A stretch of DNA of 64,000 nucleotides from Thermoleophilia bacterium (GCA_037133755.1 JBAXNN010000002.1:26595-90594), one strand, 5' to 3'. Shown: positions 1 through 64,000, counted from the first letter of the stretch. Notes: generated from the letters alone by a model not told the origin. Made by a program: numbers and translations.

Positions 1-1189
1 CGACCTCGACGATGCTGAGGACCGGTCCGAAGACCTCCTCGCGCGCGATCTCCATGTCGGCGGTGACGCCCTGGACGATCGTCGGGCCGACGTACGCGCC
101 CTCCTCGGACAGACCAGTCGAGCGGCCGTCGATGGCCAGCGTCGCGCCCTGCGCGAGGGCGTTATCGATCATGCCGCGGATGCGGTCGCGGGCCTCGCAG
201 GAGACGACGGGGCCGACGCTCGTGCTCGACTCCATGCCGTCACCGACGGTCAGCGCCTCGGTACGGGGCAGGAGCTCCTTGGCGAGGTCCTTCCACGCGC
301 CACCCACGGCGACGATGATCGAGCCGGCCATGCAGCGCTGGCCCGCAGCACCGAAGGCCGAGCCGATGATGTTGTCGGCCGTCTTGTCCATGATCGCGTC
401 GGGCATGACGAGCATCGAGTTCTTCGCACCGCCGAGCGCCTGGACGCGCTTCTTCTTGGCGGCCGCGCGCTCGTAGATGTACGCGGCGGTCGAGGCCGAG
501 CCGACGAACGAGACGGCGTCGATGCCCGGATGGTCGAGGATGCCGTTGACGACATCGCGCGAGCCGTTGACGAGGTTGACCACGCCGTCGGGCAGACCGA
601 GCTCGTGGATGATCTCGAACACGATCTGCTGCGTCATCGGGACCTGCTCCGACGGCTTCAGGATGAACGTGTTGCCGCAGGCGATCGCGAAGGGCAGGAA
701 CCACATCGGGACCATCGCCGGGAAGTTGAACGGCGTGATCGCGGCGCAGACGCCGACGGGCTGGCGAATCGTCTCGGTGTCGATCTTCGTGGCGACGCCC
801 TCGAGGATGCGTCCCTGCATCGTCGTCGGGATTGCGGTGGCGCACTCGACCATCTCGATCATGCGGGCCACCTCGGCCTGCGCGTCGGGATACGTCTTGC
901 CCATCTCGCGGGTCGCGGTCGCGGCGATCTCATCGGCGCGCTTGACGAGCTGCTCGCGGAAGCCGAAGAGCCAGCGGGCACGCTCGATCGTGCTCTTGGC
1001 CTTCCACGCGGGGAAGGCGGCACGCGCAGCTTGGACGGCGGCGTCGACGTCGTTGGCACCCGACAGCGGGACCTGGGCGAGGACCTCGCCGGTAGCGGGG
1101 TTCGTGATGTCCAGCAGCTCGGAGCTGGTGGACGGCACCCAACCGCCGTTGATGTAGTTCGGCAGGATCTTCGTTGCGGTCGCGCTCAT
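1..1189 (-). CDS. mmsA: Methylmalonate-semialdehyde dehydrogenase (CoA-acylating), partial; C-terminus lies outside the window
   Basis: The frame runs off the window edge, so it is absent from the ORF track. My translation from the ATG at 1189 reads MSATATKILPNYINGGWVPSTSSELLDITNPATGEVL...AITPFNFPAMVPMWFLPFAIACGNTFILKPSEQ. This is an aldehyde dehydrogenase fold with an MmsA-type N-terminus. Confidence 0.85.
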   Translation of the reverse strand, partial: MSATATKILPNYINGGWVPSTSSELLDITNPATGEVLAQVPLSGANDVDAAVQAARAAFPAWKAKSTIERARWLFGFREQLVKRADEIAATATREMGKTYPDAQAEVARMIEMVECATAIPTTMQGRILEGVATKIDTETIRQPVGVCAAITPFNFPAMVPMWFLPFAIACGNTFILKPSEQVPMTQQIVFEIIHELGLPDGVVNLVNGSRDVVNGILDHPGIDAVSFVGSASTAAYIYERAAAKKKRVQALGGAKNSMLVMPDAIMDKTADNIIGSAFGAAGQRCMAGSIIVAVGGAWKDLAKELLPRTEALTVGDGMESSTSVGPVVSCEARDRIRGMIDNALAQGATLAIDGRSTGLSEEGAYVGPTIVQGVTADMEIAREEVFGPVLSIVEV

Positions 1190-1244
1190 ATCTCGATGCA
1201 CCTCAAAGGGGACGTTGGTGATGGGTGGATGCTAGCCGCGCAGC

Positions 1245-1673
1245 CTACGCGGCGGCGCGTTCCATCAGCTGGCGCTTGACGCGCGCCAGGATGGCTCCGA
1301 CGCTGCGCATACGCAGCGGGGAGACGACCTCGATCAGGCCAAGACCCGCCGCGAAGTCGGACGGGGTGCCGAGCACCTCGTCGATCGTGCAGCCGTCGAG
1401 GCCCGCGTGGATGATGCCCGCGAACCCCTTCGACGTCGGTGCCTCATCGGGCGCCGCGAAGTAGAGGCGGACAACGTCACCGTCCTCGATCTCGGCGTGC
1501 ACGAACAGCGGCGTCTGGCATTCGTCCACCCGCTCGAGATCCTGCCCTTCGAAGCGGGCCGGCAGAGCGGGCAGGTCGTTGGCGTACTCAAACAGCAGGT
1601 CGAGGCGCTCGGTGCGGTCGACCTCCTGAAATTCGCCGACGATCTCGGCGAGGCGCGGGGGCAGCTCGCTCAC
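1245..1673 (-). CDS. SufE-like sulfur acceptor protein
   Basis: This is the C-terminal part of ORF 1245..1916. It contains [13 protein letters not shown] (SufE active-site Cys context) and [20 protein letters not shown] start at 1673 overlaps the upstream stop as GTGA. Confidence 0.7.
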
Positions 1674-2548
1674 GCAGGCTTCTCGATCGGCACGCGCACG
1701 GCGTTGCCCCACTCGACCCACGAGCCGTCGTAGTTGCGGACGTGCTCGAAGCCAAGCAGGTGCGTGAGGACGAACCACGTGTGGCTCGAGCGCTCGCCGA
1801 TGCGGCAGTACGTGATGACATCGTCGCCGGCCTTCATGCCGAGCTCGCCCTCGTAGATGCCGCGCAGGTCCTCGACCGACTTGAACGAGCCGTCGTCGTT
1901 GGCGGCGCGCTTCCACGGCACGTTCTGCGCGGTCGGCACGTGCCCGCCGCGCTGCACGCCCTCCTGCGGATAGTCGGGCATGTGCAGCAGCTCGCCGGAG
2001 AACTCGCCGGGCGAGCGCACGTCGACGAGGGGACCGTTGCCGATGTGCTTGAGCACGTCCTCCTTGAAGGCGCGGATCGTCGCGTCATCGCGCGGCACGA
2101 CGGGGTACGTGCTCGGCGTCGCCACGGTAGCGTCGGTCGTCATGTCGCGGCCCTCGGCGACCCACTTGGCGCGGCCACCGTCGAGCAGGCGCACGTCGGC
2201 GTGGCCGAAGAGGCTGAAGACCCAGAGGGCGTACGCGGCCCACCAGTTGAAGTTGTCGCCGTAGACCACGACCGTCGAGTCGGGCGTGATGCCGCGGGCG
2301 CTGCACATGGCGGCGAACGCCTCGGGCGAGACGTAATCGCGCATCACGTCGTCGTTGAGATCTAGATGCCAGTCGACGTGATGGGCGCCGGGGATGTGGC
2401 CCGTGCGGTAGAGCAGCACGTCCTCGTTCGACTCGATTACGACGAGGCCGTTGTCGCCGAGGTGCTCGGCGAGCCAGTCGGTCGTGACGAGGCGCTCCGG
2501 ATGGGCGTAGGCCTGGAGCTTGGATGCGGAATCAGCGGCGATCGTCAT
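1670..2548 (-). CDS. Thiosulfate sulfurtransferase (tandem rhodanese domains)
   Basis: ORF 1670..2587, with the start taken at [26 protein letters not shown]. It contains [15 protein letters not shown] (rhodanese active-site loop, CRxGxR). Confidence 0.85.
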
Positions 2549-2620
2549 GAGGTCCTCAGATGATGGAGTGCGGCACGGTGGAGCCATGCCGAATGGTAGG
2601 AGTGCTTCGTACTTCTGGGG

Positions 2621-3331
2621 TCAGAGCGGTGCGAGTCGATCCACGATCCGGTCGAGCGGCGACCAGAACGCGGACTGCGCGGCGGGGGTGCTCTGCAGAG
2701 CGGAGAGATGGCCGTACGTGCAGTCGTCGTCCGACGCCAGCACGCGTACCGCGGCCGGATGCGGCGCAATCGAGTTGACGATCGACGCTGCCCCGCGCTC
2801 GCCCACAACCTGATCCCGGTCGCCGACGAGCATCGTGACCGTCGTGGTCGGGGGCACGACGAGCGGGCCGCGATCGTGACCGCGGACGAAGTACGGGAAC
2901 ACGCCGAAGACCGCAGACGGCACGGGGATGCCCCAGCGCTCGGCCTCCGCGGCCGCCACGACGGCGAGGCCCGCGCCGTACGAGTAGCCCGCGGCGATCA
3001 ACGGCCGGTCGGTCAGGCCGAGCTCGGCGAGACCATCGCGCACGCCGGCGACGGCACCGGCCAGCATCTGCCGGCGCGACGATCGCAGGCTCGCCTGATA
3101 GCGGGGAAACACCACGGTGACGTTGCGCCCCGTGAGGTGACGGATCCACTGCAGGTAGTTGCGGGGCGTGCGGTCGCTCCAGCCGTGCAGCAGCACGACC
3201 GTGGCGCGCGACTCGCCGTCAGGGTGAAAGACGTCGGCCGTGCCAGCCTCGACCGTGGCGGCATCCGACGGCGGACCTTCCCACGTCGCTGCCAGCTTGG
3301 AGACGGCCAGAGCGGGGAGGGGAGTACGCAT
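2621..3331 (-). CDS. Alpha/beta hydrolase family protein (no signal peptide seen)
   Basis: 236 aa with VVLLHGW, a GYSYG nucleophile-elbow-like motif and an LVGDRDQVVG acid loop. It is a paralog of the next gene. Confidence 0.6.
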   Translation of the reverse strand: MRTPLPALAVSKLAATWEGPPSDAATVEAGTADVFHPDGESRATVVLLHGWSDRTPRNYLQWIRHLTGRNVTVVFPRYQASLRSSRRQMLAGAVAGVRDGLAELGLTDRPLIAAGYSYGAGLAVVAAAEAERWGIPVPSAVFGVFPYFVRGHDRGPLVVPPTTTVTMLVGDRDQVVGERGAASIVNSIAPHPAAVRVLASDDDCTYGHLSALQSTPAAQSAFWSPLDRIVDRLAPL

Positions 3332-3376
3332 GCTCCCTGCTCTTCGCGCACCGTGGAGCGCGCGGACTGCGCCGCC

Positions 3377-4114
3377 TCAGTTCGGTGCGAGCCGGTCTAC
3401 GAGCTTGTCAAGCGGCAGCCAGAACGCTTTCTGCGCCTGGGCGTCCGTGCCCTTCGGCGCGAAGTGATCGAACGTGATGGCATCTGTCGACTTGAGGGTC
3501 GTGATCGTGGCGGGGTGCGGCGCGATCGCGGCCGCCAACTGCTCAGCGCCGTTCGTGCCCACGACCTGATCGGCATCGCCGACCAGCAGGGACACGCTCG
3601 TGGCCTTCGGCACGGTGCCAAACGGCTGAGGCACCGTCGGCGGCATGGCGGGGAACACGCCGTAGACCGCGGCGGGCTCTGGCACGTCCCACGCCGTGGC
3701 GTTGGCGGCGTAGACGACGGCGAAGCCACCTCCGAGCGAGTAGCCAGCGGCGACGACCGGGCCCTGCGGCGGTGCCTGCTCGAACCCGGCGCGGATCGCC
3801 TGCTCCGTGCCGTCGAGCATCTGGCTCGGCGTCGACAGGATGCCGCGTTGATAGCGCGGGTAGATGACCATCACGCCCGTCTCGTTGAGATGCGCGATCC
3901 ACGGCTCGTAGCCCTTGGGCGCCACGTCGTTCCAGCCGTGGAGCAACACGACGGTGGCGCGCTCGGTGCCCTGTGCCGGGAAGACGTCGGCGGTCGCCGT
4001 CGTGGGCGCGGTGGTCGCGGCCTGGATCGTCGTCGGTGCGTCGCCCGTACGCGTCGTCGCTCCACCACAGCCCACGAGGAGAAGGGCGGCGAGGAGAGGG
4101 AGGAGGCGTCGCAT
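3377..4114 (-). CDS. Lipoprotein alpha/beta hydrolase family protein
   Basis: 245 aa. MRRLLPLLAALLLVGCGG is a lipobox. It has VVLLHGW, GYSLGG and LVGDADQVVG, and it is colinear with 2621..3331. Confidence 0.65.
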   Translation of the reverse strand: MRRLLPLLAALLLVGCGGATTRTGDAPTTIQAATTAPTTATADVFPAQGTERATVVLLHGWNDVAPKGYEPWIAHLNETGVMVIYPRYQRGILSTPSQMLDGTEQAIRAGFEQAPPQGPVVAAGYSLGGGFAVVYAANATAWDVPEPAAVYGVFPAMPPTVPQPFGTVPKATSVSLLVGDADQVVGTNGAEQLAAAIAPHPATITTLKSTDAITFDHFAPKGTDAQAQKAFWLPLDKLVDRLAPN

Positions 4115-5055
4115 CAGAAGTGGAAGAGCTCGCCCTGCGCCGGGCCGGGCGCGGTGGAGACGGGCACGTGCGCATCATGCAGCAGCTGACGCAGCCGATC
4201 GGCGTTGTCGGGCCCCTGCGTGTCGGCGTTCGTGTTGAACATCGCGTAGGCCTTGGTGGTCGCGCGCGACAGCTCGCGCAGCGGCTCGATCCACTCCGAC
4301 AGCTCGGCATCGGAGTAGAGATGGTCGAAGCGCGACGACGCGCCCTCGCCGCGGCTGTTCCAGGTCGCCGCGTTGCGGCCGTGGAAGCGCACGTAGGCGG
4401 TATCGGTGGTGGAGGCGATCACCGTCTGCGCGACGTTGGTCGTGTGCACCTTCGGCGCATCGACCACGACGTACGTGAGGTTGCGCTCGCGCAGCGACGA
4501 GAACGTCTCCTCCTGCAGATCAGGCGCGAGCCAGTCGTGCTGACGAAACTCGATCAGCAGCTCGTCGTCGGGGAGGGCGGTGCGGGCGTGGTCGATCACC
4601 TCCCAGGCATGCCGGCCGGGGATCGCCGAGTGCGGCAGCTGAAACAGCACGCCGCCGAGCTTGTCCTCTGCGCGCAGCGGATCGAGCGCGCGGCGAAAGC
4701 GGGCGAAGACGCGATCGCGCAGCGCCTCGCTCGGCACGACGTAGCCCTGTGGCGTCACCTCATCGACGAGCGTGCGCAAATCAGCGGGCAACTGCTCGGG
4801 GCGCACGCGGTGCCCCGTCATCAGCCCAAACGCCTTGATGTGGAAGACGAAGCCGGGCGGCGTGCGCTGCCCCCAGTTGTAGACCGTGTGATCGGCCGGG
4901 ATGGCGTAGTACGACGAGTCGACCTCGACCGTGTCGTAGTGCTCCGCGTAGAACCGCAGGCGCGCTTCGGCCGTCGTCGCCGTGCTGGGGTACCAGTCGG
5001 CGATCAGGCCCTTCTCGACCCACGCGCACGTGCCAACGCGGATCGTGGCGCTCAC
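4114..5055 (-). CDS. DUF72 (YecE-like) family protein
   Basis: 313 aa. MSATIRVGTCAWVEKGLIADWYP...RLRFYAEHYDTVEVDSSYYAIP is typical of DUF72. The GTG start overlaps the puuE stop. Confidence 0.75.
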   Translation of the reverse strand: MSATIRVGTCAWVEKGLIADWYPSTATTAEARLRFYAEHYDTVEVDSSYYAIPADHTVYNWGQRTPPGFVFHIKAFGLMTGHRVRPEQLPADLRTLVDEVTPQGYVVPSEALRDRVFARFRRALDPLRAEDKLGGVLFQLPHSAIPGRHAWEVIDHARTALPDDELLIEFRQHDWLAPDLQEETFSSLRERNLTYVVVDAPKVHTTNVAQTVIASTTDTAYVRFHGRNAATWNSRGEGASSRFDHLYSDAELSEWIEPLRELSRATTKAYAMFNTNADTQGPDNADRLRQLLHDAHVPVSTAPGPAQGELFHF

Positions 5056-5951
5056 GCGGGTGGGTGCTCGGCGATCCAGTGACGCGCGATGTCGACGCGG
5101 CGGGTCGTCCAGACGGCGTCGTGCTTGTTGATGTGCTCGAGCACGCGACGCAGGCCATCGATGCGACCAGGTCGGCCGATCAGACGGCAGTGCAGGCCGA
5201 CGTTGAGGATGCGCGGCGTCGTGGCGCCTTCGCGATAGAGCGCGTTGAAGGCGTCGATGACGTACGTCGAGAAGTCCTCGGCGGTGCCGAACCCGTTCGG
5301 CGTCGAGAAGCGCGCGTCATTCGCGTCGAGCGTGTACGGGATCACGAGGTGGTCGGTACCAGCCTCGCGCGTCCAGAACGGCAACTCGTCGGAGTAGTCG
5401 TCGGACGAGTAGAGGAACCCGCCCTCCTCGGCCACCAGGCGACGCGTGTTGGGCGAGAAGCGGCCGGTGTACCAGCCGTAGGGGCGTTCGCCACCCGCCG
5501 TCTCGATCGCGCGGATCGTGCGCTGGATGTGGTCGCGCTCGACGTCCTCGGGCACGTTCGAATAGTCGTACCAGCGGTAGCCGTGGCTGCAGATCTCGTG
5601 CCCGGCCTTCGCCGCGGCGGTGACCGGATCGGGATTCAGCTCGGTGGCCAGGCCGCACGCGAACATCGTCAGCGGCAGCTGCGCCTCGTCGAAGGCATCG
5701 AGGACGCGCCAGACGCCGACCTTGCCACCGAACTCGTAGATCGTCTCCGTGCTGTAATCGCGCGTCGTGCGCGCCTCGCCCATGATCTCGTGCAGGTACG
5801 TCTCGCTGACGGGATCGCCGTTGAGCGGCGTGCGCTCGGCGCCCTCCTCGTAGTTGAGGACGAAGCTGACGGCCACGCGTGCGCCGCCGGGCCAGTTCGC
5901 CTGGGGCGGGGTGCGGCCGTAGCCGACGAGATCGCGAGGACGGTTGGGCAT
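5052..5951 (-). CDS. puuE: PuuE-type allantoinase (polysaccharide deacetylase fold)
   Basis: 299 aa. PRDLVGYGRTPPQANWPGGARVAVSFVLNYEEGAE...HEICSHGYRWYDY...LVIPYTLDANDARF...GLHCRLIGRPGR closely follows PuuE as I recall it. Confidence 0.8.
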   Translation of the reverse strand: MPNRPRDLVGYGRTPPQANWPGGARVAVSFVLNYEEGAERTPLNGDPVSETYLHEIMGEARTTRDYSTETIYEFGGKVGVWRVLDAFDEAQLPLTMFACGLATELNPDPVTAAAKAGHEICSHGYRWYDYSNVPEDVERDHIQRTIRAIETAGGERPYGWYTGRFSPNTRRLVAEEGGFLYSSDDYSDELPFWTREAGTDHLVIPYTLDANDARFSTPNGFGTAEDFSTYVIDAFNALYREGATTPRILNVGLHCRLIGRPGRIDGLRRVLEHINKHDAVWTTRRVDIARHWIAEHPPA

Positions 5952-6006
5952 GGGGGAATCCTAGGCGCACCTACTCGCCTCGTCGTGGTGCGACGCCCCG
6001 TACCCT

Positions 6007-6816
6007 GTGGGGGTGACTCCGGACGCCCCGATCGGCATGTTCGACTCCGGCGTGGGCGGCCTGACCGTTCTGCACGCCACGCTCGTGCGCCTGCCCAACG
6101 AGGATGTCGTCTACCTGGGCGACACCGGCCGCTTTCCGTACGGGCCGCGCTCCAAGGACGAGCTGATCACGTACGGCCGCGAGCTGACCGCGATCCTCGT
6201 GGAGCAGGGCGCGAAGCTGATCGTCGTCGCGTGTAATTCCGCGACCGCTGCGGCGCTGCCCGCGCTGCAGCGCGAGTCGCCCGTGCCCGTGCTCGGCGTG
6301 ATCACGCCGGAGGCGCACGCCGCCGTGCAGGCCACGCGCGTCCGCAAGGTGGGCGTGCTCGCCACCGAGGCGACCGTCAATAGCCAGCGCTACGTCGAGG
6401 CGATTCATGATCTCGACGCCGGCATCGAGGTAACGCAGGTCGCCTGCCCGGGCCTGGCCGAGTCGATCCAGGGCGGCGAGCCGTACTCCGAGCGCACGCT
6501 CGAGCTTGTCCAGACCGCCTGCGCACCGCTCCGCGAGGCCGGCGTCGACGTCGTCGTGCTCGGCTGCACGCACTACCCGCTGGTCCGCCACATGCTCCAG
6601 CGCGAGCTCGGCCCGGACGTGCAGACGATCGCCGCCGCCGAAGAGCTCGCCGAGGAGATCGCCGAGACGCTCATGCGCAAGGGCTGGCAGCGCGGCGACG
6701 ACCATCGCGGGGCGTACCGCTTTCTCGCCACGGGCGATGTCGAGGCCTTCCGCGAGGAAGGCACGCGCTTCCTGCAGTTGCCGATTGGCGACGTCGAGCA
6801 CGTCGCTGTCGGCTGA
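6007..6816 (+). CDS. murI: Glutamate racemase
   Basis: 269 aa with IGMFDSGVGGLTVL, VVACNSATAAAL and VLGCTHYPL (the two catalytic Cys contexts). The start is 6007 or 6013, both GTG. Confidence 0.9.
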   Translation: MGVTPDAPIGMFDSGVGGLTVLHATLVRLPNEDVVYLGDTGRFPYGPRSKDELITYGRELTAILVEQGAKLIVVACNSATAAALPALQRESPVPVLGVITPEAHAAVQATRVRKVGVLATEATVNSQRYVEAIHDLDAGIEVTQVACPGLAESIQGGEPYSERTLELVQTACAPLREAGVDVVVLGCTHYPLVRHMLQRELGPDVQTIAAAEELAEEIAETLMRKGWQRGDDHRGAYRFLATGDVEAFREEGTRFLQLPIGDVEHVAVG

Positions 6817-6914
6817 CCTCAAGGCGCGTGTACGCTGCGGGTGCTCGATCCCGCTGCGCTCCATGATCTGCGCTCGAGCCGATGTTCCATCCAATGGGAC
6901 CCTGACTGTCCCGG

Positions 6915-7095
6915 CGCCACCCTAACCCGGTCGCGTCGAGCGGGGGACCCACCTGCATAAAGCAGGTTCGACGGGACACGGAGCGCGGCGGGTGAAAGCA
7001 CCTCGCACCCGGTTGGCGTGCCGCGGGGCAGACGCGGGAATCTTCGGATGCCGGCTCTGTGTGCCGCGGTAGCGTCAGGCCATGGCAGCGATCGA
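6915..7095 (+). ncRNA. Candidate ydaO/yuaA-type (c-di-AMP) riboswitch in the leader of 7311..8546
   Basis: GAGCGGGGGACCCA at 6938..6951 exactly matches the conserved core I recall from the Bacillus ydaO element. It is followed by a hairpin CCTGC-ATAAA-GCAGG (6952..6966) and a GGGTGAAAGC element (6990..6999), which resembles GGGGUGAAUC. It is on the same strand as the downstream gene. The boundaries are approximate. Confidence 0.45.
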
Positions 7096-7207
7096 GCGAC
7101 ACCGTGTTCTCCCGACCACGCGCAGCGGCACGATCGGCGCGCTCCCAACCGCTATCGCGTTAGTCATTCTCGTCGTCCTGCTCGGCATGGAGGCGACTGG
7201 GCTGATG

Positions 7208-7238
7208 GCGTAGCTGGTTGCGTAGCTGGTTGCGTAGC
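7208..7238. repeat. 12-nt tandem repeat GCGTAGCTGGTT, 2.6 copies
   Basis: I read it directly: gcgtagctggtt gcgtagctggtt gcgtagc, inside the untranslated leader. Confidence 0.8.
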
Positions 7239-7310
7239 GACGACACGCAAACCGAACATGTGGCTTGTGGCGAAAACGCGGTGCGGCTTTCCCGCTGATA
7301 CGGTGAAGGC

Positions 7311-8546
7311 ATGCGAACCCTCTTGCGTCGCCGCAACCTGCTCGCCCTCGCCGTCATCGTCGCCTTCGCGCTGGTGGTTGCGCCCAGTGCCTCCGCCGGC
7401 GCGATCTCGACGGTGGTCCAAGTCGGCGAGACCGCTGGCTCGATCTCGCCGAGCACCGTCACCGGCGCAGCAGGGGATACCTTGCAGGTGCACAACGCTG
7501 GAACGCACGCAGGGTCGTATGGCGAATACATCACCATCGAGAACGGCACCGGAACGGCCTCGCTCGGCGGGTACCCGTGTACGAACTCTGGCATCTGCAT
7601 GATCGTGGACGGGTCGACCGAAACACTCACCATCCTCACCCCCGGCACGTTCTGGATCGTGCGCGAATCGTTTAATACGGGCACGACGACAATCGGGACA
7701 CTCACAGTCTCTGCACCTGCACCCGCAGTTGACCCGGTCACCGCCGTGCCGGGCGCGCTCGACTGCGCCTCCAGCAACTGGAACTTCGGCGTCGTCGACT
7801 ACACGCAGGGCGGGTTTGGCGATCAGATCCTCGTGACGTGGGGCATGCCGAAGGTCTGCAGCGGCGGCGTCGCATCCTTTGTGCTCCGGCAGACGACGCC
7901 CGACGGCGCCTCGACGAATGTCCCGGTGGCTTTGTGCACGCCGGACCTCGTCGTCAAGCCTGGGTCATCCGATGCCCTCTGGTCCTGCGCGCTCAAGGTC
8001 GCCGCAGTACCGGCAAACACGCTCGAGTTCCAGGTCGTCGCGACGACGACCGGTGGGCTACAGGCGTCCTCGCGCAGCGTGCAGTGGGTGCGCGATGCGG
8101 CACCAAATGCTGACGTCGCGGGACCGGGCGCCGGTGCCTGCTCGGGGAGGATTTCACCCACTGGCTCTGGCGCGGCCCTAGGGTCAAGCCCGAACCTCAT
8201 TTGCTTCATCGTGCAGCTTGTCATCCAGACCGAGTACGCCTCGAACGGCAACCAGGCGCTGACGGACAAGCAGGCGCGCGAGCTCCTCAACATCGGCGTT
8301 GCCTTCTCCGACACCCAGTCCGCCCGTTCGGGCCGTGCCGCCAAGGCCAAGTGGGTCTCGATCGGCAAGAAGACGATGAAGATCAAGAAGGCAGGCAAGC
8401 TGCGCGTCTCGCTGCCGCTGTCGAAGAAGGGCGTGGCGCTCCTGCGCAAGGGCCCGCTGAAGGTGCGCGTGACCTACACGCTGACCCGCGGCACTGCCAC
8501 GCGGACGATCGTGCAGTACGCGACGCTGCCGCGCATCGCGTCGTAG
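7311..8546 (+). CDS. Secreted cysteine-rich protein of unknown function
   Basis: 411 aa. Signal peptide MRTLLRRRNLLALAVIVAFALVVAPSASAGA. GC3 is good. The C-terminus is lysine-rich (KKTMKIKKAGKLRVSLPLSKKGVALLRKGPLKVRVTYTL). I recognised no family. Confidence 0.7.
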   Translation: MRTLLRRRNLLALAVIVAFALVVAPSASAGAISTVVQVGETAGSISPSTVTGAAGDTLQVHNAGTHAGSYGEYITIENGTGTASLGGYPCTNSGICMIVDGSTETLTILTPGTFWIVRESFNTGTTTIGTLTVSAPAPAVDPVTAVPGALDCASSNWNFGVVDYTQGGFGDQILVTWGMPKVCSGGVASFVLRQTTPDGASTNVPVALCTPDLVVKPGSSDALWSCALKVAAVPANTLEFQVVATTTGGLQASSRSVQWVRDAAPNADVAGPGAGACSGRISPTGSGAALGSSPNLICFIVQLVIQTEYASNGNQALTDKQARELLNIGVAFSDTQSARSGRAAKAKWVSIGKKTMKIKKAGKLRVSLPLSKKGVALLRKGPLKVRVTYTLTRGTATRTIVQYATLPRIAS

Positions 8547-8585
8547 GCGCAACCGCCGGGGCTTTCCCGGTGCGACACTTCACGT

Positions 8586-9716
8586 GTGATCTACCTCGAC
8601 CACGCCGCCACGTCGCCGCCGGATCCGGCGGTGGTCACGAAGATGCTGCCGTTTCTGACGGGCCGCTTTGGCAACCCGTCGGAGCCGCATGCGCTTGGGC
8701 GGCAGGCGCGCGCCGATCTTGATGCGGCGCGGGCCGGCATCGCCGCCGCGCTCGGTGCGCAGCCCGCTGACGTGATTCTGACCGGCGGCGGCACCGAGGC
8801 CGACAACATCGCGGTGCTGGGCCGCTGTCAGGGTGAGCCCGGTCGTATCGTGGTGAGCGCGCTGGAGCACCCGGCCGTGATGCGCGCCGCCGACAACCTG
8901 GCTGAGCGCGGCTGGAAGGTCGCGATCGCGCCCGTGCTGGCCGACGGTCAGCTCGACGTGATGGCGTTTGGCGAGCTCGTGCGGCCTGGCGATGCCGTTG
9001 CGTGCGTGATGGCTGCGAGCAACGTGACCGGCGTGATCCAGCCGCTGGCTGAGGCCGCCGCGATCTGTGCGCACAACGACGTGCCACTCCACATCGATGC
9101 CGTCCAAGCAGCGGCCGGCATGGACCTCGACGTCGGCCACCTTCCCGGCGACGTGACGCTGGCGGTCGCCGCGCACAAGCTCGGCGGGCCGCGTGGCGTT
9201 GGTGCCGTCGTAGGCCCCGGCGTGCAGACGCTCGAGCCGATCAACCACGGTGGTGGCCAGGAGCGCGGCCTGCGCTCGGGCACCGAGAACCTGGCCGGCG
9301 CCGTGGCACTCGCCGAGGCACTGCGCATCCGACAGGGCGACGACGCACCCGCCGAACGAGAACGCCGGGCGGCCCTGCGCGACGACCTCGAACAGCGACT
9401 CGCGCTGCCGGTCGCCGGCGGTGCTGCGCAGCGCCTGCCCGGCCACGCGCTGCTGCTCACGGCCTACCGCGGCGACACCGTCGTGCGTCTGCTCGACGAG
9501 CGCGACATCGCCGTGTCGGCTGGCTCGGCCTGCGCCAGCGGCGACCCGCAGCCCGATCCGGTGCTCGCGGCGATGGGCATCGACCAGACCTTCGCGCGTG
9601 GTGCTGTGCGCGTGACGCTCGGGCCGACCACGACCGCCGAGGAGATCGACGCGCTCGTCGTCGCCTGGGCAGAGATCGAGCAGGGCCTCGACGCGGCTCG
9701 GGAGGCCTCGGCATGA
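8586..9716 (+). CDS. Cysteine desulfurase (class V aminotransferase, IscS/NifS-like)
   Basis: 376 aa with IYLDHAATSPP, AAHKLGGPRGVG (PLP lysine context) and SAGSACASG (active-site Cys loop). Confidence 0.85.
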   Translation: MIYLDHAATSPPDPAVVTKMLPFLTGRFGNPSEPHALGRQARADLDAARAGIAAALGAQPADVILTGGGTEADNIAVLGRCQGEPGRIVVSALEHPAVMRAADNLAERGWKVAIAPVLADGQLDVMAFGELVRPGDAVACVMAASNVTGVIQPLAEAAAICAHNDVPLHIDAVQAAAGMDLDVGHLPGDVTLAVAAHKLGGPRGVGAVVGPGVQTLEPINHGGGQERGLRSGTENLAGAVALAEALRIRQGDDAPAERERRAALRDDLEQRLALPVAGGAAQRLPGHALLLTAYRGDTVVRLLDERDIAVSAGSACASGDPQPDPVLAAMGIDQTFARGAVRVTLGPTTTAEEIDALVVAWAEIEQGLDAAREASA

Positions 9717-11107
9717 TCGACCTCTCGCGCGCCGGCTCGATCGACCAGCCCGATGGCGCAGGGAGCGCCGGTGGTGGACGCTGCGACGACCGCGTGCGCT
9801 TCACCCTGCGCCTCGCCGGCGAACGCCTTGCCGAAGTGCGCTTTGGTGCCGACGCCTGCGCCTCGACGACCGCGGCCGCCGCGTGGCTGGCCGAGGCGGC
9901 AGAGGGAAGCGGGCTGCTCGACGCCGCACGGCTTGGGCTCACCGACGTGCTGGCCGGCACGACGATCGACTCGCCCGAGTGCGCGCTCACCGCCGTCGAC
10001 GCGCTGCACGCAGCGCTGGGTGATGCCGTCGTGCGCGGTGCGTCGATCGCCGCCGACCCGCACCGTGTGGGCATCGCCATGAGCGGTGGGGTCGATTCCG
10101 CGATGGTGTTGACGAGCGCGGTGGAGGAGGGGCACGAGGCGGTTGGGCTGACGCTGCGCCTCTGGATCGACCCGGATGCCCCAAATCCCGAACGCGCCTG
10201 CTGCGCGCCGAGTGCCGTGCGCGCCGCGCGCGATCTGTGCCACGCCAAGGGCATGCCGCACTTCATGCTCGACCTGCGCGAGGACTTCCGCGCCGCGGTG
10301 GTCGAGCCGTTCGTGGCGGGCTACGCCGCGGGCGAGACGCCCAACCCGTGCGCCACGTGCAACGGCGCCTTCCGCTTCGACGCCATCGACGCCATCGCTA
10401 CGGCCCTCGGCTGCAGCGAATGGCGCACCGGCCACTACGCGCGACTCGTCGAGCGAGACGGTGCGCTGCTGGTGGCGCGGGGTGCCGACCCGGATAAGGA
10501 CCAGTCGGCCATGCTCGCGCTGGTCGACCCGGCGATTCTCGCCCGCGTGCGGCTGCCGCTGGGCGAGCGCATCAAGCGCGACGTGGTCGCCGAGGCCGGC
10601 GCGAAGGGGCTCGCCGCGGCGAAGGCGCCGGAGAGCCAGGAGGTGTGCTTCCTCGGCGGTGGTGAGTTGGCGCCATTCCTCGAACGGCAGGGCGTCGAGT
10701 TGGTTCCCGGCCCGATCGTCGACGAACAGGGCGTGGAGCTCGGTACGCACCACGGTGCCGTGGCCTTCACGCCAGGTCAGCGCCGCGGCCTCGGCGTGTC
10801 GCGCGGCACCGACGCGCTGTACGTGCTCAAGGTCGATGCACTGTCCAACACCGTCGTGGTCGCCACGCTCGAACGCCTCGGCCGCCGCGAGGTTGAACTG
10901 CGCGACGTGCGCCTGCGCGTGCCCTGTGACCGCGTCGGCGCAAGCTTCCGGGTGCGCGCCGAGCCGATCCCCGCCGCGCTCGCTGCGCACGCCGACGGCA
11001 CGGCGACGCTGGTGCTCGACCGCGATGCCTTCCAGGTCGCCCCCGGCCAGGTCGCCGCGCTCTACGACGGCGACTGCATCGTGGCCGCCGGCGTCGTCGC
11101 CGGCTGA
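9713..11107 (+). CDS. mnmA: tRNA 2-thiouridylase MnmA with an N-terminal IscU/SufU-like domain
   Basis: 464 aa. Residues about 1-105 resemble a U-type scaffold with three Cys (GGGRCDD, GADACAST, SPECAL). The rest is MnmA: the PP-loop AMSGGVDS, NPCATCNGAFRF and ESQEVCF. Confidence 0.85.
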   Translation: MIDLSRAGSIDQPDGAGSAGGGRCDDRVRFTLRLAGERLAEVRFGADACASTTAAAAWLAEAAEGSGLLDAARLGLTDVLAGTTIDSPECALTAVDALHAALGDAVVRGASIAADPHRVGIAMSGGVDSAMVLTSAVEEGHEAVGLTLRLWIDPDAPNPERACCAPSAVRAARDLCHAKGMPHFMLDLREDFRAAVVEPFVAGYAAGETPNPCATCNGAFRFDAIDAIATALGCSEWRTGHYARLVERDGALLVARGADPDKDQSAMLALVDPAILARVRLPLGERIKRDVVAEAGAKGLAAAKAPESQEVCFLGGGELAPFLERQGVELVPGPIVDEQGVELGTHHGAVAFTPGQRRGLGVSRGTDALYVLKVDALSNTVVVATLERLGRREVELRDVRLRVPCDRVGASFRVRAEPIPAALAAHADGTATLVLDRDAFQVAPGQVAALYDGDCIVAAGVVAG

Positions 11108-11144
11108 CGGCTCGGCGTTCGCAATCGCGTACCCTGCCGGGGCA

Positions 11145-13784
11145 ATGCTGGCTCACGAAATCCGCGCCGCCTATCGGAACCACTTCGAGCAGAACGGGCA
11201 TCTCGTCATGCCCTCGGCGAGCCTCGTGCCCGCATCGCTCGATCCGTCGGTGCTGCTCACGACCGCAGGCATGCAGCCGTTCAAGCCGTTCTTCCTCGGT
11301 CTCGACACGCCGCCGGCCACGCGCCTGACGAGCGTGCAGAAGTGCTTCCGCACGACGGACATCGACGAGGTCGGCAAGACCGCGCGTCATCTCACCTTCT
11401 TCGAGATGATGGGCAACTTCTCGTTCGGCGACTACTTCAAGGCCGGCGCCATCGAGTTTGCGTGGACGCTCGTCAGCGGCGCGTGGCAGATGGACACCGA
11501 CAAGGTGTGGATCACGGTCTTTGCCGGCGACGACCAGGTGCCCGGTGACGACGAGGCGCGCGAGCTCTGGCTCGCCCAGGGCGTGCCCGCCGAGCGCATC
11601 GTCGGCCTCGGCCGCAAGGACAACTTCTGGCAGGCCGGCCCGACCGGACCCTGCGGCCCGTGCAGCGAGCTCTACTACGACCGCGGCGTCGAGCACGGCT
11701 GCGGACGTCTCGCTGGCCCTGACGGCTGCAAGCCGGGCTGCGACTGCGACCGCTTCCTCGAGTTCTGGAACCTCGTGTTCATGCAGTACGACCAGGCCGA
11801 GGATGGCTCGCTCTCGCCGCTGCCCAAGACGGGCGTCGACACGGGCGCGGGCGTCGAGCGCGTCGCCGCGCTGCAGCAGGGCGTGCACTCGGTCTACGAG
11901 ACCGACGGCTTCAAGGCGATCATCGCCGCGATCGAGGAGTGGACCGGCACGTCGTACGAGTCTGGCGGCATCCACACCAAGGCGCTGCGCGTGCTCGCCG
12001 ACCACGGCCGCGCGATGACGTTCCTCGCCGCCGACGGCGTATTGCCCGCCAACGAGTCGCGTGGCTACATCCTGCGCCGCGTCATCCGCCGCGCCGTCTC
12101 GCACGGCCATCGCCTCGGCATCAAGGGCACGTTCCTCGAGCGCCTCGCCGATCTCGTGATCACGCAGCTCGGCGACGTCTACCCCGAGCTGGTGCAGAAC
12201 CGCGACGACGTGATCCGCATTCTCAGCGGCGAGGAGGAGCGCTTTCTTCGCACCCTCGAGACCGGCACGACCCAGTTGGAGGAGCGAATTGCGCGCGTCC
12301 GCGCCGAGGGCGGCACCGCGCTGCCCGCCGCCGACGCCTTCCTCCTGCACGACACCTATGGCTTCCCGTTCGAGCTCACGCAAGAGCTCGTCGCCGAGCA
12401 GGATCTCTCGGTCGACGAGGCCGGCTTCGCCGAGCTGATGGAGGCACAGCGCCAGCGCGCTCGCAGCGCCGCCGGCAAGGGTAGCGGTGTCGACATGGAC
12501 AAGGTCGCCGCGTTCGCGCGCGAGGCCGGGTTCGTAACGGAGTTCGTCGGCTACGACCAGAACGACATCCGCACGCGCATCGGTGCCCTCACCGACGTCG
12601 GCGATGGCCGCATTACCGTGAAGCTGCGCGAGTCGCCGTTTTATCCCGAGGGTGGCGGCCAGGTCTCCGACGCCGGCCACATCGAGTCCGACACGGGCCG
12701 CGCCGCGATCGTCGACGTGATCCGCTTCGATAAGGACCAGACGCTGATCGTCGTCATGGAGCACGGCGAGTTGATGGAAAACCAGGAGGTGCGCGCGATC
12801 GTCGATACGACGACTCGCCGCCCGACGCAGGCCAACCACACCGGTACGCACGTGCTGCATCGCGCGCTGCAGGAGGTGCTCGGCGACCACGTTCGTCAGA
12901 AGGGCTCGTCCGTGCGTCCCGACAAGCTGCGCTTCGACTTCTCGCACGAGACCCCGCTGACGCCGGAGGAGCTGGCGCGCGTTGAGGACATCGTCAACCG
13001 CGTCGTCATCGAGGGGCACCGCGTCTTCACGTTCGAGACCTCGCAGGACGAGGCGCGCGAGCTCGGCGCGATGATGCTGTTTGGCGAGAAGTACGGCGAC
13101 GTCGTCCGCGTGGTCGAGATCGAAGGCTTCTCCCGCGAGCTCTGCGGTGGCACGCACGTGGCCACGACGGCCGAGATCGGCCCGATGCGCATCGTGTCGG
13201 AGTCGAGCGTCGGTCAGGGCGTGCGTCGCATCGAAGCCGTCACCAGCGGTGTCGCGATCGACCTGCTGCGCCAGCGCGAGCGCGCGGCTGACGAGGCGTC
13301 GAAGGCGCTCAAGGTCGGGCCCGAGCGCCTGCCCGAGGCCGTCCGCGATCTGCAGGCCAAGGTGCGCGAGCTCGAGAAGCAGCTGAAGGCCGGCGGTGGG
13401 TCCGCGGGTGGTGCAGCCGTCGACGAGCTGGCTGCGCAGGCGCAGGAGCGCGGTGGCGTGAAGCTCGTGGCTGCCGGGGTGGGCGAGATCGCCCCCGACG
13501 CGCTGCTCGAGCTGGCCGATCATCTGCGTGGCGCGCTCGGCTCGAGCGTCGTGCTGCTGATCGGCGAGAACGCGGGCAAGGTCGCGCTGATCTGCGCGGC
13601 GACGCCGGAGGCCGTGGCCGCCGGTGCCGACGCGGGTGCCGTGATGAAGGTCGCAGCGCCGCTCGTGGGTGGTGGCGGTGGTGGCAAGCCGAATCTGGCC
13701 CGTGCCGGTGGCAAAGACGCCAGCGGCATCCCCGCTGCGCTCGAGGCAGGCCTCGCGGCTCTCGCCGACCAGCTGCCGGCCTGA
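11145..13784 (+). CDS. alaS: Alanine--tRNA ligase
   Basis: The start is taken at MLAHEIRAAYRNHFEQNGH, in frame with ORF 10176..13784. It contains FFEMMGNFSFGDYFK, WNLVFMQY and a C-terminal DHHA1-like GGGGGKPNLA. Confidence 0.95.
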   Translation: MLAHEIRAAYRNHFEQNGHLVMPSASLVPASLDPSVLLTTAGMQPFKPFFLGLDTPPATRLTSVQKCFRTTDIDEVGKTARHLTFFEMMGNFSFGDYFKAGAIEFAWTLVSGAWQMDTDKVWITVFAGDDQVPGDDEARELWLAQGVPAERIVGLGRKDNFWQAGPTGPCGPCSELYYDRGVEHGCGRLAGPDGCKPGCDCDRFLEFWNLVFMQYDQAEDGSLSPLPKTGVDTGAGVERVAALQQGVHSVYETDGFKAIIAAIEEWTGTSYESGGIHTKALRVLADHGRAMTFLAADGVLPANESRGYILRRVIRRAVSHGHRLGIKGTFLERLADLVITQLGDVYPELVQNRDDVIRILSGEEERFLRTLETGTTQLEERIARVRAEGGTALPAADAFLLHDTYGFPFELTQELVAEQDLSVDEAGFAELMEAQRQRARSAAGKGSGVDMDKVAAFAREAGFVTEFVGYDQNDIRTRIGALTDVGDGRITVKLRESPFYPEGGGQVSDAGHIESDTGRAAIVDVIRFDKDQTLIVVMEHGELMENQEVRAIVDTTTRRPTQANHTGTHVLHRALQEVLGDHVRQKGSSVRPDKLRFDFSHETPLTPEELARVEDIVNRVVIEGHRVFTFETSQDEARELGAMMLFGEKYGDVVRVVEIEGFSRELCGGTHVATTAEIGPMRIVSESSVGQGVRRIEAVTSGVAIDLLRQRERAADEASKALKVGPERLPEAVRDLQAKVRELEKQLKAGGGSAGGAAVDELAAQAQERGGVKLVAAGVGEIAPDALLELADHLRGALGSSVVLLIGENAGKVALICAATPEAVAAGADAGAVMKVAAPLVGGGGGGKPNLARAGGKDASGIPAALEAGLAALADQLPA

Positions 13785-13849
13785 TTCCGTCACGAATTCG
13801 CGCGTTTTCGCGCGTCGTGCGGCGCGCGTCAGCGGCTAGGGTGCGGCCT

Positions 13850-14239
13850 ATGAAGGTCGTGGCACTCGACTACGGATCGGCCCGCACCGGTGTGGCCGTG
13901 TGTGATCCCTCGGGCACCCTTGCGCGCCCGCTCGAGACGATCGAGCGCATCGGCGCCAAGGAGGGCACCGCGCGACTGCTCGAGGTGATCGCCGAGCACG
14001 AAGCCGAGCTGCTGCTCGTCGGTCTGCCGCTGATGCCCGACGGCACGCGTGGCGAGCAGGCCAACGCCACGATGGCGTTCGTCGGGCGCCTGCGCCCGCA
14101 GACGGCTGTGCCCATCGAGTTCGAGGACGAGCGCTTCACCAGCGCCGTCGCGCAGACCAAGGGTGGGGAGGCCGGGCTCGACGCCCGCGCCGCGGCCGAG
14201 TTGCTGCAGGGCTGGCTGGATCGGCAGGGCGCCGCATGA
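13850..14239 (+). CDS. ruvX: YqgF/RuvX-like putative pre-16S rRNA nuclease
   Basis: MKVVALDYGSARTGVAVCDP..., about 130 aa, in the conserved position after alaS. Confidence 0.85.
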   Translation: MKVVALDYGSARTGVAVCDPSGTLARPLETIERIGAKEGTARLLEVIAEHEAELLLVGLPLMPDGTRGEQANATMAFVGRLRPQTAVPIEFEDERFTSAVAQTKGGEAGLDARAAAELLQGWLDRQGAA

Positions 14240-15228
14240 CGCGCCGACGGTTCATCGTGCTCCTGCTCGGACTGCTGAGCGTTGGCGTGCTCGCGGCCTG
14301 TGGCGGCAGCGCTCCGGCACCAGGCGAGAAGGTCGTCGTCACCATTCCCGCTGGCGCCACCGCCGGCCAGATCGCGCAGATCCTCGAAGACGCCGGCGTC
14401 GTGAGCAGCGCCAACGACTTCGTCGAGCGCATCGTCGCCGACGGCCAGGGCGAGGGCTTCAAGCCCGGCACGTACGCGCTACGCACGAACGAGGAGTACG
14501 ACCGCATCGTCTTCCAACTCAACAACGGACCAACGGCCGACGCGGCGCGCCTGACGATCCCGGAGGGGTACGCCATCTGGGACATCAAGGCCGCCGTGCG
14601 CGAGGTTGGCATCAAGCCCGCGCAGTACCAGGCGGCGCTCGACGCCCACCAACCGCCCACGGGGTTTCTCTCGGCTGGTGAACAGGCGGCAACGCTCGAG
14701 GGATTTCTCTTTCCTGCCACCTACGATGTCGCCGTGCCTGCCGACGCGAATGCCCTCGTCTCCGACCAGCTGGCGGCGTTCAGCGACAACTGGGCCTCGG
14801 TCGACATGACCTACGCGAGTTCGAAGAACCTGACGCGCTACGACGTGCTCAAGATCGCCTCGCTGATCGAGCGCGAGGCGCAGGCACCCAACGATCGCGC
14901 CAAGATCGCCTCGGTCATCTACAACCGACTGCACGCGGGCATGTCGCTCGGTATCGACGCATCGGTCCAGTACGGCCTCGGCTCGTGGGGCGAGCTGAGT
15001 GGTACCGACCTGCAGAGCGACTCGCCGTACAACCTGCGGCGCTTCAAGGGACTACCACCCACGCCGATCTGCAACCCCGGCGTGGCCGCCATGCAGGCGG
15101 CTGCCAACCCGGAGAAGACCGATTACCTGTACTACTACGCCATCAAGGGTGATCCGAAGGGTCGCCACTGGTTCACCAACAGCTACGACGCCTTCCTCCA
15201 GTACCAGAAAGAGCACCCTTACTCGTGA
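14236..15228 (+). CDS. mltG: Endolytic murein transglycosylase MltG (YceG-like)
   Basis: 330 aa with an N-terminal TM segment/lipobox, LEGFLFPATY, ASLIEREA, VIYNRL and SPYNLRRFKGLPPTPICNPG. Confidence 0.85.
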   Translation: MTRRRFIVLLLGLLSVGVLAACGGSAPAPGEKVVVTIPAGATAGQIAQILEDAGVVSSANDFVERIVADGQGEGFKPGTYALRTNEEYDRIVFQLNNGPTADAARLTIPEGYAIWDIKAAVREVGIKPAQYQAALDAHQPPTGFLSAGEQAATLEGFLFPATYDVAVPADANALVSDQLAAFSDNWASVDMTYASSKNLTRYDVLKIASLIEREAQAPNDRAKIASVIYNRLHAGMSLGIDASVQYGLGSWGELSGTDLQSDSPYNLRRFKGLPPTPICNPGVAAMQAAANPEKTDYLYYYAIKGDPKGRHWFTNSYDAFLQYQKEHPYS

Positions 15229-16052
15229 TCAGCGGAACCACACGACTGCTCGGCGTGATCGGCGATCCGGTCTCGCACTCGCGCTCGCCGCGGATGCAGA
15301 ACGCCGCCCTCAAGCAGATGGGCCTCGACTGGACGTACGTGCCGCTGCACGTCACCGCGGATCAGCTTGAGCACGCGCTGCGCGGCCTGCATGCGCTCGG
15401 CTTCGTCGGCGCCAACGTGACGGTGCCGCACAAGGAGGCCGTCGCCCAGCTGGTTGACGAGCTGCGCCCCGTCGCGAAGGCGAGCGGATCGGTCAACACC
15501 ATCACCATCGACGCCGACGGCCGCCTGATCGGCGACTCGACCGACGGGCCGGCCATCGCTGCCGCGATCTCGTCGGAGGTGGGGGAGCGGTATCAGGGCA
15601 CCGTCACGGTCCTGGGCGCCGGCGGCTCCGCGCGTGCCGCAGCCGCAGCGCTGGCCCAAGACGGATGCACGGTGCAGATCTTCGCGCGCCGCCCCGAAGC
15701 CTCGGCCGCGCTCGCCGCCGATCTCGCCGGCACCGGCGATGTCGTCGCGGTCGCCGAGCTGCCCGATCCGGTCGGCGCCGTGATCGTCAACTGCACGCCG
15801 GTTGGTGCGCTCGTCGACCCCGAGGGCATGCCACTGCCGGCATCGCGCCTGCTCGACGTGCGCGTTGTCGTCGACCTGGCCTACCGCGCCGACGCTACGC
15901 CGACGCCGCTGATCACCGCAGCCGCCGAGGCCGGATGCGCGGTTGTCGATGGCCTCGAGATCCTCGCGCGCCAAGGTGCGCATGCGCTTGAGATCTGGAC
16001 GGGCGAGACGGCACCGCTCGAAACGATGCTGGCCGCCGCACGCGGCACGTGA
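15225..16052 (+). CDS. aroE: Shikimate dehydrogenase
   Basis: 275 aa with LLGVIGDPVSHSRSPRMQNAA, NVTVPHK and LGAGGSARA. Confidence 0.85.
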   Translation: MISGTTRLLGVIGDPVSHSRSPRMQNAALKQMGLDWTYVPLHVTADQLEHALRGLHALGFVGANVTVPHKEAVAQLVDELRPVAKASGSVNTITIDADGRLIGDSTDGPAIAAAISSEVGERYQGTVTVLGAGGSARAAAAALAQDGCTVQIFARRPEASAALAADLAGTGDVVAVAELPDPVGAVIVNCTPVGALVDPEGMPLPASRLLDVRVVVDLAYRADATPTPLITAAAEAGCAVVDGLEILARQGAHALEIWTGETAPLETMLAAARGT

Positions 16053-16681
16053 TCCTGATCGGGCTCGCCGTCGGTGCCCTGCTGGGGCTCTTGGCTGTGC
16101 CCGCTGTCGCCCGTCTGCCACGAGGTATCCCCGAACGACTCGCCCAACCGGCGTGGACGGCGCGTGCCGGACGCCCGGTCGTGTTGTGCGCGGCAGGTGC
16201 GGCAGTCGGCGCACTGCTCGGTGCGGCGGCGCCCGATACCCGCACGTTCGCGCTTGGCCTCGTGCTGCTGGCCGTCCTGCTGCCAGCCACCGCAATCGAC
16301 ATCGCCTGGCGCGTCGTGCCCGACACGCTGGTGCTCGTCGGCGCGCTCGGTGGTCTCGGCGTCGTCGCGCTGGCGATGCCCGACCAGCTCGTGCCGCACC
16401 TCGTGGCGGGTCTGATCGGTGGACTGGGGGCACTGCTCGTCGCGATCGCCGCCCGAGGTGGGTTCGGGCTCGGCGACGTCAAGGTGATTGCCATGACCGG
16501 GCTCGTCCTGGGTGCGGCGCTTCCGCTCGCGGTGGTTGGTGGCCTGCTGATCGCAGGCCTGGTCTCGCTGCCGATTCTGATCCTGCGGGGACGCGGTGCG
16601 ACGCTGCCGCTCGTGCCGTTTCTGGCGGCTGGGGCGTTGCTGGCCTGTCTCGCGCCCGCCCGGGCCGCAATCGGGCTCTAG
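16049..16681 (+). CDS. A24-family prepilin peptidase-like membrane protein
   Basis: 210 aa, polytopic and hydrophobic, with a GLGDVKV motif. Confidence 0.65.
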   Translation: MILIGLAVGALLGLLAVPAVARLPRGIPERLAQPAWTARAGRPVVLCAAGAAVGALLGAAAPDTRTFALGLVLLAVLLPATAIDIAWRVVPDTLVLVGALGGLGVVALAMPDQLVPHLVAGLIGGLGALLVAIAARGGFGLGDVKVIAMTGLVLGAALPLAVVGGLLIAGLVSLPILILRGRGATLPLVPFLAAGALLACLAPARAAIGL

Positions 16682-16878
16682 CAGCGGGATTACGACTGTG
16701 ACCAAACCGTGATGTTCTGATCACGAGATGGCCATGTTTCCCGCGTACTGTTCAGACCAAGCGACGGTCCCTCCCTCTAATCCGTCGCCCGACGAGCCCA
16801 GTAGGCCGTCCGGTCTCACCGCCCAACGGCGGATCCTCCCAACCTCGAGCGTCGCGCCCCATCCGGCGCGGCGCTCAG

Positions 16879-17217
16879 GTGGTAGAGGAGACGGAGATCG
16901 CCGCGTGGGCATACGATTCCCGCATGGCACCGATCCGCCAAGTAGCGCCCGGAGGCGGCGTGGAGTTCGAGGTCGATCCGTCGACCGGGCATTCCGCATG
17001 GCGCGTAGCCGGCCGCCGTGCGAACGTCGCTCGCGCCCGCTCGGTCGCCGGCGACGGAGCGGTCGACCGCATCCTGCGCGACACGATCTCTCAGCTGCGC
17101 GCGCAGGCGGCCGAGGGCGGAGAGGACCGCGAGGCGCTGCGGAACTTCGCCGGTCGTCTGTGGATCACGCGGCATGGCGACGCGCCCGTCGCCGACGATC
17201 AGAACCGCCTGTTCTGA
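16879..17217 (+). CDS. Hypothetical protein (start uncertain)
   Basis: 112 aa. GC3 bias favours this frame over the overlapping frames. I recognised no motif. An alternative ATG lies at 16924. Confidence 0.4.
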   Translation: MVEETEIAAWAYDSRMAPIRQVAPGGGVEFEVDPSTGHSAWRVAGRRANVARARSVAGDGAVDRILRDTISQLRAQAAEGGEDREALRNFAGRLWITRHGDAPVADDQNRLF

Positions 17218-17218
17218 C

Positions 17219-17683
17219 CTACTGGCCGGCGAGGACGCCGATGGCCGTCTGCGCGGCGGCGAAGGCCCGGTCGAACTCGGCCGCCGGCACCGGGGTCGAG
17301 GCGGCGACTGCCAACGCATCGACGGCGCGCACGGCGCGGAGGTAGTCGCCCGGCGCGAGCGCTTCGAAGGAGGCGTGCTGCGTGGCCAACTGCTCCTTGA
17401 CGCGCACGATGCGCTCCTGCGCGTCGGCGTACGGCGTCGGCTTGACGATCGTGCCGTCGGGCACGGCGAGGTCGTACTTGGCCTTGACGGGGGCAAGCTG
17501 GGCATTCAACGCCGTGGCGTTGAGGCGCACCTGATCGGCCAACGTCTGCAGGTCGGGTGCCGCCGAGCGGCCGACAAATACGCCGATCGCCAGGCCGACA
17601 ACCAGCGCCAGAATCGCGAAGATACTCGCGCCGACGATGACGCGGCCGGTTAGCTCGTTGCCGTCGTTCTGCCAGGCGCTCAT
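17219..17683 (-). CDS. Membrane-anchored helical protein, downstream partner of the FTR1 permease
   Basis: The start is taken at MSAWQNDGNELTGRVIVGASIFAILALVVGLAIGVFVG (one TM segment). The remainder is Ala/Gln-rich and helical. Confidence 0.6.
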   Translation of the reverse strand: MSAWQNDGNELTGRVIVGASIFAILALVVGLAIGVFVGRSAAPDLQTLADQVRLNATALNAQLAPVKAKYDLAVPDGTIVKPTPYADAQERIVRVKEQLATQHASFEALAPGDYLRAVRAVDALAVAASTPVPAAEFDRAFAAAQTAIGVLAGQ

Positions 17684-17717
17684 GCGCGAAGCATGCCCGA
17701 GGCGCGCCGCAGGGGGA

Positions 17718-18785
17718 TCAGGCCGAGATCGCGGTCGGGATCGGCTCGGCGACCGGCGCGGCGGTCGCGGGGACCGCTGCCTGCTCGCCGCGTCCACGGG
17801 GACGACGCACCTTCACGTACTCGGCCGCGTAGTACGAGCCGATCACGAAGGCAGCGGCGAGGAACTGCGCGCCGAGCGTCTCGACTGTCGGATAGACCTC
17901 GAACCACGTCCCCATCCAGACCGGAATGACACCGACGAGAATCGGGTGGACCGGCAGCCAGCCGAGCTCCTGGAAGGTTGCAGCCGTGCCGCCGACCATC
18001 ACGACGAGGACGAAGCCGAGCAGGATGCCGGTGATCACGAGCATCCGCTTGTACGGCAGCTTCTGCTGGAAGATGAAGAGGCACGCGCCGACGGCGAGCG
18101 TGAGGGCGAAGCCGATCGCGACACCCTCGAGGACGACCGACGCACTCGTGACGAGGCGCAGGTTCTGGAGGAAGAGAACGGTCTCGAAGCCCTCGCGGAA
18201 GACGCTGGTGAAGCCGAGCAGGATCATGCCGGTCAGGATGCCGCCGCCCGCGCCGGCCAGCATCTCCTTCTTGCGCGCGTTCTGCTGCGAGATCCAGCCG
18301 GTCCAGTAGACGTTGTGCATGAACCAGTTCATGACGACGAGCAGGACGGCGACGGCGATGAAGCCGGTGATCGCCTCGAGGCGCATGCCAAGGCCAGCGA
18401 ACTGGTCGAGGATCGCGCCCATCACGAACCACGTGATGACCGAGGCGCCCAACGCCACGACCGAGCCGAGGAACACCGGACGGCGCAGGTGGCGGTTCGC
18501 GCCCATCATGCTGGCGGTGATCGCCGCGAGGATGAGCACCGCTTCGAGGCCCTCGCGGAAGACGATCATGGAGGCGTTGAAGATGACCGTGCCGTCGCTC
18601 ATCGTGCCGCGACCGGCGACGCTGGGATCAACCGGGCCGGTCTCGGCCGTGGCGATCAGGTAGACCGCAGCCGACAGCAGACCCAGTGCCAGGCCCCACA
18701 GCGCGAACTTGCGCAGACGCCGCGACGGACGCGGTGCGATCGTGCGACCGGTGGGGCAGGACATTGGTGCGTTGGAGTCGGGCAA
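17718..18785 (-). CDS. FTR1/EfeU-family high-affinity iron permease
   Basis: 355 aa, multi-TM, with two REXXE motifs (REGLEAVLIL and REGFETVLFL). The start is TTG at 18785 or ATG at 18764. Confidence 0.8.
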   Translation of the reverse strand: MPDSNAPMSCPTGRTIAPRPSRRLRKFALWGLALGLLSAAVYLIATAETGPVDPSVAGRGTMSDGTVIFNASMIVFREGLEAVLILAAITASMMGANRHLRRPVFLGSVVALGASVITWFVMGAILDQFAGLGMRLEAITGFIAVAVLLVVMNWFMHNVYWTGWISQQNARKKEMLAGAGGGILTGMILLGFTSVFREGFETVLFLQNLRLVTSASVVLEGVAIGFALTLAVGACLFIFQQKLPYKRMLVITGILLGFVLVVMVGGTAATFQELGWLPVHPILVGVIPVWMGTWFEVYPTVETLGAQFLAAAFVIGSYYAAEYVKVRRPRGRGEQAAVPATAAPVAEPIPTAISA

Positions 18786-18816
18786 AGCGATGTTCCTTGG
18801 GATCCAGAGCCACCAG

Positions 18817-18861
18817 TAGGGTGACCTAACGATCGGACGCCCGCATCTTAGGGGTACCTAA
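18817..18861. promoter_or_regulatory. Two related 13-bp palindromic boxes upstream of the FTR1 gene
   Basis: TAGGGTGACCTAA (18817..18829) and TAGGGGTACCTAA (18849..18861). They have TAGG/CCTA inverted arms, a 32-bp spacing, and lie 32-76 bp upstream of the permease start. Confidence 0.3.
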
Positions 18862-18938
18862 GGCGCGCCGTCAAGCACCTACTTCGCGAGCGCGAGCGGC
18901 GTGGATGAGCGGCCCGTCGCGATACCCTGTCACGACTG

Positions 18939-20126
18939 ATGGCGCTCTCCTTCGTCACCTCCGGCCAGTCGCACGGTCCCGGCATCGTCGCGATCCTCTC
19001 GGGTCTGCCCGCGGGCCTGCTTCCGGACCGCGATCGCCTGCAGCGTGATCTGGCCCGACGCCAGGCTGGCTACGGCCGTTCGCCGCGTCAGGCGATCGAG
19101 ACCGACGAGGCCACGATCCTCGGCGGCATGCGCCATGGCCGCACGCTCGGCGGGCCGCTCAGCCTGATCGTCAAGAACCGCGATCACGAGAACTGGGGCG
19201 CCGCCCAGAGCGCCTGGCCCGTCACCGACGAGGAGCTCGCCGAGGTCCATGCGCGGCGCACGCGCGTCGTCAACGTGCCGCGCCCGGGCCACGCCGACCT
19301 GTCGGGCGTCATGAAGTACGAGCTGCCCGACGTCCGCGATGTGCTCGAGCGCGCCTCGGCTCGCGAGACCTCTGCCCGTGTGGCGGTCGGCGCGTTCTGC
19401 AAGGACCTGCTCGACACCGTCGGTATCACCGTCCATGGCCACGTTGTGCGCGTCGGTGCCGTTGAGGCCCCGCACCGCGACGACATCACGGCGCGCGAGT
19501 TCATCGAGATGAGCGAGCGTCAGGTCGGCTGCCTCGACGCCGACACCGACGCCAAGATGGTCGAGGAGATCGAGGCCGCCAAGAAGGCGCAGGACACGCT
19601 CGGCGGCATCGTTGAGGTGCGCGCGTTCGGCTGCCCGCCCGGGCTCGGCTCCTACGCCTCCGAGGACTGGCGTCTCGACGCGCGCATCGCGGGTGCCGCG
19701 ATGGGCATCCAGGCGATGAAGGCCGTCGAGATCGGAGACGGCTGGGCCAACGCCTCGCTGCGCGGCAGTGCCGTGCACGACGAGCTCCGCTACGACGAAG
19801 GCTACAAGCGCGACTCCAACCGCGCGGGCGGGCTCGAGGGCGGCATGACCAACGGTGAGCCCGTCGTCGTGCGCATCGCCATGAAGCCCCTGCCGACGCT
19901 GATGAAGCCGCTCAAGACCGCGACGCTCGACACGCACGAGCCGGCCGAGGCGCTGGTCGAGCGCTCCGACACGACCGCGATCTATGCGGCTGCCGTGGTG
20001 GCCGAGGCCGTCATCGCCTTCGAGTTGGCGCGCGCCGCCAAAGAGAAGTTCGGCGGCGATGCGATTGGCGACTTCGTCGCGGCGCACGCGCACTACCTCA
20101 ACCGGATTCCCTGGTCGCCCGCATGA
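18939..20126 (+). CDS. aroC: Chorismate synthase
   Basis: 395 aa with TSGQSHGPGIVAILSG, RPGHADL and GGMTNGEPVVVR. Confidence 0.95.
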   Translation: MALSFVTSGQSHGPGIVAILSGLPAGLLPDRDRLQRDLARRQAGYGRSPRQAIETDEATILGGMRHGRTLGGPLSLIVKNRDHENWGAAQSAWPVTDEELAEVHARRTRVVNVPRPGHADLSGVMKYELPDVRDVLERASARETSARVAVGAFCKDLLDTVGITVHGHVVRVGAVEAPHRDDITAREFIEMSERQVGCLDADTDAKMVEEIEAAKKAQDTLGGIVEVRAFGCPPGLGSYASEDWRLDARIAGAAMGIQAMKAVEIGDGWANASLRGSAVHDELRYDEGYKRDSNRAGGLEGGMTNGEPVVVRIAMKPLPTLMKPLKTATLDTHEPAEALVERSDTTAIYAAAVVAEAVIAFELARAAKEKFGGDAIGDFVAAHAHYLNRIPWSPA

Positions 20127-21604
20127 GCCGGCCCGACGTCCTCGTCGGGTTCATGGGTGCCGGCAAGTCCACCGTCGGCGAGTTGCTGGCGGCGCTCAAG
20201 GGCACCACGTTCGTCGACGTCGACCGCGAGCTCGAGCGCCGCACGTCGCGCTCCATCCCCGATCTCTTCGGCGATGGCGAGGAGCAGTTCCGCGAGCTCG
20301 AGGAGCAGGTCATCACCGAGCTGATCGCGGCGGGCGAGCACGGCGTGATCGCGCCGGGCGGCGGCGCGCTGTCGCGCCCGGGCACGCGCGCGCTGGTGCG
20401 CCAACAGGCTCGCGTGCTGTTTCTCGACGCTCCGGCCGAGGTGCTGTGGCAGCGCGTCGAGGCCGACGGTGGCGCTGGCACGCGCCCGCTGGCCGTCAAC
20501 TTCCATCGTTTCGAGGACCTGCATAGCCAGCGCCAGACGCTCTACGTGACAGCCGCCGACGCGATCGTCGATGCCGCGGCCGATCCGGAGACCGTGGCGA
20601 TCGCCTGCCGCGACGCGGGCGTCGTGCGCCCCGGTGCACTCGACCGCATCGCAGAGTTGGCTGACGGCCGCCGCGCCTTCGTCGTGGTCGATCTACCCGT
20701 CGCCGACCGCATCCCGGAAGGGCTCGAGGTCTACACGCTGCCCGGAGGCGAGCAGTGCAAGACCGTCTCGCACGTCGAAGCGCTCTGGCGTGCGTTCGCC
20801 GAGGCCGAGCTCGAGCGCCGCGATCTCGTCGTCGCCATCGGCGGCGGCGCTGTCACCGACGTGACCGGCTTTGCCGCCGCGACCTTCCGCCGCGGGCTTG
20901 ACTGGGTCTCGTGCCCGACGACGCTCGTCGGCCAGGTCGACGCCGGCATCGGTGGCAAGACCGGGATCGACGTCGCCGCCAAGAACGACGTGGGCAGCTT
21001 CCATCCGCCGATTGCCGTGCTGGCCGACCCGTCGCTGCTGACCACGCTGGTCGACCGCGAATGGCGTGCCGGCTTCGCCGAGGCGCTCAAGACCGGCCTG
21101 CTCGCGGGCGGGCCACTGTGGGAGCTCGTGCGCGAATGGCCCACGACGCGCGGCACCGACGACGAGCGCTGGACCCTCGTGCGTCGCTGCGCCGCGCTCA
21201 AGCACCGCGTCGTGGCCGCCGACCCGACCGAGCAGGGCGTGCGCGCCATCCTCAACCTCGGCCATACGATCGGCCATGGCGTCGAGCACGCCGCGGGTGG
21301 CCGCTATCTGCACGGCGAGGCGATTGCGATCGGTCTTGTCGCGGCGCTGCAGCTGTCGGTCGAGCATGCTGGCCTCGACGTGGCGATTGCCGACGAGGTG
21401 ATGGGCGTCCTCACGCGTCAGGGCCTGCCGACGGTGGCCGACGACGTTGCGCCCGAAGCGGTACTCGACGCGATGCGCTCCGATAAGAAGCGCGTGGCCG
21501 GCCGTACCCGCTTCGTGCTGCTCGAGGCGCCCGGCCAGCCGGTCTGGGGCGTCGAGCTCGACGACGACGCGGTTGCCGCCGCCGTCGACGCCGCGTGCCG
21601 CTGA
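20123..21604 (+). CDS. Bifunctional shikimate kinase / 3-dehydroquinate synthase
   Basis: 493 aa. The N-terminus GFMGAGKSTVG (Walker A) is AroK. From about residue 170 it is AroB: GGGAVTDVTGFAAATFRRGL, DAGIGGKTGID and LNLGHTIGHGVE. Confidence 0.9.
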   Translation: MSRPDVLVGFMGAGKSTVGELLAALKGTTFVDVDRELERRTSRSIPDLFGDGEEQFRELEEQVITELIAAGEHGVIAPGGGALSRPGTRALVRQQARVLFLDAPAEVLWQRVEADGGAGTRPLAVNFHRFEDLHSQRQTLYVTAADAIVDAAADPETVAIACRDAGVVRPGALDRIAELADGRRAFVVVDLPVADRIPEGLEVYTLPGGEQCKTVSHVEALWRAFAEAELERRDLVVAIGGGAVTDVTGFAAATFRRGLDWVSCPTTLVGQVDAGIGGKTGIDVAAKNDVGSFHPPIAVLADPSLLTTLVDREWRAGFAEALKTGLLAGGPLWELVREWPTTRGTDDERWTLVRRCAALKHRVVAADPTEQGVRAILNLGHTIGHGVEHAAGGRYLHGEAIAIGLVAALQLSVEHAGLDVAIADEVMGVLTRQGLPTVADDVAPEAVLDAMRSDKKRVAGRTRFVLLEAPGQPVWGVELDDDAVAAAVDAACR

Positions 21605-21627
21605 GCGTCAACGCGTAGACTGCGCGC

Positions 21628-22062
21628 ATGATCGCGGTCTTCAACGGCGTCAACCTCAACATGCTCGGTCAGCGCGACCCGGCGCAGTACGGCACGCTCA
21701 CGCTGAGCGAGCTCGAGAGCCAGGTCTACGCGTGGGCGGGCGAGCGCAGCATGACGGCGCGCTGCTTCCAGACGAACCACGAGGGCGTGCTGATCGACCA
21801 CATCCATGAGTGCCGCGGCTGGGCCAACGGGTTGATCATCAACCCCGGCGCGTGGACGCACTACTCGTACGCGATCCGCGACGCGCTTGAGATCTTCACC
21901 GCGCCGAAGGTCGAAGTGCACCTATCCGACATCATGCAGCGCGAGGAGTGGCGGCGGCATTCGGTGATCGCAGACGTGATGGACCACCGCATCAGCGGCA
22001 AGGGACCCGACGGGTACCGCGAGGCGCTGGACTGGCTGCACGAGGCCATCGCCAATGTCTGA
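21628..22062 (+). CDS. aroQ: Type II 3-dehydroquinate dehydratase
   Basis: 144 aa with NGVNLNMLGQRDP, QTNHEG, IINPGAWTHYS and VEVHLSD. Confidence 0.9.
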   Translation: MIAVFNGVNLNMLGQRDPAQYGTLTLSELESQVYAWAGERSMTARCFQTNHEGVLIDHIHECRGWANGLIINPGAWTHYSYAIRDALEIFTAPKVEVHLSDIMQREEWRRHSVIADVMDHRISGKGPDGYREALDWLHEAIANV

Positions 22063-23149
22063 GCAGCGCGCCCGCATCGACCGCGCGATCGCCGCGCTCG
22101 GCGGCGCTGGCGTCGACGCGCTGATGGTCACCAACCTCGTCAACGTGCGGTACCTGACGGGCTACACCGGTTCCAACGGCGTCGTCGTCCTGTCGAAGGA
22201 TCGCGCCGTGTTCATCACCGACTTCCGCTACGCCGACGGCGTGGAGCACCTGCGGGCGCTGCTCGACGTCGTCGTGCTCGAGCGCGACATTGCCGGCCTC
22301 ACCGTTGAGGGCCTTGGCGAGTACGCGCCGGGCTGCGCGCGCGTCGGCTTCGAGGGCGCGCTGCCGTACGCCCTGGCAGAGCGCCTGCGCGGCATGACGC
22401 CGAGTGGGGTGGAGCTCGTGCTCGCCGACGGGATCATCGAGGAGCTGCGGATCGTCAAGAGCGACACCGAGATCGCGGCCTCGCGCCACGCCGCCGACAT
22501 CCTCGAGGTCGTCTACACCGACATCGCCAACGGCACCCTCGTGGGGCGCACGGAGGCCGACGTGGCGTGGCAGATCGAGCGCACGATCCGCGAGGCGGGC
22601 TTCCCGGCGCTGTCCTTCGAATCGATCGTCGCGGCGGGCGCCAACGGTGCACGACCGCACTGCGAGCCTGGCCCGACGGTGATCCAGCGCGGCGACCTCG
22701 TGACGGTCGACATCGGCGCGCGCGGCGAGAGCGGCTACTGCTCGGATTGCACCCGCACCTTCGCGGCCGGTGGCGCGCCAGTTGCCGAGGCGGCAGCCGA
22801 CTACCAACTCGTGCTCGACGCCCAGCTCGCCGGCCTCGGCTCAGTGCGCCCCGGCGCGATCGGCGGGGCCTGCGACGCGACCGCCCGCGAGGTCATTGCC
22901 GATGGCGGCTGTGGCGAGCTGTTCGGCCACGGCCTCGGCCACGGCACCGGCCTCGACATCCACGAGGCGCCCACGCTGCGCAAGGGCTCCGAGGACATCC
23001 TCGCCCCGGGCATGATCGTCACCGTCGAGCCCGGCATCTACCGCCCCGGCAAGTGGGGCATCCGGATCGAGGACCAGGTCGTCGTGACCGAGTCCGGCCA
23101 CGAGATCCTGACCGGGTTCACCAAGGACCTGGTCGAGACCGCCGGGTAG
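22055..23149 (+). CDS. M24-family Xaa-Pro aminopeptidase/dipeptidase
   Basis: 364 aa with VNVRYLTGYTGSNG, DIGARGESGYCSDCTRTF, GHGLGHGTGLDIHE and VTVEPGIY. Confidence 0.85.
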   Translation: MSEQRARIDRAIAALGGAGVDALMVTNLVNVRYLTGYTGSNGVVVLSKDRAVFITDFRYADGVEHLRALLDVVVLERDIAGLTVEGLGEYAPGCARVGFEGALPYALAERLRGMTPSGVELVLADGIIEELRIVKSDTEIAASRHAADILEVVYTDIANGTLVGRTEADVAWQIERTIREAGFPALSFESIVAAGANGARPHCEPGPTVIQRGDLVTVDIGARGESGYCSDCTRTFAAGGAPVAEAAADYQLVLDAQLAGLGSVRPGAIGGACDATAREVIADGGCGELFGHGLGHGTGLDIHEAPTLRKGSEDILAPGMIVTVEPGIYRPGKWGIRIEDQVVVTESGHEILTGFTKDLVETAG

Positions 23150-23183
23150 CGCAGCCCGTCCGCCAGCCCGGTACCCTGCGGAC

Positions 23184-23750
23184 ATGGCGGAAATGGTCTC
23201 CACGAATCAGTTCAAGAACGGCATGCACATCGATGTCGACGGCACGACGTATCGCATCGTCGAGTTCCAGCACGTCAAGCCCGGCAAGGGTGGCGCGTTC
23301 GTGCGCACGAAGCTGAAGAACTTCGACAACGGCTCGGTTGTGGATCGCACGTTCCGCGCCGGCGAGAAGTTCCAGCGCATCCTCACGAGCGTCGCCGACA
23401 TGCAGTTTCTCTACGACGATGGCACCGACGTCGTGATGATGGACACGGAGACCTACGAGCAGGTCACGCTCAAGCGCGCGATGTGCGAGGAAGACCTCCG
23501 CTGGCTCAAGGAGGGCGATACCGTCCAGCTCCTCAGCGTCGACGACAACCCCGCGTCGCTGCAGCTGCCCGCCTCGGTCGAGCTCTCCGTCACCGCGACC
23601 GAGCCCGGCGTCAAGGGCGACACCGTGTCCAACGTGATGAAGCCCGCCACGCTCGAGACCGGTGCCGTCGTGCAGGTGCCGCTGTTCGTCAACGAGGGCG
23701 ACCGCATCCGCGTCGACACGCGCGAGGCCAAGTACATCTCGCGTGCCTAG
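23184..23750 (+). CDS. efp: Elongation factor P
   Basis: 188 aa with VSTNQFKNGMHIDVDG, VKPGKGGAFVRTKLKN and ATLETGAVVQVPLFV. Confidence 0.95.
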   Translation: MAEMVSTNQFKNGMHIDVDGTTYRIVEFQHVKPGKGGAFVRTKLKNFDNGSVVDRTFRAGEKFQRILTSVADMQFLYDDGTDVVMMDTETYEQVTLKRAMCEEDLRWLKEGDTVQLLSVDDNPASLQLPASVELSVTATEPGVKGDTVSNVMKPATLETGAVVQVPLFVNEGDRIRVDTREAKYISRA

Positions 23751-23799
23751 CGCTCCGCCTGCGGGCGTGCGTTGCGGGGCTCGTTGTCGATCAGGTGTG

Positions 23800-23898
23800 G
23801 ATGCTCCAAAGGGGTCAGACCCTTTTGGTGCATGCGAGCCGTTGAAGGCACTACGGCGCCGATCATGCTCCAAAAGGGTCTGACCCCTTTGGAGCATC
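23800..23898. repeat. Pair of 34-bp near-palindromic units in inverted orientation (REP-like)
   Basis: Unit 1 (23800..23833) is gatgctccaaaggggtcagacccttttggtgcat. The reverse complement of unit 2 (23865..23898) matches unit 1 at 33 of 34 positions. The spacer is 31 bp. The pair lies directly after the efp stop. Confidence 0.75.
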
Positions 23899-24003
23899 TG
23901 CGCTCGAGCAACCTCTCGCTGCCGATACTCGTTCCCACTGCCCACCCGCCACGGAGCGCGCCCTGCGCGCTCCGGGTTGTCCGGTCGCTAACCTCTTCCA
24001 CTG

Positions 24004-25782
24004 ATGGCACGTCTCGTCGACACCACGCTGCGCATTCTCGCGCAGGAGCCCATCGCCGGCCGTGTGCCCGCGTCGCTCCAGTTCGAGGCGTGCGAGCTGC
24101 TCGACAGCGCCGGCTTCCACGTGCTCGAGGTGACGGGCGGCGGCTGCTTCTACAGCGCCGTCCAGCGCGGCGTCGAGAGCCCCTGGGAGCGCATCCGCAA
24201 TCTTCGCCGTCGCGCCACGCAGACGCCGCTCGGCATGGCGCTGCGCGGCCGCTTCCTCGTCGGAACGCAGCCCGTCGAGCAGGACCTGATTCGCCGCTTC
24301 GTCGATAGTGCTGCCGAGTCGGGCATTGCGGTCTTCCGCATGCACGACGTGATGAACGATCCCGAGGATCTCGCGGGTCCCGTCGAGGCCGTGCGCGAGA
24401 CCGGTGCCCGACTGCACCTCGGCCTCGTCTACGACGAGTATCCGGAGGGCGAGGCGCGCATGCTCGCCCGGGCACCCGAGCTGGCTGCCCTCGGCGCCGA
24501 CCGTCTGCTCCTGCTCGATCCCGCCGGTGCGCTCGACCCGTCGAAGACCGGCGCGCTGATCACCAAGCTGCGCGACGCCGCCGGCATCCCCGTCGGCCTG
24601 TATCCGCAGGGTCCGGGTGGCACCTCGCTCGCCGTCGCCATCGAGGCTGCGCGTGCCGGCGCCGATCCGATCTCCGTCGCCACGTATCCGCTCGCCGTCT
24701 CCGGCCATCGGACCAGCTCGGAGCTGCTCTGCCAGACGATCGACGGCCTCGGTCTCGAGTCGGGCATCGACCAGGGCGTGCTCTGGCAGGTCGCCGAGAT
24801 GCTCGACCGCGCGCTGTTTGCCGACACCACGCTGCCGCCGCCGCTGTCCGCGCACGTCTCGCTGCAGGCCGCGCTGAAGGGCGTGCCCGCGGGGCTCGTC
24901 GCCGGCGTCGAGCGCCGCCTCGAGGCCATCGACGCGAGCGACCGTCTGGCCGAGGTGCTCGACGAGGTCCAGCGTGTGCGCGACGACCTCGGCACACCGC
25001 CCGCTGCCTCGCCGCTCGGCGACGTGATCGCGCGGCAGGCGATCGACCACGTGCTCGAAGGCCGCCGCTGGAATGCCATTGACGGCGAGATGCGCGCCCT
25101 GATTCGCGGTGAGTGGGGCCGGCCTCCGGCACCCATGAATCCCGAGGTCGTGGCGTTGGCCGAGACCGGCAACGGAGGTGCATCCTCGATTTCCGTCCCC
25201 GCCGACATCGCCTCGGCTCGGGCCGAGGTCGGCGAGCTGGCCACCTCCGAGGAGGAGCTCTGCCTCGTCGCGCTGTTTGGCGACGACGCGGTGCCGCTGC
25301 TCGAGCGCCTGCGCGGCCGCCACCAGGCGATCGCCACCGGCGTCACCAACGAGGAGGAAGAGCGCATCCGCGGCCTCGTCGATCTCCTCGAGGAGACCGG
25401 ACTGGGCGAGCTCGAAGTGGAGGAGGGCGGCATCCGCATCTCGCTCCGCCAGCAGACGCAGGTCCAGCAGGTCTTCGCGGCCGCGCCTGCCGCTGCCGCC
25501 GCGGCTCCCGCTGACGCTACCCCTGCCGCACCGAGCGGGCAGCAGATCACGAGCCCGATGGTCGGTACGTTCTATCGCTCGCCCGGCCCCGGCGAGGCGG
25601 CCTTCATCGAGGAGGGCGCCACGGTCGAGGTTGGACAGGTGCTGTGCATCCTCGAGGCGATGAAGCTCTTCAACGAGTTCAAGGCCGAGACCGCCGGCAC
25701 GATCAAGCGCATCCTCGTCGAGGACGCGACGGCCGTCGAGTTCGGCCAGCCGCTGTTCGAGATCGACCCCAGCGGGGCGTAA
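24004..25782 (+). CDS. PycB/OadA/5S-like carboxyltransferase-fold domain (metal ligands substituted) fused to an AccB-type biotin carboxyl carrier domain
   Basis: 592 aa. The N-terminal part aligns with the 5S/OadA TIM barrel (SPWERIRNLRR, LRGRFLVG, FRMHDVMNDPEDL). The C-terminus SPMVGTFYRSPGPGEAAFIEEGATVEVGQVLCILEAMKLFNEFKAE is colinear with E. coli AccB. Confidence 0.8.
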   Translation: MARLVDTTLRILAQEPIAGRVPASLQFEACELLDSAGFHVLEVTGGGCFYSAVQRGVESPWERIRNLRRRATQTPLGMALRGRFLVGTQPVEQDLIRRFVDSAAESGIAVFRMHDVMNDPEDLAGPVEAVRETGARLHLGLVYDEYPEGEARMLARAPELAALGADRLLLLDPAGALDPSKTGALITKLRDAAGIPVGLYPQGPGGTSLAVAIEAARAGADPISVATYPLAVSGHRTSSELLCQTIDGLGLESGIDQGVLWQVAEMLDRALFADTTLPPPLSAHVSLQAALKGVPAGLVAGVERRLEAIDASDRLAEVLDEVQRVRDDLGTPPAASPLGDVIARQAIDHVLEGRRWNAIDGEMRALIRGEWGRPPAPMNPEVVALAETGNGGASSISVPADIASARAEVGELATSEEELCLVALFGDDAVPLLERLRGRHQAIATGVTNEEEERIRGLVDLLEETGLGELEVEEGGIRISLRQQTQVQQVFAAAPAAAAAAPADATPAAPSGQQITSPMVGTFYRSPGPGEAAFIEEGATVEVGQVLCILEAMKLFNEFKAETAGTIKRILVEDATAVEFGQPLFEIDPSGA

Positions 25783-27143
25783 TGCTGCGTCGCTGCCTCG
25801 TCGCGAACCGGGGCGAGATCGCCGTCCGGATCATCCGCGCCTGCCACGAGCTCGGCATCGAAGCAGTCGCCGTCCACTCGACGGCAGACAAGGACGCCAT
25901 GCACGTGCGCATGGCCGATCACGCGGTGCAGATCGGCCCGCCACAGGCGTCGGAGTCGTACCTGCGCGTCGATCGCCTCGTCTCCGCCGCACTGAGCACG
26001 GGCTGCGACTCGATCCATCCGGGCTACGGGTTCCTCGCCGAGAGCACCGAGCTCGTACGCGCGTGCGCCGAGCACGACCTGGTCTGGATTGGTCCCGCCG
26101 CCGAGGTGATCGAGACGATGGGCGACAAGGCCGTCGCCAAGGACACCATGCGCAACGCCGGCCTGCCGCTTGTGCCGGGCTCCGGTGGACGCCTATCGGG
26201 TCCCGACGAGGCCGCCGAGGTCGCCAAGGAAGCCGGCTATCCCGTGCTGCTCAAGGCCGCGGCCGGTGGTGGCGGCAAGGGCATGCGCCTTGTGCACGAG
26301 CCCGGTCAGGTCCGCGATCTGTTCCTCGCCGCCAGCGCCGAAGCGGAAGCCGCCTTCGGCGATGCGGGCATGTACCTCGAGAAGGCCGTGATCGACGCGC
26401 ACCACGTCGAGATCCAGGTGATGGGCGATGGTCTCGGTGGGGGCATCATCCTCGGCGAGCGCGAGTGCTCGATCCAGCGCCGCCACCAGAAGCTGATCGA
26501 GGAGTCGCCGTCGCCGTTCCTCTCTGCCGCCACGCGCGAGCAGATGATGACCGCCGCGCGCGACGCCGTCGAGTCGCTCAAGTACGCCGGTGCCGGCACC
26601 ATCGAGTTCCTGGTCGGTGACGACCAATCGTTCTACTTCATGGAGATGAACACGCGCCTCCAGGTCGAGCACCCGGTAACCGAGGTCGTCGCGGGCTTTG
26701 ACCTCGTGCAGGCGCAGCTGCTCGTCGCCGGCGGCGAATCACTGCCGCAGTGGAGCGAGGCCGAGAATCGCGGCCACGCGATCGAGTTCCGCATCAATGC
26801 GGAGGACCCGATGCACGGCTTCCGCCCCGCGCCGGGCCGCATCGAGCGATTTCGTCCGGCGCTCGGCCCCGGCATCCGCATCGACACCTTCATGGAAGAC
26901 GGCGCCTCCGTCCCGCCGTTCTACGACTCGATGATCGCCAAGCTGATCGTCTCCGGCCCCGACCGCGCGTCGGTGCTGGCGCGCTCGGCCCGAGCGCTCG
27001 ACGAGTTCGAGATCGTTGGCATCCCCACGACCATCCCGCTGCTCCGCGAGATCGTCGACGAGCCCAACTTCCGGGCCGGCCGCTACACGACGACGTACAT
27101 CGACGAAGTCGGCCATACGTTCTCCACGCTCGGAGAGGCGTAG
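25782..27143 (+). CDS. accC: Biotin carboxylase
   Basis: The start is at MLRRCLVANRGEIAVRIIRA, with a TAATG overlap to the upstream gene. It has an ATP-grasp region (PVLLKAAAGGGGKGMRLV), ECSIQRRHQKLIEE and MNTRLQVEHPVTE. Confidence 0.9.
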   Translation: MLRRCLVANRGEIAVRIIRACHELGIEAVAVHSTADKDAMHVRMADHAVQIGPPQASESYLRVDRLVSAALSTGCDSIHPGYGFLAESTELVRACAEHDLVWIGPAAEVIETMGDKAVAKDTMRNAGLPLVPGSGGRLSGPDEAAEVAKEAGYPVLLKAAAGGGGKGMRLVHEPGQVRDLFLAASAEAEAAFGDAGMYLEKAVIDAHHVEIQVMGDGLGGGIILGERECSIQRRHQKLIEESPSPFLSAATREQMMTAARDAVESLKYAGAGTIEFLVGDDQSFYFMEMNTRLQVEHPVTEVVAGFDLVQAQLLVAGGESLPQWSEAENRGHAIEFRINAEDPMHGFRPAPGRIERFRPALGPGIRIDTFMEDGASVPPFYDSMIAKLIVSGPDRASVLARSARALDEFEIVGIPTTIPLLREIVDEPNFRAGRYTTTYIDEVGHTFSTLGEA

Positions 27144-27145
27144 GC

Positions 27146-27580
27146 ATGGCAGCAGAGGCGGAGACCAAGGACGCGGATGCGTCGCGTCGTCAGTCGCGCC
27201 GTGTCGCCGTGATGCTCCTGTACCAGGAGGACATCACCGGCCACGCGATGGACGAGATCGTGTCCCAGCACGAGCGCGATGCCAACCGAGCGTTGCCGGC
27301 CTACTCGCGGCAGCTGATCGACGGCGTGCACGAGCATCAGGCGCGGCTCGATGGCGAGATCGACGACCTCGCCCAGGGGTGGAGCATCGAGCGCATCGCG
27401 CCGGTCGAGCGCGCCGTCCTCCGCGTCGGGCTGCTCGAGCTGGACCAGGACGATCCGCCCGCTGCCGTGGCGATGGCCGAGGCGGTCGCGCTTGCGCGGC
27501 GCTACGCGTCGCCCGAGGCCGCAGCGTTCATCAACGGCATTCTCAGCGCCGCTGCTCGCACACGCGGCAAGGGCCGGTAA
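27146..27580 (+). CDS. nusB: Transcription antitermination factor NusB
   Basis: 144 aa with RRQSRRVAVMLLYQ, ERIAPVERAVLRVGLLEL and FINGILS. Confidence 0.85.
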   Translation: MAAEAETKDADASRRQSRRVAVMLLYQEDITGHAMDEIVSQHERDANRALPAYSRQLIDGVHEHQARLDGEIDDLAQGWSIERIAPVERAVLRVGLLELDQDDPPAAVAMAEAVALARRYASPEAAAFINGILSAAARTRGKGR

Positions 27581-27589
27581 CCTCCGGCT

Positions 27590-27793
27590 ATGTCTGACGT
27601 CGACCCCTTCGACGAGCTCGTCGCTCGCCTCGAGGCTGCACGCACGCGCCTCGACAGCGTCGATTCGCCGGACGACGCCGTCTCCGCGCTCGAGGAGTTG
27701 CAGGAGACCGCCCGCGAGATCTCTGCGGAGATCGACCGGCGTCGCCGCGCGCTCGCCGATGAACGCGGTGATGGACAACTCGACCTCCTCTGA
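27590..27793 (+). CDS. xseB: Exodeoxyribonuclease VII small subunit-like protein
   Basis: 67 aa and helical. FDELVARLEAARTRLDS..DDAVSALEE resembles the XseB N-terminal pattern. It sits where xseB lies in Bacillus, before the polyprenyl synthase gene. Confidence 0.55.
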   Translation: MSDVDPFDELVARLEAARTRLDSVDSPDDAVSALEELQETAREISAEIDRRRRALADERGDGQLDLL

Positions 27794-28658
27794 CCTGGAC
27801 CGCCTGCGCCTCCTCGTCGAGGACGCACTCCGCGGCCCCGTCGACGCGCTGATCACCGAGCGCGGCGAGCTGCAGCGCTTCGGTGAGGCGCTGCGCTATC
27901 CGGTCGGTGCGGGCGGCAAGCGTCTGCGTCCGGTGCTGCTGCTCGCGACGCTCGAGGCGCTCGACGGCAATCTCGCGGCTGGTCTGCCCGCAGCGTGCGC
28001 GCTCGAGCTCGTCCACACGTTCTCGCTGGTCCACGACGACCTGCCGGCGCTCGATAACGATTCGCTGCGCCGTGGCATGCCGACCGCGCACGTGGCCTTT
28101 GGCGAAGACGTCGCGATCCTCGTCGGCGATGGCCTGCTCGCCCTCGCCTTCCGCGTCATCGCCGAAGGGCGCATCGCGGATGCCGAGACGCGGCTCAAGC
28201 TCGTGCACGAGCTGTCGATCGCCACCGACGGCATGGTGCGCGGCCAGTACCTTGATCTGCATCCGACCGACGAGCCCGATGAGGCTTGGGTACGACGCAT
28301 GTGCTCGCTCAAGACCGGGTGTCTGCTCGAGGCCGCGATTGCGATGGGGCTGCACGTCGCCGACGCCGACGCGGCCGTGACCGCCGCGTACCGCGAACTC
28401 GGCGCCGAGATCGGCGTGGCCTTCCAGATCGTCGACGACGTCCTCGACGCCACCTCGACCAGTGAGGAGCTCGGCAAGACCGCGGGCGCTGATGAGGTCA
28501 ACGATCGGCAGTCGTGGGTGCGCGTACTCGGTCTCGCCGAAGCGCAGGCGCGTGCCGAACAGTCGTGGCAGCGCTCGCTCGAGTTGCTCGAAGCGCTGCC
28601 GGGCGATCCGACGGCGCTCCATGCCGTCGTCGAGACGATCTACCGGCGGACCAGCTGA
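27771..28658 (+). CDS. Polyprenyl (farnesyl/geranylgeranyl) diphosphate synthase
   Basis: It has both Asp-rich motifs, LVHDDLPALDND and FQIVDDVLD. The start is ATG at 27771 or 27759, and either overlaps the xseB end. Confidence 0.85.
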   Translation: MDNSTSSDLDRLRLLVEDALRGPVDALITERGELQRFGEALRYPVGAGGKRLRPVLLLATLEALDGNLAAGLPAACALELVHTFSLVHDDLPALDNDSLRRGMPTAHVAFGEDVAILVGDGLLALAFRVIAEGRIADAETRLKLVHELSIATDGMVRGQYLDLHPTDEPDEAWVRRMCSLKTGCLLEAAIAMGLHVADADAAVTAAYRELGAEIGVAFQIVDDVLDATSTSEELGKTAGADEVNDRQSWVRVLGLAEAQARAEQSWQRSLELLEALPGDPTALHAVVETIYRRTS

Positions 28659-29467
28659 TGGCCGGAGCGGGGCGGGAGCGCCTCGATCATGCCCTCGTCG
28701 CGCGCGGGCTCGCACCGACTCGGTCGAAGGCCCAGGCGTGGATCCTCGCGGGGCTTGTCTCGGTCGATGGCGAGCCGGCCAAGACCGCAGGCCAGCAGGT
28801 GACGACCGATCGCGACCTCGTGGTGCGCGACCTGCCGCGCTTTGTCTCTCGCGCCGGCGACAAGCTGGACGGGATGCTCGAGCACCTTGGCTGGGACGTC
28901 ACGGGCGCGGACGTCTTGGATGTGGGCGCCTCGACGGGCGGCTTCACCGACTGTCTGCTGCAGCGTGGCGCCGCGCGCGTCATCGCGGTCGACGTCGGCT
29001 ACGGGCAGCTCGATCATCGCCTCCGCGAGGATCCGCGCGTCACCGTCATGGAACGCACGAACGCGCGCACGCTCGTGGCAGACACACTCACCTTTGCACC
29101 GGATCTGATCGTGGCCGACGTGTCCTTCATCTCGTTGCGACACGTGCTCGGGCCCGCGATTGCCTGCGCCAGAGCGCCCTGGCGGGCCATTGTGCTCGTC
29201 AAGCCGCAGTTCGAGGCGCAACCGGACGACGTCGGCAAGGGTGGCGTTGTGCGCGATCCCATGATCCGTCGCCGAGCGATCGCCTCGGTCGCCCGCTACG
29301 CTTCCGATCTCGGCGCGGTACCGCTGGAGGCACGTGATTCGGGTCATCCAGGCCCCGCCGGCAACCACGAATACCCTCTCGCCCTCGTCTCCAAGGACCA
29401 TCCCCTCGCCCGTGACGCCGACGCCGACCCCGAGCGCATCGCCCAGCAAGCCGTCGATGACGCCTGA
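28658..29467 (+). CDS. tlyA: TlyA-family rRNA 2'-O-methyltransferase
   Basis: It has an S4-like N-terminus (RLDHALVARGLAPTRSKAQAWI), FVSRAGDKL, the SAM motif DVGASTGGFTD and DVSFISL. Confidence 0.85.
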   Translation: MAGAGRERLDHALVARGLAPTRSKAQAWILAGLVSVDGEPAKTAGQQVTTDRDLVVRDLPRFVSRAGDKLDGMLEHLGWDVTGADVLDVGASTGGFTDCLLQRGAARVIAVDVGYGQLDHRLREDPRVTVMERTNARTLVADTLTFAPDLIVADVSFISLRHVLGPAIACARAPWRAIVLVKPQFEAQPDDVGKGGVVRDPMIRRRAIASVARYASDLGAVPLEARDSGHPGPAGNHEYPLALVSKDHPLARDADADPERIAQQAVDDA

Positions 29468-30296
29468 CGTCAAGCGCATCCTGCTGGTCACGCACGGTGA
29501 CCCGATGGTCACCGCGGCGACGCTGCCCGCGCTGGCGGCCGCCCTCGCCGCGCGCGGCGTCGAGCTCGTGCTCAGCGAGGATGAGGTCGCGAAGCATCCC
29601 GACGTGCAGCCGATCAGCGTGGACCGGCCCGACGATGTCGACCTGATCCTCGTGCTCGGCGGCGACGGCACCATGCTGCGCGCGTTGCATCGCGTGATCG
29701 ACCGTCCCGTCGCGTGTGTCGGCGTCAACTACGGCACCTTCGGCTTTCTCACCACGATGCGGGCCAACGAGATGCTCGACCGCCTGCCCGACATCCTCGG
29801 TGGTGGTCTCGAGGTTGTGGAACTGCCCACCGTCTCCGTCGAGACGCCCGATGGGCGGTTTATCGCGATCAACGACGTGCTCGTCACGGCCGACCAGCTC
29901 GGCCGCATGGCGGTGCTCGAGTGGGCGGTCAACGGCGTGGACCTCGGTCAGCGTGGCTGCGACGGCATCCTGATTTCAACCCCGGCTGGCTCCACGGGCT
30001 ACAACCTTTCGGCCGGTGGCTCCGTGATCGAGTGGGGCGTTGACGCCGTCGTCGTGACGTTTGTTGCGCCACACTCGCTCGATGGTCGCCCGTTGATCCT
30101 CGGTCGTGGGCATGAGGTGCGCATCGTCTCGCGCACCCGCGATGTCGGGAGCCGCGTCGTCGTCGACGGGCATGCTCAGGCGCACCTCGCCAAGGGTGAG
30201 ATCGCCGCGATCCGGATGGCCCCGGAGACCGCGCGCCTCGCAATCTTGCCGGACCGTCCGTTCCTGTCCCGGTACCGCGACAAGTTCGGGCACTAG
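29457..30296 (+). CDS. nadK: NAD kinase
   Basis: It contains LILVLGGDGTMLRA, INDVLV and STPAGSTGYNLSAGG. Confidence 0.85.
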   Translation: MTPDVKRILLVTHGDPMVTAATLPALAAALAARGVELVLSEDEVAKHPDVQPISVDRPDDVDLILVLGGDGTMLRALHRVIDRPVACVGVNYGTFGFLTTMRANEMLDRLPDILGGGLEVVELPTVSVETPDGRFIAINDVLVTADQLGRMAVLEWAVNGVDLGQRGCDGILISTPAGSTGYNLSAGGSVIEWGVDAVVVTFVAPHSLDGRPLILGRGHEVRIVSRTRDVGSRVVVDGHAQAHLAKGEIAAIRMAPETARLAILPDRPFLSRYRDKFGH

Positions 30297-30298
30297 GC

Positions 30299-31966
30299 AT
30301 GCTGGAGCGGCTCCAGGTCGACAACCTCGTCGTCCTCCGCTCCGCGGAGATCGAGCCTGCGTCCGGGATGACGGTGATTACCGGCGAGACGGGCGCCGGC
30401 AAGACGATCCTCGCTGGTGCACTCGGGCTGGTACTCGGCGCCAAGGGCGAAGCCGGCCTCGTCGGCCCACATGCCGAACAGGTCGAGGTCGAGGCCACCT
30501 TCCGCATTACCGAGGGAATGCTTCGGGACGACGCATTCGATGGTGTGCGCGAACTCGTCGACGACGTCGATGACGGGCTGCTCGTCTCTCGCCGCCTCGG
30601 GGCAGACGGTCGCGGTCGCACGCTCGTACAGGGGCGGAGCGCCACGCGTGGTGCGCTCGAGGAGGCCGGGGGCAGGCTAGTTGGCGTGGTCTCGCAGCAC
30701 GAGTCGCGTCGTCTGGCCAAGCCCGCTGCGCAGCGAGCGATTCTCGACGCCTTCGGTGGTGACAAGCAGGCCGACAAGGTGACCGCGATGGCCGCCGCCT
30801 GGCGTGCGCTCGTGGCAGCACGCGTAGCGCGTGAGGAAGCCGAGACGGAGGCTGCTGGTCTGGCCGGTCGGATCAGCGAGCTCGAAGGCATTGCCGAGCG
30901 CATCGCGGAGATCCAGCCGCGCACGGGCGAACTCGACGAGCTCGAGGCCGAGCGTCAGCGCCTGCGCTACGCCGACGTCCTCGCGGAGGGGACCTCGGGT
31001 GCCGCTGCGCTCCTATCGCCCGACGAGGGGGCTGGCGCGCTGGGCATGACCGGCGAGGCCGAGCGCGCTGTGCGAGCTGCCGCAGCGCGCGACCCCGAAC
31101 TGGCGCCCATTGCCGACGAGCTGCGCGAGGCTGTGATTCGCCTCGAGGAGGCGTCGCGTTCGCTGCACGCCTACGCCGATGGCATCGAGCACGACCCTGC
31201 GCGTCTTGAGCAGGTGGAGGCACGGCTGGATCGCCTGACCGACCTCGTGCGCCGCCACGGATCGCTGGAGGAGGCAATCGCCGCCGGGGAGGAGGCCGAG
31301 CGCCTGCTCGCCGTTGCGCGCGGCGACGCTGGCGGCCTCGATGCCGTGCGCGCCGCCGAGGCTGCGGCGCAGGCCGCTGCTGTCGATGCCGCAGCTGCGC
31401 TCACGAAGGCGCGCGCCACGCTCGGGCCGAAGCTCGCGAAGGCCGTCCAAGGCCATCTTGCCGATCTCGGCATGGCCGACGCAGCGGTCGAGATCGAGCT
31501 GGCCGAGCGCGACCTCGGCGTGTCGGGTGCCGACGAGGTACGCATCCTGCTGGCCCCCAACCCGGGTCTCAAGCCGGCGCCGATCGCCGACGCCGCCTCG
31601 GGAGGCGAGCTCTCGCGCGTGGCGCTCGCGCTGCGCGTTGCTGCGCACGACCGCGATGCCGTCCCCACGTTGGTCTTCGATGAGGTCGATGCGGGTGTCG
31701 GCGGCGCCACCGCGGTCGCCGTCGGGCAGAAGCTCCGCGAACTCGCGGGCTCGACGCAGGTGATCGTGATCACGCACCTCGCGCAGATCGCGGCACTCGC
31801 CGATCGTCACTATCGCGTGCTCAAGGTCGCTGGCGACCCCACAGAGACGACGATCGAGGTCCTCGACGATGCCGGTGTCGACGCCGAGTTGGCGCGCATG
31901 CTCGGGGGCGACGCCTCGGCTACCGAGGCGTTGGACCTGGCACGCAAGTTGCGAGCCAGCGCCTGA
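30299..31966 (+). CDS. recN: DNA repair protein RecN
   Basis: 555 aa with the Walker A motif ITGETGAGKTIL, a long coiled-coil middle region, ASGGELSRVALAL and LVFDEVDAGVGG. Confidence 0.9.
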   Translation: MLERLQVDNLVVLRSAEIEPASGMTVITGETGAGKTILAGALGLVLGAKGEAGLVGPHAEQVEVEATFRITEGMLRDDAFDGVRELVDDVDDGLLVSRRLGADGRGRTLVQGRSATRGALEEAGGRLVGVVSQHESRRLAKPAAQRAILDAFGGDKQADKVTAMAAAWRALVAARVAREEAETEAAGLAGRISELEGIAERIAEIQPRTGELDELEAERQRLRYADVLAEGTSGAAALLSPDEGAGALGMTGEAERAVRAAAARDPELAPIADELREAVIRLEEASRSLHAYADGIEHDPARLEQVEARLDRLTDLVRRHGSLEEAIAAGEEAERLLAVARGDAGGLDAVRAAEAAAQAAAVDAAAALTKARATLGPKLAKAVQGHLADLGMADAAVEIELAERDLGVSGADEVRILLAPNPGLKPAPIADAASGGELSRVALALRVAAHDRDAVPTLVFDEVDAGVGGATAVAVGQKLRELAGSTQVIVITHLAQIAALADRHYRVLKVAGDPTETTIEVLDDAGVDAELARMLGGDASATEALDLARKLRASA

Positions 31967-32634
31967 TGCGCGTCGTCGATCTGACCCAGCCCTTGTCGCC
32001 GGGCACGACGCCTTGGCCGGGCGAGCAGCCGTTGCGCATCGAGGAGCACGCCAACGTCCCAGCCGACGGGTACTACGCGCGCCGCATCGACCTTCACGAG
32101 CACACGGGCACGCACTTCGACGCCCCGGCGCACTTCGTCGAAGGCGGTGCCACCGTCGATGAGATCGCCGCCGGCCGCCTGGTCGTGCCGGTCCGCGTCG
32201 TCGACGTATCCGGCCAGGCCTCTGAGAATCCCGACTACGCCGTCACGGTCGACGACATCTACGCGATGGAGCGCGAGCACGGCGAGCTTCAACCGGGTGA
32301 CGCGCTGCTCGCCCTGACTGGCTGGGACATGCACCTCGGGGATCCCGAACGGTACGTGGGCGCCATGCGGTTTCCCGGCTTCAGCGCGGAGGCCGCCGAT
32401 CTCGTCGTCGATCGCGGCCTCGCGGGCATCGGCATCGACACGCTGTCGGTCGACCGCGGCTGCGACGACACGTACCCCGTGCATCACCGCACGCTGCCGG
32501 CCGGGCTCTGGCAGCTCGAGGGTCTCGTCGGTCTTGATCTGATTCCCGTCGTGGGCGCCATGCTCGTCGTTGGCGTGCCGCCGGTGGTGGGTGCTTCGGG
32601 GTTTCCGGCGCGCGTGCTCGCACTCGTGCCGTGA
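31966..32634 (+). CDS. Cyclase-family protein (kynurenine formamidase-like)
   Basis: 222 aa with the motif HTGTHFDAPAHF. It has a TGATG overlap with recN. Confidence 0.75.
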   Translation: MRVVDLTQPLSPGTTPWPGEQPLRIEEHANVPADGYYARRIDLHEHTGTHFDAPAHFVEGGATVDEIAAGRLVVPVRVVDVSGQASENPDYAVTVDDIYAMEREHGELQPGDALLALTGWDMHLGDPERYVGAMRFPGFSAEAADLVVDRGLAGIGIDTLSVDRGCDDTYPVHHRTLPAGLWQLEGLVGLDLIPVVGAMLVVGVPPVVGASGFPARVLALVP

Positions 32635-32643
32635 GTCGTCTGA

Positions 32644-34362
<1,719 letters not shown>

Positions 34363-34364
34363 CG

Positions 34365-35471
34365 TTGGACACCGCGCTCGACCTGTTTCTCGAGCTCGCC
34401 CGTCTGCCGACGCCGCCGGGTAAGGAGCGCGCCGCAGTCGACATGGTGCGAGATGTTTTGGCGTCGTTTGGCGTGGAGTCGGTCGAGGACGATGCGGGGC
34501 CGAAGATCAACGGCGATGCCGGCAACCTCTACGCCCGCATCCCTGCGACCGCACCGGGCACGCCGCTGTTCTTCAATGCTCACGTCGACACCGTGCCGAT
34601 GACGGCGCCGATCGACCCCGTGATCGAGGGCGACTTCGTCGTCAATCGTCACCCGACGATCCTCGGTGCCGACAACAAGGCGTCGGTCGCGGGCATCATC
34701 GACGGCGTCCGTCGTGTCGTGCGCGAGGGGATCCCGCACGCGGGTATCGAACTCGTCATCACGGTGCAGGAGGAGATCGGCCTGATCGGTGCCAAGGCGT
34801 TCGATACGGGCCAGCTCGAGGCAACCGTCGGATACGTCTACGACGTCGACGGCGATCCGGGCGCGATGACGATGCGCGCGTCGAGCCAGATCACGCTCGA
34901 TCTCGAGTTCCGCGGCAAGTCCGCGCATGCCGGCATCGCGCCGGAAGACGGGCGCAATGCGATCCACGCCGCAGCGATCGCCCTGTCGCGCCTCAGCATG
35001 GGGCGCGTCGCGCCTGGTGCCTCGCGCAGTGTCGGCGTGATCAACGGTGGCACCCAACGCAACGTCGTGCCTGATCGCTGCAGCGTGCAGTTGGAAGTCC
35101 GCAGCCTCGTCGACGCCGAAGTTGTGGTGCTCGCCCAGGAGATCGTCGATGCCGCCAACGCCGCAGCGGCCGAAACCGAGTGCTCTGTCGAGATCGCCCA
35201 GACGCGCGAGTACACCGCCTACGCCTTCACCAACGACGACCTCGTGGTGCAGATCGCGCGCGCGGGGCTCACGGCGGCAGGGCTCGTGCCGCGCGAGGTC
35301 GAAACGGGCGGTGGTGCTGACGCGCACCTGTTCAACGAGCGCGGACTCCAGTGCCTCAACTTGGCGAGCGGCATGGAGGCCATCCACACGCCGGACGAGC
35401 GCATCAAGGTCGAGCACGTCGAGGATCTCTCGCGGATGACCGTCGAGCTGATCCGCGCCGCTACCGCGTAA
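34365..35471 (+). CDS. M20/M25/M40-family metallopeptidase (peptidase T-like)
   Basis: It contains FNAHVDTVP, GADNKASVAG and VQEEIGLIGA. I propose a TTG start at 34365, just after the pyrG stop. The longer ORF from 34209 would overlap pyrG. Confidence 0.75.
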   Translation: MDTALDLFLELARLPTPPGKERAAVDMVRDVLASFGVESVEDDAGPKINGDAGNLYARIPATAPGTPLFFNAHVDTVPMTAPIDPVIEGDFVVNRHPTILGADNKASVAGIIDGVRRVVREGIPHAGIELVITVQEEIGLIGAKAFDTGQLEATVGYVYDVDGDPGAMTMRASSQITLDLEFRGKSAHAGIAPEDGRNAIHAAAIALSRLSMGRVAPGASRSVGVINGGTQRNVVPDRCSVQLEVRSLVDAEVVVLAQEIVDAANAAAAETECSVEIAQTREYTAYAFTNDDLVVQIARAGLTAAGLVPREVETGGGADAHLFNERGLQCLNLASGMEAIHTPDERIKVEHVEDLSRMTVELIRAATA

Positions 35472-35562
35472 CCATCCTGTGGGACGAGGTGCGGTTTTCC
35501 GCATGTCTGACCGCTAGGATCCGCCTGTTCCCTGAAGGTTCTATCGCCCCCGGAGGTGTCGC

Positions 35563-36693
35563 ATGCGCGTAGGTGTCGTCAAGGAGATCAAGAAGGACGA
35601 GTACCGCGTTGCGCTGACGCCGGCGGGTGCCCGTGAACTGGTCGGGCATGGTCACGACGTCGTCGTCGAGACGACCGCCGGTGTCGGCAGCTCGTTTTCC
35701 GATGAGGCCTACGTCGCCGCTGGCGCAACGATCGCCTCGTGCGAGGACACCTGGGCGACGTGCGACATGATCATGAAGGTCAAGGAGCCGCTCGAGCCGG
35801 AGTACTCGCGCATCCGTGAGGGCCAGATCCTCTTCACGTATCTGCATCTTGCGCCCGACGAGGCGTTGACGAAGGCGCTGATCAACACTGGTGCGACCTG
35901 CATTGCGTACGAGACCGTCGAGACCGACGATCACAAGCTACCGCTGCTTGCCCCGATGAGCGAGGTCGCCGGCCGCCTAGCGCCGCAGATGGGGGCGCAC
36001 TGCCTCGAGAAGCCCAAGGGCGGCCGCGGGATCCTGCTCGCTGGCCTGCCGGGCGTTGCGCCGGCCAAGGTCGTCGTGCTCGGCGGCGGCATCGTCGGTT
36101 ACAACGCCGCCATGATCGCCGTGGGTATGCAGGCCGACGTGTGGGTGCTCGAGCGCTCCGTCGATCGCATGCGCGAGCTCGAGAACATGATGGACGGCCG
36201 CATCACGCTGGAGATCTCGAACCAGCAGATGGTGGAAGAGGCGATTTCGAACGCCGACATGGTGATCGGCGCCGTTCTCGTCGCCGGTGCCCGCGCACCG
36301 CGCCTCGTGACGAAGGACATGCTCAGCGGCATGAAGGAGGGCTCTGTCCTCGTTGACGTCGCGATCGACCAGGGTGGCTGCTTCGAGACCTCGAAGCCGA
36401 CCACGCACTCCGATCCCACGTACGTCGTCGATGGCGTCGTGCACTACTGCGTGGCGAACATGCCGGGCGCTGTGCCGATCACCTCGACGCGCGGCCTCAC
36501 CAACGTGACGTTGCCGTACGCGGAGCTGCTTGCGAACCAGGGCCTCGATGTCGCGTGTCGCGCATCGAAGCCGCTGGCTCGCGGTGTCAACGTGATGGCC
36601 GGCAAGGTCACGAACAAGCCTGTGGCCGAGAGTCACGGCCTGCCGTACACGCATCTCAGCGACCTGATCGAGCGCGTCGATCCGAGCATCTAG
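35563..36693 (+). CDS. ald: Alanine dehydrogenase
   Basis: 376 aa with [30 protein letters not shown] and [11 protein letters not shown]. Confidence 0.9.
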
Positions 36694-36783
36694 GACGGTC
36701 GGTTCGGAATGGGGCTCGACCCAATTCCGAACCTAATTGCGTCCCGCGGAGGGACGAGGGCTGGGGGAGCGAACTTCCCCGTT

Positions 36784-37674
36784 ATGCAGGATCCGCGAAT
36801 CACAGACTTTCTGACGTCGCTGCAGCTCGAGCGCGACGCGTCGCCACACACGATCACGGCCTACCGCACCGACCTAGCCGACCTGCAGGCGTACCTGACG
36901 GCCCGTGGCTTGGACCTCGATGCCGTCACCGGCCAGGATCTCGAACCGTTTTCGCTGGAGCTGCGCGAGCGCGGTCTCTCGCCGGCCACCGTGCGCCGGC
37001 GTCTGGCGGCGGCGCGCTCGCTGCTGCGTCATCGCACCCGTGAGGGCGCGCGGACGGCCGGGGTCCGCGACGTGCCGCTGCCAAAGGCACCGCAGGCTCC
37101 GCCACACGCGCTGTCCTCGGAGCAGACGATTCTGCTCGTCGAGCATCCCGACAACACGCCGCTGGGGCTTCGTGATCGCGCCGTGCTGGAGCTGCTGTAC
37201 GGCGCCGGTCTTCGTGTCTCGGAGCTCTGCGGCCTGCGCCCTGGCGATCTTGACACCGAACTTGGGCTGGTGCGCGTGCTGGGCAAGGGCGGCCGGGAAC
37301 GCGTCGTGCCCTGTGGCGGGCAGGCCGTGCGCGCGGTCGAGCGCTACCTCGCCCGCAGCCGGACATACCTCGGTACGCGGCAGGAACCCGACGCGCTGCT
37401 CGTCAACAATCGCGGCGGCCGCCTGACACGCCGAGGCGTCTTCCTGATCGTCCGGCGCCACGCCGAGCCGCTCGACCTGCCCGAGTGGGTGGGGCCCCAT
37501 GCCCTGCGGCACGCGTTTGCCACGCACCTCGTGGAGGGCGGCTGCGACCTGCGCACCGTGCAGGAGCTGCTCGGCCACCAGCGCATCGCCACCACCGCGA
37601 TCTACACGCACGTCGCAGGCACGCACCTGCGCGAGACGTTCCTGTCCGCGCACCCGCGTGCTCGGGCGGCGTAA
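36784..37674 (+). CDS. XerC/XerD-type tyrosine recombinase
   Basis: The start is taken at MQDPRITDFLTSLQLERDASPHTITAYRTDL. The C-terminus has HALRHAFATHL and LLGHQRIATTAIYTHV (the catalytic Tyr context). Confidence 0.85.
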   Translation: MQDPRITDFLTSLQLERDASPHTITAYRTDLADLQAYLTARGLDLDAVTGQDLEPFSLELRERGLSPATVRRRLAAARSLLRHRTREGARTAGVRDVPLPKAPQAPPHALSSEQTILLVEHPDNTPLGLRDRAVLELLYGAGLRVSELCGLRPGDLDTELGLVRVLGKGGRERVVPCGGQAVRAVERYLARSRTYLGTRQEPDALLVNNRGGRLTRRGVFLIVRRHAEPLDLPEWVGPHALRHAFATHLVEGGCDLRTVQELLGHQRIATTAIYTHVAGTHLRETFLSAHPRARAA

Positions 37675-37755
37675 GCGCGGAACACGCGCGCGTTTGAGCG
37701 CTTCCGGCGCGATTTCCGCACGCGTGAATCAACCCGGGTCCGGCACGCTCACTCC

Positions 37756-38010
37756 GTGCCCATCAGGTTCTCGGATCACGCACGCCAGCGACTTCGCGAG
37801 CGACGATTGCCGCGGGAGGCGGTTGCGCTCGTGATCGCCAATCCGGAGTCCACCGAGGTCCTCGACGAGGACACGTGGAACGAGCGTGTGAGAAGTACTC
37901 GACGTTTGGGGCGCCTGCGGATCGGGGTCGTGTGGACGTGGGAGCACGGTGATCGGTTCGTGATGACTGTCACCGTCGACCCTGCCGGTCGGGAACTGAG
38001 AGGAGACTGA
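37756..38010 (+). CDS. DUF4258-like small protein (putative toxin)
   Basis: 84 aa. IRFSDHARQRLRERRLPREAVALVIANPE fits the DUF4258 pattern as I recall it. The local GC is lower than in the flanks. Confidence 0.55.
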   Translation: MPIRFSDHARQRLRERRLPREAVALVIANPESTEVLDEDTWNERVRSTRRLGRLRIGVVWTWEHGDRFVMTVTVDPAGRELRGD

Positions 38011-38011
38011 C

Positions 38012-38281
38012 GTGCTGTACGATCGCGCCGTGACGATCACTGCCTACACTGCGCCGGGCGAGATTCTGATGATCAACGTGTCTGAGGGCAACTGGGATCA
38101 CATGGACGTGCTCCACCATCATGGAATCGGCGTCGATCTCGATGCTGATGGACACGTGCTCGGCATTGAGGTCATCGAACGTTCCAAGTTCGACCTCGAC
38201 GCCGTCGCCGCGGAGTACGGGATCGAGGACCTCGTCCCGCAGATCCGCGCGGCCATCGCCGTCGCCAAGCCCGGCCCGTAG
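38012..38281 (+). CDS. DUF2283-like small protein (putative antitoxin)
   Basis: 89 aa. VDLDADGHVLGIEVIERS is the hallmark DUF2283 segment. The GTG start lies 1 nt after the upstream stop and is preceded by GAGAGGAG. Confidence 0.6.
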   Translation: MLYDRAVTITAYTAPGEILMINVSEGNWDHMDVLHHHGIGVDLDADGHVLGIEVIERSKFDLDAVAAEYGIEDLVPQIRAAIAVAKPGP

Positions 38282-38304
38282 TCGCGCCCGGCTAGGCTGG
38301 GGGC

Positions 38305-39174
38305 ATGCCCGAGCTGCCCGAGGTCGAGACCGTCCGCCGTCGGCTGCTGCCCCACGTCGAGGGTAAGGGGATCCGTAGCGTCGAGATTCGAGATGCCAGG
38401 CTCGTCGGCCGTGACGATGCGCGTCGCGTTGAGCAACGCCTGAGTGGCCGCACGCTCGTCACGCTCGATCGGCGTGGCAAATACCTGCTGCTGCGCCTTG
38501 ACGGCGGGGAGACCTTGATCTCCCACCTGCGCATGACGGGCAACTGGCTCGTGCCGCCCGGCGATGAGCCACCGCACACCCGCGCGGTGATCACCCTCGC
38601 CGACGGCACGGCAGTTGTCTACGCCGACGCGCGGCGGTTCGGCACATGGGATCTCCTCACCGATGCGGACGCCGGTGTCTACCTGGCCGCCCGGCTGGGG
38701 CCCGAGCCGATCGATGCCGACTTCGACGGTGCCGTGTTGCAGAGCGCCTTCAAGGGACGGCAGGCGCCGGTCAAGGCGCTCCTGCTCGATCAGCGGCTCG
38801 TCGCGGGCATCGGCAACATCTACGCCGACGAGGCGCTCAACGCCGCGTGCATTCATCCGGAGCGGCCCGCCGGGCGCCTCACGCGCGTCCAGTGCGATCG
38901 CCTCGCCGAAACCGTGCGCACGGCGCTCGAAGACGGGATCCGCGCCCAAGGCTCGTCGATACGCGACTTCCGCGCGCCGGATGGCGGGTACGGCTCGATG
39001 CAGGAGCGCTTCCGCGTCTACGGCCGCGACGGGGAGCCGTGCGTAGAGTGCGGCACAGAGATCATCAAGACCCGCTGCGCTGGCCGGGGCACGCACGTGT
39101 GCCCGGTCTGTCAGCCCAAGCCGCGACGTCCCCGGGGAATGCGGCGCCCCTCGTCCACGTTGGAGCAGGTGTGA
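38305..39174 (+). CDS. mutM: Formamidopyrimidine-DNA glycosylase
   Basis: 289 aa with MPELPEVETVRRRL, the H2TH region and a C-terminal zinc finger CVECGTEI...CPVCQ. Confidence 0.9.
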   Translation: MPELPEVETVRRRLLPHVEGKGIRSVEIRDARLVGRDDARRVEQRLSGRTLVTLDRRGKYLLLRLDGGETLISHLRMTGNWLVPPGDEPPHTRAVITLADGTAVVYADARRFGTWDLLTDADAGVYLAARLGPEPIDADFDGAVLQSAFKGRQAPVKALLLDQRLVAGIGNIYADEALNAACIHPERPAGRLTRVQCDRLAETVRTALEDGIRAQGSSIRDFRAPDGGYGSMQERFRVYGRDGEPCVECGTEIIKTRCAGRGTHVCPVCQPKPRRPRGMRRPSSTLEQV

Positions 39175-39425
39175 AAAAGGTCGAGTTCTATTCCGCTGAT
39201 TGGTGCCCCTTCTGCATGCGCGCAAAGGCGCTGCTCGACTCCCGCGGGATCGAGTACGAGGAGACCAACGTTGATCGCATCCCCGGCTTCCGCGAGAAGC
39301 TCGTGGAGATGACGGGACGCATGACGATCCCGCAGATCATTATCGACGGCACGCCTGTCGGCGGCTACGACGACATCGCCGCGCTCGATCGCGCCGGCGA
39401 GCTGCTGCCGCTCGTCCAGGACTAG
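39171..39425 (+). CDS. Glutaredoxin
   Basis: 84 aa with VEFYSADWCPFCMRAK (CPFC active site) and TIPQIIIDGTPVGGYDD. The GTG start overlaps the mutM stop. Confidence 0.8.
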   Translation: MKKVEFYSADWCPFCMRAKALLDSRGIEYEETNVDRIPGFREKLVEMTGRMTIPQIIIDGTPVGGYDDIAALDRAGELLPLVQD

Positions 39426-39431
39426 CGCCAG

Positions 39432-40163
39432 GTGGCAACCGCCTACGCGGCCGACGCGATCGTCTTGCGGAGCTTCCGCACGGGCGAAGCCGACCGCGTA
39501 GTGCACCTGCTGACCCCTGCGGGGCGCGTCAACGTGATCGCCAAGGGCGCGCGCAAGACGACGGCGAAGATGGGCGCGCGTCTCGAGCCGATGACGCGCA
39601 TCGAGGCCATGATCCAGCCCGGCAAGGGTGACCTCTCGACGATCACGGGCGCGCACGTGCTCTGGTCCGGCGACGATCTGCGGCGCGATCCCATCCGGGT
39701 GCTGGCCGCGACGGGCGGCATCGAGGCGATCGTGCGCCTCTTTCCGGAGCCCGAGCCGGATCAACGGTTGTTTGACGGTCTCGCCCGCTACCTCGTGGCG
39801 ATGACGGAGCCGCTGGGCGATGACGTCCGCACCGGCGCCGACGTCGTAACGCTCGCTTTCGTGCTCAAGCTGCTGGCGTTGGCCGGCTGGCGTCCGGAGG
39901 TGGCGGCCTGCGTCGAGTGTGGCGGCGCGGTGGAGGTGTACGACGCCGCGGCTGGGTGCGCGTTCTGCGGCGCCTGCGGCAGCGGCCTGCCGCTCGATCA
40001 GCCGTCCGCCACGGCGGCCACGAGACTCCTCGGCGAGCCGCTTGGTGCGGTCGTCACCCTCTCGGCCACACAGCGCACGACGATCGCACGACTCTGCCGC
40101 GCCACGGCCGAAGAGCACGGCGGCGTGCGCCTGTCGCTGCTCGGCCAGTCGCCTACGGGATGA
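39432..40163 (+). CDS. recO: DNA repair protein RecO
   Basis: 243 aa with AIVLRSFRTGEADRVVHLLT and the Cys cluster CVECGG...CGACG. Confidence 0.8.
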   Translation: MATAYAADAIVLRSFRTGEADRVVHLLTPAGRVNVIAKGARKTTAKMGARLEPMTRIEAMIQPGKGDLSTITGAHVLWSGDDLRRDPIRVLAATGGIEAIVRLFPEPEPDQRLFDGLARYLVAMTEPLGDDVRTGADVVTLAFVLKLLALAGWRPEVAACVECGGAVEVYDAAAGCAFCGACGSGLPLDQPSATAATRLLGEPLGAVVTLSATQRTTIARLCRATAEEHGGVRLSLLGQSPTG

Positions 40164-41250
40164 TCGTGGAGAGCGCGCCCTTCTGGCTGATCAGCCAGAG
40201 CTCGCCATTGCCGTCCTGGCCGATGGCGGCCAGCTTCGGCACCCGGAGGCCCGTGTCGACGAGCTTGGGGTCCTTGCGCAGGATCGAGAAGACGCGGCCA
40301 CTGCAGGCATCACCAAAGACGTACATGTTGCGCAACTTGCGGATCGTCTTGCCGCGGTAGACGTTGCCCGCGATGGGGGCGCAGCCGTAGGCCTTGCCGT
40401 AGGTGGTCAGGGGCGAGATCAGCGTGCCGGGTGTCGGCTGCGGCTTGTACTTGGCGGTGCCGTCGAAGGCACTCCAGCCGAAGTTCGGCAGCACCGGCGC
40501 GGGATTGGGCACCCAGTTGATCTCCTGGTTGTCGGCCTGGCTGGAATCGACCAGCCAGAGGCTGCCGGTACGGGAGTCGAACGAGAAGTGCGGGTTACGC
40601 ACACCCATCGCCCAGACGCTTGGTTCGCCGGCCGTGGCGTCGGTGAAGGGGTTCGACGAGGGGACGACATACGGCTCGGTGCTGTTGACATCGACGCGCA
40701 GGACCTTGCCAAGCAGGGTGTACGGGTTCTGGGCACGGTTGCCGGGATCGCCACCCGCGCCGCCGTCGCCCATGCCGACGTAGAGCAAGCCGTCGGGTCC
40801 GAAGGCCAGCTGCCCGCCGTTGTGGTTGGCGTAGGGCTGGCGGATCGACCACAGCACCGTCGCCGAGCCCTTCAAGAAGTGGTCGTAGCGGCCCTTCTTG
40901 AAGCGCACGATCTGCGTGTCGCCTGCCGCATCGGTGTAGGCAACGAAGACGAAGCCGTTGTCCTTGTAGGCAGGGCTGTAGGCGAGGCCGAGCAGTCCGC
41001 GCTCACCGCCCTGCTGCCCCACGCGGTCGGTCAGGTCGGCGAGCTTGCGCACCTTGCCCTTCACAAACGACACGATCACGCCGTTGCGCTGCGCGATCAC
41101 GGGGTTGAGATTGCCTGGCCGAAACGCCACCACCGTGGGGTTCTTGATGCCCGTCGCGGTCGTCGACAACGACAGGGCGCCCGCGGCCGGCGCCAGCAGC
41201 GCGAGGAGCGCGAGGGCCAGCAGGGGAGGGAGAAGACGTGCAATACGCAT
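40153..41250 (-). CDS. PQQ-dependent sugar (glucose/sorbosone) dehydrogenase-family beta-propeller, secreted
   Basis: The start is taken at [25 protein letters not shown]. It contains [24 protein letters not shown] and WAMGVRNP. Confidence 0.8.
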
Positions 41251-41314
41251 CGCCTCAGGGTATCCCCGGTTCCGGCGGGGCGTCCGGAGGACGGGAATCG
41301 GTAGCCTTCTGAGC

Positions 41315-42181
41315 GTGTCGACAGAACTGGCAGCCACGACGTTTCAGGATCTGATCCTGCGCTTGCAGGCGTTCTGGGCGGCGGAGGGCTGCGCGATCGT
41401 GCAGCCGTACCACACGGAGGTTGGCGCCGGCACGATGAATCCGGCCACGATCTTGCGCTGCCTCGGCCCCGAGCCGTGGTCCACGGCATACGTTGAGCCC
41501 AGCATTCGCCCCACGGACGGCCGCTACGCCGAGAATCCGTATCGCCTGCAGCACTACTACCAGTTCCAAGTGCTGATCAAGCCGTCGCCGGCCGATATCC
41601 AGGAGTCCTACCTGCGCTCGCTGGCGGCGATCGGGATCGACGCCGCGGCGCACGACATCCGCTTCGTGGAGGACAACTGGGAGGCGCCGACCTTGGGCGC
41701 GTGGGGCACGGGCTGGGAGGTGTGGCTCGACGGCATGGAGGTCACGCAGTTCACCTACTTCCAGCAGGCTGGTGGCATCGACTGCGATCCGATCTCGGTC
41801 GAGATCACCTACGGCCTCGAGCGCCTCGCGATGTATCTGCAGGGCGTCGATTCGTGCTGGGACCTGCAGTGGGCGCCCGGGATCACCTACGCCGACGTGC
41901 ATGCTCGCGGCGAGCGCGAGTGGAGCGCCTACAACTTCGAGGTCGCCGACGTGCCCGGTCTGGTGCGCGCGTTCGACCATCACGAGGCCGAGTGTGGCCG
42001 CTGCCTGGAGGCCGGGCTGTCCGTCCCCGCGTACGACCAGGTGCTCAAGTGCTCGCACGCGTTCAATCAGCTTGACGCGCGCGGCGCGATCTCGGTGACG
42101 GAGCGCGTCGCGTACATCGGCCGCGTCCGCGCCCTCGCCCGCGCCGTCTCGCACGCGTATCTGGGGCTCGAGCTGTCGTGA
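41315..42181 (+). CDS. glyQ: Glycine--tRNA ligase alpha subunit
   Basis: The GTG start precedes [25 protein letters not shown]. It contains [15 protein letters not shown]-like [26 protein letters not shown]. Confidence 0.9.
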
Positions 42182-44238
42182 CGCAGTCCCTGCTGATCGA
42201 GCTCGGCTGCGAGGAGCTGCCGGCCAACGCCTGCCGTGTCGCCGAGCGCGAGGCTGGCCCCACGATCGAGAAGCTCCTGACCGCTCGTCGTCTGGCGCCC
42301 ACGTCGGTCGAGACGTTCGTCACGCCGCGTCGCATTGCCGTGATCGCCGAGGGAGTGCCGTCAGAGGCGCCCGCCGAGACCCTCACGCATACCGGACCGC
42401 CCGAGAAGGCGGCGAAGGACGACGCCGGCAACTGGACGAAGGCCGCCGAAGGCTTCGCCCGCAAGCACGGTCTCACGCCCGACCAGCTCGAGGTGCGTGA
42501 CGGGCTGCTGACTGCCACGGTCACGTCGCCAGCCGAACCGCTCGCCGCGCATGCGCAGGCGCTCGTCGATGGCCTGATCGAGGGTCTGCAGATGCCGAAG
42601 AACATGCGTTGGGGCACGGGCACGCTGCGCTTCTCGCGCCCCATCCGCACGCTGATCGTCATGCACGGCGACACGGTGTTGCCGGCCGAGGTCCAGGGCG
42701 TGCAGAGTGGCCGCATCACGCGCGGCCACCGTCTGCTCAACCCCGAGTTCGAGGTCACCAGCGTCGACGACTGGGCGGTCGATCTCGGCGGCGCGGGTGT
42801 CGCCGTGCGCACGGCGGATCGCCGCGAGGTGATCGAGGCGCTGCTGCTGTCGAGCGCCAGGGCATACGACGCGACCTGGGAGGACCCGGCCAATGTGCTC
42901 AACGAGGTTGTGTACCTCGTTGAGTGGCCACGCGTGCTCAACGGTTCGATCAGCGAGCGCCACCTCGCGCTGCCCGAGCGCGTGCTGATCACCGCTATGC
43001 AGTCGCACCAGCGCTACCTACCGCTGCGCGGTACCACGGGCACGCTGCGACCCGCGTTCCTGACCGTCGTCAACTCGCACCCCGACGCCGACGCGACCGT
43101 GCGGGCAGGCAACGAGCGTGTGCTCGCCGGACGCCTTGACGACGCCGTCTTCTCGCTCGAGAAAGATCGCGCCCGTGGCATCGAGGCGATGGCCGAGGAG
43201 CTCGGGCGCATCACCTTCCACCAGCGTCTTGGCACGCTCGCCGACCGCACGGCGCGCCTGATGGCCCTCGTCGAGATCCTCGCGGACGCTGCCGGCATCG
43301 CGGGCGATGACCGCGCACACGCGGTTGAGGCGGCACGCCTGGCCAAGGCCGATCTCGCTTCGACGCTCGTCGGCGAGTTCGCAGAGTTGCAGGGCGAGAC
43401 GGGGATGGAGTACGCCCGTGCCGCCGGCAAGCCCGAGGGCGTCGCGATCGCCATTCGCGAGCAGTACCAGCCCGACGGCGCGGGGCGCCCGCTGCCCGAG
43501 ACGGTGCCCGGTGCGCTGCTGGCGCTGGCCGATCGCTTCGACCAGCTCGTCGGCGTCGTCGCCATCGGTGAGCGCCCGACCGGCTCGCGCGATCCCTATG
43601 CGCTGCGCCGAGCGGCCGCTGGCATCGTGGAGATCCAGGCGCGGTATGGCCTCACGCTCGATCTGCCGCGTCTCGTCGCCCAGGCGCACGCGCTGCTGGT
43701 CGGGCAGAGCGCCGACCTCGAGCTCGACCTCGAGGCGACGCAGGAGATCGTCGTGCCGTTCATCCTCGATCGCGTTGATCAGGCCCTTGGCGAGGCTGGT
43801 GTCCCTGTGGACGTTCAGCGTGCCGCCCGCGGTGCCGGCAGCGTCGATCCCGCGCGCCATGCGGCCGTGGCGCACGCGCTGCATGCCGCTGCCGACGCGC
43901 CCGAACTCGCCGCGGCGCACGCGGCCGTCACACGGTGTAGCCGGATTGCCGAGAAGGAGCAGGCCGCCGACACGCTCAATGCCGCGCTCTTCCAGGACCA
44001 GGCGGAGACCGCGCTCGCCGAGGCCATCGCGACGGTCGGACCGCGCATTGCTGCAGAGCGCGACCCGGCTGCTGCGCTGCGCATCGCCGCTGAGCTCGCG
44101 CCGTCGGTCGACGCGCTCTTCGATGGCGTGATGGTGCTGGCCGAGGACCCCGCGCTGCGCGGCAACCGCGTCCGCCTCCTGCGCGAGGCACTTGCTGCCT
44201 TCGCGCCCGTCGGCGACCTGACCCAGCTGCAGCGATGA
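42178..44238 (+). CDS. glyS: Glycine--tRNA ligase beta subunit
   Basis: 686 aa with [21 protein letters not shown] and MRWG. It overlaps the glyQ stop. Confidence 0.9.
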
Positions 44239-45080
44239 GCAACGCGCCCGTCGAGATCCACATCATTTCGGACTCCACGGGCGATACGGCGTCGCGCGTG
44301 GCGCGCGCCGCGCAGGCCCAGTTTTCGTCGTCGCCCGTCAACATCGTGCGCCACCCGCGCGTCACGACGGTTGCCGGCCTGCAGTCCGTCTTCACCAAGC
44401 TCAGCGGCCAGGCCCGCACCACGGTGTTCTTCACGCTGATCGATCGCGATCTGCGTCGTCAGGCGACAGAGCTGTGCGAGCAGCACGGGTTGCCCGGTTG
44501 CGACCTGCTCGGCGCGCCACTTGAGGCGCTGCAGCTTGCCTCTGGCGATGAGGCCGAGCTCGTGCCGGGCCGTCCGGTGGCGCTCGAGATGGACTACTTC
44601 AAGCGCGTCGCCGCGATGGAGTTCGCCGTCAAACACGACGATGGGCTCTCCGGCGAAGGGCTCGATGAGGCCGACATCGTCATCGTGGGCGTTTCGCGCA
44701 CCGGCAAGACGCCGCTCTCGATGTACCTCGGCTACCTCGGGTACAAGACGGCCAACACGCCGCTTGTGCCCGGTGTTGAGCCACCCGCGCAGCTGTTCCG
44801 TGTCGATCGCTCCAAGATCGTGGGCCTCACCATCGACCCCGAGCGCCTCCAACGCATCCGCGGTCGCCGCCTGCGCGCGATGGGTGGGCGCGCCCGTGAC
44901 AACTACGCCGATCTTGCCAAGATCCTGGAGGAGCTCGACGAGTGCACGGGCATCTTCCGCAAGCTCGGCTGCCCAGTGATCGACGTCTCGAACCTCGCGG
45001 TCGAAGAATCGGCTCTCCGCGTCATAAACTTGGTCGAAGAGCGTTCCCGCGCCGAAGGAGATACCGATGGCCTTTCATGA
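44235..45080 (+). CDS. PpsR/PDRP-family bifunctional kinase-pyrophosphorylase (DUF299)
   Basis: 281 aa with IHIISDSTGDTA and VGVSRTGKTPLSMYL. Confidence 0.8.
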   Translation: MSNAPVEIHIISDSTGDTASRVARAAQAQFSSSPVNIVRHPRVTTVAGLQSVFTKLSGQARTTVFFTLIDRDLRRQATELCEQHGLPGCDLLGAPLEALQLASGDEAELVPGRPVALEMDYFKRVAAMEFAVKHDDGLSGEGLDEADIVIVGVSRTGKTPLSMYLGYLGYKTANTPLVPGVEPPAQLFRVDRSKIVGLTIDPERLQRIRGRRLRAMGGRARDNYADLAKILEELDECTGIFRKLGCPVIDVSNLAVEESALRVINLVEERSRAEGDTDGLS

Positions 45081-45708
45081 CATGCGTGTGGCCTACCGCA
45101 ACGGCGAGCTCGCTGAGACCGCGGCCGGGGAGAATCCAATCGAGTTGTTCATGGCGTGGATCGGCACGGCGCGCGGGTCGGGAGCGATCCTCGAGCCGAA
45201 CGCGATGACGCTTGCCACCGTCGACGAGCGGGGTCGCCCCGTCGCGCGCATGGTGCTGTTGAAGGAAGTCGAGGACGACGGCTCGTTCGTCTTCTACACC
45301 AATCGTGCTGGCCGCAAGGGGCGCGAGCTTGCCGCCAATCCCTTCGCGTCGCTCGTGTTCTGGTGGGAGCCGCTCGAGCGTCAGGTCCGCATCGAGGGCG
45401 CCGTCACGGAGACCAGCGACGAGGACACGGCGGCGTACTTCGCCACGCGCCCCCGCCAGAGTCGGATCGGCGCTTGGGCGTCAAACCAGAGCGAAGAGGT
45501 AGCCGACCGCGCCACGCTTGAGCAGCGCTTCGCCGAAGCCGATGCCGCGCATCCCGGCGAGGACGTGCCGGTGCCGCCGTGGTGGGGTGGCTACCGCATC
45601 GCGCCGGCGGCAATCGAGTTCTGGCAGGGGCGGATGGGTCGCATGCACGATCGACTTCGGTATACGCGCGATGGTGCACGCTGGCAGCGTGTGCGCCTGC
45701 AGCCGTAG
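45067..45708 (+). CDS. pdxH: Pyridoxamine 5'-phosphate oxidase
   Basis: 213 aa with RMVLLKEV, FVFYTNRAGRKGREL, ERQVRIEG and IEFWQGRMGRMHDRLRY. Confidence 0.9.
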   Translation: MAFHDMRVAYRNGELAETAAGENPIELFMAWIGTARGSGAILEPNAMTLATVDERGRPVARMVLLKEVEDDGSFVFYTNRAGRKGRELAANPFASLVFWWEPLERQVRIEGAVTETSDEDTAAYFATRPRQSRIGAWASNQSEEVADRATLEQRFAEADAAHPGEDVPVPPWWGGYRIAPAAIEFWQGRMGRMHDRLRYTRDGARWQRVRLQP

Positions 45709-45730
45709 CGCAACCCGGTAGCCTCTCCGT

Positions 45731-46360
45731 ATGCCGAAGTCTCGCGTCGTCGCGCCCAGCATGGTCGAGCAGACCTGCGAGATCCTGCGCGAGCGCATCC
45801 GCACCGGGGAGCTGCCACCTGGCACGCGCCTGCGGCAGGAGACGTTGGCCGAGGAACTCGGTATCTCGCGCACCCCGCTGCGCGAGGCGATGCGCCTCCT
45901 GGCGGCCGATGGTCTCGTCGAGCTCGAACCCAATCGCGGTGCGGTGGTTACGGCGCTGAGCCGCGAGGCGCAGGTGCGGTTCTGGGAGGCGCGGCTCGCC
46001 CTCGAACCTGCTGCCGCGCGCCTTGGCGCCGAGGTGCGCAACCGCGAGGCGTTGAAGGCGATGGCGGCTGCGATCGCCGAGCAGCGTGCCGGTGCCGACG
46101 GTGGGTTCGCTGCCAACCGCGCGTTTCACCTTGCCGTGGTCCATTCGGCCGGCAACCCGCATCTCGACCGCTTCGCCGAGTCCCTATGGGTGCAGGCCGT
46201 GGGTTCGGTCATCTTCGACGCGCAGACCGAGGATGCTCAGATGGCAAAGAGCTATGCCGAGCCGCACCAAGCGATCCTCGACGCGATTACCGCCGGTGAT
46301 GCTGAGCTGGCCGAACGGCTGACGCGCGAGCACATCCTTGCGTCGCCTGTGCCGGCCTGA
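45731..46360 (+). CDS. GntR-family transcriptional regulator (FCD-type C-terminal domain)
   Basis: 209 aa with LPPGTRLRQETLAEELGISRTPLREAMRLLAADGLV (winged HTH) and a helical C-terminal domain. Confidence 0.8.
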   Translation: MPKSRVVAPSMVEQTCEILRERIRTGELPPGTRLRQETLAEELGISRTPLREAMRLLAADGLVELEPNRGAVVTALSREAQVRFWEARLALEPAAARLGAEVRNREALKAMAAAIAEQRAGADGGFAANRAFHLAVVHSAGNPHLDRFAESLWVQAVGSVIFDAQTEDAQMAKSYAEPHQAILDAITAGDAELAERLTREHILASPVPA

Positions 46361-46565
46361 CGACGCGAAGGCCTCGATGTTGGCGCTGGACGACGCGAAG
46401 GCCTCGAGGTGGCTCGGTCCGAAAGGACCGATTCACCTCGAGGTCATCGCGTCGCCTGGCTCCGAGAAGCTCGATAGCTAGAGCCACTGCTTCATCGCTT
46501 GATCATCCAAGGCGACGGGATCACCTCGAGGTGAATCGGTCGCTTCCGACCGAGCCACCTCGAGG
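46359..46565. repeat. Composite intergenic palindromic element (19-bp direct repeat plus 55-bp inverted repeat pair)
   Basis: gacgacgcgaaggcctcga occurs at 46359..46377 and again at 46389..46407. The arms 46402..46456 and 46511..46565 are reverse complements at 50 of 55 positions. Each arm carries two CCTCGAGG palindromes and an inner 5-bp hairpin. Confidence 0.8.
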
Positions 46566-46577
46566 TGTTCCCGTCGA

Positions 46578-48035
46578 CTACGAGACCGTGCCGTCCAGGA
46601 TCTGGAGCGTCTTCAGGTCCGAGTAGAAGTCGAGCGCGAAGTCGCCGCCCTCACGGCCGATGCCGCTGATGCCCGCGCCGCCGAAGGGGGCGGTGAGATC
46701 ACGCACCAGGAAGCAGTTGACCCAAAAGGTGCCAGCGCGCACGGTGCGGCCGATGCGGTCAGCACGCTCGGCGTCGGAGGTGAAGAGGATGCCGGACAGG
46801 CCGTACTCGGTCGAGTTGGCGAGCGCGACGGCTTCCTCCTCGGTCGTGAACGTCTGGATCGTCAGGACGGGACCGAACACCTCGTTTTGGACGATCTCAC
46901 TGTCGTTGGACTTCGGGCGGATCAGCGTCTGCTCGTACCAGTTGCCGCCGAGCTCCGACACCTTGCCGCCACGCAGTACCTCGTCACCGTTCGCGCGAGC
47001 GCGGTCGACGAAGCCGGCGACGCGCGCCAGATGGTCGGGGTGGATCAGCGGGCTGATCGTCGTGGCGTCGTCGTGGGGATCGCCGAGCACCTGCGCATCG
47101 ACGTTCGCGTTGAAGCGCGCGAGAAAGTCGTCGACTACCGACTCCTCAATGAGCAGACGCGTGCCCGACAGGCAGACCTGGCCGGCGTCGTCGTACTGCA
47201 GCGCAGCCTTGGCCGCCGCGGCGTCAAGATCGGCGTCGGCGAAGACAATGAAGGGGTTCTTGCCACCGAGCTCGGCGGTGAAGGGCACGATGTTCTCCGC
47301 GCCGGCGCGGCCAATGTGGCGCGCGGTCTCGGGCGAGCCGGTGAAGCTGAGGCGCCGGACGCGACGATCGGTCGTGAGTGCCACACCGACTTCCTCGCCG
47401 ATGCCCTGCACGAGGTTGAAGACGCCGGGCGGGAAGCCCGCCTTGTCCACGAGGTCGAAGAGCATGGAGCACGACAGCGGCGACCACTCGGCGGGCTTGA
47501 GCACCACGGTGCAGCCGGCGGCGAGCGCCGGTGCGCACTTCCACGTGGAGAGCATGAACGGCGCATTCCACGGGGTGATCACGACGGCTGGTCCGCTCGG
47601 GTTGCGCACGACGCGGTTGGCCGTGCCGTTCGACTCCCAGACGCGCTCGCTGTACTCGCAGGCGAGGTCGGCGTAGGCGCGGAAGTTGCGGGCCCCGCGG
47701 CCAATCACGCGGGCCTTGAGCGAGCGCTCGAGCATGGCCATGTCCCAGCACTCGACCTCGGCGATGTGGTCGACGTGCTCATCGATCAGGTCGGCCAGGC
47801 GGTGCAGATACGGGGCACGCCCCTCGGGACCGAGCGCGGCCCAGGCGGGGAAGGCGCGGACGGCGGCGCTGATCGCGGCATCGGCGGTGGCGGCATCGCC
47901 GCGACACACCTCGGCCAGCAGCGAGCCGTCGATCGGCGACCGGTCTTCGAACGTCGCGGCACTGCCAACACGGGCGCCATCGATGTAGTGCTCGGGCGAG
48001 ACGGTGTGGCCGTGGACGTCGACGCGGTTGCTCAC
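46578..48035 (-). CDS. NAD(P)-dependent aldehyde dehydrogenase (ring-fission semialdehyde dehydrogenase-like)
   Basis: The GTG start at 48035 overlaps the upstream stop as GTGA. It contains ITPWNAPFMLSTWK, ELGGKNP and GQVCLSGTR (the catalytic Cys context). It resembles the HpaE/XylG class. Confidence 0.85.
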   Translation of the reverse strand: MSNRVDVHGHTVSPEHYIDGARVGSAATFEDRSPIDGSLLAEVCRGDAATADAAISAAVRAFPAWAALGPEGRAPYLHRLADLIDEHVDHIAEVECWDMAMLERSLKARVIGRGARNFRAYADLACEYSERVWESNGTANRVVRNPSGPAVVITPWNAPFMLSTWKCAPALAAGCTVVLKPAEWSPLSCSMLFDLVDKAGFPPGVFNLVQGIGEEVGVALTTDRRVRRLSFTGSPETARHIGRAGAENIVPFTAELGGKNPFIVFADADLDAAAAKAALQYDDAGQVCLSGTRLLIEESVVDDFLARFNANVDAQVLGDPHDDATTISPLIHPDHLARVAGFVDRARANGDEVLRGGKVSELGGNWYEQTLIRPKSNDSEIVQNEVFGPVLTIQTFTTEEEAVALANSTEYGLSGILFTSDAERADRIGRTVRAGTFWVNCFLVRDLTAPFGGAGISGIGREGGDFALDFYSDLKTLQILDGTVS

Positions 48036-48841
48036 GCGTCGCCTCGCAGGTCGGTGATGGTCTCGAGGTCGTTCACCGAGTACGCGAATGTGAAGCGATA
48101 GCCCTTGCCGACCTTGACCGGCGCGAGCGCGATGTGCTCCTCGTTGGGGGCATCGCCGAACGACAGCGTGGCGTCGCCCTCCCAGATCGCGGAGATCGAG
48201 CGATCGTACGACTTGGCGCGCACGAGCTCGTGCACGGCGGGCGTCTCGTGCGTGCCCTCGGCCAGCTGCGGAAAGTGGCGGCGATTGACCAGCGGCGGCG
48301 CGTTGTGCTCGGGGCCGCCGGCGCTCTCGCCCGTCAGCTTGACGGTGGCTTCGATCAGACGGCGATCGTTTGCGGCCATCGTGCACCCAAACGTCGAGCC
48401 AGCGGCGATCGCCGGGTCGGCGAGCGTGCCGAGGCCGAAGGTGCGCGTCATCCAGACCGAGCCGAGCTTCTTCGGGAAGCCCTGGATCCAGCCGCGCACG
48501 AGCGCGAAGTCGCGATCAACCCAGATGTAGGGGCACGTCGTGACGTGCTCGTCGCCGAGCATGCCGTTGACGACGATGAACGCCTCCTTGTACTGGCTGC
48601 GCGCCGGATCGATCAGCTCGTTCTGGTCGGTCACGCAGGACTGCCAGTCGGCGAAGATCACCGCGGCACGGCCCGGATCGGCCGCGTACGGCTCGATGCC
48701 GGGCGGCAGCACCGCCGCGACGGCTGCCGGGTCGGCCCAGTAGTCCACAACGACGAAGTCGCCGACGTAGTGCCACGGGGGCGACGGCACCAGGCTCGCG
48801 CTGCCGGTGGGGGATAGGGGGAGGCTGTAGCCCTTGCTCAT
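48032..48841 (-). CDS. Acetoacetate decarboxylase (ADC)-family protein
   Basis: 269 aa with PPWHYVGDF and VRGWIQGFPKKLG. The latter aligns with the Schiff-base lysine region (YPKKLG) of clostridial Adc. Confidence 0.65.
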   Translation of the reverse strand: MSKGYSLPLSPTGSASLVPSPPWHYVGDFVVVDYWADPAAVAAVLPPGIEPYAADPGRAAVIFADWQSCVTDQNELIDPARSQYKEAFIVVNGMLGDEHVTTCPYIWVDRDFALVRGWIQGFPKKLGSVWMTRTFGLGTLADPAIAAGSTFGCTMAANDRRLIEATVKLTGESAGGPEHNAPPLVNRRHFPQLAEGTHETPAVHELVRAKSYDRSISAIWEGDATLSFGDAPNEEHIALAPVKVGKGYRFTFAYSVNDLETITDLRGDA

Positions 48842-48857
48842 GTGATCTCCTCGCGGC

Positions 48858-50162
48858 TCAGACGTGATCCGCGTACTCGGTCCATTCCCATTCGGTGACG
48901 ACGCGGGCGAAGCGGTGCAGCTCGCGCCGCTTCACGTCGACGACGGTGCGCACCATGCGCTCGCCGAGCGCATCGGCGATGATCGTGTCGGCCTCGAGCG
49001 CGTCGAGTGCTGCCCCGAGATCCTGCGGTAGCGCGACCGGGTCGCCGATCGCCAGTCCGCGCTCGATGCCATCGCGGCCGGCAGCCAGCGCGGCGGTGAG
49101 CAACAGGTACGGGTTCGCAGAGGCATCGCCGATGCGCAGCTCGACGCGCGTGGCGTCGCCGTTCTGCGGCGGCACACGCAGGTACGCGGTGCGGTCATCG
49201 CCGCCCATGTCGGCCTGCAGCGGCGCGAGCCCGATGTTGGCGTTGGCGAGGCGCTTGAACGAGTTGATCGTGGGGCACGCGAGTGCCGTCAGCGCCTGCG
49301 CGTGCACGATCAGGCCGGCGGCGAAGGCGCGACCGATCTCCGACAGGCCGCCCTCGGGCTGCGCGAAGGCGTTGCCTGCGTCGTTCCAGAGCGAGAGGTG
49401 GATGTGATGGCTCGAGCCCTCAGCGTCGGCGAACGGCTTGCCCATGAAGTTCGCTCGTAGTCCGTTGCGTCCCGCGGTCTCGCGGACGACCTCCTCGAAG
49501 AGGAAGACGCGGTCCGTCGCATCGAGTGCCTCGCCGTGGTTGAGGTTCAGCTCGAACTGGCCGGGCGAGACCTCGCGATGCGCGGCCGTGACGCCGAGGC
49601 CCATGGCCACGCAGGCGTCCTGCGTGGCACGGAGCACACCGTTGGGGTCGGCCGCCCAACCGGAGGTGTAGGCCAGACCGACGCCGGGCGAGTAGCGCCC
49701 GACGGACGGTCCCGAGCCCGGCTCGAGCAGATAGAACTCGGGCTCCGACGCGGACACCGCGCGATAGCCATGTGCCTGCAATCGTGCGAGCTCGGCCTTC
49801 AGGAGCGAGCGCACGCAGAGACCAGACGGCACGTGGCCGGGGTCCACGACGTCGGCGAGGATCCACGCGGTCTGCGGATCCCACGGCACCTGCCGCGCGG
49901 TGCTGGCGTCGGGCACGGAGTGCGTATCGGGTAGGCCGATGCCGCCGGGATGCGGCGCGTCCATCAGCGGCTCACCGTCGAGGCCCTCGACGAGACTGGC
50001 CTCGCAGTAGCCGATACCGCTCGCGAGCTCGGGCAGCGACGACAGCGGGTAGTCCTTGCTGCGCGGGCGCCCGTGCGGATCCGCGTGGATCACGCGCACG
50101 CGCGTAATGCCCTGCGCAGCCAGCGAGTCGCGCAGGGTGGTGAGTGCGGCGGTGTCGGTCAT
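48858..50162 (-). CDS. Glutamine synthetase-like gamma-glutamyl ligase family protein
   Basis: 434 aa with SEPEFYLLEP, GSSHHIHLSLW, NSFKRL and RVELRIGDASANPYL. Confidence 0.8.
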   Translation of the reverse strand: MTDTAALTTLRDSLAAQGITRVRVIHADPHGRPRSKDYPLSSLPELASGIGYCEASLVEGLDGEPLMDAPHPGGIGLPDTHSVPDASTARQVPWDPQTAWILADVVDPGHVPSGLCVRSLLKAELARLQAHGYRAVSASEPEFYLLEPGSGPSVGRYSPGVGLAYTSGWAADPNGVLRATQDACVAMGLGVTAAHREVSPGQFELNLNHGEALDATDRVFLFEEVVRETAGRNGLRANFMGKPFADAEGSSHHIHLSLWNDAGNAFAQPEGGLSEIGRAFAAGLIVHAQALTALACPTINSFKRLANANIGLAPLQADMGGDDRTAYLRVPPQNGDATRVELRIGDASANPYLLLTAALAAGRDGIERGLAIGDPVALPQDLGAALDALEADTIIADALGERMVRTVVDVKRRELHRFARVVTEWEWTEYADHV

Positions 50163-50165
50163 CGA

Positions 50166-51098
50166 TTAGTCGGCGAGCGGGGGCAGCGGCGTGCCCTGCG
50201 CCTCGAGCTGGTGGCGCTCCGAGTGCACGGCGGCCTCGTCGAAGCGGAAGTACGAGCGCGGCGGCAGGACGCCCCACGTGTTGGATCCCCAGGCGTCGTC
50301 GGCCCACTCGCGGGGCGTGTGCGGGAGGCGCAAGATCTCCATGTCGCAGTAGAGCTCGACGAAGAGGTTCTCCTCGGGGATGCGCACGTAGGCGCAGAGG
50401 TTGCGCGCGAGGTTGTGATGCACGGGACCCCAGCCGAGCCAGCGGCCGTGGCGACCGAGGTGGTCGAGGAACACGCGCAGCTGACCCCAATCAACGATGT
50501 CGAACGCGATGTGGTGGAAGTGCGCCGGGCCCATGCCGACGATCGCCATCTGGTGGTGCTCGGGATGCACGTGCAGCCACACGCCGGCCTCGCCGAGCTT
50601 GTCGGACACGTGCATGCCCATCACGTCGGTGTAGAACGTGGTCGTCTCGGCCAGGTTGGGCGCGAGGATGTTGACGTGGCCGAGGCGGCGCGGGTGCATG
50701 CCGAAGGGCGGTGCGGTCCGGCGTCCGGCGTCGGGCCAGAGCTCGATCGCCGAGCGCTCGCGGAACGGCATCAGCTGCAGGCCGCTGCCGGAGGGGTCGG
50801 CAAACCGCAGCGAGCCGTCGGGCTCCCGGGTGTACGAGACGTTGCAGGCGTCGAGGTGCTTGGCCGCCTCGTCGAGCGAGCAATCCTCGGCGAGCTCCCA
50901 CGCGCTGTGGTCGTGATCGGCCTCGGCGTCCTGCACGAGCTCGAGGCAGTAGTCCTCCGAGTCGCAGCGCAGCAGCGAGCGGCCGGGCTCCTTCGCAACG
51001 ACCTCGAGCCCGAACTGCACCGACCAGCGGGCGGTTGCCTCATCGAGGTCCAGCACGCGCAGACACGCGTGGTGCAGGTCATGGATGCGGATGCTCAT
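50166..51098 (-). CDS. Two-domain VOC-superfamily extradiol ring-cleavage dioxygenase-like protein
   Basis: 310 aa with two glyoxalase-like modules. Candidate metal ligands are in LGHVNI, HFHHIAF and FVELYCD. Confidence 0.7.
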   Translation of the reverse strand: MSIRIHDLHHACLRVLDLDEATARWSVQFGLEVVAKEPGRSLLRCDSEDYCLELVQDAEADHDHSAWELAEDCSLDEAAKHLDACNVSYTREPDGSLRFADPSGSGLQLMPFRERSAIELWPDAGRRTAPPFGMHPRRLGHVNILAPNLAETTTFYTDVMGMHVSDKLGEAGVWLHVHPEHHQMAIVGMGPAHFHHIAFDIVDWGQLRVFLDHLGRHGRWLGWGPVHHNLARNLCAYVRIPEENLFVELYCDMEILRLPHTPREWADDAWGSNTWGVLPPRSYFRFDEAAVHSERHQLEAQGTPLPPLAD

Positions 51099-51099
51099 C

Positions 51100-51957
51100 T
51101 CATACCTCCCCGGCGGCGACGCGCCGTTCGGCTTCGTCCTCGGGAATCGCCAGCGCGACGTGCAGGGTGTTCGCTGAGGTCTCGGGCTGGTCGCCTGGAC
51201 CCGTCAGGTCGACATTCCAGTCGACCACGGTGTTGCGCAGTGCGGGGAAGCCCGCGATCTCGACCTCGACGACGTCGCCGACCTCCATCGGGCGCGAGTT
51301 GGCCGGGGTGCCGGTCAGCACGACGTCGCCCGGCACCAGCGTGATCACGCGGCACAGGTCGGCGAGCTGGTAGCGGTAGTCCCAAATCAGGTCGTCGGCG
51401 TCGCCTTGCTGCACGATCTCGCCGTTGACGCGCGTCGTCAGCGTGAAGCCATCGTCGGGCGTCCACTGGTCGGCGGTGATCATCGCCGGGCCGATCGGCA
51501 GGAAGCCGTCCTGGCCCTTGACGCGCAGCATCGAGCCGCGGTCGGCGTGGCGGAAGTCGTGCAGGCCCACGTCGTTGGCGGGCGCGAAGCCGGCCACGTA
51601 CTTGTGCACGTGCTCGGCCTTCACGCCCTTCATCTCGCGCCCGACGACGACGGCGATCTCGCCCTCGTAGTTGAGGAACTGCGTGCCGTGCGGACGGCGC
51701 AGCTCGCCGAGGTGCCCGTTGAGCGTGGTGGGGGGCTTCATGAAGTAGGACGGCTCAGGCGGCGTGTTGGCCTTGTACTCGGTCAGGCGCGACTGGTAGG
51801 TGAGGTGCACGGCGATGATCTTCGTCGGCTCGACCGGCGCCAGCCAATGCGCGTCCGCGGAAGCGACCTCAGTGCCGTTCTCGAGAAGGACGACACCGTC
51901 GTCCTTCAGCTCGCCCCAATGGGGCTCACCGTTATGGAGGATGCGGACGCGCAGCAT
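51100..51957 (-). CDS. Fumarylacetoacetate hydrolase (FAH)-family isomerase/decarboxylase/hydrolase
   Basis: The start is taken at MLRVRILHNGEPHWGEL. It contains YEGEIAVVVGR, GFAPANDV, KGQDGFLPIGP and GDVVLTGTP. Confidence 0.8.
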   Translation of the reverse strand: MLRVRILHNGEPHWGELKDDGVVLLENGTEVASADAHWLAPVEPTKIIAVHLTYQSRLTEYKANTPPEPSYFMKPPTTLNGHLGELRRPHGTQFLNYEGEIAVVVGREMKGVKAEHVHKYVAGFAPANDVGLHDFRHADRGSMLRVKGQDGFLPIGPAMITADQWTPDDGFTLTTRVNGEIVQQGDADDLIWDYRYQLADLCRVITLVPGDVVLTGTPANSRPMEVGDVVEVEIAGFPALRNTVVDWNVDLTGPGDQPETSANTLHVALAIPEDEAERRVAAGEV

Positions 51958-52082
51958 CAGACTGCCTCGCCGATCGACGTCTTGGTGCTGATGCGGTCCA
52001 TGTGCCCCTCCCGGCCGGACTCCCGGCGCATCCGGGATCCTAGGTCTCCTGCGGCGTGCATACGGAGCAGCGCCGGTAATTC

Positions 52083-52099
52083 TGGATACTGTATCCAAT
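52083..52099. promoter_or_regulatory. Candidate operator TGGATACTGTATCCAAT in the divergent promoter region 51958..52221
   Basis: TGGATAC-T-GTATCCA is a perfect 7+7 inverted repeat. A near-identical 17-mer recurs at 59145..59161. Confidence 0.35.
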
Positions 52100-52221
52100 T
52101 TGACGCGTGATGGGAACCCCGTGCGTCATGCTCCTGCCAGCGGTTCGGAGGGATTCGCGGGAGCGCCGCGAAGGAGCCGCGAGATCCACGCCCTATGGGG
52201 CGCAAGCAAGGGGGAGCACAT

Positions 52222-53661
52222 ATGGGCGCGCAAGCGCAGGGAGGCGAGAAGCTCGGTAAGGGCAATCTCAGCCTGCTCGATGTCATCGCACAGTCGATCG
52301 GGTTCATCGGACCCGTCTTCGCAGCTGCGTTCTTCATTCCGACCATCGTCGGCGCTTCGCTGAACGGCAAGGGCGCCGGACTCGCGAGTCCGGTCTCGAT
52401 CATCATCGCGATGATCGGCATGTGCGCCGTCGCGTGGATCATCTCGCGTTTCGCGCGCCGCATCCATGCCGCCGGCTCGCTGTACGACTACGTCACCGAG
52501 GCGTTCGGCGAGCGCATTGGCTTTGTCGGCGGCTGGGTCTACTACGGCGGCGTGATCGCCCTGACCCTCGCCATTGGTCTGGCGTTCGGCGGCTTCCTGC
52601 ACGACACGCTGTTCTTTAACCACGACATCAACATCGCGTGGTACTGGCTGTCGATTGCCTTCTGGATCGTCGCGGGGCTGATGATGCTGCGGGGCGTGGC
52701 GATCTCGACGCGTGTGCAGCTCGTGCTCGGTCTCGGCTCGTTCCTGATCATCCTGATCTTCTCGATCTGGGTGATCATCAAGGTCGGTGGCGACGGCGGC
52801 CTCAGCGCCCAGCCGTTCAATCCGAGCTCGTCGGATCAGGGCTGGAACGGCATCTTCTTCGGAATTCTCTACGCCGTGATCATGTTCATCGGCTTTGAGT
52901 CCTCCGCGAACCTTGCCGAGGAGACGAGTAACCCACGCAAGCACCTGCCGCTCGCGATCTTCGGCTCGTGCATCGCCGTGGGTGTGTTCTACGTGATCGT
53001 GACGTACGCCCAGGCCGTCGGCTTTGGCCTCTCGGTGCAGGCATGGCTCGAGGCCTTCCCGCCGCTCTACGCGCTGGCCGCCGATCCGAACTACGGCAGC
53101 ACGGGCTTCGGCGAGCTGATCCAGTGGCTCGTCGTGATCGACATCGCGGCCGTCGGTCTCGGTACCGCGACCGGCTCGAGCCGCGGTATCTTCGCCCTCG
53201 CGCGTGACGGTCGTCTGCCGTCCTTCCTTGCGAAGGTGCATCCCAAGTACAAGACGCCATACGTTGCCTCGACCGTCCTCGCGATCGCCTCGATCATCCT
53301 GATCGCGATTGTCGCCTGGACGAACGGCCTGATGAGCGTGGGCGAGATGGATCCGGGCGAGTGGTTCCCGATGTTCAACTGGCTCGCGACCTTCGGTGGC
53401 TTCATGATGATCGCCGTCTACATCGCGATCTGCGTGGCCGCGTTCAAGGGTATGCCTGGCGAGTCGAGCGGTCTGCTCGCCTTGGCCGGCATCGTCGGCG
53501 GTCTCGTCTCGATCGGCGCGATCTACGGCGTGATCGTCCAGTACGCCGACATCCCGGCCTACAACCGCGTGTGGTGGATCGCGGTGCTGTGGCTGGTGGG
53601 TGGCGTGATCATCATGCTGATCCTCAATCAGATGGGCCGTCTGCGCAACAAGACGGTCTAG
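52222..53661 (+). CDS. APC-superfamily amino acid/amine permease
   Basis: About 480 aa, polytopic, with LSLLDVIAQSIGFIGPVF and GFESSANLAEE. I prefer the ATG at 52222, which follows GGGGGAG. An alternative start is at 52195. Confidence 0.8.
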   Translation: MGAQAQGGEKLGKGNLSLLDVIAQSIGFIGPVFAAAFFIPTIVGASLNGKGAGLASPVSIIIAMIGMCAVAWIISRFARRIHAAGSLYDYVTEAFGERIGFVGGWVYYGGVIALTLAIGLAFGGFLHDTLFFNHDINIAWYWLSIAFWIVAGLMMLRGVAISTRVQLVLGLGSFLIILIFSIWVIIKVGGDGGLSAQPFNPSSSDQGWNGIFFGILYAVIMFIGFESSANLAEETSNPRKHLPLAIFGSCIAVGVFYVIVTYAQAVGFGLSVQAWLEAFPPLYALAADPNYGSTGFGELIQWLVVIDIAAVGLGTATGSSRGIFALARDGRLPSFLAKVHPKYKTPYVASTVLAIASIILIAIVAWTNGLMSVGEMDPGEWFPMFNWLATFGGFMMIAVYIAICVAAFKGMPGESSGLLALAGIVGGLVSIGAIYGVIVQYADIPAYNRVWWIAVLWLVGGVIIMLILNQMGRLRNKTV

Positions 53662-53748
53662 CTCGACGCACGCGGAGGGGCCCGGGGCTTCGGCTCCGGG
53701 CCCCTCTTTGCGTTTCGGGGGAGCGGCCTGCAGCGGTACGCTTCCGCC

Positions 53749-54948
53749 GTGGCCATCAACGCCGACCCCGTGATCGACCCGGAACGCCGTCAGCGATTGC
53801 TCGACATCGTCGACGAGATCGGTCCTGCCTTCCTCGAGCGCGCGCCGAAGTACGACCGCGAGGCGTCGTTCCCGTTCGAGAACTTCGACGATCTCTACGA
53901 CGTCGGCTTCTACGGGCTCTGCATCCCGACGCGCTACGGCGGCCTCGGCGCGAGCTTCAACGACTACATGCACATCGGCGCGGCCATCGGTGCCTACTGC
54001 CCGATGACGGCGCTGACCTTCAACATGCACACGCAGACCGTCCTCTGGACGGGCGTCGCGGCCGACGACCTCGACATGAGCGACGAACACCGTGCCGCGC
54101 ACGAGACCCTGCGCGCCGAGCTCTATCGCCGGATCATCGAGGAGAAGGCGCTGCAGTCGCAGCCGCTCAGCGAGGGCATCGCGCAGGGCGCCACGCGCGG
54201 CTTTGCGACGACGGCCGAGAAGGTCGACGGCGGCTACAAGGTCAACGGTCGCAAGATCTTCGCCTCGCTGTCGGGCGCAGCCTCTGACTACAACATCACC
54301 TGCGTCGAGACGAGCGAGGACGAGATCCTCTTCCTCGCGATCGCGGCCGACGATCCGGGCGTCGAGATCGTCGGCGACTGGGATCCGCTCGGCATGCGCG
54401 GCACGGTCTCGCGCACGCTGCTCTTCAAGGACGCCTTCGCGCCGGACGACGCAGTGCTGCTGCCGCCGGGCATCTACAACCAGCTGGCCGAGCGCTGGCC
54501 GTACGTCTACATGACGCTGACGCCTGCCTACATGGGCCTGTCGAAGGCCGTCGTCGATTTCGTGCGCGACTACATGTCCTCGCAGGCGCCTCCCGGTGTC
54601 ACGTCGCGCCGCGAGGTACCCCAGAAGCAACAGGGTTGGGCCGAGCTGCAGATCATGTACGAGAAGAGCCGCGCGCTGTTCGACAAGGTCGTCGACGAGG
54701 CGCGCGTCGATCCGACGCCCGACATGGTGGCGCGCGCGCTGGCCGCGAGCTTCACGACGATGGAGACCGCGCCCGAGCTCGCCTCGTTGGCGATCCGCAC
54801 GTGCGGCGGCCTGTCGATGCTCAAGGAATTCCGGCTCGAGCAGTACTACCGCGATGCCCGCTGCGGCTCGCTGATGCTGCCGTGGAGTGCCGAGGTCTGC
54901 CTGCATCGCCTGGGCCAGCACGGCATCTTCCCCGACGACGCGGCGTAG
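53749..54948 (+). CDS. Acyl-CoA dehydrogenase-fold flavoenzyme (possibly a group-D-like oxygenase)
   Basis: 399 aa with GYKVNGRKIFASL, DPLGMRGT and EQYYRDARCGSLM. It starts at a GTG. Confidence 0.7.
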   Translation: MAINADPVIDPERRQRLLDIVDEIGPAFLERAPKYDREASFPFENFDDLYDVGFYGLCIPTRYGGLGASFNDYMHIGAAIGAYCPMTALTFNMHTQTVLWTGVAADDLDMSDEHRAAHETLRAELYRRIIEEKALQSQPLSEGIAQGATRGFATTAEKVDGGYKVNGRKIFASLSGAASDYNITCVETSEDEILFLAIAADDPGVEIVGDWDPLGMRGTVSRTLLFKDAFAPDDAVLLPPGIYNQLAERWPYVYMTLTPAYMGLSKAVVDFVRDYMSSQAPPGVTSRREVPQKQQGWAELQIMYEKSRALFDKVVDEARVDPTPDMVARALAASFTTMETAPELASLAIRTCGGLSMLKEFRLEQYYRDARCGSLMLPWSAEVCLHRLGQHGIFPDDAA

Positions 54949-54949
54949 T

Positions 54950-55738
54950 GTGATTCGCGACGTCGACGAGGCGCCGATCGCCTGGCGCGAGGCGGGCGAG
55001 GGGCCACTCGTGCTGTTTCTGCACGGCCTCGGTGCGACGCGGACCAGTTGGGACGCCCAGCTCGATGCCCTCGCCGACGGCTACCGCTGCGTGGCGTGGG
55101 ACGTGCCCGGCTACGGGTGCTCCGAGCCGCTTGCCGACTTCTCGCTGGAGGCCGCCGCCGACGCCGCCGCCGCGCTGATCGATCGACTCGGTGGCAGCGC
55201 CCACATCGTCGGGCTCTCGATGGGCGGCATGATCGCGCTGCAGCTCGCGCTCCGGCATCCCGCTGTCGTGCGGTCGCTGGCGATCGTCGACTCGAGCCCG
55301 GCCTTCGGCATGGATGGCACCGACCCGGACGAGTGGCGTGCCGCCCGGCTGGCGCCGCTCGACGCCGGCGCGCAGGTTCCCGACTTCGCCGAGCCCGTGC
55401 TGCGTGGCGTGATGGGTCCGAACGTGTCCGACGAGGCCGTCGCGGCGGCGGTCGCGTCGATGCTGCGCGTCCCGCTCGCCGGACTGCGGCAGACGATCGC
55501 CGCGCTGCCCGGACACGACGTCCGCGCGCGCCTTGGCGACATCGCCGCGCCCACGCTCGTGGTCGTCGGCGAGCTCGACGAGGAGACGCCGCCTGCCTAC
55601 TCCGAGGCGATCGCGGCGGGCATCCCCGGCGCGCGTCTCGAGGTGATCGCCGGAGCCGGGCACTACACGTCGTTCGAGGCGCCCGACGCGCTCAACCGGC
55701 TGCTGCGCGATCATCTCGACATGGTGGAGGCCGCCTGA
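54950..55738 (+). CDS. Alpha/beta hydrolase, NicD (N-formylmaleamate deformylase)-like by context
   Basis: 262 aa with LVLFLHGLG, the nucleophile elbow GLSMGG and GAGHYTSFE. It has an ATGA overlap with the next gene. Confidence 0.65.
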   Translation: MIRDVDEAPIAWREAGEGPLVLFLHGLGATRTSWDAQLDALADGYRCVAWDVPGYGCSEPLADFSLEAAADAAAALIDRLGGSAHIVGLSMGGMIALQLALRHPAVVRSLAIVDSSPAFGMDGTDPDEWRAARLAPLDAGAQVPDFAEPVLRGVMGPNVSDEAVAAAVASMLRVPLAGLRQTIAALPGHDVRARLGDIAAPTLVVVGELDEETPPAYSEAIAAGIPGARLEVIAGAGHYTSFEAPDALNRLLRDHLDMVEAA

Positions 55739-56766
55739 TGGAGCACCGCACGCTCGACGTCTTCCGCCGCGCCCTCGTGGCGAGCGGCCTCACCGCCGGC
55801 GAGGTCGTCGCCGTGCTCAGCGAGTCCGGCAGCCGCGCTGCGCTCGTGGATGCCGCACGGCTCGCCGCCGAGGATCTCGGCGGCCGTGTCGTCGACGTGC
55901 GCATGCCGACGCCTGCCAACCCCGGCCCGGTCGCGATTCGTTCGACCGGCTCGAGCATCGCGCTTCAGGGCAATCCCGCGGCGATCGCCGCGCTCTGCGC
56001 CGCCGACCTCGTGCTCGACTGCACCGTCGAGGGCCTGCTGCACGCGCCCGAGCTGCCCGCCATTCTGAGCGCCGGCTCGCGCGTGCTGATGATCCCCAAC
56101 GAGGATCCCGAGGCCTTCGAGCGTTGGGCGCCGGACGACGGGGCATTGAAGGCACGCGTGCTGGCCGGCCTCGAGCGTCTGCGTGCCGCCGACGCGATGC
56201 ACGTCACCTCGCCGGCCGGCACCGACCTGCGCGTCGCCCTCGCCGGCGCCTTCACGGCCGGCTCGTGGGGCTCGACGGATGGCCCGGGCACGATCGCGCA
56301 CTGGCCGGGCGGCCTCGTCGTCGCGTTCCCCGCCGCGTACTCCGTGGAGGGCACGCTCGTGCTCGCGCCGGGCGATGCGAATCTCACCTTCAAGGAGTAC
56401 CTGCGCGAGCCGGTGCGTCTGACGATCGCGGGCGACCGCATCACGGCGATCGACGGCGACAATCTCGACGCCGATCTGCTGCGCTCGTATCTCGCCGCGT
56501 TCGACGAGGAAGAGGCGTACAGCGTGAGTCACGTCGGCTGGGGCATGAACCCCGCCGCGCGCTGGGATGCTCTCGTGATGGTCGACAAGCGCGAGACCAA
56601 CGGCATCGAGCTGCGCGCCTTCGAGGGGAATTTCCTCTTCTCGACGGGCGCCAACGAGAACGCTGGCCGCTTCACGCGCGGCCACTTCGACTTCCCGATG
56701 CGCCACTGCACCGTGCGCCTCGACGGCGAGACCGTGGTCGATGCCGGCCGCGTTGTCGGCGGCTAG
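55738..56766 (+). CDS. NicX-like (M29 aminopeptidase-fold) 2,5-dihydroxypyridine 5,6-dioxygenase family protein
   Basis: 342 aa. HWPGGLVVAFP...EGTLVL...SHVGWGMNP...RAFEGNFLFSTGANE...HFDFPMRHCTV is colinear with Pseudomonas putida NicX as I recall it. Confidence 0.7.
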   Translation: MEHRTLDVFRRALVASGLTAGEVVAVLSESGSRAALVDAARLAAEDLGGRVVDVRMPTPANPGPVAIRSTGSSIALQGNPAAIAALCAADLVLDCTVEGLLHAPELPAILSAGSRVLMIPNEDPEAFERWAPDDGALKARVLAGLERLRAADAMHVTSPAGTDLRVALAGAFTAGSWGSTDGPGTIAHWPGGLVVAFPAAYSVEGTLVLAPGDANLTFKEYLREPVRLTIAGDRITAIDGDNLDADLLRSYLAAFDEEEAYSVSHVGWGMNPAARWDALVMVDKRETNGIELRAFEGNFLFSTGANENAGRFTRGHFDFPMRHCTVRLDGETVVDAGRVVGG

Positions 56767-57533
56767 CGCGCCTGGAGGATCTCGCGTATCTGCCCGGCGG
56801 TCGCGCCGTGACGCATCAGCCAGGCGTGGGCGCGCCTACGAGCGCCGGCATCGCTGGCCGCCGTGGGGTAGCGGCGGCGCACCTGGCGCTCGAGCTCGTC
56901 CATGTCGGCGGGCGGCTTGGTCTTTTCGGCCTCGCCGGCAACTTCGGAGGCGAGACGCCCGGCGAGCTGCGGGCTGAATCCACGGCGGGCGAGGAACCCG
57001 TAGGCACGTGAGCGGCTGCTCGCCGTACTCGGCCGGGCCTCGAGCAGTCGTCGCGCCTCGGCCTCCTCGTCGAAGTCGGCGTAGGCCTCCTCGACCGCAG
57101 AGGTGATGTCGGCATCGGCGAAGCCCTGCTTGCGCAGGCGCTGTTGCGTCGAGAACGGCGCCTGGCCCGCATCGCGAAAGCGTCGAGCGCGCGTGGCGGC
57201 GAGCACGCGGTCGTTGAGCGCGCCGAGCTCCGCGCAGCGGTCGAGCGTGCGCTCGGCCACCGCTTCGTCGAAGCCCTTGCGCTTGAGGCGGTCGCGCATC
57301 TGCCCGCGCGACGCCATCCGGAAGTCGAGCGACCGGATTGCGTAGCTGAGTGCAGCGGCGGTGTCGCGCTGCTGCTCAAGTCGAGTACGGCGCGCGTCGT
57401 CGAGCTCGCTGCCGAGGTGCAGGTCCTCATCGACGACGAGCGAGGCCGGCAGCGTCGTCCAGTACGCGCCATCGAGATGCACCTTCACGGACGGCTTGCC
57501 GTTGACGGCCGCCAGTCGCGTGATCTTGGACAT
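56763..57533 (-). CDS. recX: RecX-family regulatory protein-like
   Basis: The start is taken at MSKITRLAAVNG. It has repeated three-helix modules (RGQMRDRLKRKGFDEAVAERTLDRCAELGALND, QQRLRKQGFADADI, YGFLARRGFSPQL). Confidence 0.6.
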   Translation of the reverse strand: MSKITRLAAVNGKPSVKVHLDGAYWTTLPASLVVDEDLHLGSELDDARRTRLEQQRDTAAALSYAIRSLDFRMASRGQMRDRLKRKGFDEAVAERTLDRCAELGALNDRVLAATRARRFRDAGQAPFSTQQRLRKQGFADADITSAVEEAYADFDEEAEARRLLEARPSTASSRSRAYGFLARRGFSPQLAGRLASEVAGEAEKTKPPADMDELERQVRRRYPTAASDAGARRRAHAWLMRHGATAGQIREILQAR

Positions 57534-57558
57534 TTTGGGCCCGGCCCCAGAATGACCG

Positions 57559-57596
57559 AAAAAACGACAATTTGGGGCCGGCCCCAAAATGACCGC
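57559..57596 (-). terminator. Candidate intrinsic terminator after the AsnC-like gene
   Basis: The minus strand reads TAG-gcggtca-TTTGGGG-CCGG-CCCCAAA-TTGTCGTTTTTT. This is a GC-rich stem, a 4-nt loop and a U-rich tail. Confidence 0.5.
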
Positions 57597-57875
57597 CTAG
57601 ACGTCGCCGATCTCGAACATCGCGTCGAGATCGTGGCGCGAGTACGCGCGGAAGGCGGGCAGCGTCTCGGTGCGAGCGATGCCGTCGATGGCGAGCAGGC
57701 CGCTCGTGACGAGGTCGGCCATCGCCTCGTTGCTCGAGACGCGCACGATTGCGACGAGGTCGTAGCGGCCGGCGACCGAGTGGACCTCGGCGACGCCGTC
57801 GGTGGTGGCGAGACGGTCGGCGACCTCAGCGAGGCGGCCGCGCTCGACGTCGATCAGGACGAATGCAGTGACCAT
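57597..57875 (-). CDS. Stand-alone Lrp/AsnC-type ligand-binding (RAM) domain protein
   Basis: 92 aa. MVTAFVLIDVERGRLAEVADRLATTDGVAEVHSVAGRYDLVAIVRV is a typical AsnC C-terminal domain. There is no HTH. Confidence 0.7.
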   Translation of the reverse strand: MVTAFVLIDVERGRLAEVADRLATTDGVAEVHSVAGRYDLVAIVRVSSNEAMADLVTSGLLAIDGIARTETLPAFRAYSRHDLDAMFEIGDV

Positions 57876-57885
57876 GAGGTGGAGT

Positions 57886-59073
57886 CTAGTCCTCGTCCCA
57901 CAACTCGGACTTGATCATGTCCCACGCCTCGCCGGGATCGCCGGGCATGGCGGGGATGTAGCGCGCGCCCTCGTGCGGCGTGGACGGCGGCGTCCACGAG
58001 CCGCGCTTCTGCAGCCGCTTGATGTTGGCGCGGTAGACCTCGTCGACCTCGGCGTGCGAGCCCGGCTCGTCCTTCAGCCAGAGGTTCTTCGGATGGATCG
58101 GCTCGTCGTACATGTCCTTGAAGAGCTCGGTGCGGAGGTCCTTCATCCAGTTCGAGTTGAGGTTCATCGCGCGGAAGTTGCGCAACGCCTCGATGTCGAT
58201 GATGCCGGCGCAGAAGCTGTTCATGCCGCTCTGCGACAGCCCGAGCACCTGGCCCTGGAAGTCGATGATGTGGCCGTTGCCGCCACCGATGTCGTACGGC
58301 TGCTCCATCTTCGGATGCACGTAGACGGGGCCGACGTTCGGGCAGACCATGTACAGCGAGTTGAAGTGCGCGTGCGCGCGGTTCTGCAGCAGCCACGTGC
58401 CGCCGGCGTCGGGACCGGCCTGGGTCATCGGCACGGCTTCGCTCGGGCGGTAGACGACCTCGGCGCCGTTGAAGGCGAGCGCGCGGACGGCCTCGGGGTA
58501 CTCGCCGTCGGAGCAGCAGATCGTGCCGATGTTGCCGATGTCCTTCGTCTTGAGCACGGGGTAGAACGCGTCGAGCCCCTCGCCGAACACCTCGATCCAG
58601 CGGTCGTAGACGTCGTGCGGGGTGGTCGAGCGCTCGCGGCACCAGAGGTGGTTCTTCGCGGCCTTGTGCACGATCTTCCCGTTCGGGCCGATCACGAACA
58701 GCATGTTGAAGAAGCGGTCGTCCATCACCTCGGGCAGCCGCGCCTTGCACTGGACGACGATGTACGTGCCGTACTGCTTGGCGAGCTTGCCGAGCCGCTG
58801 CGTCTCCGGGCCGGGCAGGTCGATGAACAGCTCGCGGGCGGCGACGGTGTGGGGGATGTCGAAGATCTCGTCGGTGAAGCCCGTCAGCGCGCCTTCGGCG
58901 AGCGCGATCAGCCGGACGGGCATGTTGATGCCGATGATCGAGACGGCGGCGTGGATCGCGTCCTCGATGACGTCGAGGTTGCGCTCGATCTCGCTGCGCT
59001 TGGAGATGCCGCGCACCACCGTCGAGAGTCCCACTGCCATGTAGGGCGCTACGGGCCCTGTCTGCTTCGCCAT
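57886..59073 (-). CDS. Carbon-nitrogen hydrolase (nitrilase superfamily) amidase-like protein
   Basis: The start is taken at MAKQTGPVAPYMAVGLS. The candidate Glu-Lys-Cys triad contexts are LIALAEGAL, VHKAAKNHLW and TICCSDGEYPE. Confidence 0.75.
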   Translation of the reverse strand: MAKQTGPVAPYMAVGLSTVVRGISKRSEIERNLDVIEDAIHAAVSIIGINMPVRLIALAEGALTGFTDEIFDIPHTVAARELFIDLPGPETQRLGKLAKQYGTYIVVQCKARLPEVMDDRFFNMLFVIGPNGKIVHKAAKNHLWCRERSTTPHDVYDRWIEVFGEGLDAFYPVLKTKDIGNIGTICCSDGEYPEAVRALAFNGAEVVYRPSEAVPMTQAGPDAGGTWLLQNRAHAHFNSLYMVCPNVGPVYVHPKMEQPYDIGGGNGHIIDFQGQVLGLSQSGMNSFCAGIIDIEALRNFRAMNLNSNWMKDLRTELFKDMYDEPIHPKNLWLKDEPGSHAEVDEVYRANIKRLQKRGSWTPPSTPHEGARYIPAMPGDPGEAWDMIKSELWDED

Positions 59074-59144
59074 GTTCGGCCTCCTGTGGGGTGCAAGCGT
59101 ACGCGAATGACGGGGGGTGCCTCTTGACACCTTCGGAGAACGAT

Positions 59145-59161
59145 TGGATACTGGATCCAAT
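59145..59161. promoter_or_regulatory. Candidate operator TGGATACTGGATCCAAT in the divergent promoter region 59074..59183
   Basis: It matches the 52083..52099 motif at 16 of 17 positions. It extends to the palindrome ATTGGAT-actgg-ATCCAAT. A TTGACA-like hexamer lies at 59124. Confidence 0.35.
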
Positions 59162-59183
59162 CTGCTCTGGAGGATCGTTTCCG

Positions 59184-60650
59184 ATGGCTGCAACCGAGAC
59201 TAGTTCCAACGTGGCGGCGCGCACCGGCGCCGAATTCCTCGAGGGTCTGCGCAACGACAAGGATCGCGAGATCTGGATCGGCGGCGAGTGCGTCACGAAC
59301 CCGATGGATCACGAGTTCCTGGCCACGGGTGCCGAGGCGATCGCGCGCGTCTTCGACACGCAGCACGAGCACGCCGAGGTCTGCCTCGCGCCGAATCCCG
59401 ATGACGGCCGCCTCGTCAACCGCACGCACCTGATCCCGCGCAGCAAGGACGATCTCGAGAAGCGCCGTGCGTCGATGGAGATCATCGCGGGCGCGACGGG
59501 CGGGATGATGGGCCGCGTCCCCGACTACCTCAACGTGACGTTCGCCTGCTTCGCCGGAGCGTCGGAGGTGTGGGCGCGCCGCGGCAACGAGCGCGGCGCG
59601 GAGAACATCGTCAACTACCAGAAGCTGATGCGCGATCGGGATCTCTCGACGACGCACGCGATCATGAATCCCGTCGCTGACCGCTCGAAGTCGGATGCCC
59701 AGCAGATGGGCGGCGAGATCTCCCTGCACAAGGTTGGCGAGTGCGCGGAGGGCATCATCGTCCGTGGCGCGCGCATGCTCGCGACCCTCGCGCCGTTCGC
59801 CGACGAGATCTCGGTCTATCCCGGCTCGCCCCTGCAGGAGGGTGACGAGGCCTACGCGCTTGCGTTCGCGCTGCCGATGTCGACGCCGGGCCTGCGGTTC
59901 ATCTGCCGCGATTCGTTCGCGAAGCCGAAGAGCACCTTCGACTACCCGTTGAGCGCGCGCTTTGACGAGATGGACGCCGTCGTGATCTTCGACGACGTCG
60001 TCGTGCCCTGGGATCGCCTCTTCCTCGACGGCGATCTCGAGGGTTACGACGAGGTCATCACCGACTCCGGCTGGCGTGGCCACATCATGCACCAGGCCTT
60101 CACCCGGTCCTACGTGAAGCTGATGTTCGCGTTCGGGCTCGGCCACGCGATGGCGCAGACCACGGGCGTGGCGCGCTTCGACCACATCCAGGAGAAGCTC
60201 GGCCAGATCTGGAACATGACCGAGCTCACGCGCTCGGCGCTCGTTGCCGCGGAGGCCGATTCGTTCCTCGACAACCACGGCGTCTGGTATCCGCATGATC
60301 GCCCGCTGATGGCGCTGCGCGGCGAGATGCCGAAGTGGCTGCCCCGTACGCACGAGCTGCTGCAGCTGATCGGCGGCGGGTCGTTCATGGCGACCCCGTC
60401 CGAGGCCGACTTCAACTCGGCGATCCGCGGCGACATCGAGAAGTACTTCCAGGCCGCCGGTGGCAACGCCGAGCAGCGTGTACGCATCTTCCGTCTCGCG
60501 TGGGACTTCATCGGCTCCGACCTCGGCGGGCGCAGCGAGCTCTACGAGCGCTTCTACCTGTCGGACTCGTGGCGGATGACGCAGCTGGCCTACCGCACGG
60601 CGGACACCACGTTCGCCGAGTCGCTGGTCGACCAGTTCATGCACGACTAA
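59184..60650 (+). CDS. HpaB-family (4-hydroxyphenylacetate 3-monooxygenase-like) flavin-dependent oxygenase component
   Basis: The start is at MAATETSSNVAARTGAEFLEGLRND, preceded by GGAGGA. It is 488 aa with GGMMGRVPDYLN and NPVADRSK. The length and N-terminus are typical of the HpaB family. Confidence 0.8.
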   Translation: MAATETSSNVAARTGAEFLEGLRNDKDREIWIGGECVTNPMDHEFLATGAEAIARVFDTQHEHAEVCLAPNPDDGRLVNRTHLIPRSKDDLEKRRASMEIIAGATGGMMGRVPDYLNVTFACFAGASEVWARRGNERGAENIVNYQKLMRDRDLSTTHAIMNPVADRSKSDAQQMGGEISLHKVGECAEGIIVRGARMLATLAPFADEISVYPGSPLQEGDEAYALAFALPMSTPGLRFICRDSFAKPKSTFDYPLSARFDEMDAVVIFDDVVVPWDRLFLDGDLEGYDEVITDSGWRGHIMHQAFTRSYVKLMFAFGLGHAMAQTTGVARFDHIQEKLGQIWNMTELTRSALVAAEADSFLDNHGVWYPHDRPLMALRGEMPKWLPRTHELLQLIGGGSFMATPSEADFNSAIRGDIEKYFQAAGGNAEQRVRIFRLAWDFIGSDLGGRSELYERFYLSDSWRMTQLAYRTADTTFAESLVDQFMHD

Positions 60651-60833
60651 TCGGATTTTTCCGATGACTCTGTCTGAATAGATCGGCTTCCCTTTCGAGG
60701 GTCGCGACCGATGGTCCGGGCGTGCGGCTGGCGCGACGGCTTCCGTAGTAAACCGCGCTTGCGTTCGCGTAGATCGCCGTAGTACCGTCCGGTGCACGGT
60801 GTCCGTCCGGCACCTCTCTGCCTGGAGCGCCCC

Positions 60834-63800
60834 GTGAACCCGAATCGCCGTTCGATCTTCCTTCGTAGCGGTGTGGCGGCGACGGCGCTGGTGGGCGCGG
60901 CCTTCATTGCGGGTCCGGCTGCTGCGGCTGAGCAGGGAGCAGCGGTCGACGCGTCGACGTCGCGCGTGGCGCGTGCCACGGGCGAGGTGCCTCAGACGCT
61001 GCCCGACTTCCGTGCGCTGATCTCGAGCGAGGCCGGCTGTGTCGCCAACGCCGAGTACATGGCCCGTCACCTGCAGTGGTCGGTCAACAGTCCGCGTGTC
61101 AGCCAGAGCACGGTCGTGCGCGTGATCGCGCGTATCAAGCGGGCGTCGGCGCCGTGCAACAACTTGCTGTTTCGCAACGGCAATCGGGTGCATCCCGATG
61201 CCGGCATCCTGACGGGCAACGGCTTCAGCTTCAAGGCAGCCACCTGCACTGGCGCCGAGGCATGCGACGGCGGTAACGGCGGCCTGCTGATGGGTTCCGG
61301 TGGCAACGGCGCCAACGGCGGTGACGGCGGCGACGCCGGCTGGTACAGCGGTCGTGCCGGCAACGGCGGCGACGCGGTTGTGGCAGGCCAAGACGGCGGC
61401 GACGGCGGCCGCGCCGGTCGCGTCGGCGCGGGCGGCAATGGCGGCGCTGGCCTGGAGAGCGGCGACGGCGGCAATGGCGGCAGGGGCGGCCTCCTGAGCG
61501 GCAACGGCGGCAATGGCGGTAACGGCGGCAGCGCGACGACGGCGGGCCAGGCTGGTGGCGATGGCGGCGCCGGTGGTCGTGCCGTGGCGAAGAAGGGCGT
61601 CGGCGGCCGCGGCGGGGCAGGCGGGGCAGGCGCGGCAGGCGCCGCGGGGGCGACCGGCACAACCGGGTCCGGTGTCGGGGTCGCTGGCGGAACCGGTGGC
61701 AACGGCGGTAACGGTGGCAGCGGTGGCAACGGTGGTGCTGGCGGCAGTGCACCCAAGGGAGTCGCAGGCAACGGCGGCGCCGGCGGTGCTGCGGGCAACG
61801 CAGGCAACGGCGGTGCAGGCGGTGCGGGCTACGACGGCGTCACAGCCGGCGAGAACGGCTCGAGCGGCGGCACGGGCGGCCTGTCCGGCACGCCGGGCGC
61901 AGCGGGCAAGGGTGGCGCCGCGGGTGCCGGCGCAGCCGCAGGTTCCGCTGGCGCGGCAGGTGACGCCGCGTCGGTCGCCGTCGCGGGTGCTGGCGGTCGA
62001 GGCGGCAACGGCGCTGGAGCACTTGCCAACGTCGCGGGTGCCAGTGGTGGCAACGGCGGCACAGGTGGTGCCGCCACGGGCAGTGGTCGCGCGGGTGCCG
62101 GCGGCATTGGCGGCAACGGCGGCGCTGGCGGTACCGGCACGGCGGGTACGCTGACGGCAGTAGCCGGTGTCGGCAAGGCCGGCGGTAGCGGTGGCAACGG
62201 CGGTACCGGCGGTGTGGCGGCTACGGGAGTGGCCGGAGCTGGCGGGGTTGGCGGTAACGCAGGCGTAGGTGGTACCGGTGGCGCCGGATTCAACGGCGTT
62301 GGCGCCAATGGCGCCAACGGTGGTGCAGCGGGCGCGGCAGGTAACGGCGGCACCGGAGGAGCGACCACGTCGGGTACCGCCGGCGTTGGCGGTGCCGGCG
62401 GCGACGGCGCACGCGGTGGCAGTGGCGGCCTTGGCAATCTCGGGGGTAACGGCGGCAACGGTGGAGCGGCAGGTGCTGGCGGTGCCGGTGGTTCGGGCGG
62501 CAGTGCGGCCTCCGGAGGCACCAACGGCAACGGCGGCGCAGGCGGCAATGGCGGTGCCGGCGGATCCGGAGCCAACGGCGGCGCCGGTGACCCAATCGCA
62601 GGTGCTACGGCGAACGGTGGCAATGGCGGCAACGGCGGAGCCAGTGCCGCAGCTGGTACGGGAGGTTCCGCTGGTAGCGGTGGTATCGGTGGCGCGAGCG
62701 GCGCCAGTGGTACCGCTGCCACTGCGAGCAACGGCGGCAACGGCGGTGCTGGCTGGGACTCGACTGTCGCGGGCGTGGCGGGCGGCGTGGGTGGTAACGG
62801 CGGTGATGTTGGTAGCGGTGCGGGTGGTAGCGGCGGTAACGGTGGTGCCGGGGGCGCCGGCTTCGTCGGCGTTGACGCAACCGCCTTGGCCGCCGCGTCG
62901 GCGGGTACGAGCGGGGGTAGCGGAGGTGCCGGGGGTGCATCAACGAGCGGCAATGGTGGCGCGGGTGGCGCGGGTGGCGCGGGTGGCGCCGGTGGCGACG
63001 GCCTCGTCGGCGGTGCGCAGGCGCTTGCAAGCGGCGAGGCCGGCGGTACTGGTGGCGCGGGTGGCGCTGGCGGTTCAGTGAGGACAGGGATCGCCGGCAA
63101 TGGCGGCGCGGGCGGAGGAGCCGGCGCAGGCGGCGACACCGCTGTCGGCGCGTCTGGTGTGATCGGACAGGTCGGCGGTCCGGGCCGCAGCGGCGGCGCG
63201 GGCGGCGCTGGTGGAGACGCGACGGGTGGCCGTGCGGGCAACGGCGGCGCTGGCGGTGCTGGAAGCACCGGAGGCGCGGGCGGCGGGTCCAACCTCAGCG
63301 GCAACTCCGGCGGCAACGGCGGTGCCGCGGGTGCCGGCGGGGCCGGCGGTCCTGGCGGAAATGCGGCCGGCACCAACGGAAATGGCGGCAATGGAGGTAG
63401 GGCCGGCAACGGCGGCGCAGGTGGCGCGGGCTTGGCTGGCACGCTTGGCAATGCGGGTACGTCGGGCGGCGCGGGTGGCTCGGCCACTGCTGCCCCCGGC
63501 GCCGCAGGCGCAGCAGGTTCTGGCGCCGGCTCGGCGGGCACTGCGGGCACCGCTGGTGCCTACGGCAATGGTGGCGCGGGCGGCGCTGGCGGCGCTGGCT
63601 TCGTCGGCGTCGATGCCACGAACGCAAGCGCTTCCGTGGCTGGTACCAGCGGTGGCAGTGGCGGTGCCGGCGGCGATGCGACCGGTGGGAACGCGGGTAA
63701 CGGCGGCAACGGTGGCAACGGCGGCAACGGCGGCAACGGCTTTTCGCCCGTGGCCAATCCCGGTGGGTCGAATGGTGGCAGCGCTGGTAGCGGCGGCGCT

Positions 63801-64000
63801 GGCGGCGCTGCGACAACAGGCTCCGGTGGTAACGGCGGTGCCGCCGGCACCGCGGGCAATGGCGGTAACTCGCTTGGCGGCTCTGCGAGCGGCGGTGCTG
63901 CAGGCAGCGGTGCCGCTGGCGGCGCGGGTGGTACGAGCAGCGGCAGCGGCGGCAACGGTGGCAACGGCGGTAACGGTTCGTCTGGCGGTAACGGCGGCAC
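60834..64000 (+). CDS. Large secreted glycine-repeat (PGRS-like) protein, partial; continues beyond the window
   Basis: The frame is open from GTG 60834 (GGAG lies 7 nt upstream) to the window end, more than 1055 codons, so it is not in the ORF track. The N-terminus VNPNRRSIFLRSGVAATALVGAAFIAGPAAAAEQ looks like a Tat/Sec signal. A four-Cys domain follows, then continuous GGxGGxGG repeats (GGNGGLLMGSGGNGANGGDGG...). Confidence 0.75.
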   Translation, partial: MNPNRRSIFLRSGVAATALVGAAFIAGPAAAAEQGAAVDASTSRVARATGEVPQTLPDFRALISSEAGCVANAEYMARHLQWSVNSPRVSQSTVVRVIARIKRASAPCNNLLFRNGNRVHPDAGILTGNGFSFKAATCTGAEACDGGNGGLLMGSGGNGANGGDGGDAGWYSGRAGNGGDAVVAGQDGGDGGRAGRVGAGGNGGAGLESGDGGNGGRGGLLSGNGGNGGNGGSATTAGQAGGDGGAGGRAVAKKGVGGRGGAGGAGAAGAAGATGTTGSGVGVAGGTGGNGGNGGSGGNGGAGGSAPKGVAGNGGAGGAAGNAGNGGAGGAGYDGVTAGENGSSGGTGGLSGTPGAAGKGGAAGAGAAAGSAGAAGDAASVAVAGAGGRGGNGAGALANVAGASGGNGGTGGAATGSGRAGAGGIGGNGGAGGTGTAGTLTAVAGVGKAGGSGGNGGTGGVAATGVAGAGGVGGNAGVGGTGGAGFNGVGANGANGGAAGAAGNGGTGGATTSGTAGVGGAGGDGARGGSGGLGNLGGNGGNGGAAGAGGAGGSGGSAASGGTNGNGGAGGNGGAGGSGANGGAGDPIAGATANGGNGGNGGASAAAGTGGSAGSGGIGGASGASGTAATASNGGNGGAGWDSTVAGVAGGVGGNGGDVGSGAGGSGGNGGAGGAGFVGVDATALAAASAGTSGGSGGAGGASTSGNGGAGGAGGAGGAGGDGLVGGAQALASGEAGGTGGAGGAGGSVRTGIAGNGGAGGGAGAGGDTAVGASGVIGQVGGPGRSGGAGGAGGDATGGRAGNGGAGGAGSTGGAGGGSNLSGNSGGNGGAAGAGGAGGPGGNAAGTNGNGGNGGRAGNGGAGGAGLAGTLGNAGTSGGAGGSATAAPGAAGAAGSGAGSAGTAGTAGAYGNGGAGGAGGAGFVGVDATNASASVAGTSGGSGGAGGDATGGNAGNGGNGGNGGNGGNGFSPVANPGGSNGGSAGSGGAGGAATTGSGGNGGAAGTAGNGGNSLGGSASGGAAGSGAAGGAGGTSSGSGGNGGNGGNGSSGGNGG

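Follow-up and report, generated by a model that had tools for sequence, protein, structure and literature searches.

Introduction

The PE domain of mycobacterial PE_PGRS proteins is N-terminal and comprises about 110 aa (Pfam PF00934). A layered fold class of polyglycine-II (PGII)/PPII helices has been proposed for the mycobacterial PGRS and solved for springtail antifreeze proteins, and a recurring Leu/Phe/Trp edge is thought to embed the PGRS "sails" in the mycomembrane. The published model of the mycobacterial PGRS is a PGII-sandwich "sail" (PMC9436101), older PE_PGRS literature having proposed GGXGXD/NXUX beta-rolls (PMC5054227), and the tip domain of phage long-tail-fibre adhesins of the gp38 class is described as a PGII sandwich as well (cited in 10.1101/2023.11.25.568672 and PMC12892980).

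Here we describe a PGRS-type array from a non-mycobacterial actinobacterium, encoded at the end of a stretch of 64,000 nucleotides of Thermoleophilia DNA (the window). The protein combines such an array with a signal peptide, a conserved cap and a lineage-restricted helical module, without a PE domain and with a low content of hydrophobic residues. We assign a probability of roughly 0.6 to the reading that this is a genuine accessory gene whose product is a Sec-exported, cap-seeded PGII array forming a water-exposed surface sheet.

Results and Discussion

Reading frame, locus and host

The frame starting at GTG 60834 runs on the plus strand through 1,055 codons to position 64000 with 0 stops, as the first-pass annotation of this DNA had stated, and the remaining five frames over 60834–64000 contain 2–27 stops each. 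The TGA at 63079, rightly set aside earlier as out of frame, lies at frame offset 1 and terminates the out-of-frame ORF 62269–63081. The ORF track omits the gene because ORFs that run past the end of the window are not included in it; what it shows here, in line with the earlier remark on proline-rich antisense ORFs and out-of-frame fragments, are antisense Pro-rich (45–46 % Pro) or Arg-rich frames together with +1-frame Ala/Val fragments. Since no stop occurs before 64000, the C-terminus lies outside the window, and an anchor or catalytic domain could follow beyond its end. A GGAG motif precedes the start codon (Table 1). The nearest in-frame stop 5' of the start ends at 60782, and GTG 60792, the only other upstream start candidate, is preceded by 20 nt that lack any purine motif of the Shine-Dalgarno kind.

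Table 1. Features of the glycine-array gene and its product, in window coordinates.
Feature	Residues	Position	Strand	Basis or remark
Shine-Dalgarno-like GGAG		60824..60827	+	6 nt 5' of the GTG start, read from the sequence
GTG start and signal peptide	1-32	60834..60929	+	translation; orthologues with the same layout
Lineage-restricted N-terminal module	33-111	60930..61166	+	AF2, alignment
Conserved cap opening the array	112-179	61167..61370	+	LFRNGNRVHPDAGILTGNGFSFKAATCTGAEACDGGNGGLLMGSGGNGANGGDGGDAGWYSGRAGNGG, with C138 and C144
Proximal GGX array	180-390	61371..62003	+	AF2 mostly confident, neither helix nor strand
Distal GGX array	391-1055	62004..64000	+	translation; ends at the window edge
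Conserved block in the distal array	432-712	62127..62969	+	orthologous to L084 aa 784-1070

The adjacent HpaB is 81–98 % identical to proteins of freshwater lake Gaiellales/Thermoleophilia genome assemblies, and the closest protein match (P0167) is labelled Thermoleophilia bacterium. These matches of neighbouring genes place the host in a freshwater Gaiellales/Thermoleophilia lineage and not in Mycobacterium, in line with the non-mycobacterial origin assumed at the outset. The larger ORFs of the window that were checked are housekeeping or catabolic genes, with catabolic genes as neighbours, and no phage genes were found near the glycine-array gene. The same N-terminus is encoded directly 3' of hpaB in four related lake assemblies (L005, L014, L105 and L106); in most relatives hpaB is followed by the GMC oxidoreductase and PPDK genes, and a Gly-rich gene is missing. 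The gene is absent from L002, the closest available genome, and is accessory.

Measured against the L005 orthologue, dN/dS amounts to 0.43 overall, with 0.69 in the N-terminal module and 0.32 in the cap and proximal array. GC3 is 0.81 in the N-terminal part and 0.69 in the array, compared to 0.88–0.94 in neighbouring genes. Homologues at the same position, the GGAG motif, the dN/dS of 0.43, the GC3 of 0.81 and the conserved block in the distal array (see below) together identify the open frame as a genuine gene.

Signal peptide and export

Translation of the N-terminus yields NRRSIF, a hydrophobic core and AAAA/EQ, exactly the elements of the secretion signal described in the first pass, and they form a classical signal peptide with R5, R6 and R11 in the n-region and SGVAATALVGAAFIAGP as h-region. 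Cleavage is predicted at AAA/EQ, after Ala32. The twin-arginine character ascribed to this signal did not hold up: the window reads NRRSIFL where the orthologues have NRPKIF, TSKIF or PKLF, the RR pair occurs in none of the orthologues, and no Tat-signal family was found among the Pfam or NCBIfam matches at E≤1. On these grounds the protein was rejected as a Tat substrate. A YxxxD/E secretion signal was likewise not found in the protein. A classical signal peptide combined with the absence of a PE or YxxxD/E signal argues for Sec, which is most likely the route of export.

N-terminal module, cap and their relatives

The four Cys residues previously placed in one domain of about 125 aa are indeed there (C69, C108, C138 and C144), but they are divided between a helical module and a cap, each holding two of them. 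In the AF2 model the N-terminal module starts with a linker of low confidence, after which helices are predicted at aa 64–83 and 91–104, with pLDDT values of 78–94 over aa 61–110, and a third predicted helix (aa 106–113) runs from the module into the cap. The module matches no Pfam or NCBIfam family, which agrees with the earlier failure to assign it; it is not unique, however, as at least 12 metagenomic homologues were found, and in the 12 aligned ones C108 is invariant and C69 at least 90 % conserved. The cap is modelled at pLDDT 94–97. Alignments of 66 and 80 proteins show G116, P121, G124, G128 and G130 to be invariant and C138 and C144 to be at least 90 % conserved, giving a motif ahead of the array, (N/D)G..HP(D/N)AG.L.GNG(F/Y)S…C…C.GG..G.L, that is present here. 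The cap belongs to the array, not to the N-terminal module.

A phmmer search of a representative library returned 77 matches, at least 12 of which share the N-terminal module, most of the others sharing the cap segment only; searching with the whole protein gave 91 matches to Gly-array proteins with varied enzyme domains. Both phmmer and a word-index search picked up the family by way of the cap. Among the matches listed, database-level E-values of the cap family reach 2.4e-31, those of Mycobacteriaceae-named entries lying between 4.4e-16 and 1.7e-4. Cap-plus-array proteins are present in genome assemblies of Mycobacterium, Mycolicibacterium, Nanopelagicales and Thermoleophilia under annotations such as "hypothetical protein", "cellulase family glycosylhydrolase" and "PecA family…", and the Mycobacterium and Mycolicibacterium proteins with the cap include ones without a detectable PE domain. 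In them, as in the protein described here, GGX arrays come after an HPDAG-L-GNG(F/Y)S…C…C…GGxGGLL cap, and several full-length members display, by eye, an N-terminal hydrophobic signal-like segment. Most of them add a PhoX, FGE-sulfatase, GH12, GH5 cellulase, beta-lactamase-fold, TNT or lactonase-propeller domain, whereas the present subfamily bears a small helical N-terminal module only, unlike these enzyme- or toxin-bearing proteins. The complete members of this subfamily, P0095 (370 aa), L090 (~392 aa) and L087 (~1,130 aa), are array-only: in their sequences neither another domain that is not Gly-rich nor a C-terminal anchor, LPXTG-type or hydrophobic, was seen. Judged by its sequence, the protein belongs to a larger set of homologous cap-plus-Gly-array proteins in Actinomycetota. 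Because the conserved cap is shared with many actinobacterial proteins, both metagenomic and from Mycobacterium and Mycolicibacterium, the array is not an independent invention, and the independent deployment of a PGRS-type fold proposed in the first-pass annotation has to be given up. The distribution suggests that the GGX-array architecture reaches beyond mycobacteria and is probably also older than they are.

Relation to PE_PGRS proteins

The repeats are PGRS-like, as initially described, with a borderline score: at a gathering threshold of 27 bits for Pfam PGRS (PF21526), the whole fragment reaches 24.9 bits and aa 33–400 reach 27.2 bits, the match spanning aa 162–221. Among the aligned relatives, 35 of 66 have a PGRS match at E≤0.01. 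A PE domain (PF00934) is absent, as had been stated, Pfam at E≤1 returning PGRS only for both the whole fragment and aa 1–159. The GRPLI linker was not found before the array; the equivalent position reads HPDAGILTGNGFS, compared to GRSLIGNGANG in P0087, a PE-containing protein. Pairwise BLASTP against P0119 of Mycobacterium sp. DL592 gave an E-value of 0.002, and a composition-corrected BLASTP against one PE-containing PGRS protein found no similarity (E 9.8). The link to PE_PGRS proteins proper draws on the borderline Pfam score and on proteins that share only the cap.

Common to both groups are extended GGX/GGxGG arrays in which Gly accounts for about 46 %, a highly variable array length among relatives and a predicted fold without helix or strand, consistent with the PGII type; by eye, the sequence AG-ILTGNG…GGxGGLLxGxGG found here also resembles the PGRS entry GRPLIGNGANG…GGLLxGNGG (compared with P0087). 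In contrast to PE_PGRS proteins, the present one has neither PE nor GRPLI, carries a signal peptide instead of ESX-5 targeting, adds a predicted disulfide-containing cap and a helical N-terminal module, and comes from Thermoleophilia, not from the genus Mycobacterium. Its array also lacks the proposed mycomembrane-embedding edge, large hydrophobic residues making up 3.9 % of it, whereas four mycobacterial arrays contain 12–13 %.

The glycine array and its predicted fold

The more than 900 residues of GGxGGxGG-type units reported in the first pass correspond to about 930 residues of GGX repeats, and the repeat strings quoted at the time are present. Over aa 124–1055 the array contains 46 % G, 20 % A, 8 % N and 13 % S+T, and over aa 261–1055 it contains 46 % G, 22 % A and 3.0 % L/I/M/F/W/Y, the distal array being rich in Ala, Asn, Ser and Thr with few hydrophobic residues. 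The Gly autocorrelation is 0.49 at lag 3, 84 GG.GG motifs were counted, and no long-range periodicity was found beyond lag 3–12.

In the AF2 model pLDDT values are mostly 85–97 for aa 61–180, and a dip to 44 at about aa 191–200 separates the cap from the proximal array, where they are 88–95 for aa 211–300 except for one block at 81 and 56–88 for aa 301–390. DSSP assigned neither helix nor strand to the array, and aa 115–390 are confident apart from the dip near aa 191–203. The distal array is modelled at 32–75. Values below 50 occur in 555 of the 1,055 residues of the whole protein and over most of aa 400–480 and 714–1055, where the alignment is thin and register-ambiguous. The fold is accordingly predicted with confidence for aa 115–390 only, and about 60 % of the array has no confident model. 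The only PDB matches of Foldseek below E=1 were PPII-bundle antifreeze proteins, namely 7jjv (E 8.8e-4 to 8.5e-3) and 3bog and 2pne (E 0.36–0.47 with the full-length model), at low target-normalised TM-scores of 0.26–0.47 and high rmsd, the score stemming partly from shared composition. With no strands and PPII-bundle matches, structure prediction favours PGII over a beta-roll, the two options that the first-pass annotation had set against each other, and the array is predicted to adopt a polyglycine-II/PPII-type fold. A viral model library gave no structural match (best E 0.52). The gp38-class tip of phage long tail fibres is comparable as a Gly-rich PGII-helix sandwich and as an extracellular, surface-exposed scaffold; it differs from the Thermoleophilia protein in size and in the cap.

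We propose that the precursor would be exported unfolded by Sec, guided by its classical signal peptide, and then be cut after Ala32. Outside the cell the pairs C69/C108 and C138/C144 may form disulfides, and the helical module and the cap would fold first and nucleate the GGX array. The array itself is predicted to form layers of antiparallel left-handed PGII/PPII helices with Gly pointing inward, leaving an almost uncharged, small-residue, hydrophilic surface. Because of this hydrophilic surface and the missing Leu/Phe/Trp edge, we would expect a water-exposed sheet and not a membrane-embedded sail. The product could then serve as a strain-variable extracellular or cell-surface structural sheet, be it a coat, a matrix or an adhesive material.

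Alternative readings

It is possible, if rather unlikely, that the protein is secreted and mostly disordered, with only the cap and the first 200–280 array residues folding and the distal 650 or more residues acting as a flexible Gly/Ala-rich spacer, elastomer or gel-former, analogous to GGX silk and plant glycine-rich proteins. pLDDT values below 50 for aa 398–477 and most of 714–1055, the 3.0 % of hydrophobic residues in the distal part and the lack of periodicity beyond lag 3–12 would fit this, as would the large indels by which homologues differ, the metagenomic homologue L084 having about 350 additional residues ahead of the conserved block. That block, however, spans 281 residues (aa 432–712) and aligns position by position with the open frame of L084 at 368 bits, 64 % amino-acid identity and 8 gaps, compared to 197 ± 8 bits for 30 triplet shuffles. 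Its identity at non-Gly positions is 40 %, versus 20–28 % for other arrays, and its nucleotide identity is 61–65 % with synonymous sites saturated. A purely entropic chain would not usually be conserved in this way, and the low pLDDT may stem from poor alignment and not from disorder. Mycobacterial PGRS arrays of similar composition have been reported to be modelled confidently with deep alignments (PMC9436101). The folded PGII sheet is our preferred reading.

An ice-binding or antifreeze function, which would cast this secreted product as a giant equivalent, in bacteria of winter-freezing lakes, of the springtail PPII bundles, appears highly improbable. Its attraction comes from the springtail and snow-flea antifreeze proteins (7JJV, 3BOG and 2PNE) being the best and essentially sole structural matches in the PDB, and from their architecture of Gly-rich tripeptide-repeat PPII bundles with disulfides and small-residue surfaces. 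The array with its 46 % G, 20–22 % A, small polar and almost no hydrophobic or charged residues is also similar in composition to snow-flea antifreeze protein, conserved Cys pairs are present, and, judged by assembly names, the genomes that carry the gene stem from lakes of temperate and boreal regions. Yet antifreeze proteins have 81–126 residues and 6–9 helices compared to more than 900 array residues here, and to our knowledge the Thermoleophilia protein exceeds all PPII antifreeze proteins described so far about tenfold in length. They are moreover eukaryotic, with low TM-scores and no detectable shared ancestry, the same composition and fold class recur in PGRS, phage tail-fibre tips and Obg, whose functions are unrelated, and the cap family is also found in soil and host-associated mycobacteria. 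For the antifreeze bundles, disulfides have been reported to be stabilising (bioRxiv 10.1101/2023.11.25.568672).

A farther-reaching combination of claims is very unlikely to hold in full, namely that the protein forms the largest known free-standing PGII sheet by a wide margin, that it acts on water, ice or particle surfaces and that PE_PGRS arrays are a late offshoot. If true, a non-mycobacterial actinobacterium would export by Sec an assembly of some 70 PGII helices (a rough estimate), all of them hydrophilic, and in lakes that freeze seasonally this assembly would act on water or ice, or on the surfaces of particles, as a bacterial analogue of springtail antifreeze. The PE_PGRS arrays would then be an ESX-adapted, hydrophobised offshoot of an old, phylum-wide, Sec-exported cap-plus-array family.

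Barely credible is a non-functional frame, be it a GC-rich low-complexity by-product, a pseudogene remnant or an assembly artefact, with either the antisense Pro-rich frame or none being expressed. By itself, the length of an open frame says little about the presence of a gene because the DNA of the region has 75 % G+C, a composition that easily yields such frames, one antisense frame being open over 702 codons; the GC3 of the array also lies far under that of the neighbours, and the closest available genome lacks the gene. This reading is nevertheless already largely refuted, as four other assemblies keep the N-terminus at this genomic location, dN/dS is below 1, proper stops terminate the complete homologues, and the distal block is conserved more in protein than in DNA. 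An assembly collapse, raised in the first-pass annotation as a possible objection, left no sign: repeats in the array DNA are only 60–82 % identical, every copy spacing listed is divisible by 3 and most are divisible by 9, and near-identical long repeats suggestive of a collapse were not found.

Next to no probability attaches to a calcium-binding beta-roll of the RTX type or a triple helix like that of collagen, and both were rejected: RTX proteins are likewise secreted with Gly- and Asp/Asn-rich repeats, but the 7 GGXGXD/NXUX nonapeptide matches are scattered over 1,055 residues without a tandem array and AF2 predicts no strands in the array, while the Gly period of 3 and a PDB sequence search listing collagens only (E 0.16–0.98, not significant) are countered by a GGX instead of a GXY unit and 0.9 % Pro, the Pfam search at E≤1 having returned PGRS only, with neither the RTX family that the first pass had wanted checked nor collagen. 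As a minor observation, tryptic sites are very few in the array.

Reading frame and coding potential

The first-pass annotation had described a frame open from GTG 60834 to position 64000 on the plus strand, and translation confirmed 1,055 codons and zero stops, with 2–27 stops in each of the remaining five frames. The TGA at 63079, rightly called out of frame, lies at frame offset 1 and is the stop of ORF 62269–63081. Also as described, the ORF list shows only antisense frames (45–46 % Pro or 37 % Arg) and +1-frame Ala/Val fragments here, and the gene is absent from it because ORFs running off the window end go unlisted. The nearest in-frame stop upstream of the GTG ends at 60782, and outside the repeats the N-terminal part has a GC3 of 0.81, compared with 0.88–0.94 in neighbouring genes. 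An orthologous N-terminus was found directly 3′ of hpaB, the upstream neighbour gene, in four other assemblies (L005, L014, L105 and L106), with 56 % identity across 176 aa for L005 and 80 % for P0167, the protein of L105 (NCBI Thermoleophilia assembly GCA_037137955.1). Compared with L005, dN/dS is 0.43 (Nei-Gojobori, 238 codons); the N-module by itself gives 0.69, the cap and proximal array 0.32. The frame from GTG 60834 is a real gene. A promoter and terminator consensus scan of 60500–61000 found nothing, and neither did tRNA and Rfam scans over the window.

Features of the gene, its protein and its locus (aa numbering from GTG 60834)
Feature	Location	Strand	Remark
HpaB-family monooxygenase	59184–60650		upstream neighbour
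Variable junction 3′ of hpaB	window 60651–60833; L002:11465–13343
GGAG	60824–60827	+	6 nt ahead of GTG
Signal peptide	aa 1–32		from translation and orthologue comparison
Linker and small helical module	aa 33–111		AF2 helices 64–83, 91–104, 106–113
Conserved cap	aa 112–179		LFRNGxxxHPDAGILTGNGFSF…C138…C144.GGNGGLLMGSGGNGANGG…AGWY
GGX array	aa 180–1055+		cut by window end
Short-read orthologues	L005:3360–4084; L014:9899–10429; L105:1952–2512; L106:599–1159

Signal peptide, helical module and cap

All N-terminal features quoted before (NRRSIF, the hydrophobic core, AAAA/EQ and Cys 69, 108, 138 and 144) are present in the translation, but the twin-arginine-like reading of the signal did not hold. 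Only the window copy has the RR pair, its orthologues reading NRPKIF, TSKIF and PKLF, and neither Pfam nor NCBIfam gave a Tat-signal family at E≤1. A Tat substrate was rejected on these grounds, and we infer that the protein would be exported by Sec. The adjoining stretch, previously taken as one 125-aa four-Cys domain, does contain four Cys, and its helical N-module matched no curated family in Pfam or NCBIfam; it consists, however, of two units, N-module and cap, since most database matches fall on the cap rather than on the N-module. The helical module (AF2 pLDDT 78–94 over aa 61–110, C69 and C108 conserved) is common to at least 12 metagenomic proteins. Across 66–80 aligned proteins, G116, P121, G124, G128 and G130 of the cap are invariant and C138 and C144 are at least 90 % conserved.

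Since alignment A2 of N-module homologues was too diverse for the locus search, the smaller A3 was used instead. Searching a word index with aa 1–149 gave no match at E≤0.001, whereas a full phmmer scan gave 77. Exact N-terminal peptide patterns found no relatives among genome contigs, the patterns being too strict, as L005 and L014 carry homologues. P0103, a 750-aa unrelated protein of tandem ~65–70-aa units (…GNQCPTGKHSPFRCENAPGSEMGGPPLHAYFRRL…), matched the N-terminal query at E 1.2e-8, which is regarded as spurious and repeat-driven. Three complete members carrying the N-module, P0095 (370 aa) and those on contigs L090 (~392 aa) and L087 (~1,130 aa), were read by eye and showed neither another domain that is not Gly-rich nor a C-terminal anchor of LPXTG or hydrophobic type. 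The helical-N-module subfamily thus appears to be array-only, and the same may hold for the window protein, whose C-terminus lies beyond the window.

The array and its predicted fold

Over aa 124–1055 the composition is 46 % G, 20 % A, 8 % N, 13 % S+T and 0.9 % Pro, and Lys and Arg are very rare. The GG.GG motif occurs 84 times, and Gly autocorrelation reaches 0.49 for lag 3. One block, aa 432–712 (62127–62969), aligns with aa 784–1070 of an open frame on contig L084 (nt 145–3357) at 64 % identity with only 8 gaps and 368 bits, compared with 197±8 bits for 30 triplet shuffles. Its non-Gly identity is 40 %, against 20–28 % for any other array. DNA identity across the block is only 61–65 %, so the protein sequence was kept while synonymous sites drifted; dN/dS is 0.12, an indicative value only, as dS is saturated. 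A colinear alignment of the whole distal arrays was rejected (512 bits vs 480±11 for block-shuffled sequence, dS saturated). In L084 the conserved block sits ~350 residues further from the cap than in the window, hence arrays change by large indels while specific blocks persist. An internal duplication within the window protein is suggested by the match between aa 713–1055 and aa 432–712 (270 bits, 52 % identity). GC3 is 0.69 over the array (window 61281–64000) compared with the 0.88–0.94 of neighbouring genes, and GGT accounts for 30 % of its Gly codons.

AF2 prediction of residues 33–400 from 66 sequences gave pLDDT 89–97 from the helical module through the cap into the first array segments and 80–93 for the next stretch, without strands beyond isolated bridges. 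For all 1,055 residues (80 sequences), pLDDT is mostly 85–97 over aa 61–180, dips to 44 near 191–200, returns to 88–95 over aa 211–300 (one block 81), and is 56–88 over aa 301–390, 32–45 over aa 401–480, 49–75 over aa 481–630 and ~33 past aa 720; throughout the array of this full-length model, DSSP assigned neither helix nor strand. The low confidence over the distal 60 % of the array may stem from a thin, register-ambiguous alignment. Searching the PDB by Foldseek returned only polyproline-II-bundle antifreeze proteins at E<1, namely 7jjv (E 8.5e-3 and 8.8e-4), joined by 3bog and 2pne (E 0.36–0.47) when the full-length model was used. The TM-scores of these matches are low, and 23–34 % sequence identity adds to their score. 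A viral structure comparison of the model found no match. Of the two folds raised in the first-pass annotation, these predictions favour the PGII/PPII type over a beta-roll, and a PGII/PPII sandwich is the best-supported model, confident only for approximately aa 115–390.

We assign a probability of about 0.6 to the following mechanism as a whole. After Sec export and cleavage behind Ala32, disulfides C69–C108 and C138–C144, proposed from their conservation, would form outside the cytoplasm; PPII bundles are reported to be stabilised by disulfides (10.1101/2023.11.25.568672). The helical module and cap are predicted to seed the stacking of helices with three residues per turn, which run back and forth and keep Gly on the inside. 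The outcome would be a water-exposed hydrophilic sheet, long, flat and with almost no charge, which could form extracellular or cell-surface material differing from strain to strain. The strongest competitor, itself unlikely, is a secreted and mostly disordered polymer, in line with the low distal pLDDT; the conserved block aa 432–712 argues against a purely disordered chain. Ice binding, to which the antifreeze matches might point, seems very improbable.

Even less credible is a non-gene or artefact. Frame length alone is not significant, as the DNA has 75 % G+C and one antisense frame is open over 702 codons, yet the antisense frame as the true gene was rejected, because orthologues, dN/dS below 1 and the conserved distal block favour the sense frame. 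Nor is there a sign of assembly collapse, which the first-pass annotation had considered: DNA repeats within the array are only 60–82 % identical, because synonymous codons are mixed, and every listed spacing between copies is a multiple of 3, in most cases of 9. This codon mixing may reflect selection against slippage or recombination. Least likely of all are an RTX fold, rejected with seven scattered nonapeptide matches, no Pfam match and no strands, and collagen, rejected as the unit is GGX instead of GXY, Pro is scarce, Pfam gave no match and a PDB sequence search returned collagens only, none of them significant.

The cap-plus-array family and its relation to PE_PGRS proteins

A whole-protein search retrieved 91 metagenomic and genomic Gly-array proteins (best E 3.7e-24), and the cap opens the array in each relative read (P0001–P0004, P0007, P0009, P0010, P0025, P0142, P0161 and others). 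Modules joined to the array among P0001–P0091 and in alignment A1 include PhoX, FGE-sulfatase, GH12, GH5 cellulase, a beta-lactamase fold, TNT toxin, a lactonase propeller, PecA protease and a C39-like peptidase, a range suggesting that the cap-plus-array module serves more generally for display or as a scaffold. P0002 contains two cap-array units with the same unknown domain after each. The cap is also found in Mycobacterium and Mycolicibacterium proteins showing no PE domain, such as P0057, P0068, P0080 and P0119; Mycobacteriaceae-named matches range from E 4.4e-16 to 1.7e-4 at database level, and composition-corrected pairwise BLASTP against P0119 (Mycobacterium sp. DL592) gave E 0.002. As the same cap occurs in Actinomycetota including Mycobacterium, the window array is not an independent invention, and the independent PGRS deployment proposed earlier gives way to membership in a homologous family across Actinomycetota.

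The proposed PGRS character of the repeats stands for the GGX array, while the Pfam PGRS match is borderline, with 24.9 bits for the whole fragment and 27.2 bits for residues 33–400 at a cut-off of 27; 35 of 66 relatives match at E≤0.01. In agreement with the claim of a non-mycobacterial protein lacking PE, no PE domain was found, and the GRPLI motif is missing as well. Composition-corrected BLASTP against P0087, the single PE-containing protein compared, gave nothing (E 9.8). The layouts AGILTGNGFS…GGNGGLLMGSGG (window) and GRSLIGNGANG…GGPGGLLYGNGG (P0087) are alike by eye only, which is a lead and not a test. We therefore class the window protein with the cap-array family, its array being PGRS-type, and not with the PE_PGRS proteins. 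Large hydrophobics (L/I/M/F/W/Y) make up 3.9 % of the window array and 3.0 % distally, compared with 12–13 % in four mycobacterial arrays, and the hydrophobic straight edge of mycobacterial PGRS is essentially missing. To our knowledge, mycolic-acid outer membranes occur only in Mycobacteriales. The sailing model places the hydrophobic straight PGRS edge in the mycomembrane (PMC9436101); the window array is a natural variant without this edge and as such could serve to put the "mycomembrane sail" model to the test.

Papers on tuberculosis repeatedly describe the PE/PPE/PGRS family as unique to Mycobacterium (e.g. PMC6016250, PMC8430768), and a 2025 review states that recognisable PE/PPE domains have not been reported beyond this genus (PMC11939664). 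Our literature search found no paper linking PGRS-type arrays to Thermoleophilia, Gaiellales or Nanopelagicales, and homologues are already in databases solely as unnamed or partial hypothetical proteins. Judged from sequence, what we rate as new is this form of the PGRS-type array, which combines a putative Sec signal with a new small N-module, lacks the hydrophobic edge and comes from an actinobacterial class outside the mycobacteria. Here such an array comes with an entry cap, an ordinary signal peptide and a Thermoleophilia host, and the same cap is present on PE-less Mycobacterium proteins. Finding cap-plus-array in these settings makes it a testable question whether a Sec-exported array came first and PE fusion for ESX later. 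The window protein thereby bears on the origin of PE_PGRS and, as a very large natural PGII-sheet candidate, could be useful for studying PGII-sheet folding.

Genomic neighbourhood

All four short-read orthologues at the locus break at a contig end, 180–240 residues into the protein, and many database relatives carry the label "partial". The gene class is therefore poorly represented in databases, being systematically truncated or lost in public metagenome-assembled genomes. A metagenome scan for sequence past 64000 did not have the window's own contig among its matches. HpaB relatives at 81–98 % identity come nearly all from freshwater assemblies labelled Gaiellales, Thermoleophilia or Actinomycetota, with Lac Pavin, Lake Mendota, Baikal, Loclat, La Plata and Experimental Lakes Area as sources by assembly name; the exact HpaB protein was matched only on one 1.8-kb Logan contig.

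The Gly-array gene occupies the hpaB junction in the window, L005, L014 and L105. L002, L003, L007, L011, L013 and L018 have no Gly-rich gene there; a minus-strand GMC oxidoreductase and PPDK come after hpaB instead. As most relatives lack it after hpaB, the gene is accessory, at a variable junction. L014 has an extra small minus-strand ORF between hpaB and the Gly-array gene, and L008 and L017 show gaps of ~2 kb at the junction. Surrounding genes in the window are catabolic or housekeeping (CN-hydrolase, RecX, acyl-CoA dehydrogenase, amino-acid permease, FAA hydrolase, glutamine-synthetase-like, AlaRS/GlyRS). An 807-aa ORF at window 31810–34233 (−) matches no Pfam family at E≤1e-5 and overlaps a 571-aa opposite-strand ORF at 32647–34362. 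In the ORF at window 10176–13784 (+), the alanyl-tRNA synthetase domain begins only at residue 328, and the first 327 residues are probably a mechanical ORF start instead of a real N-terminal extension.
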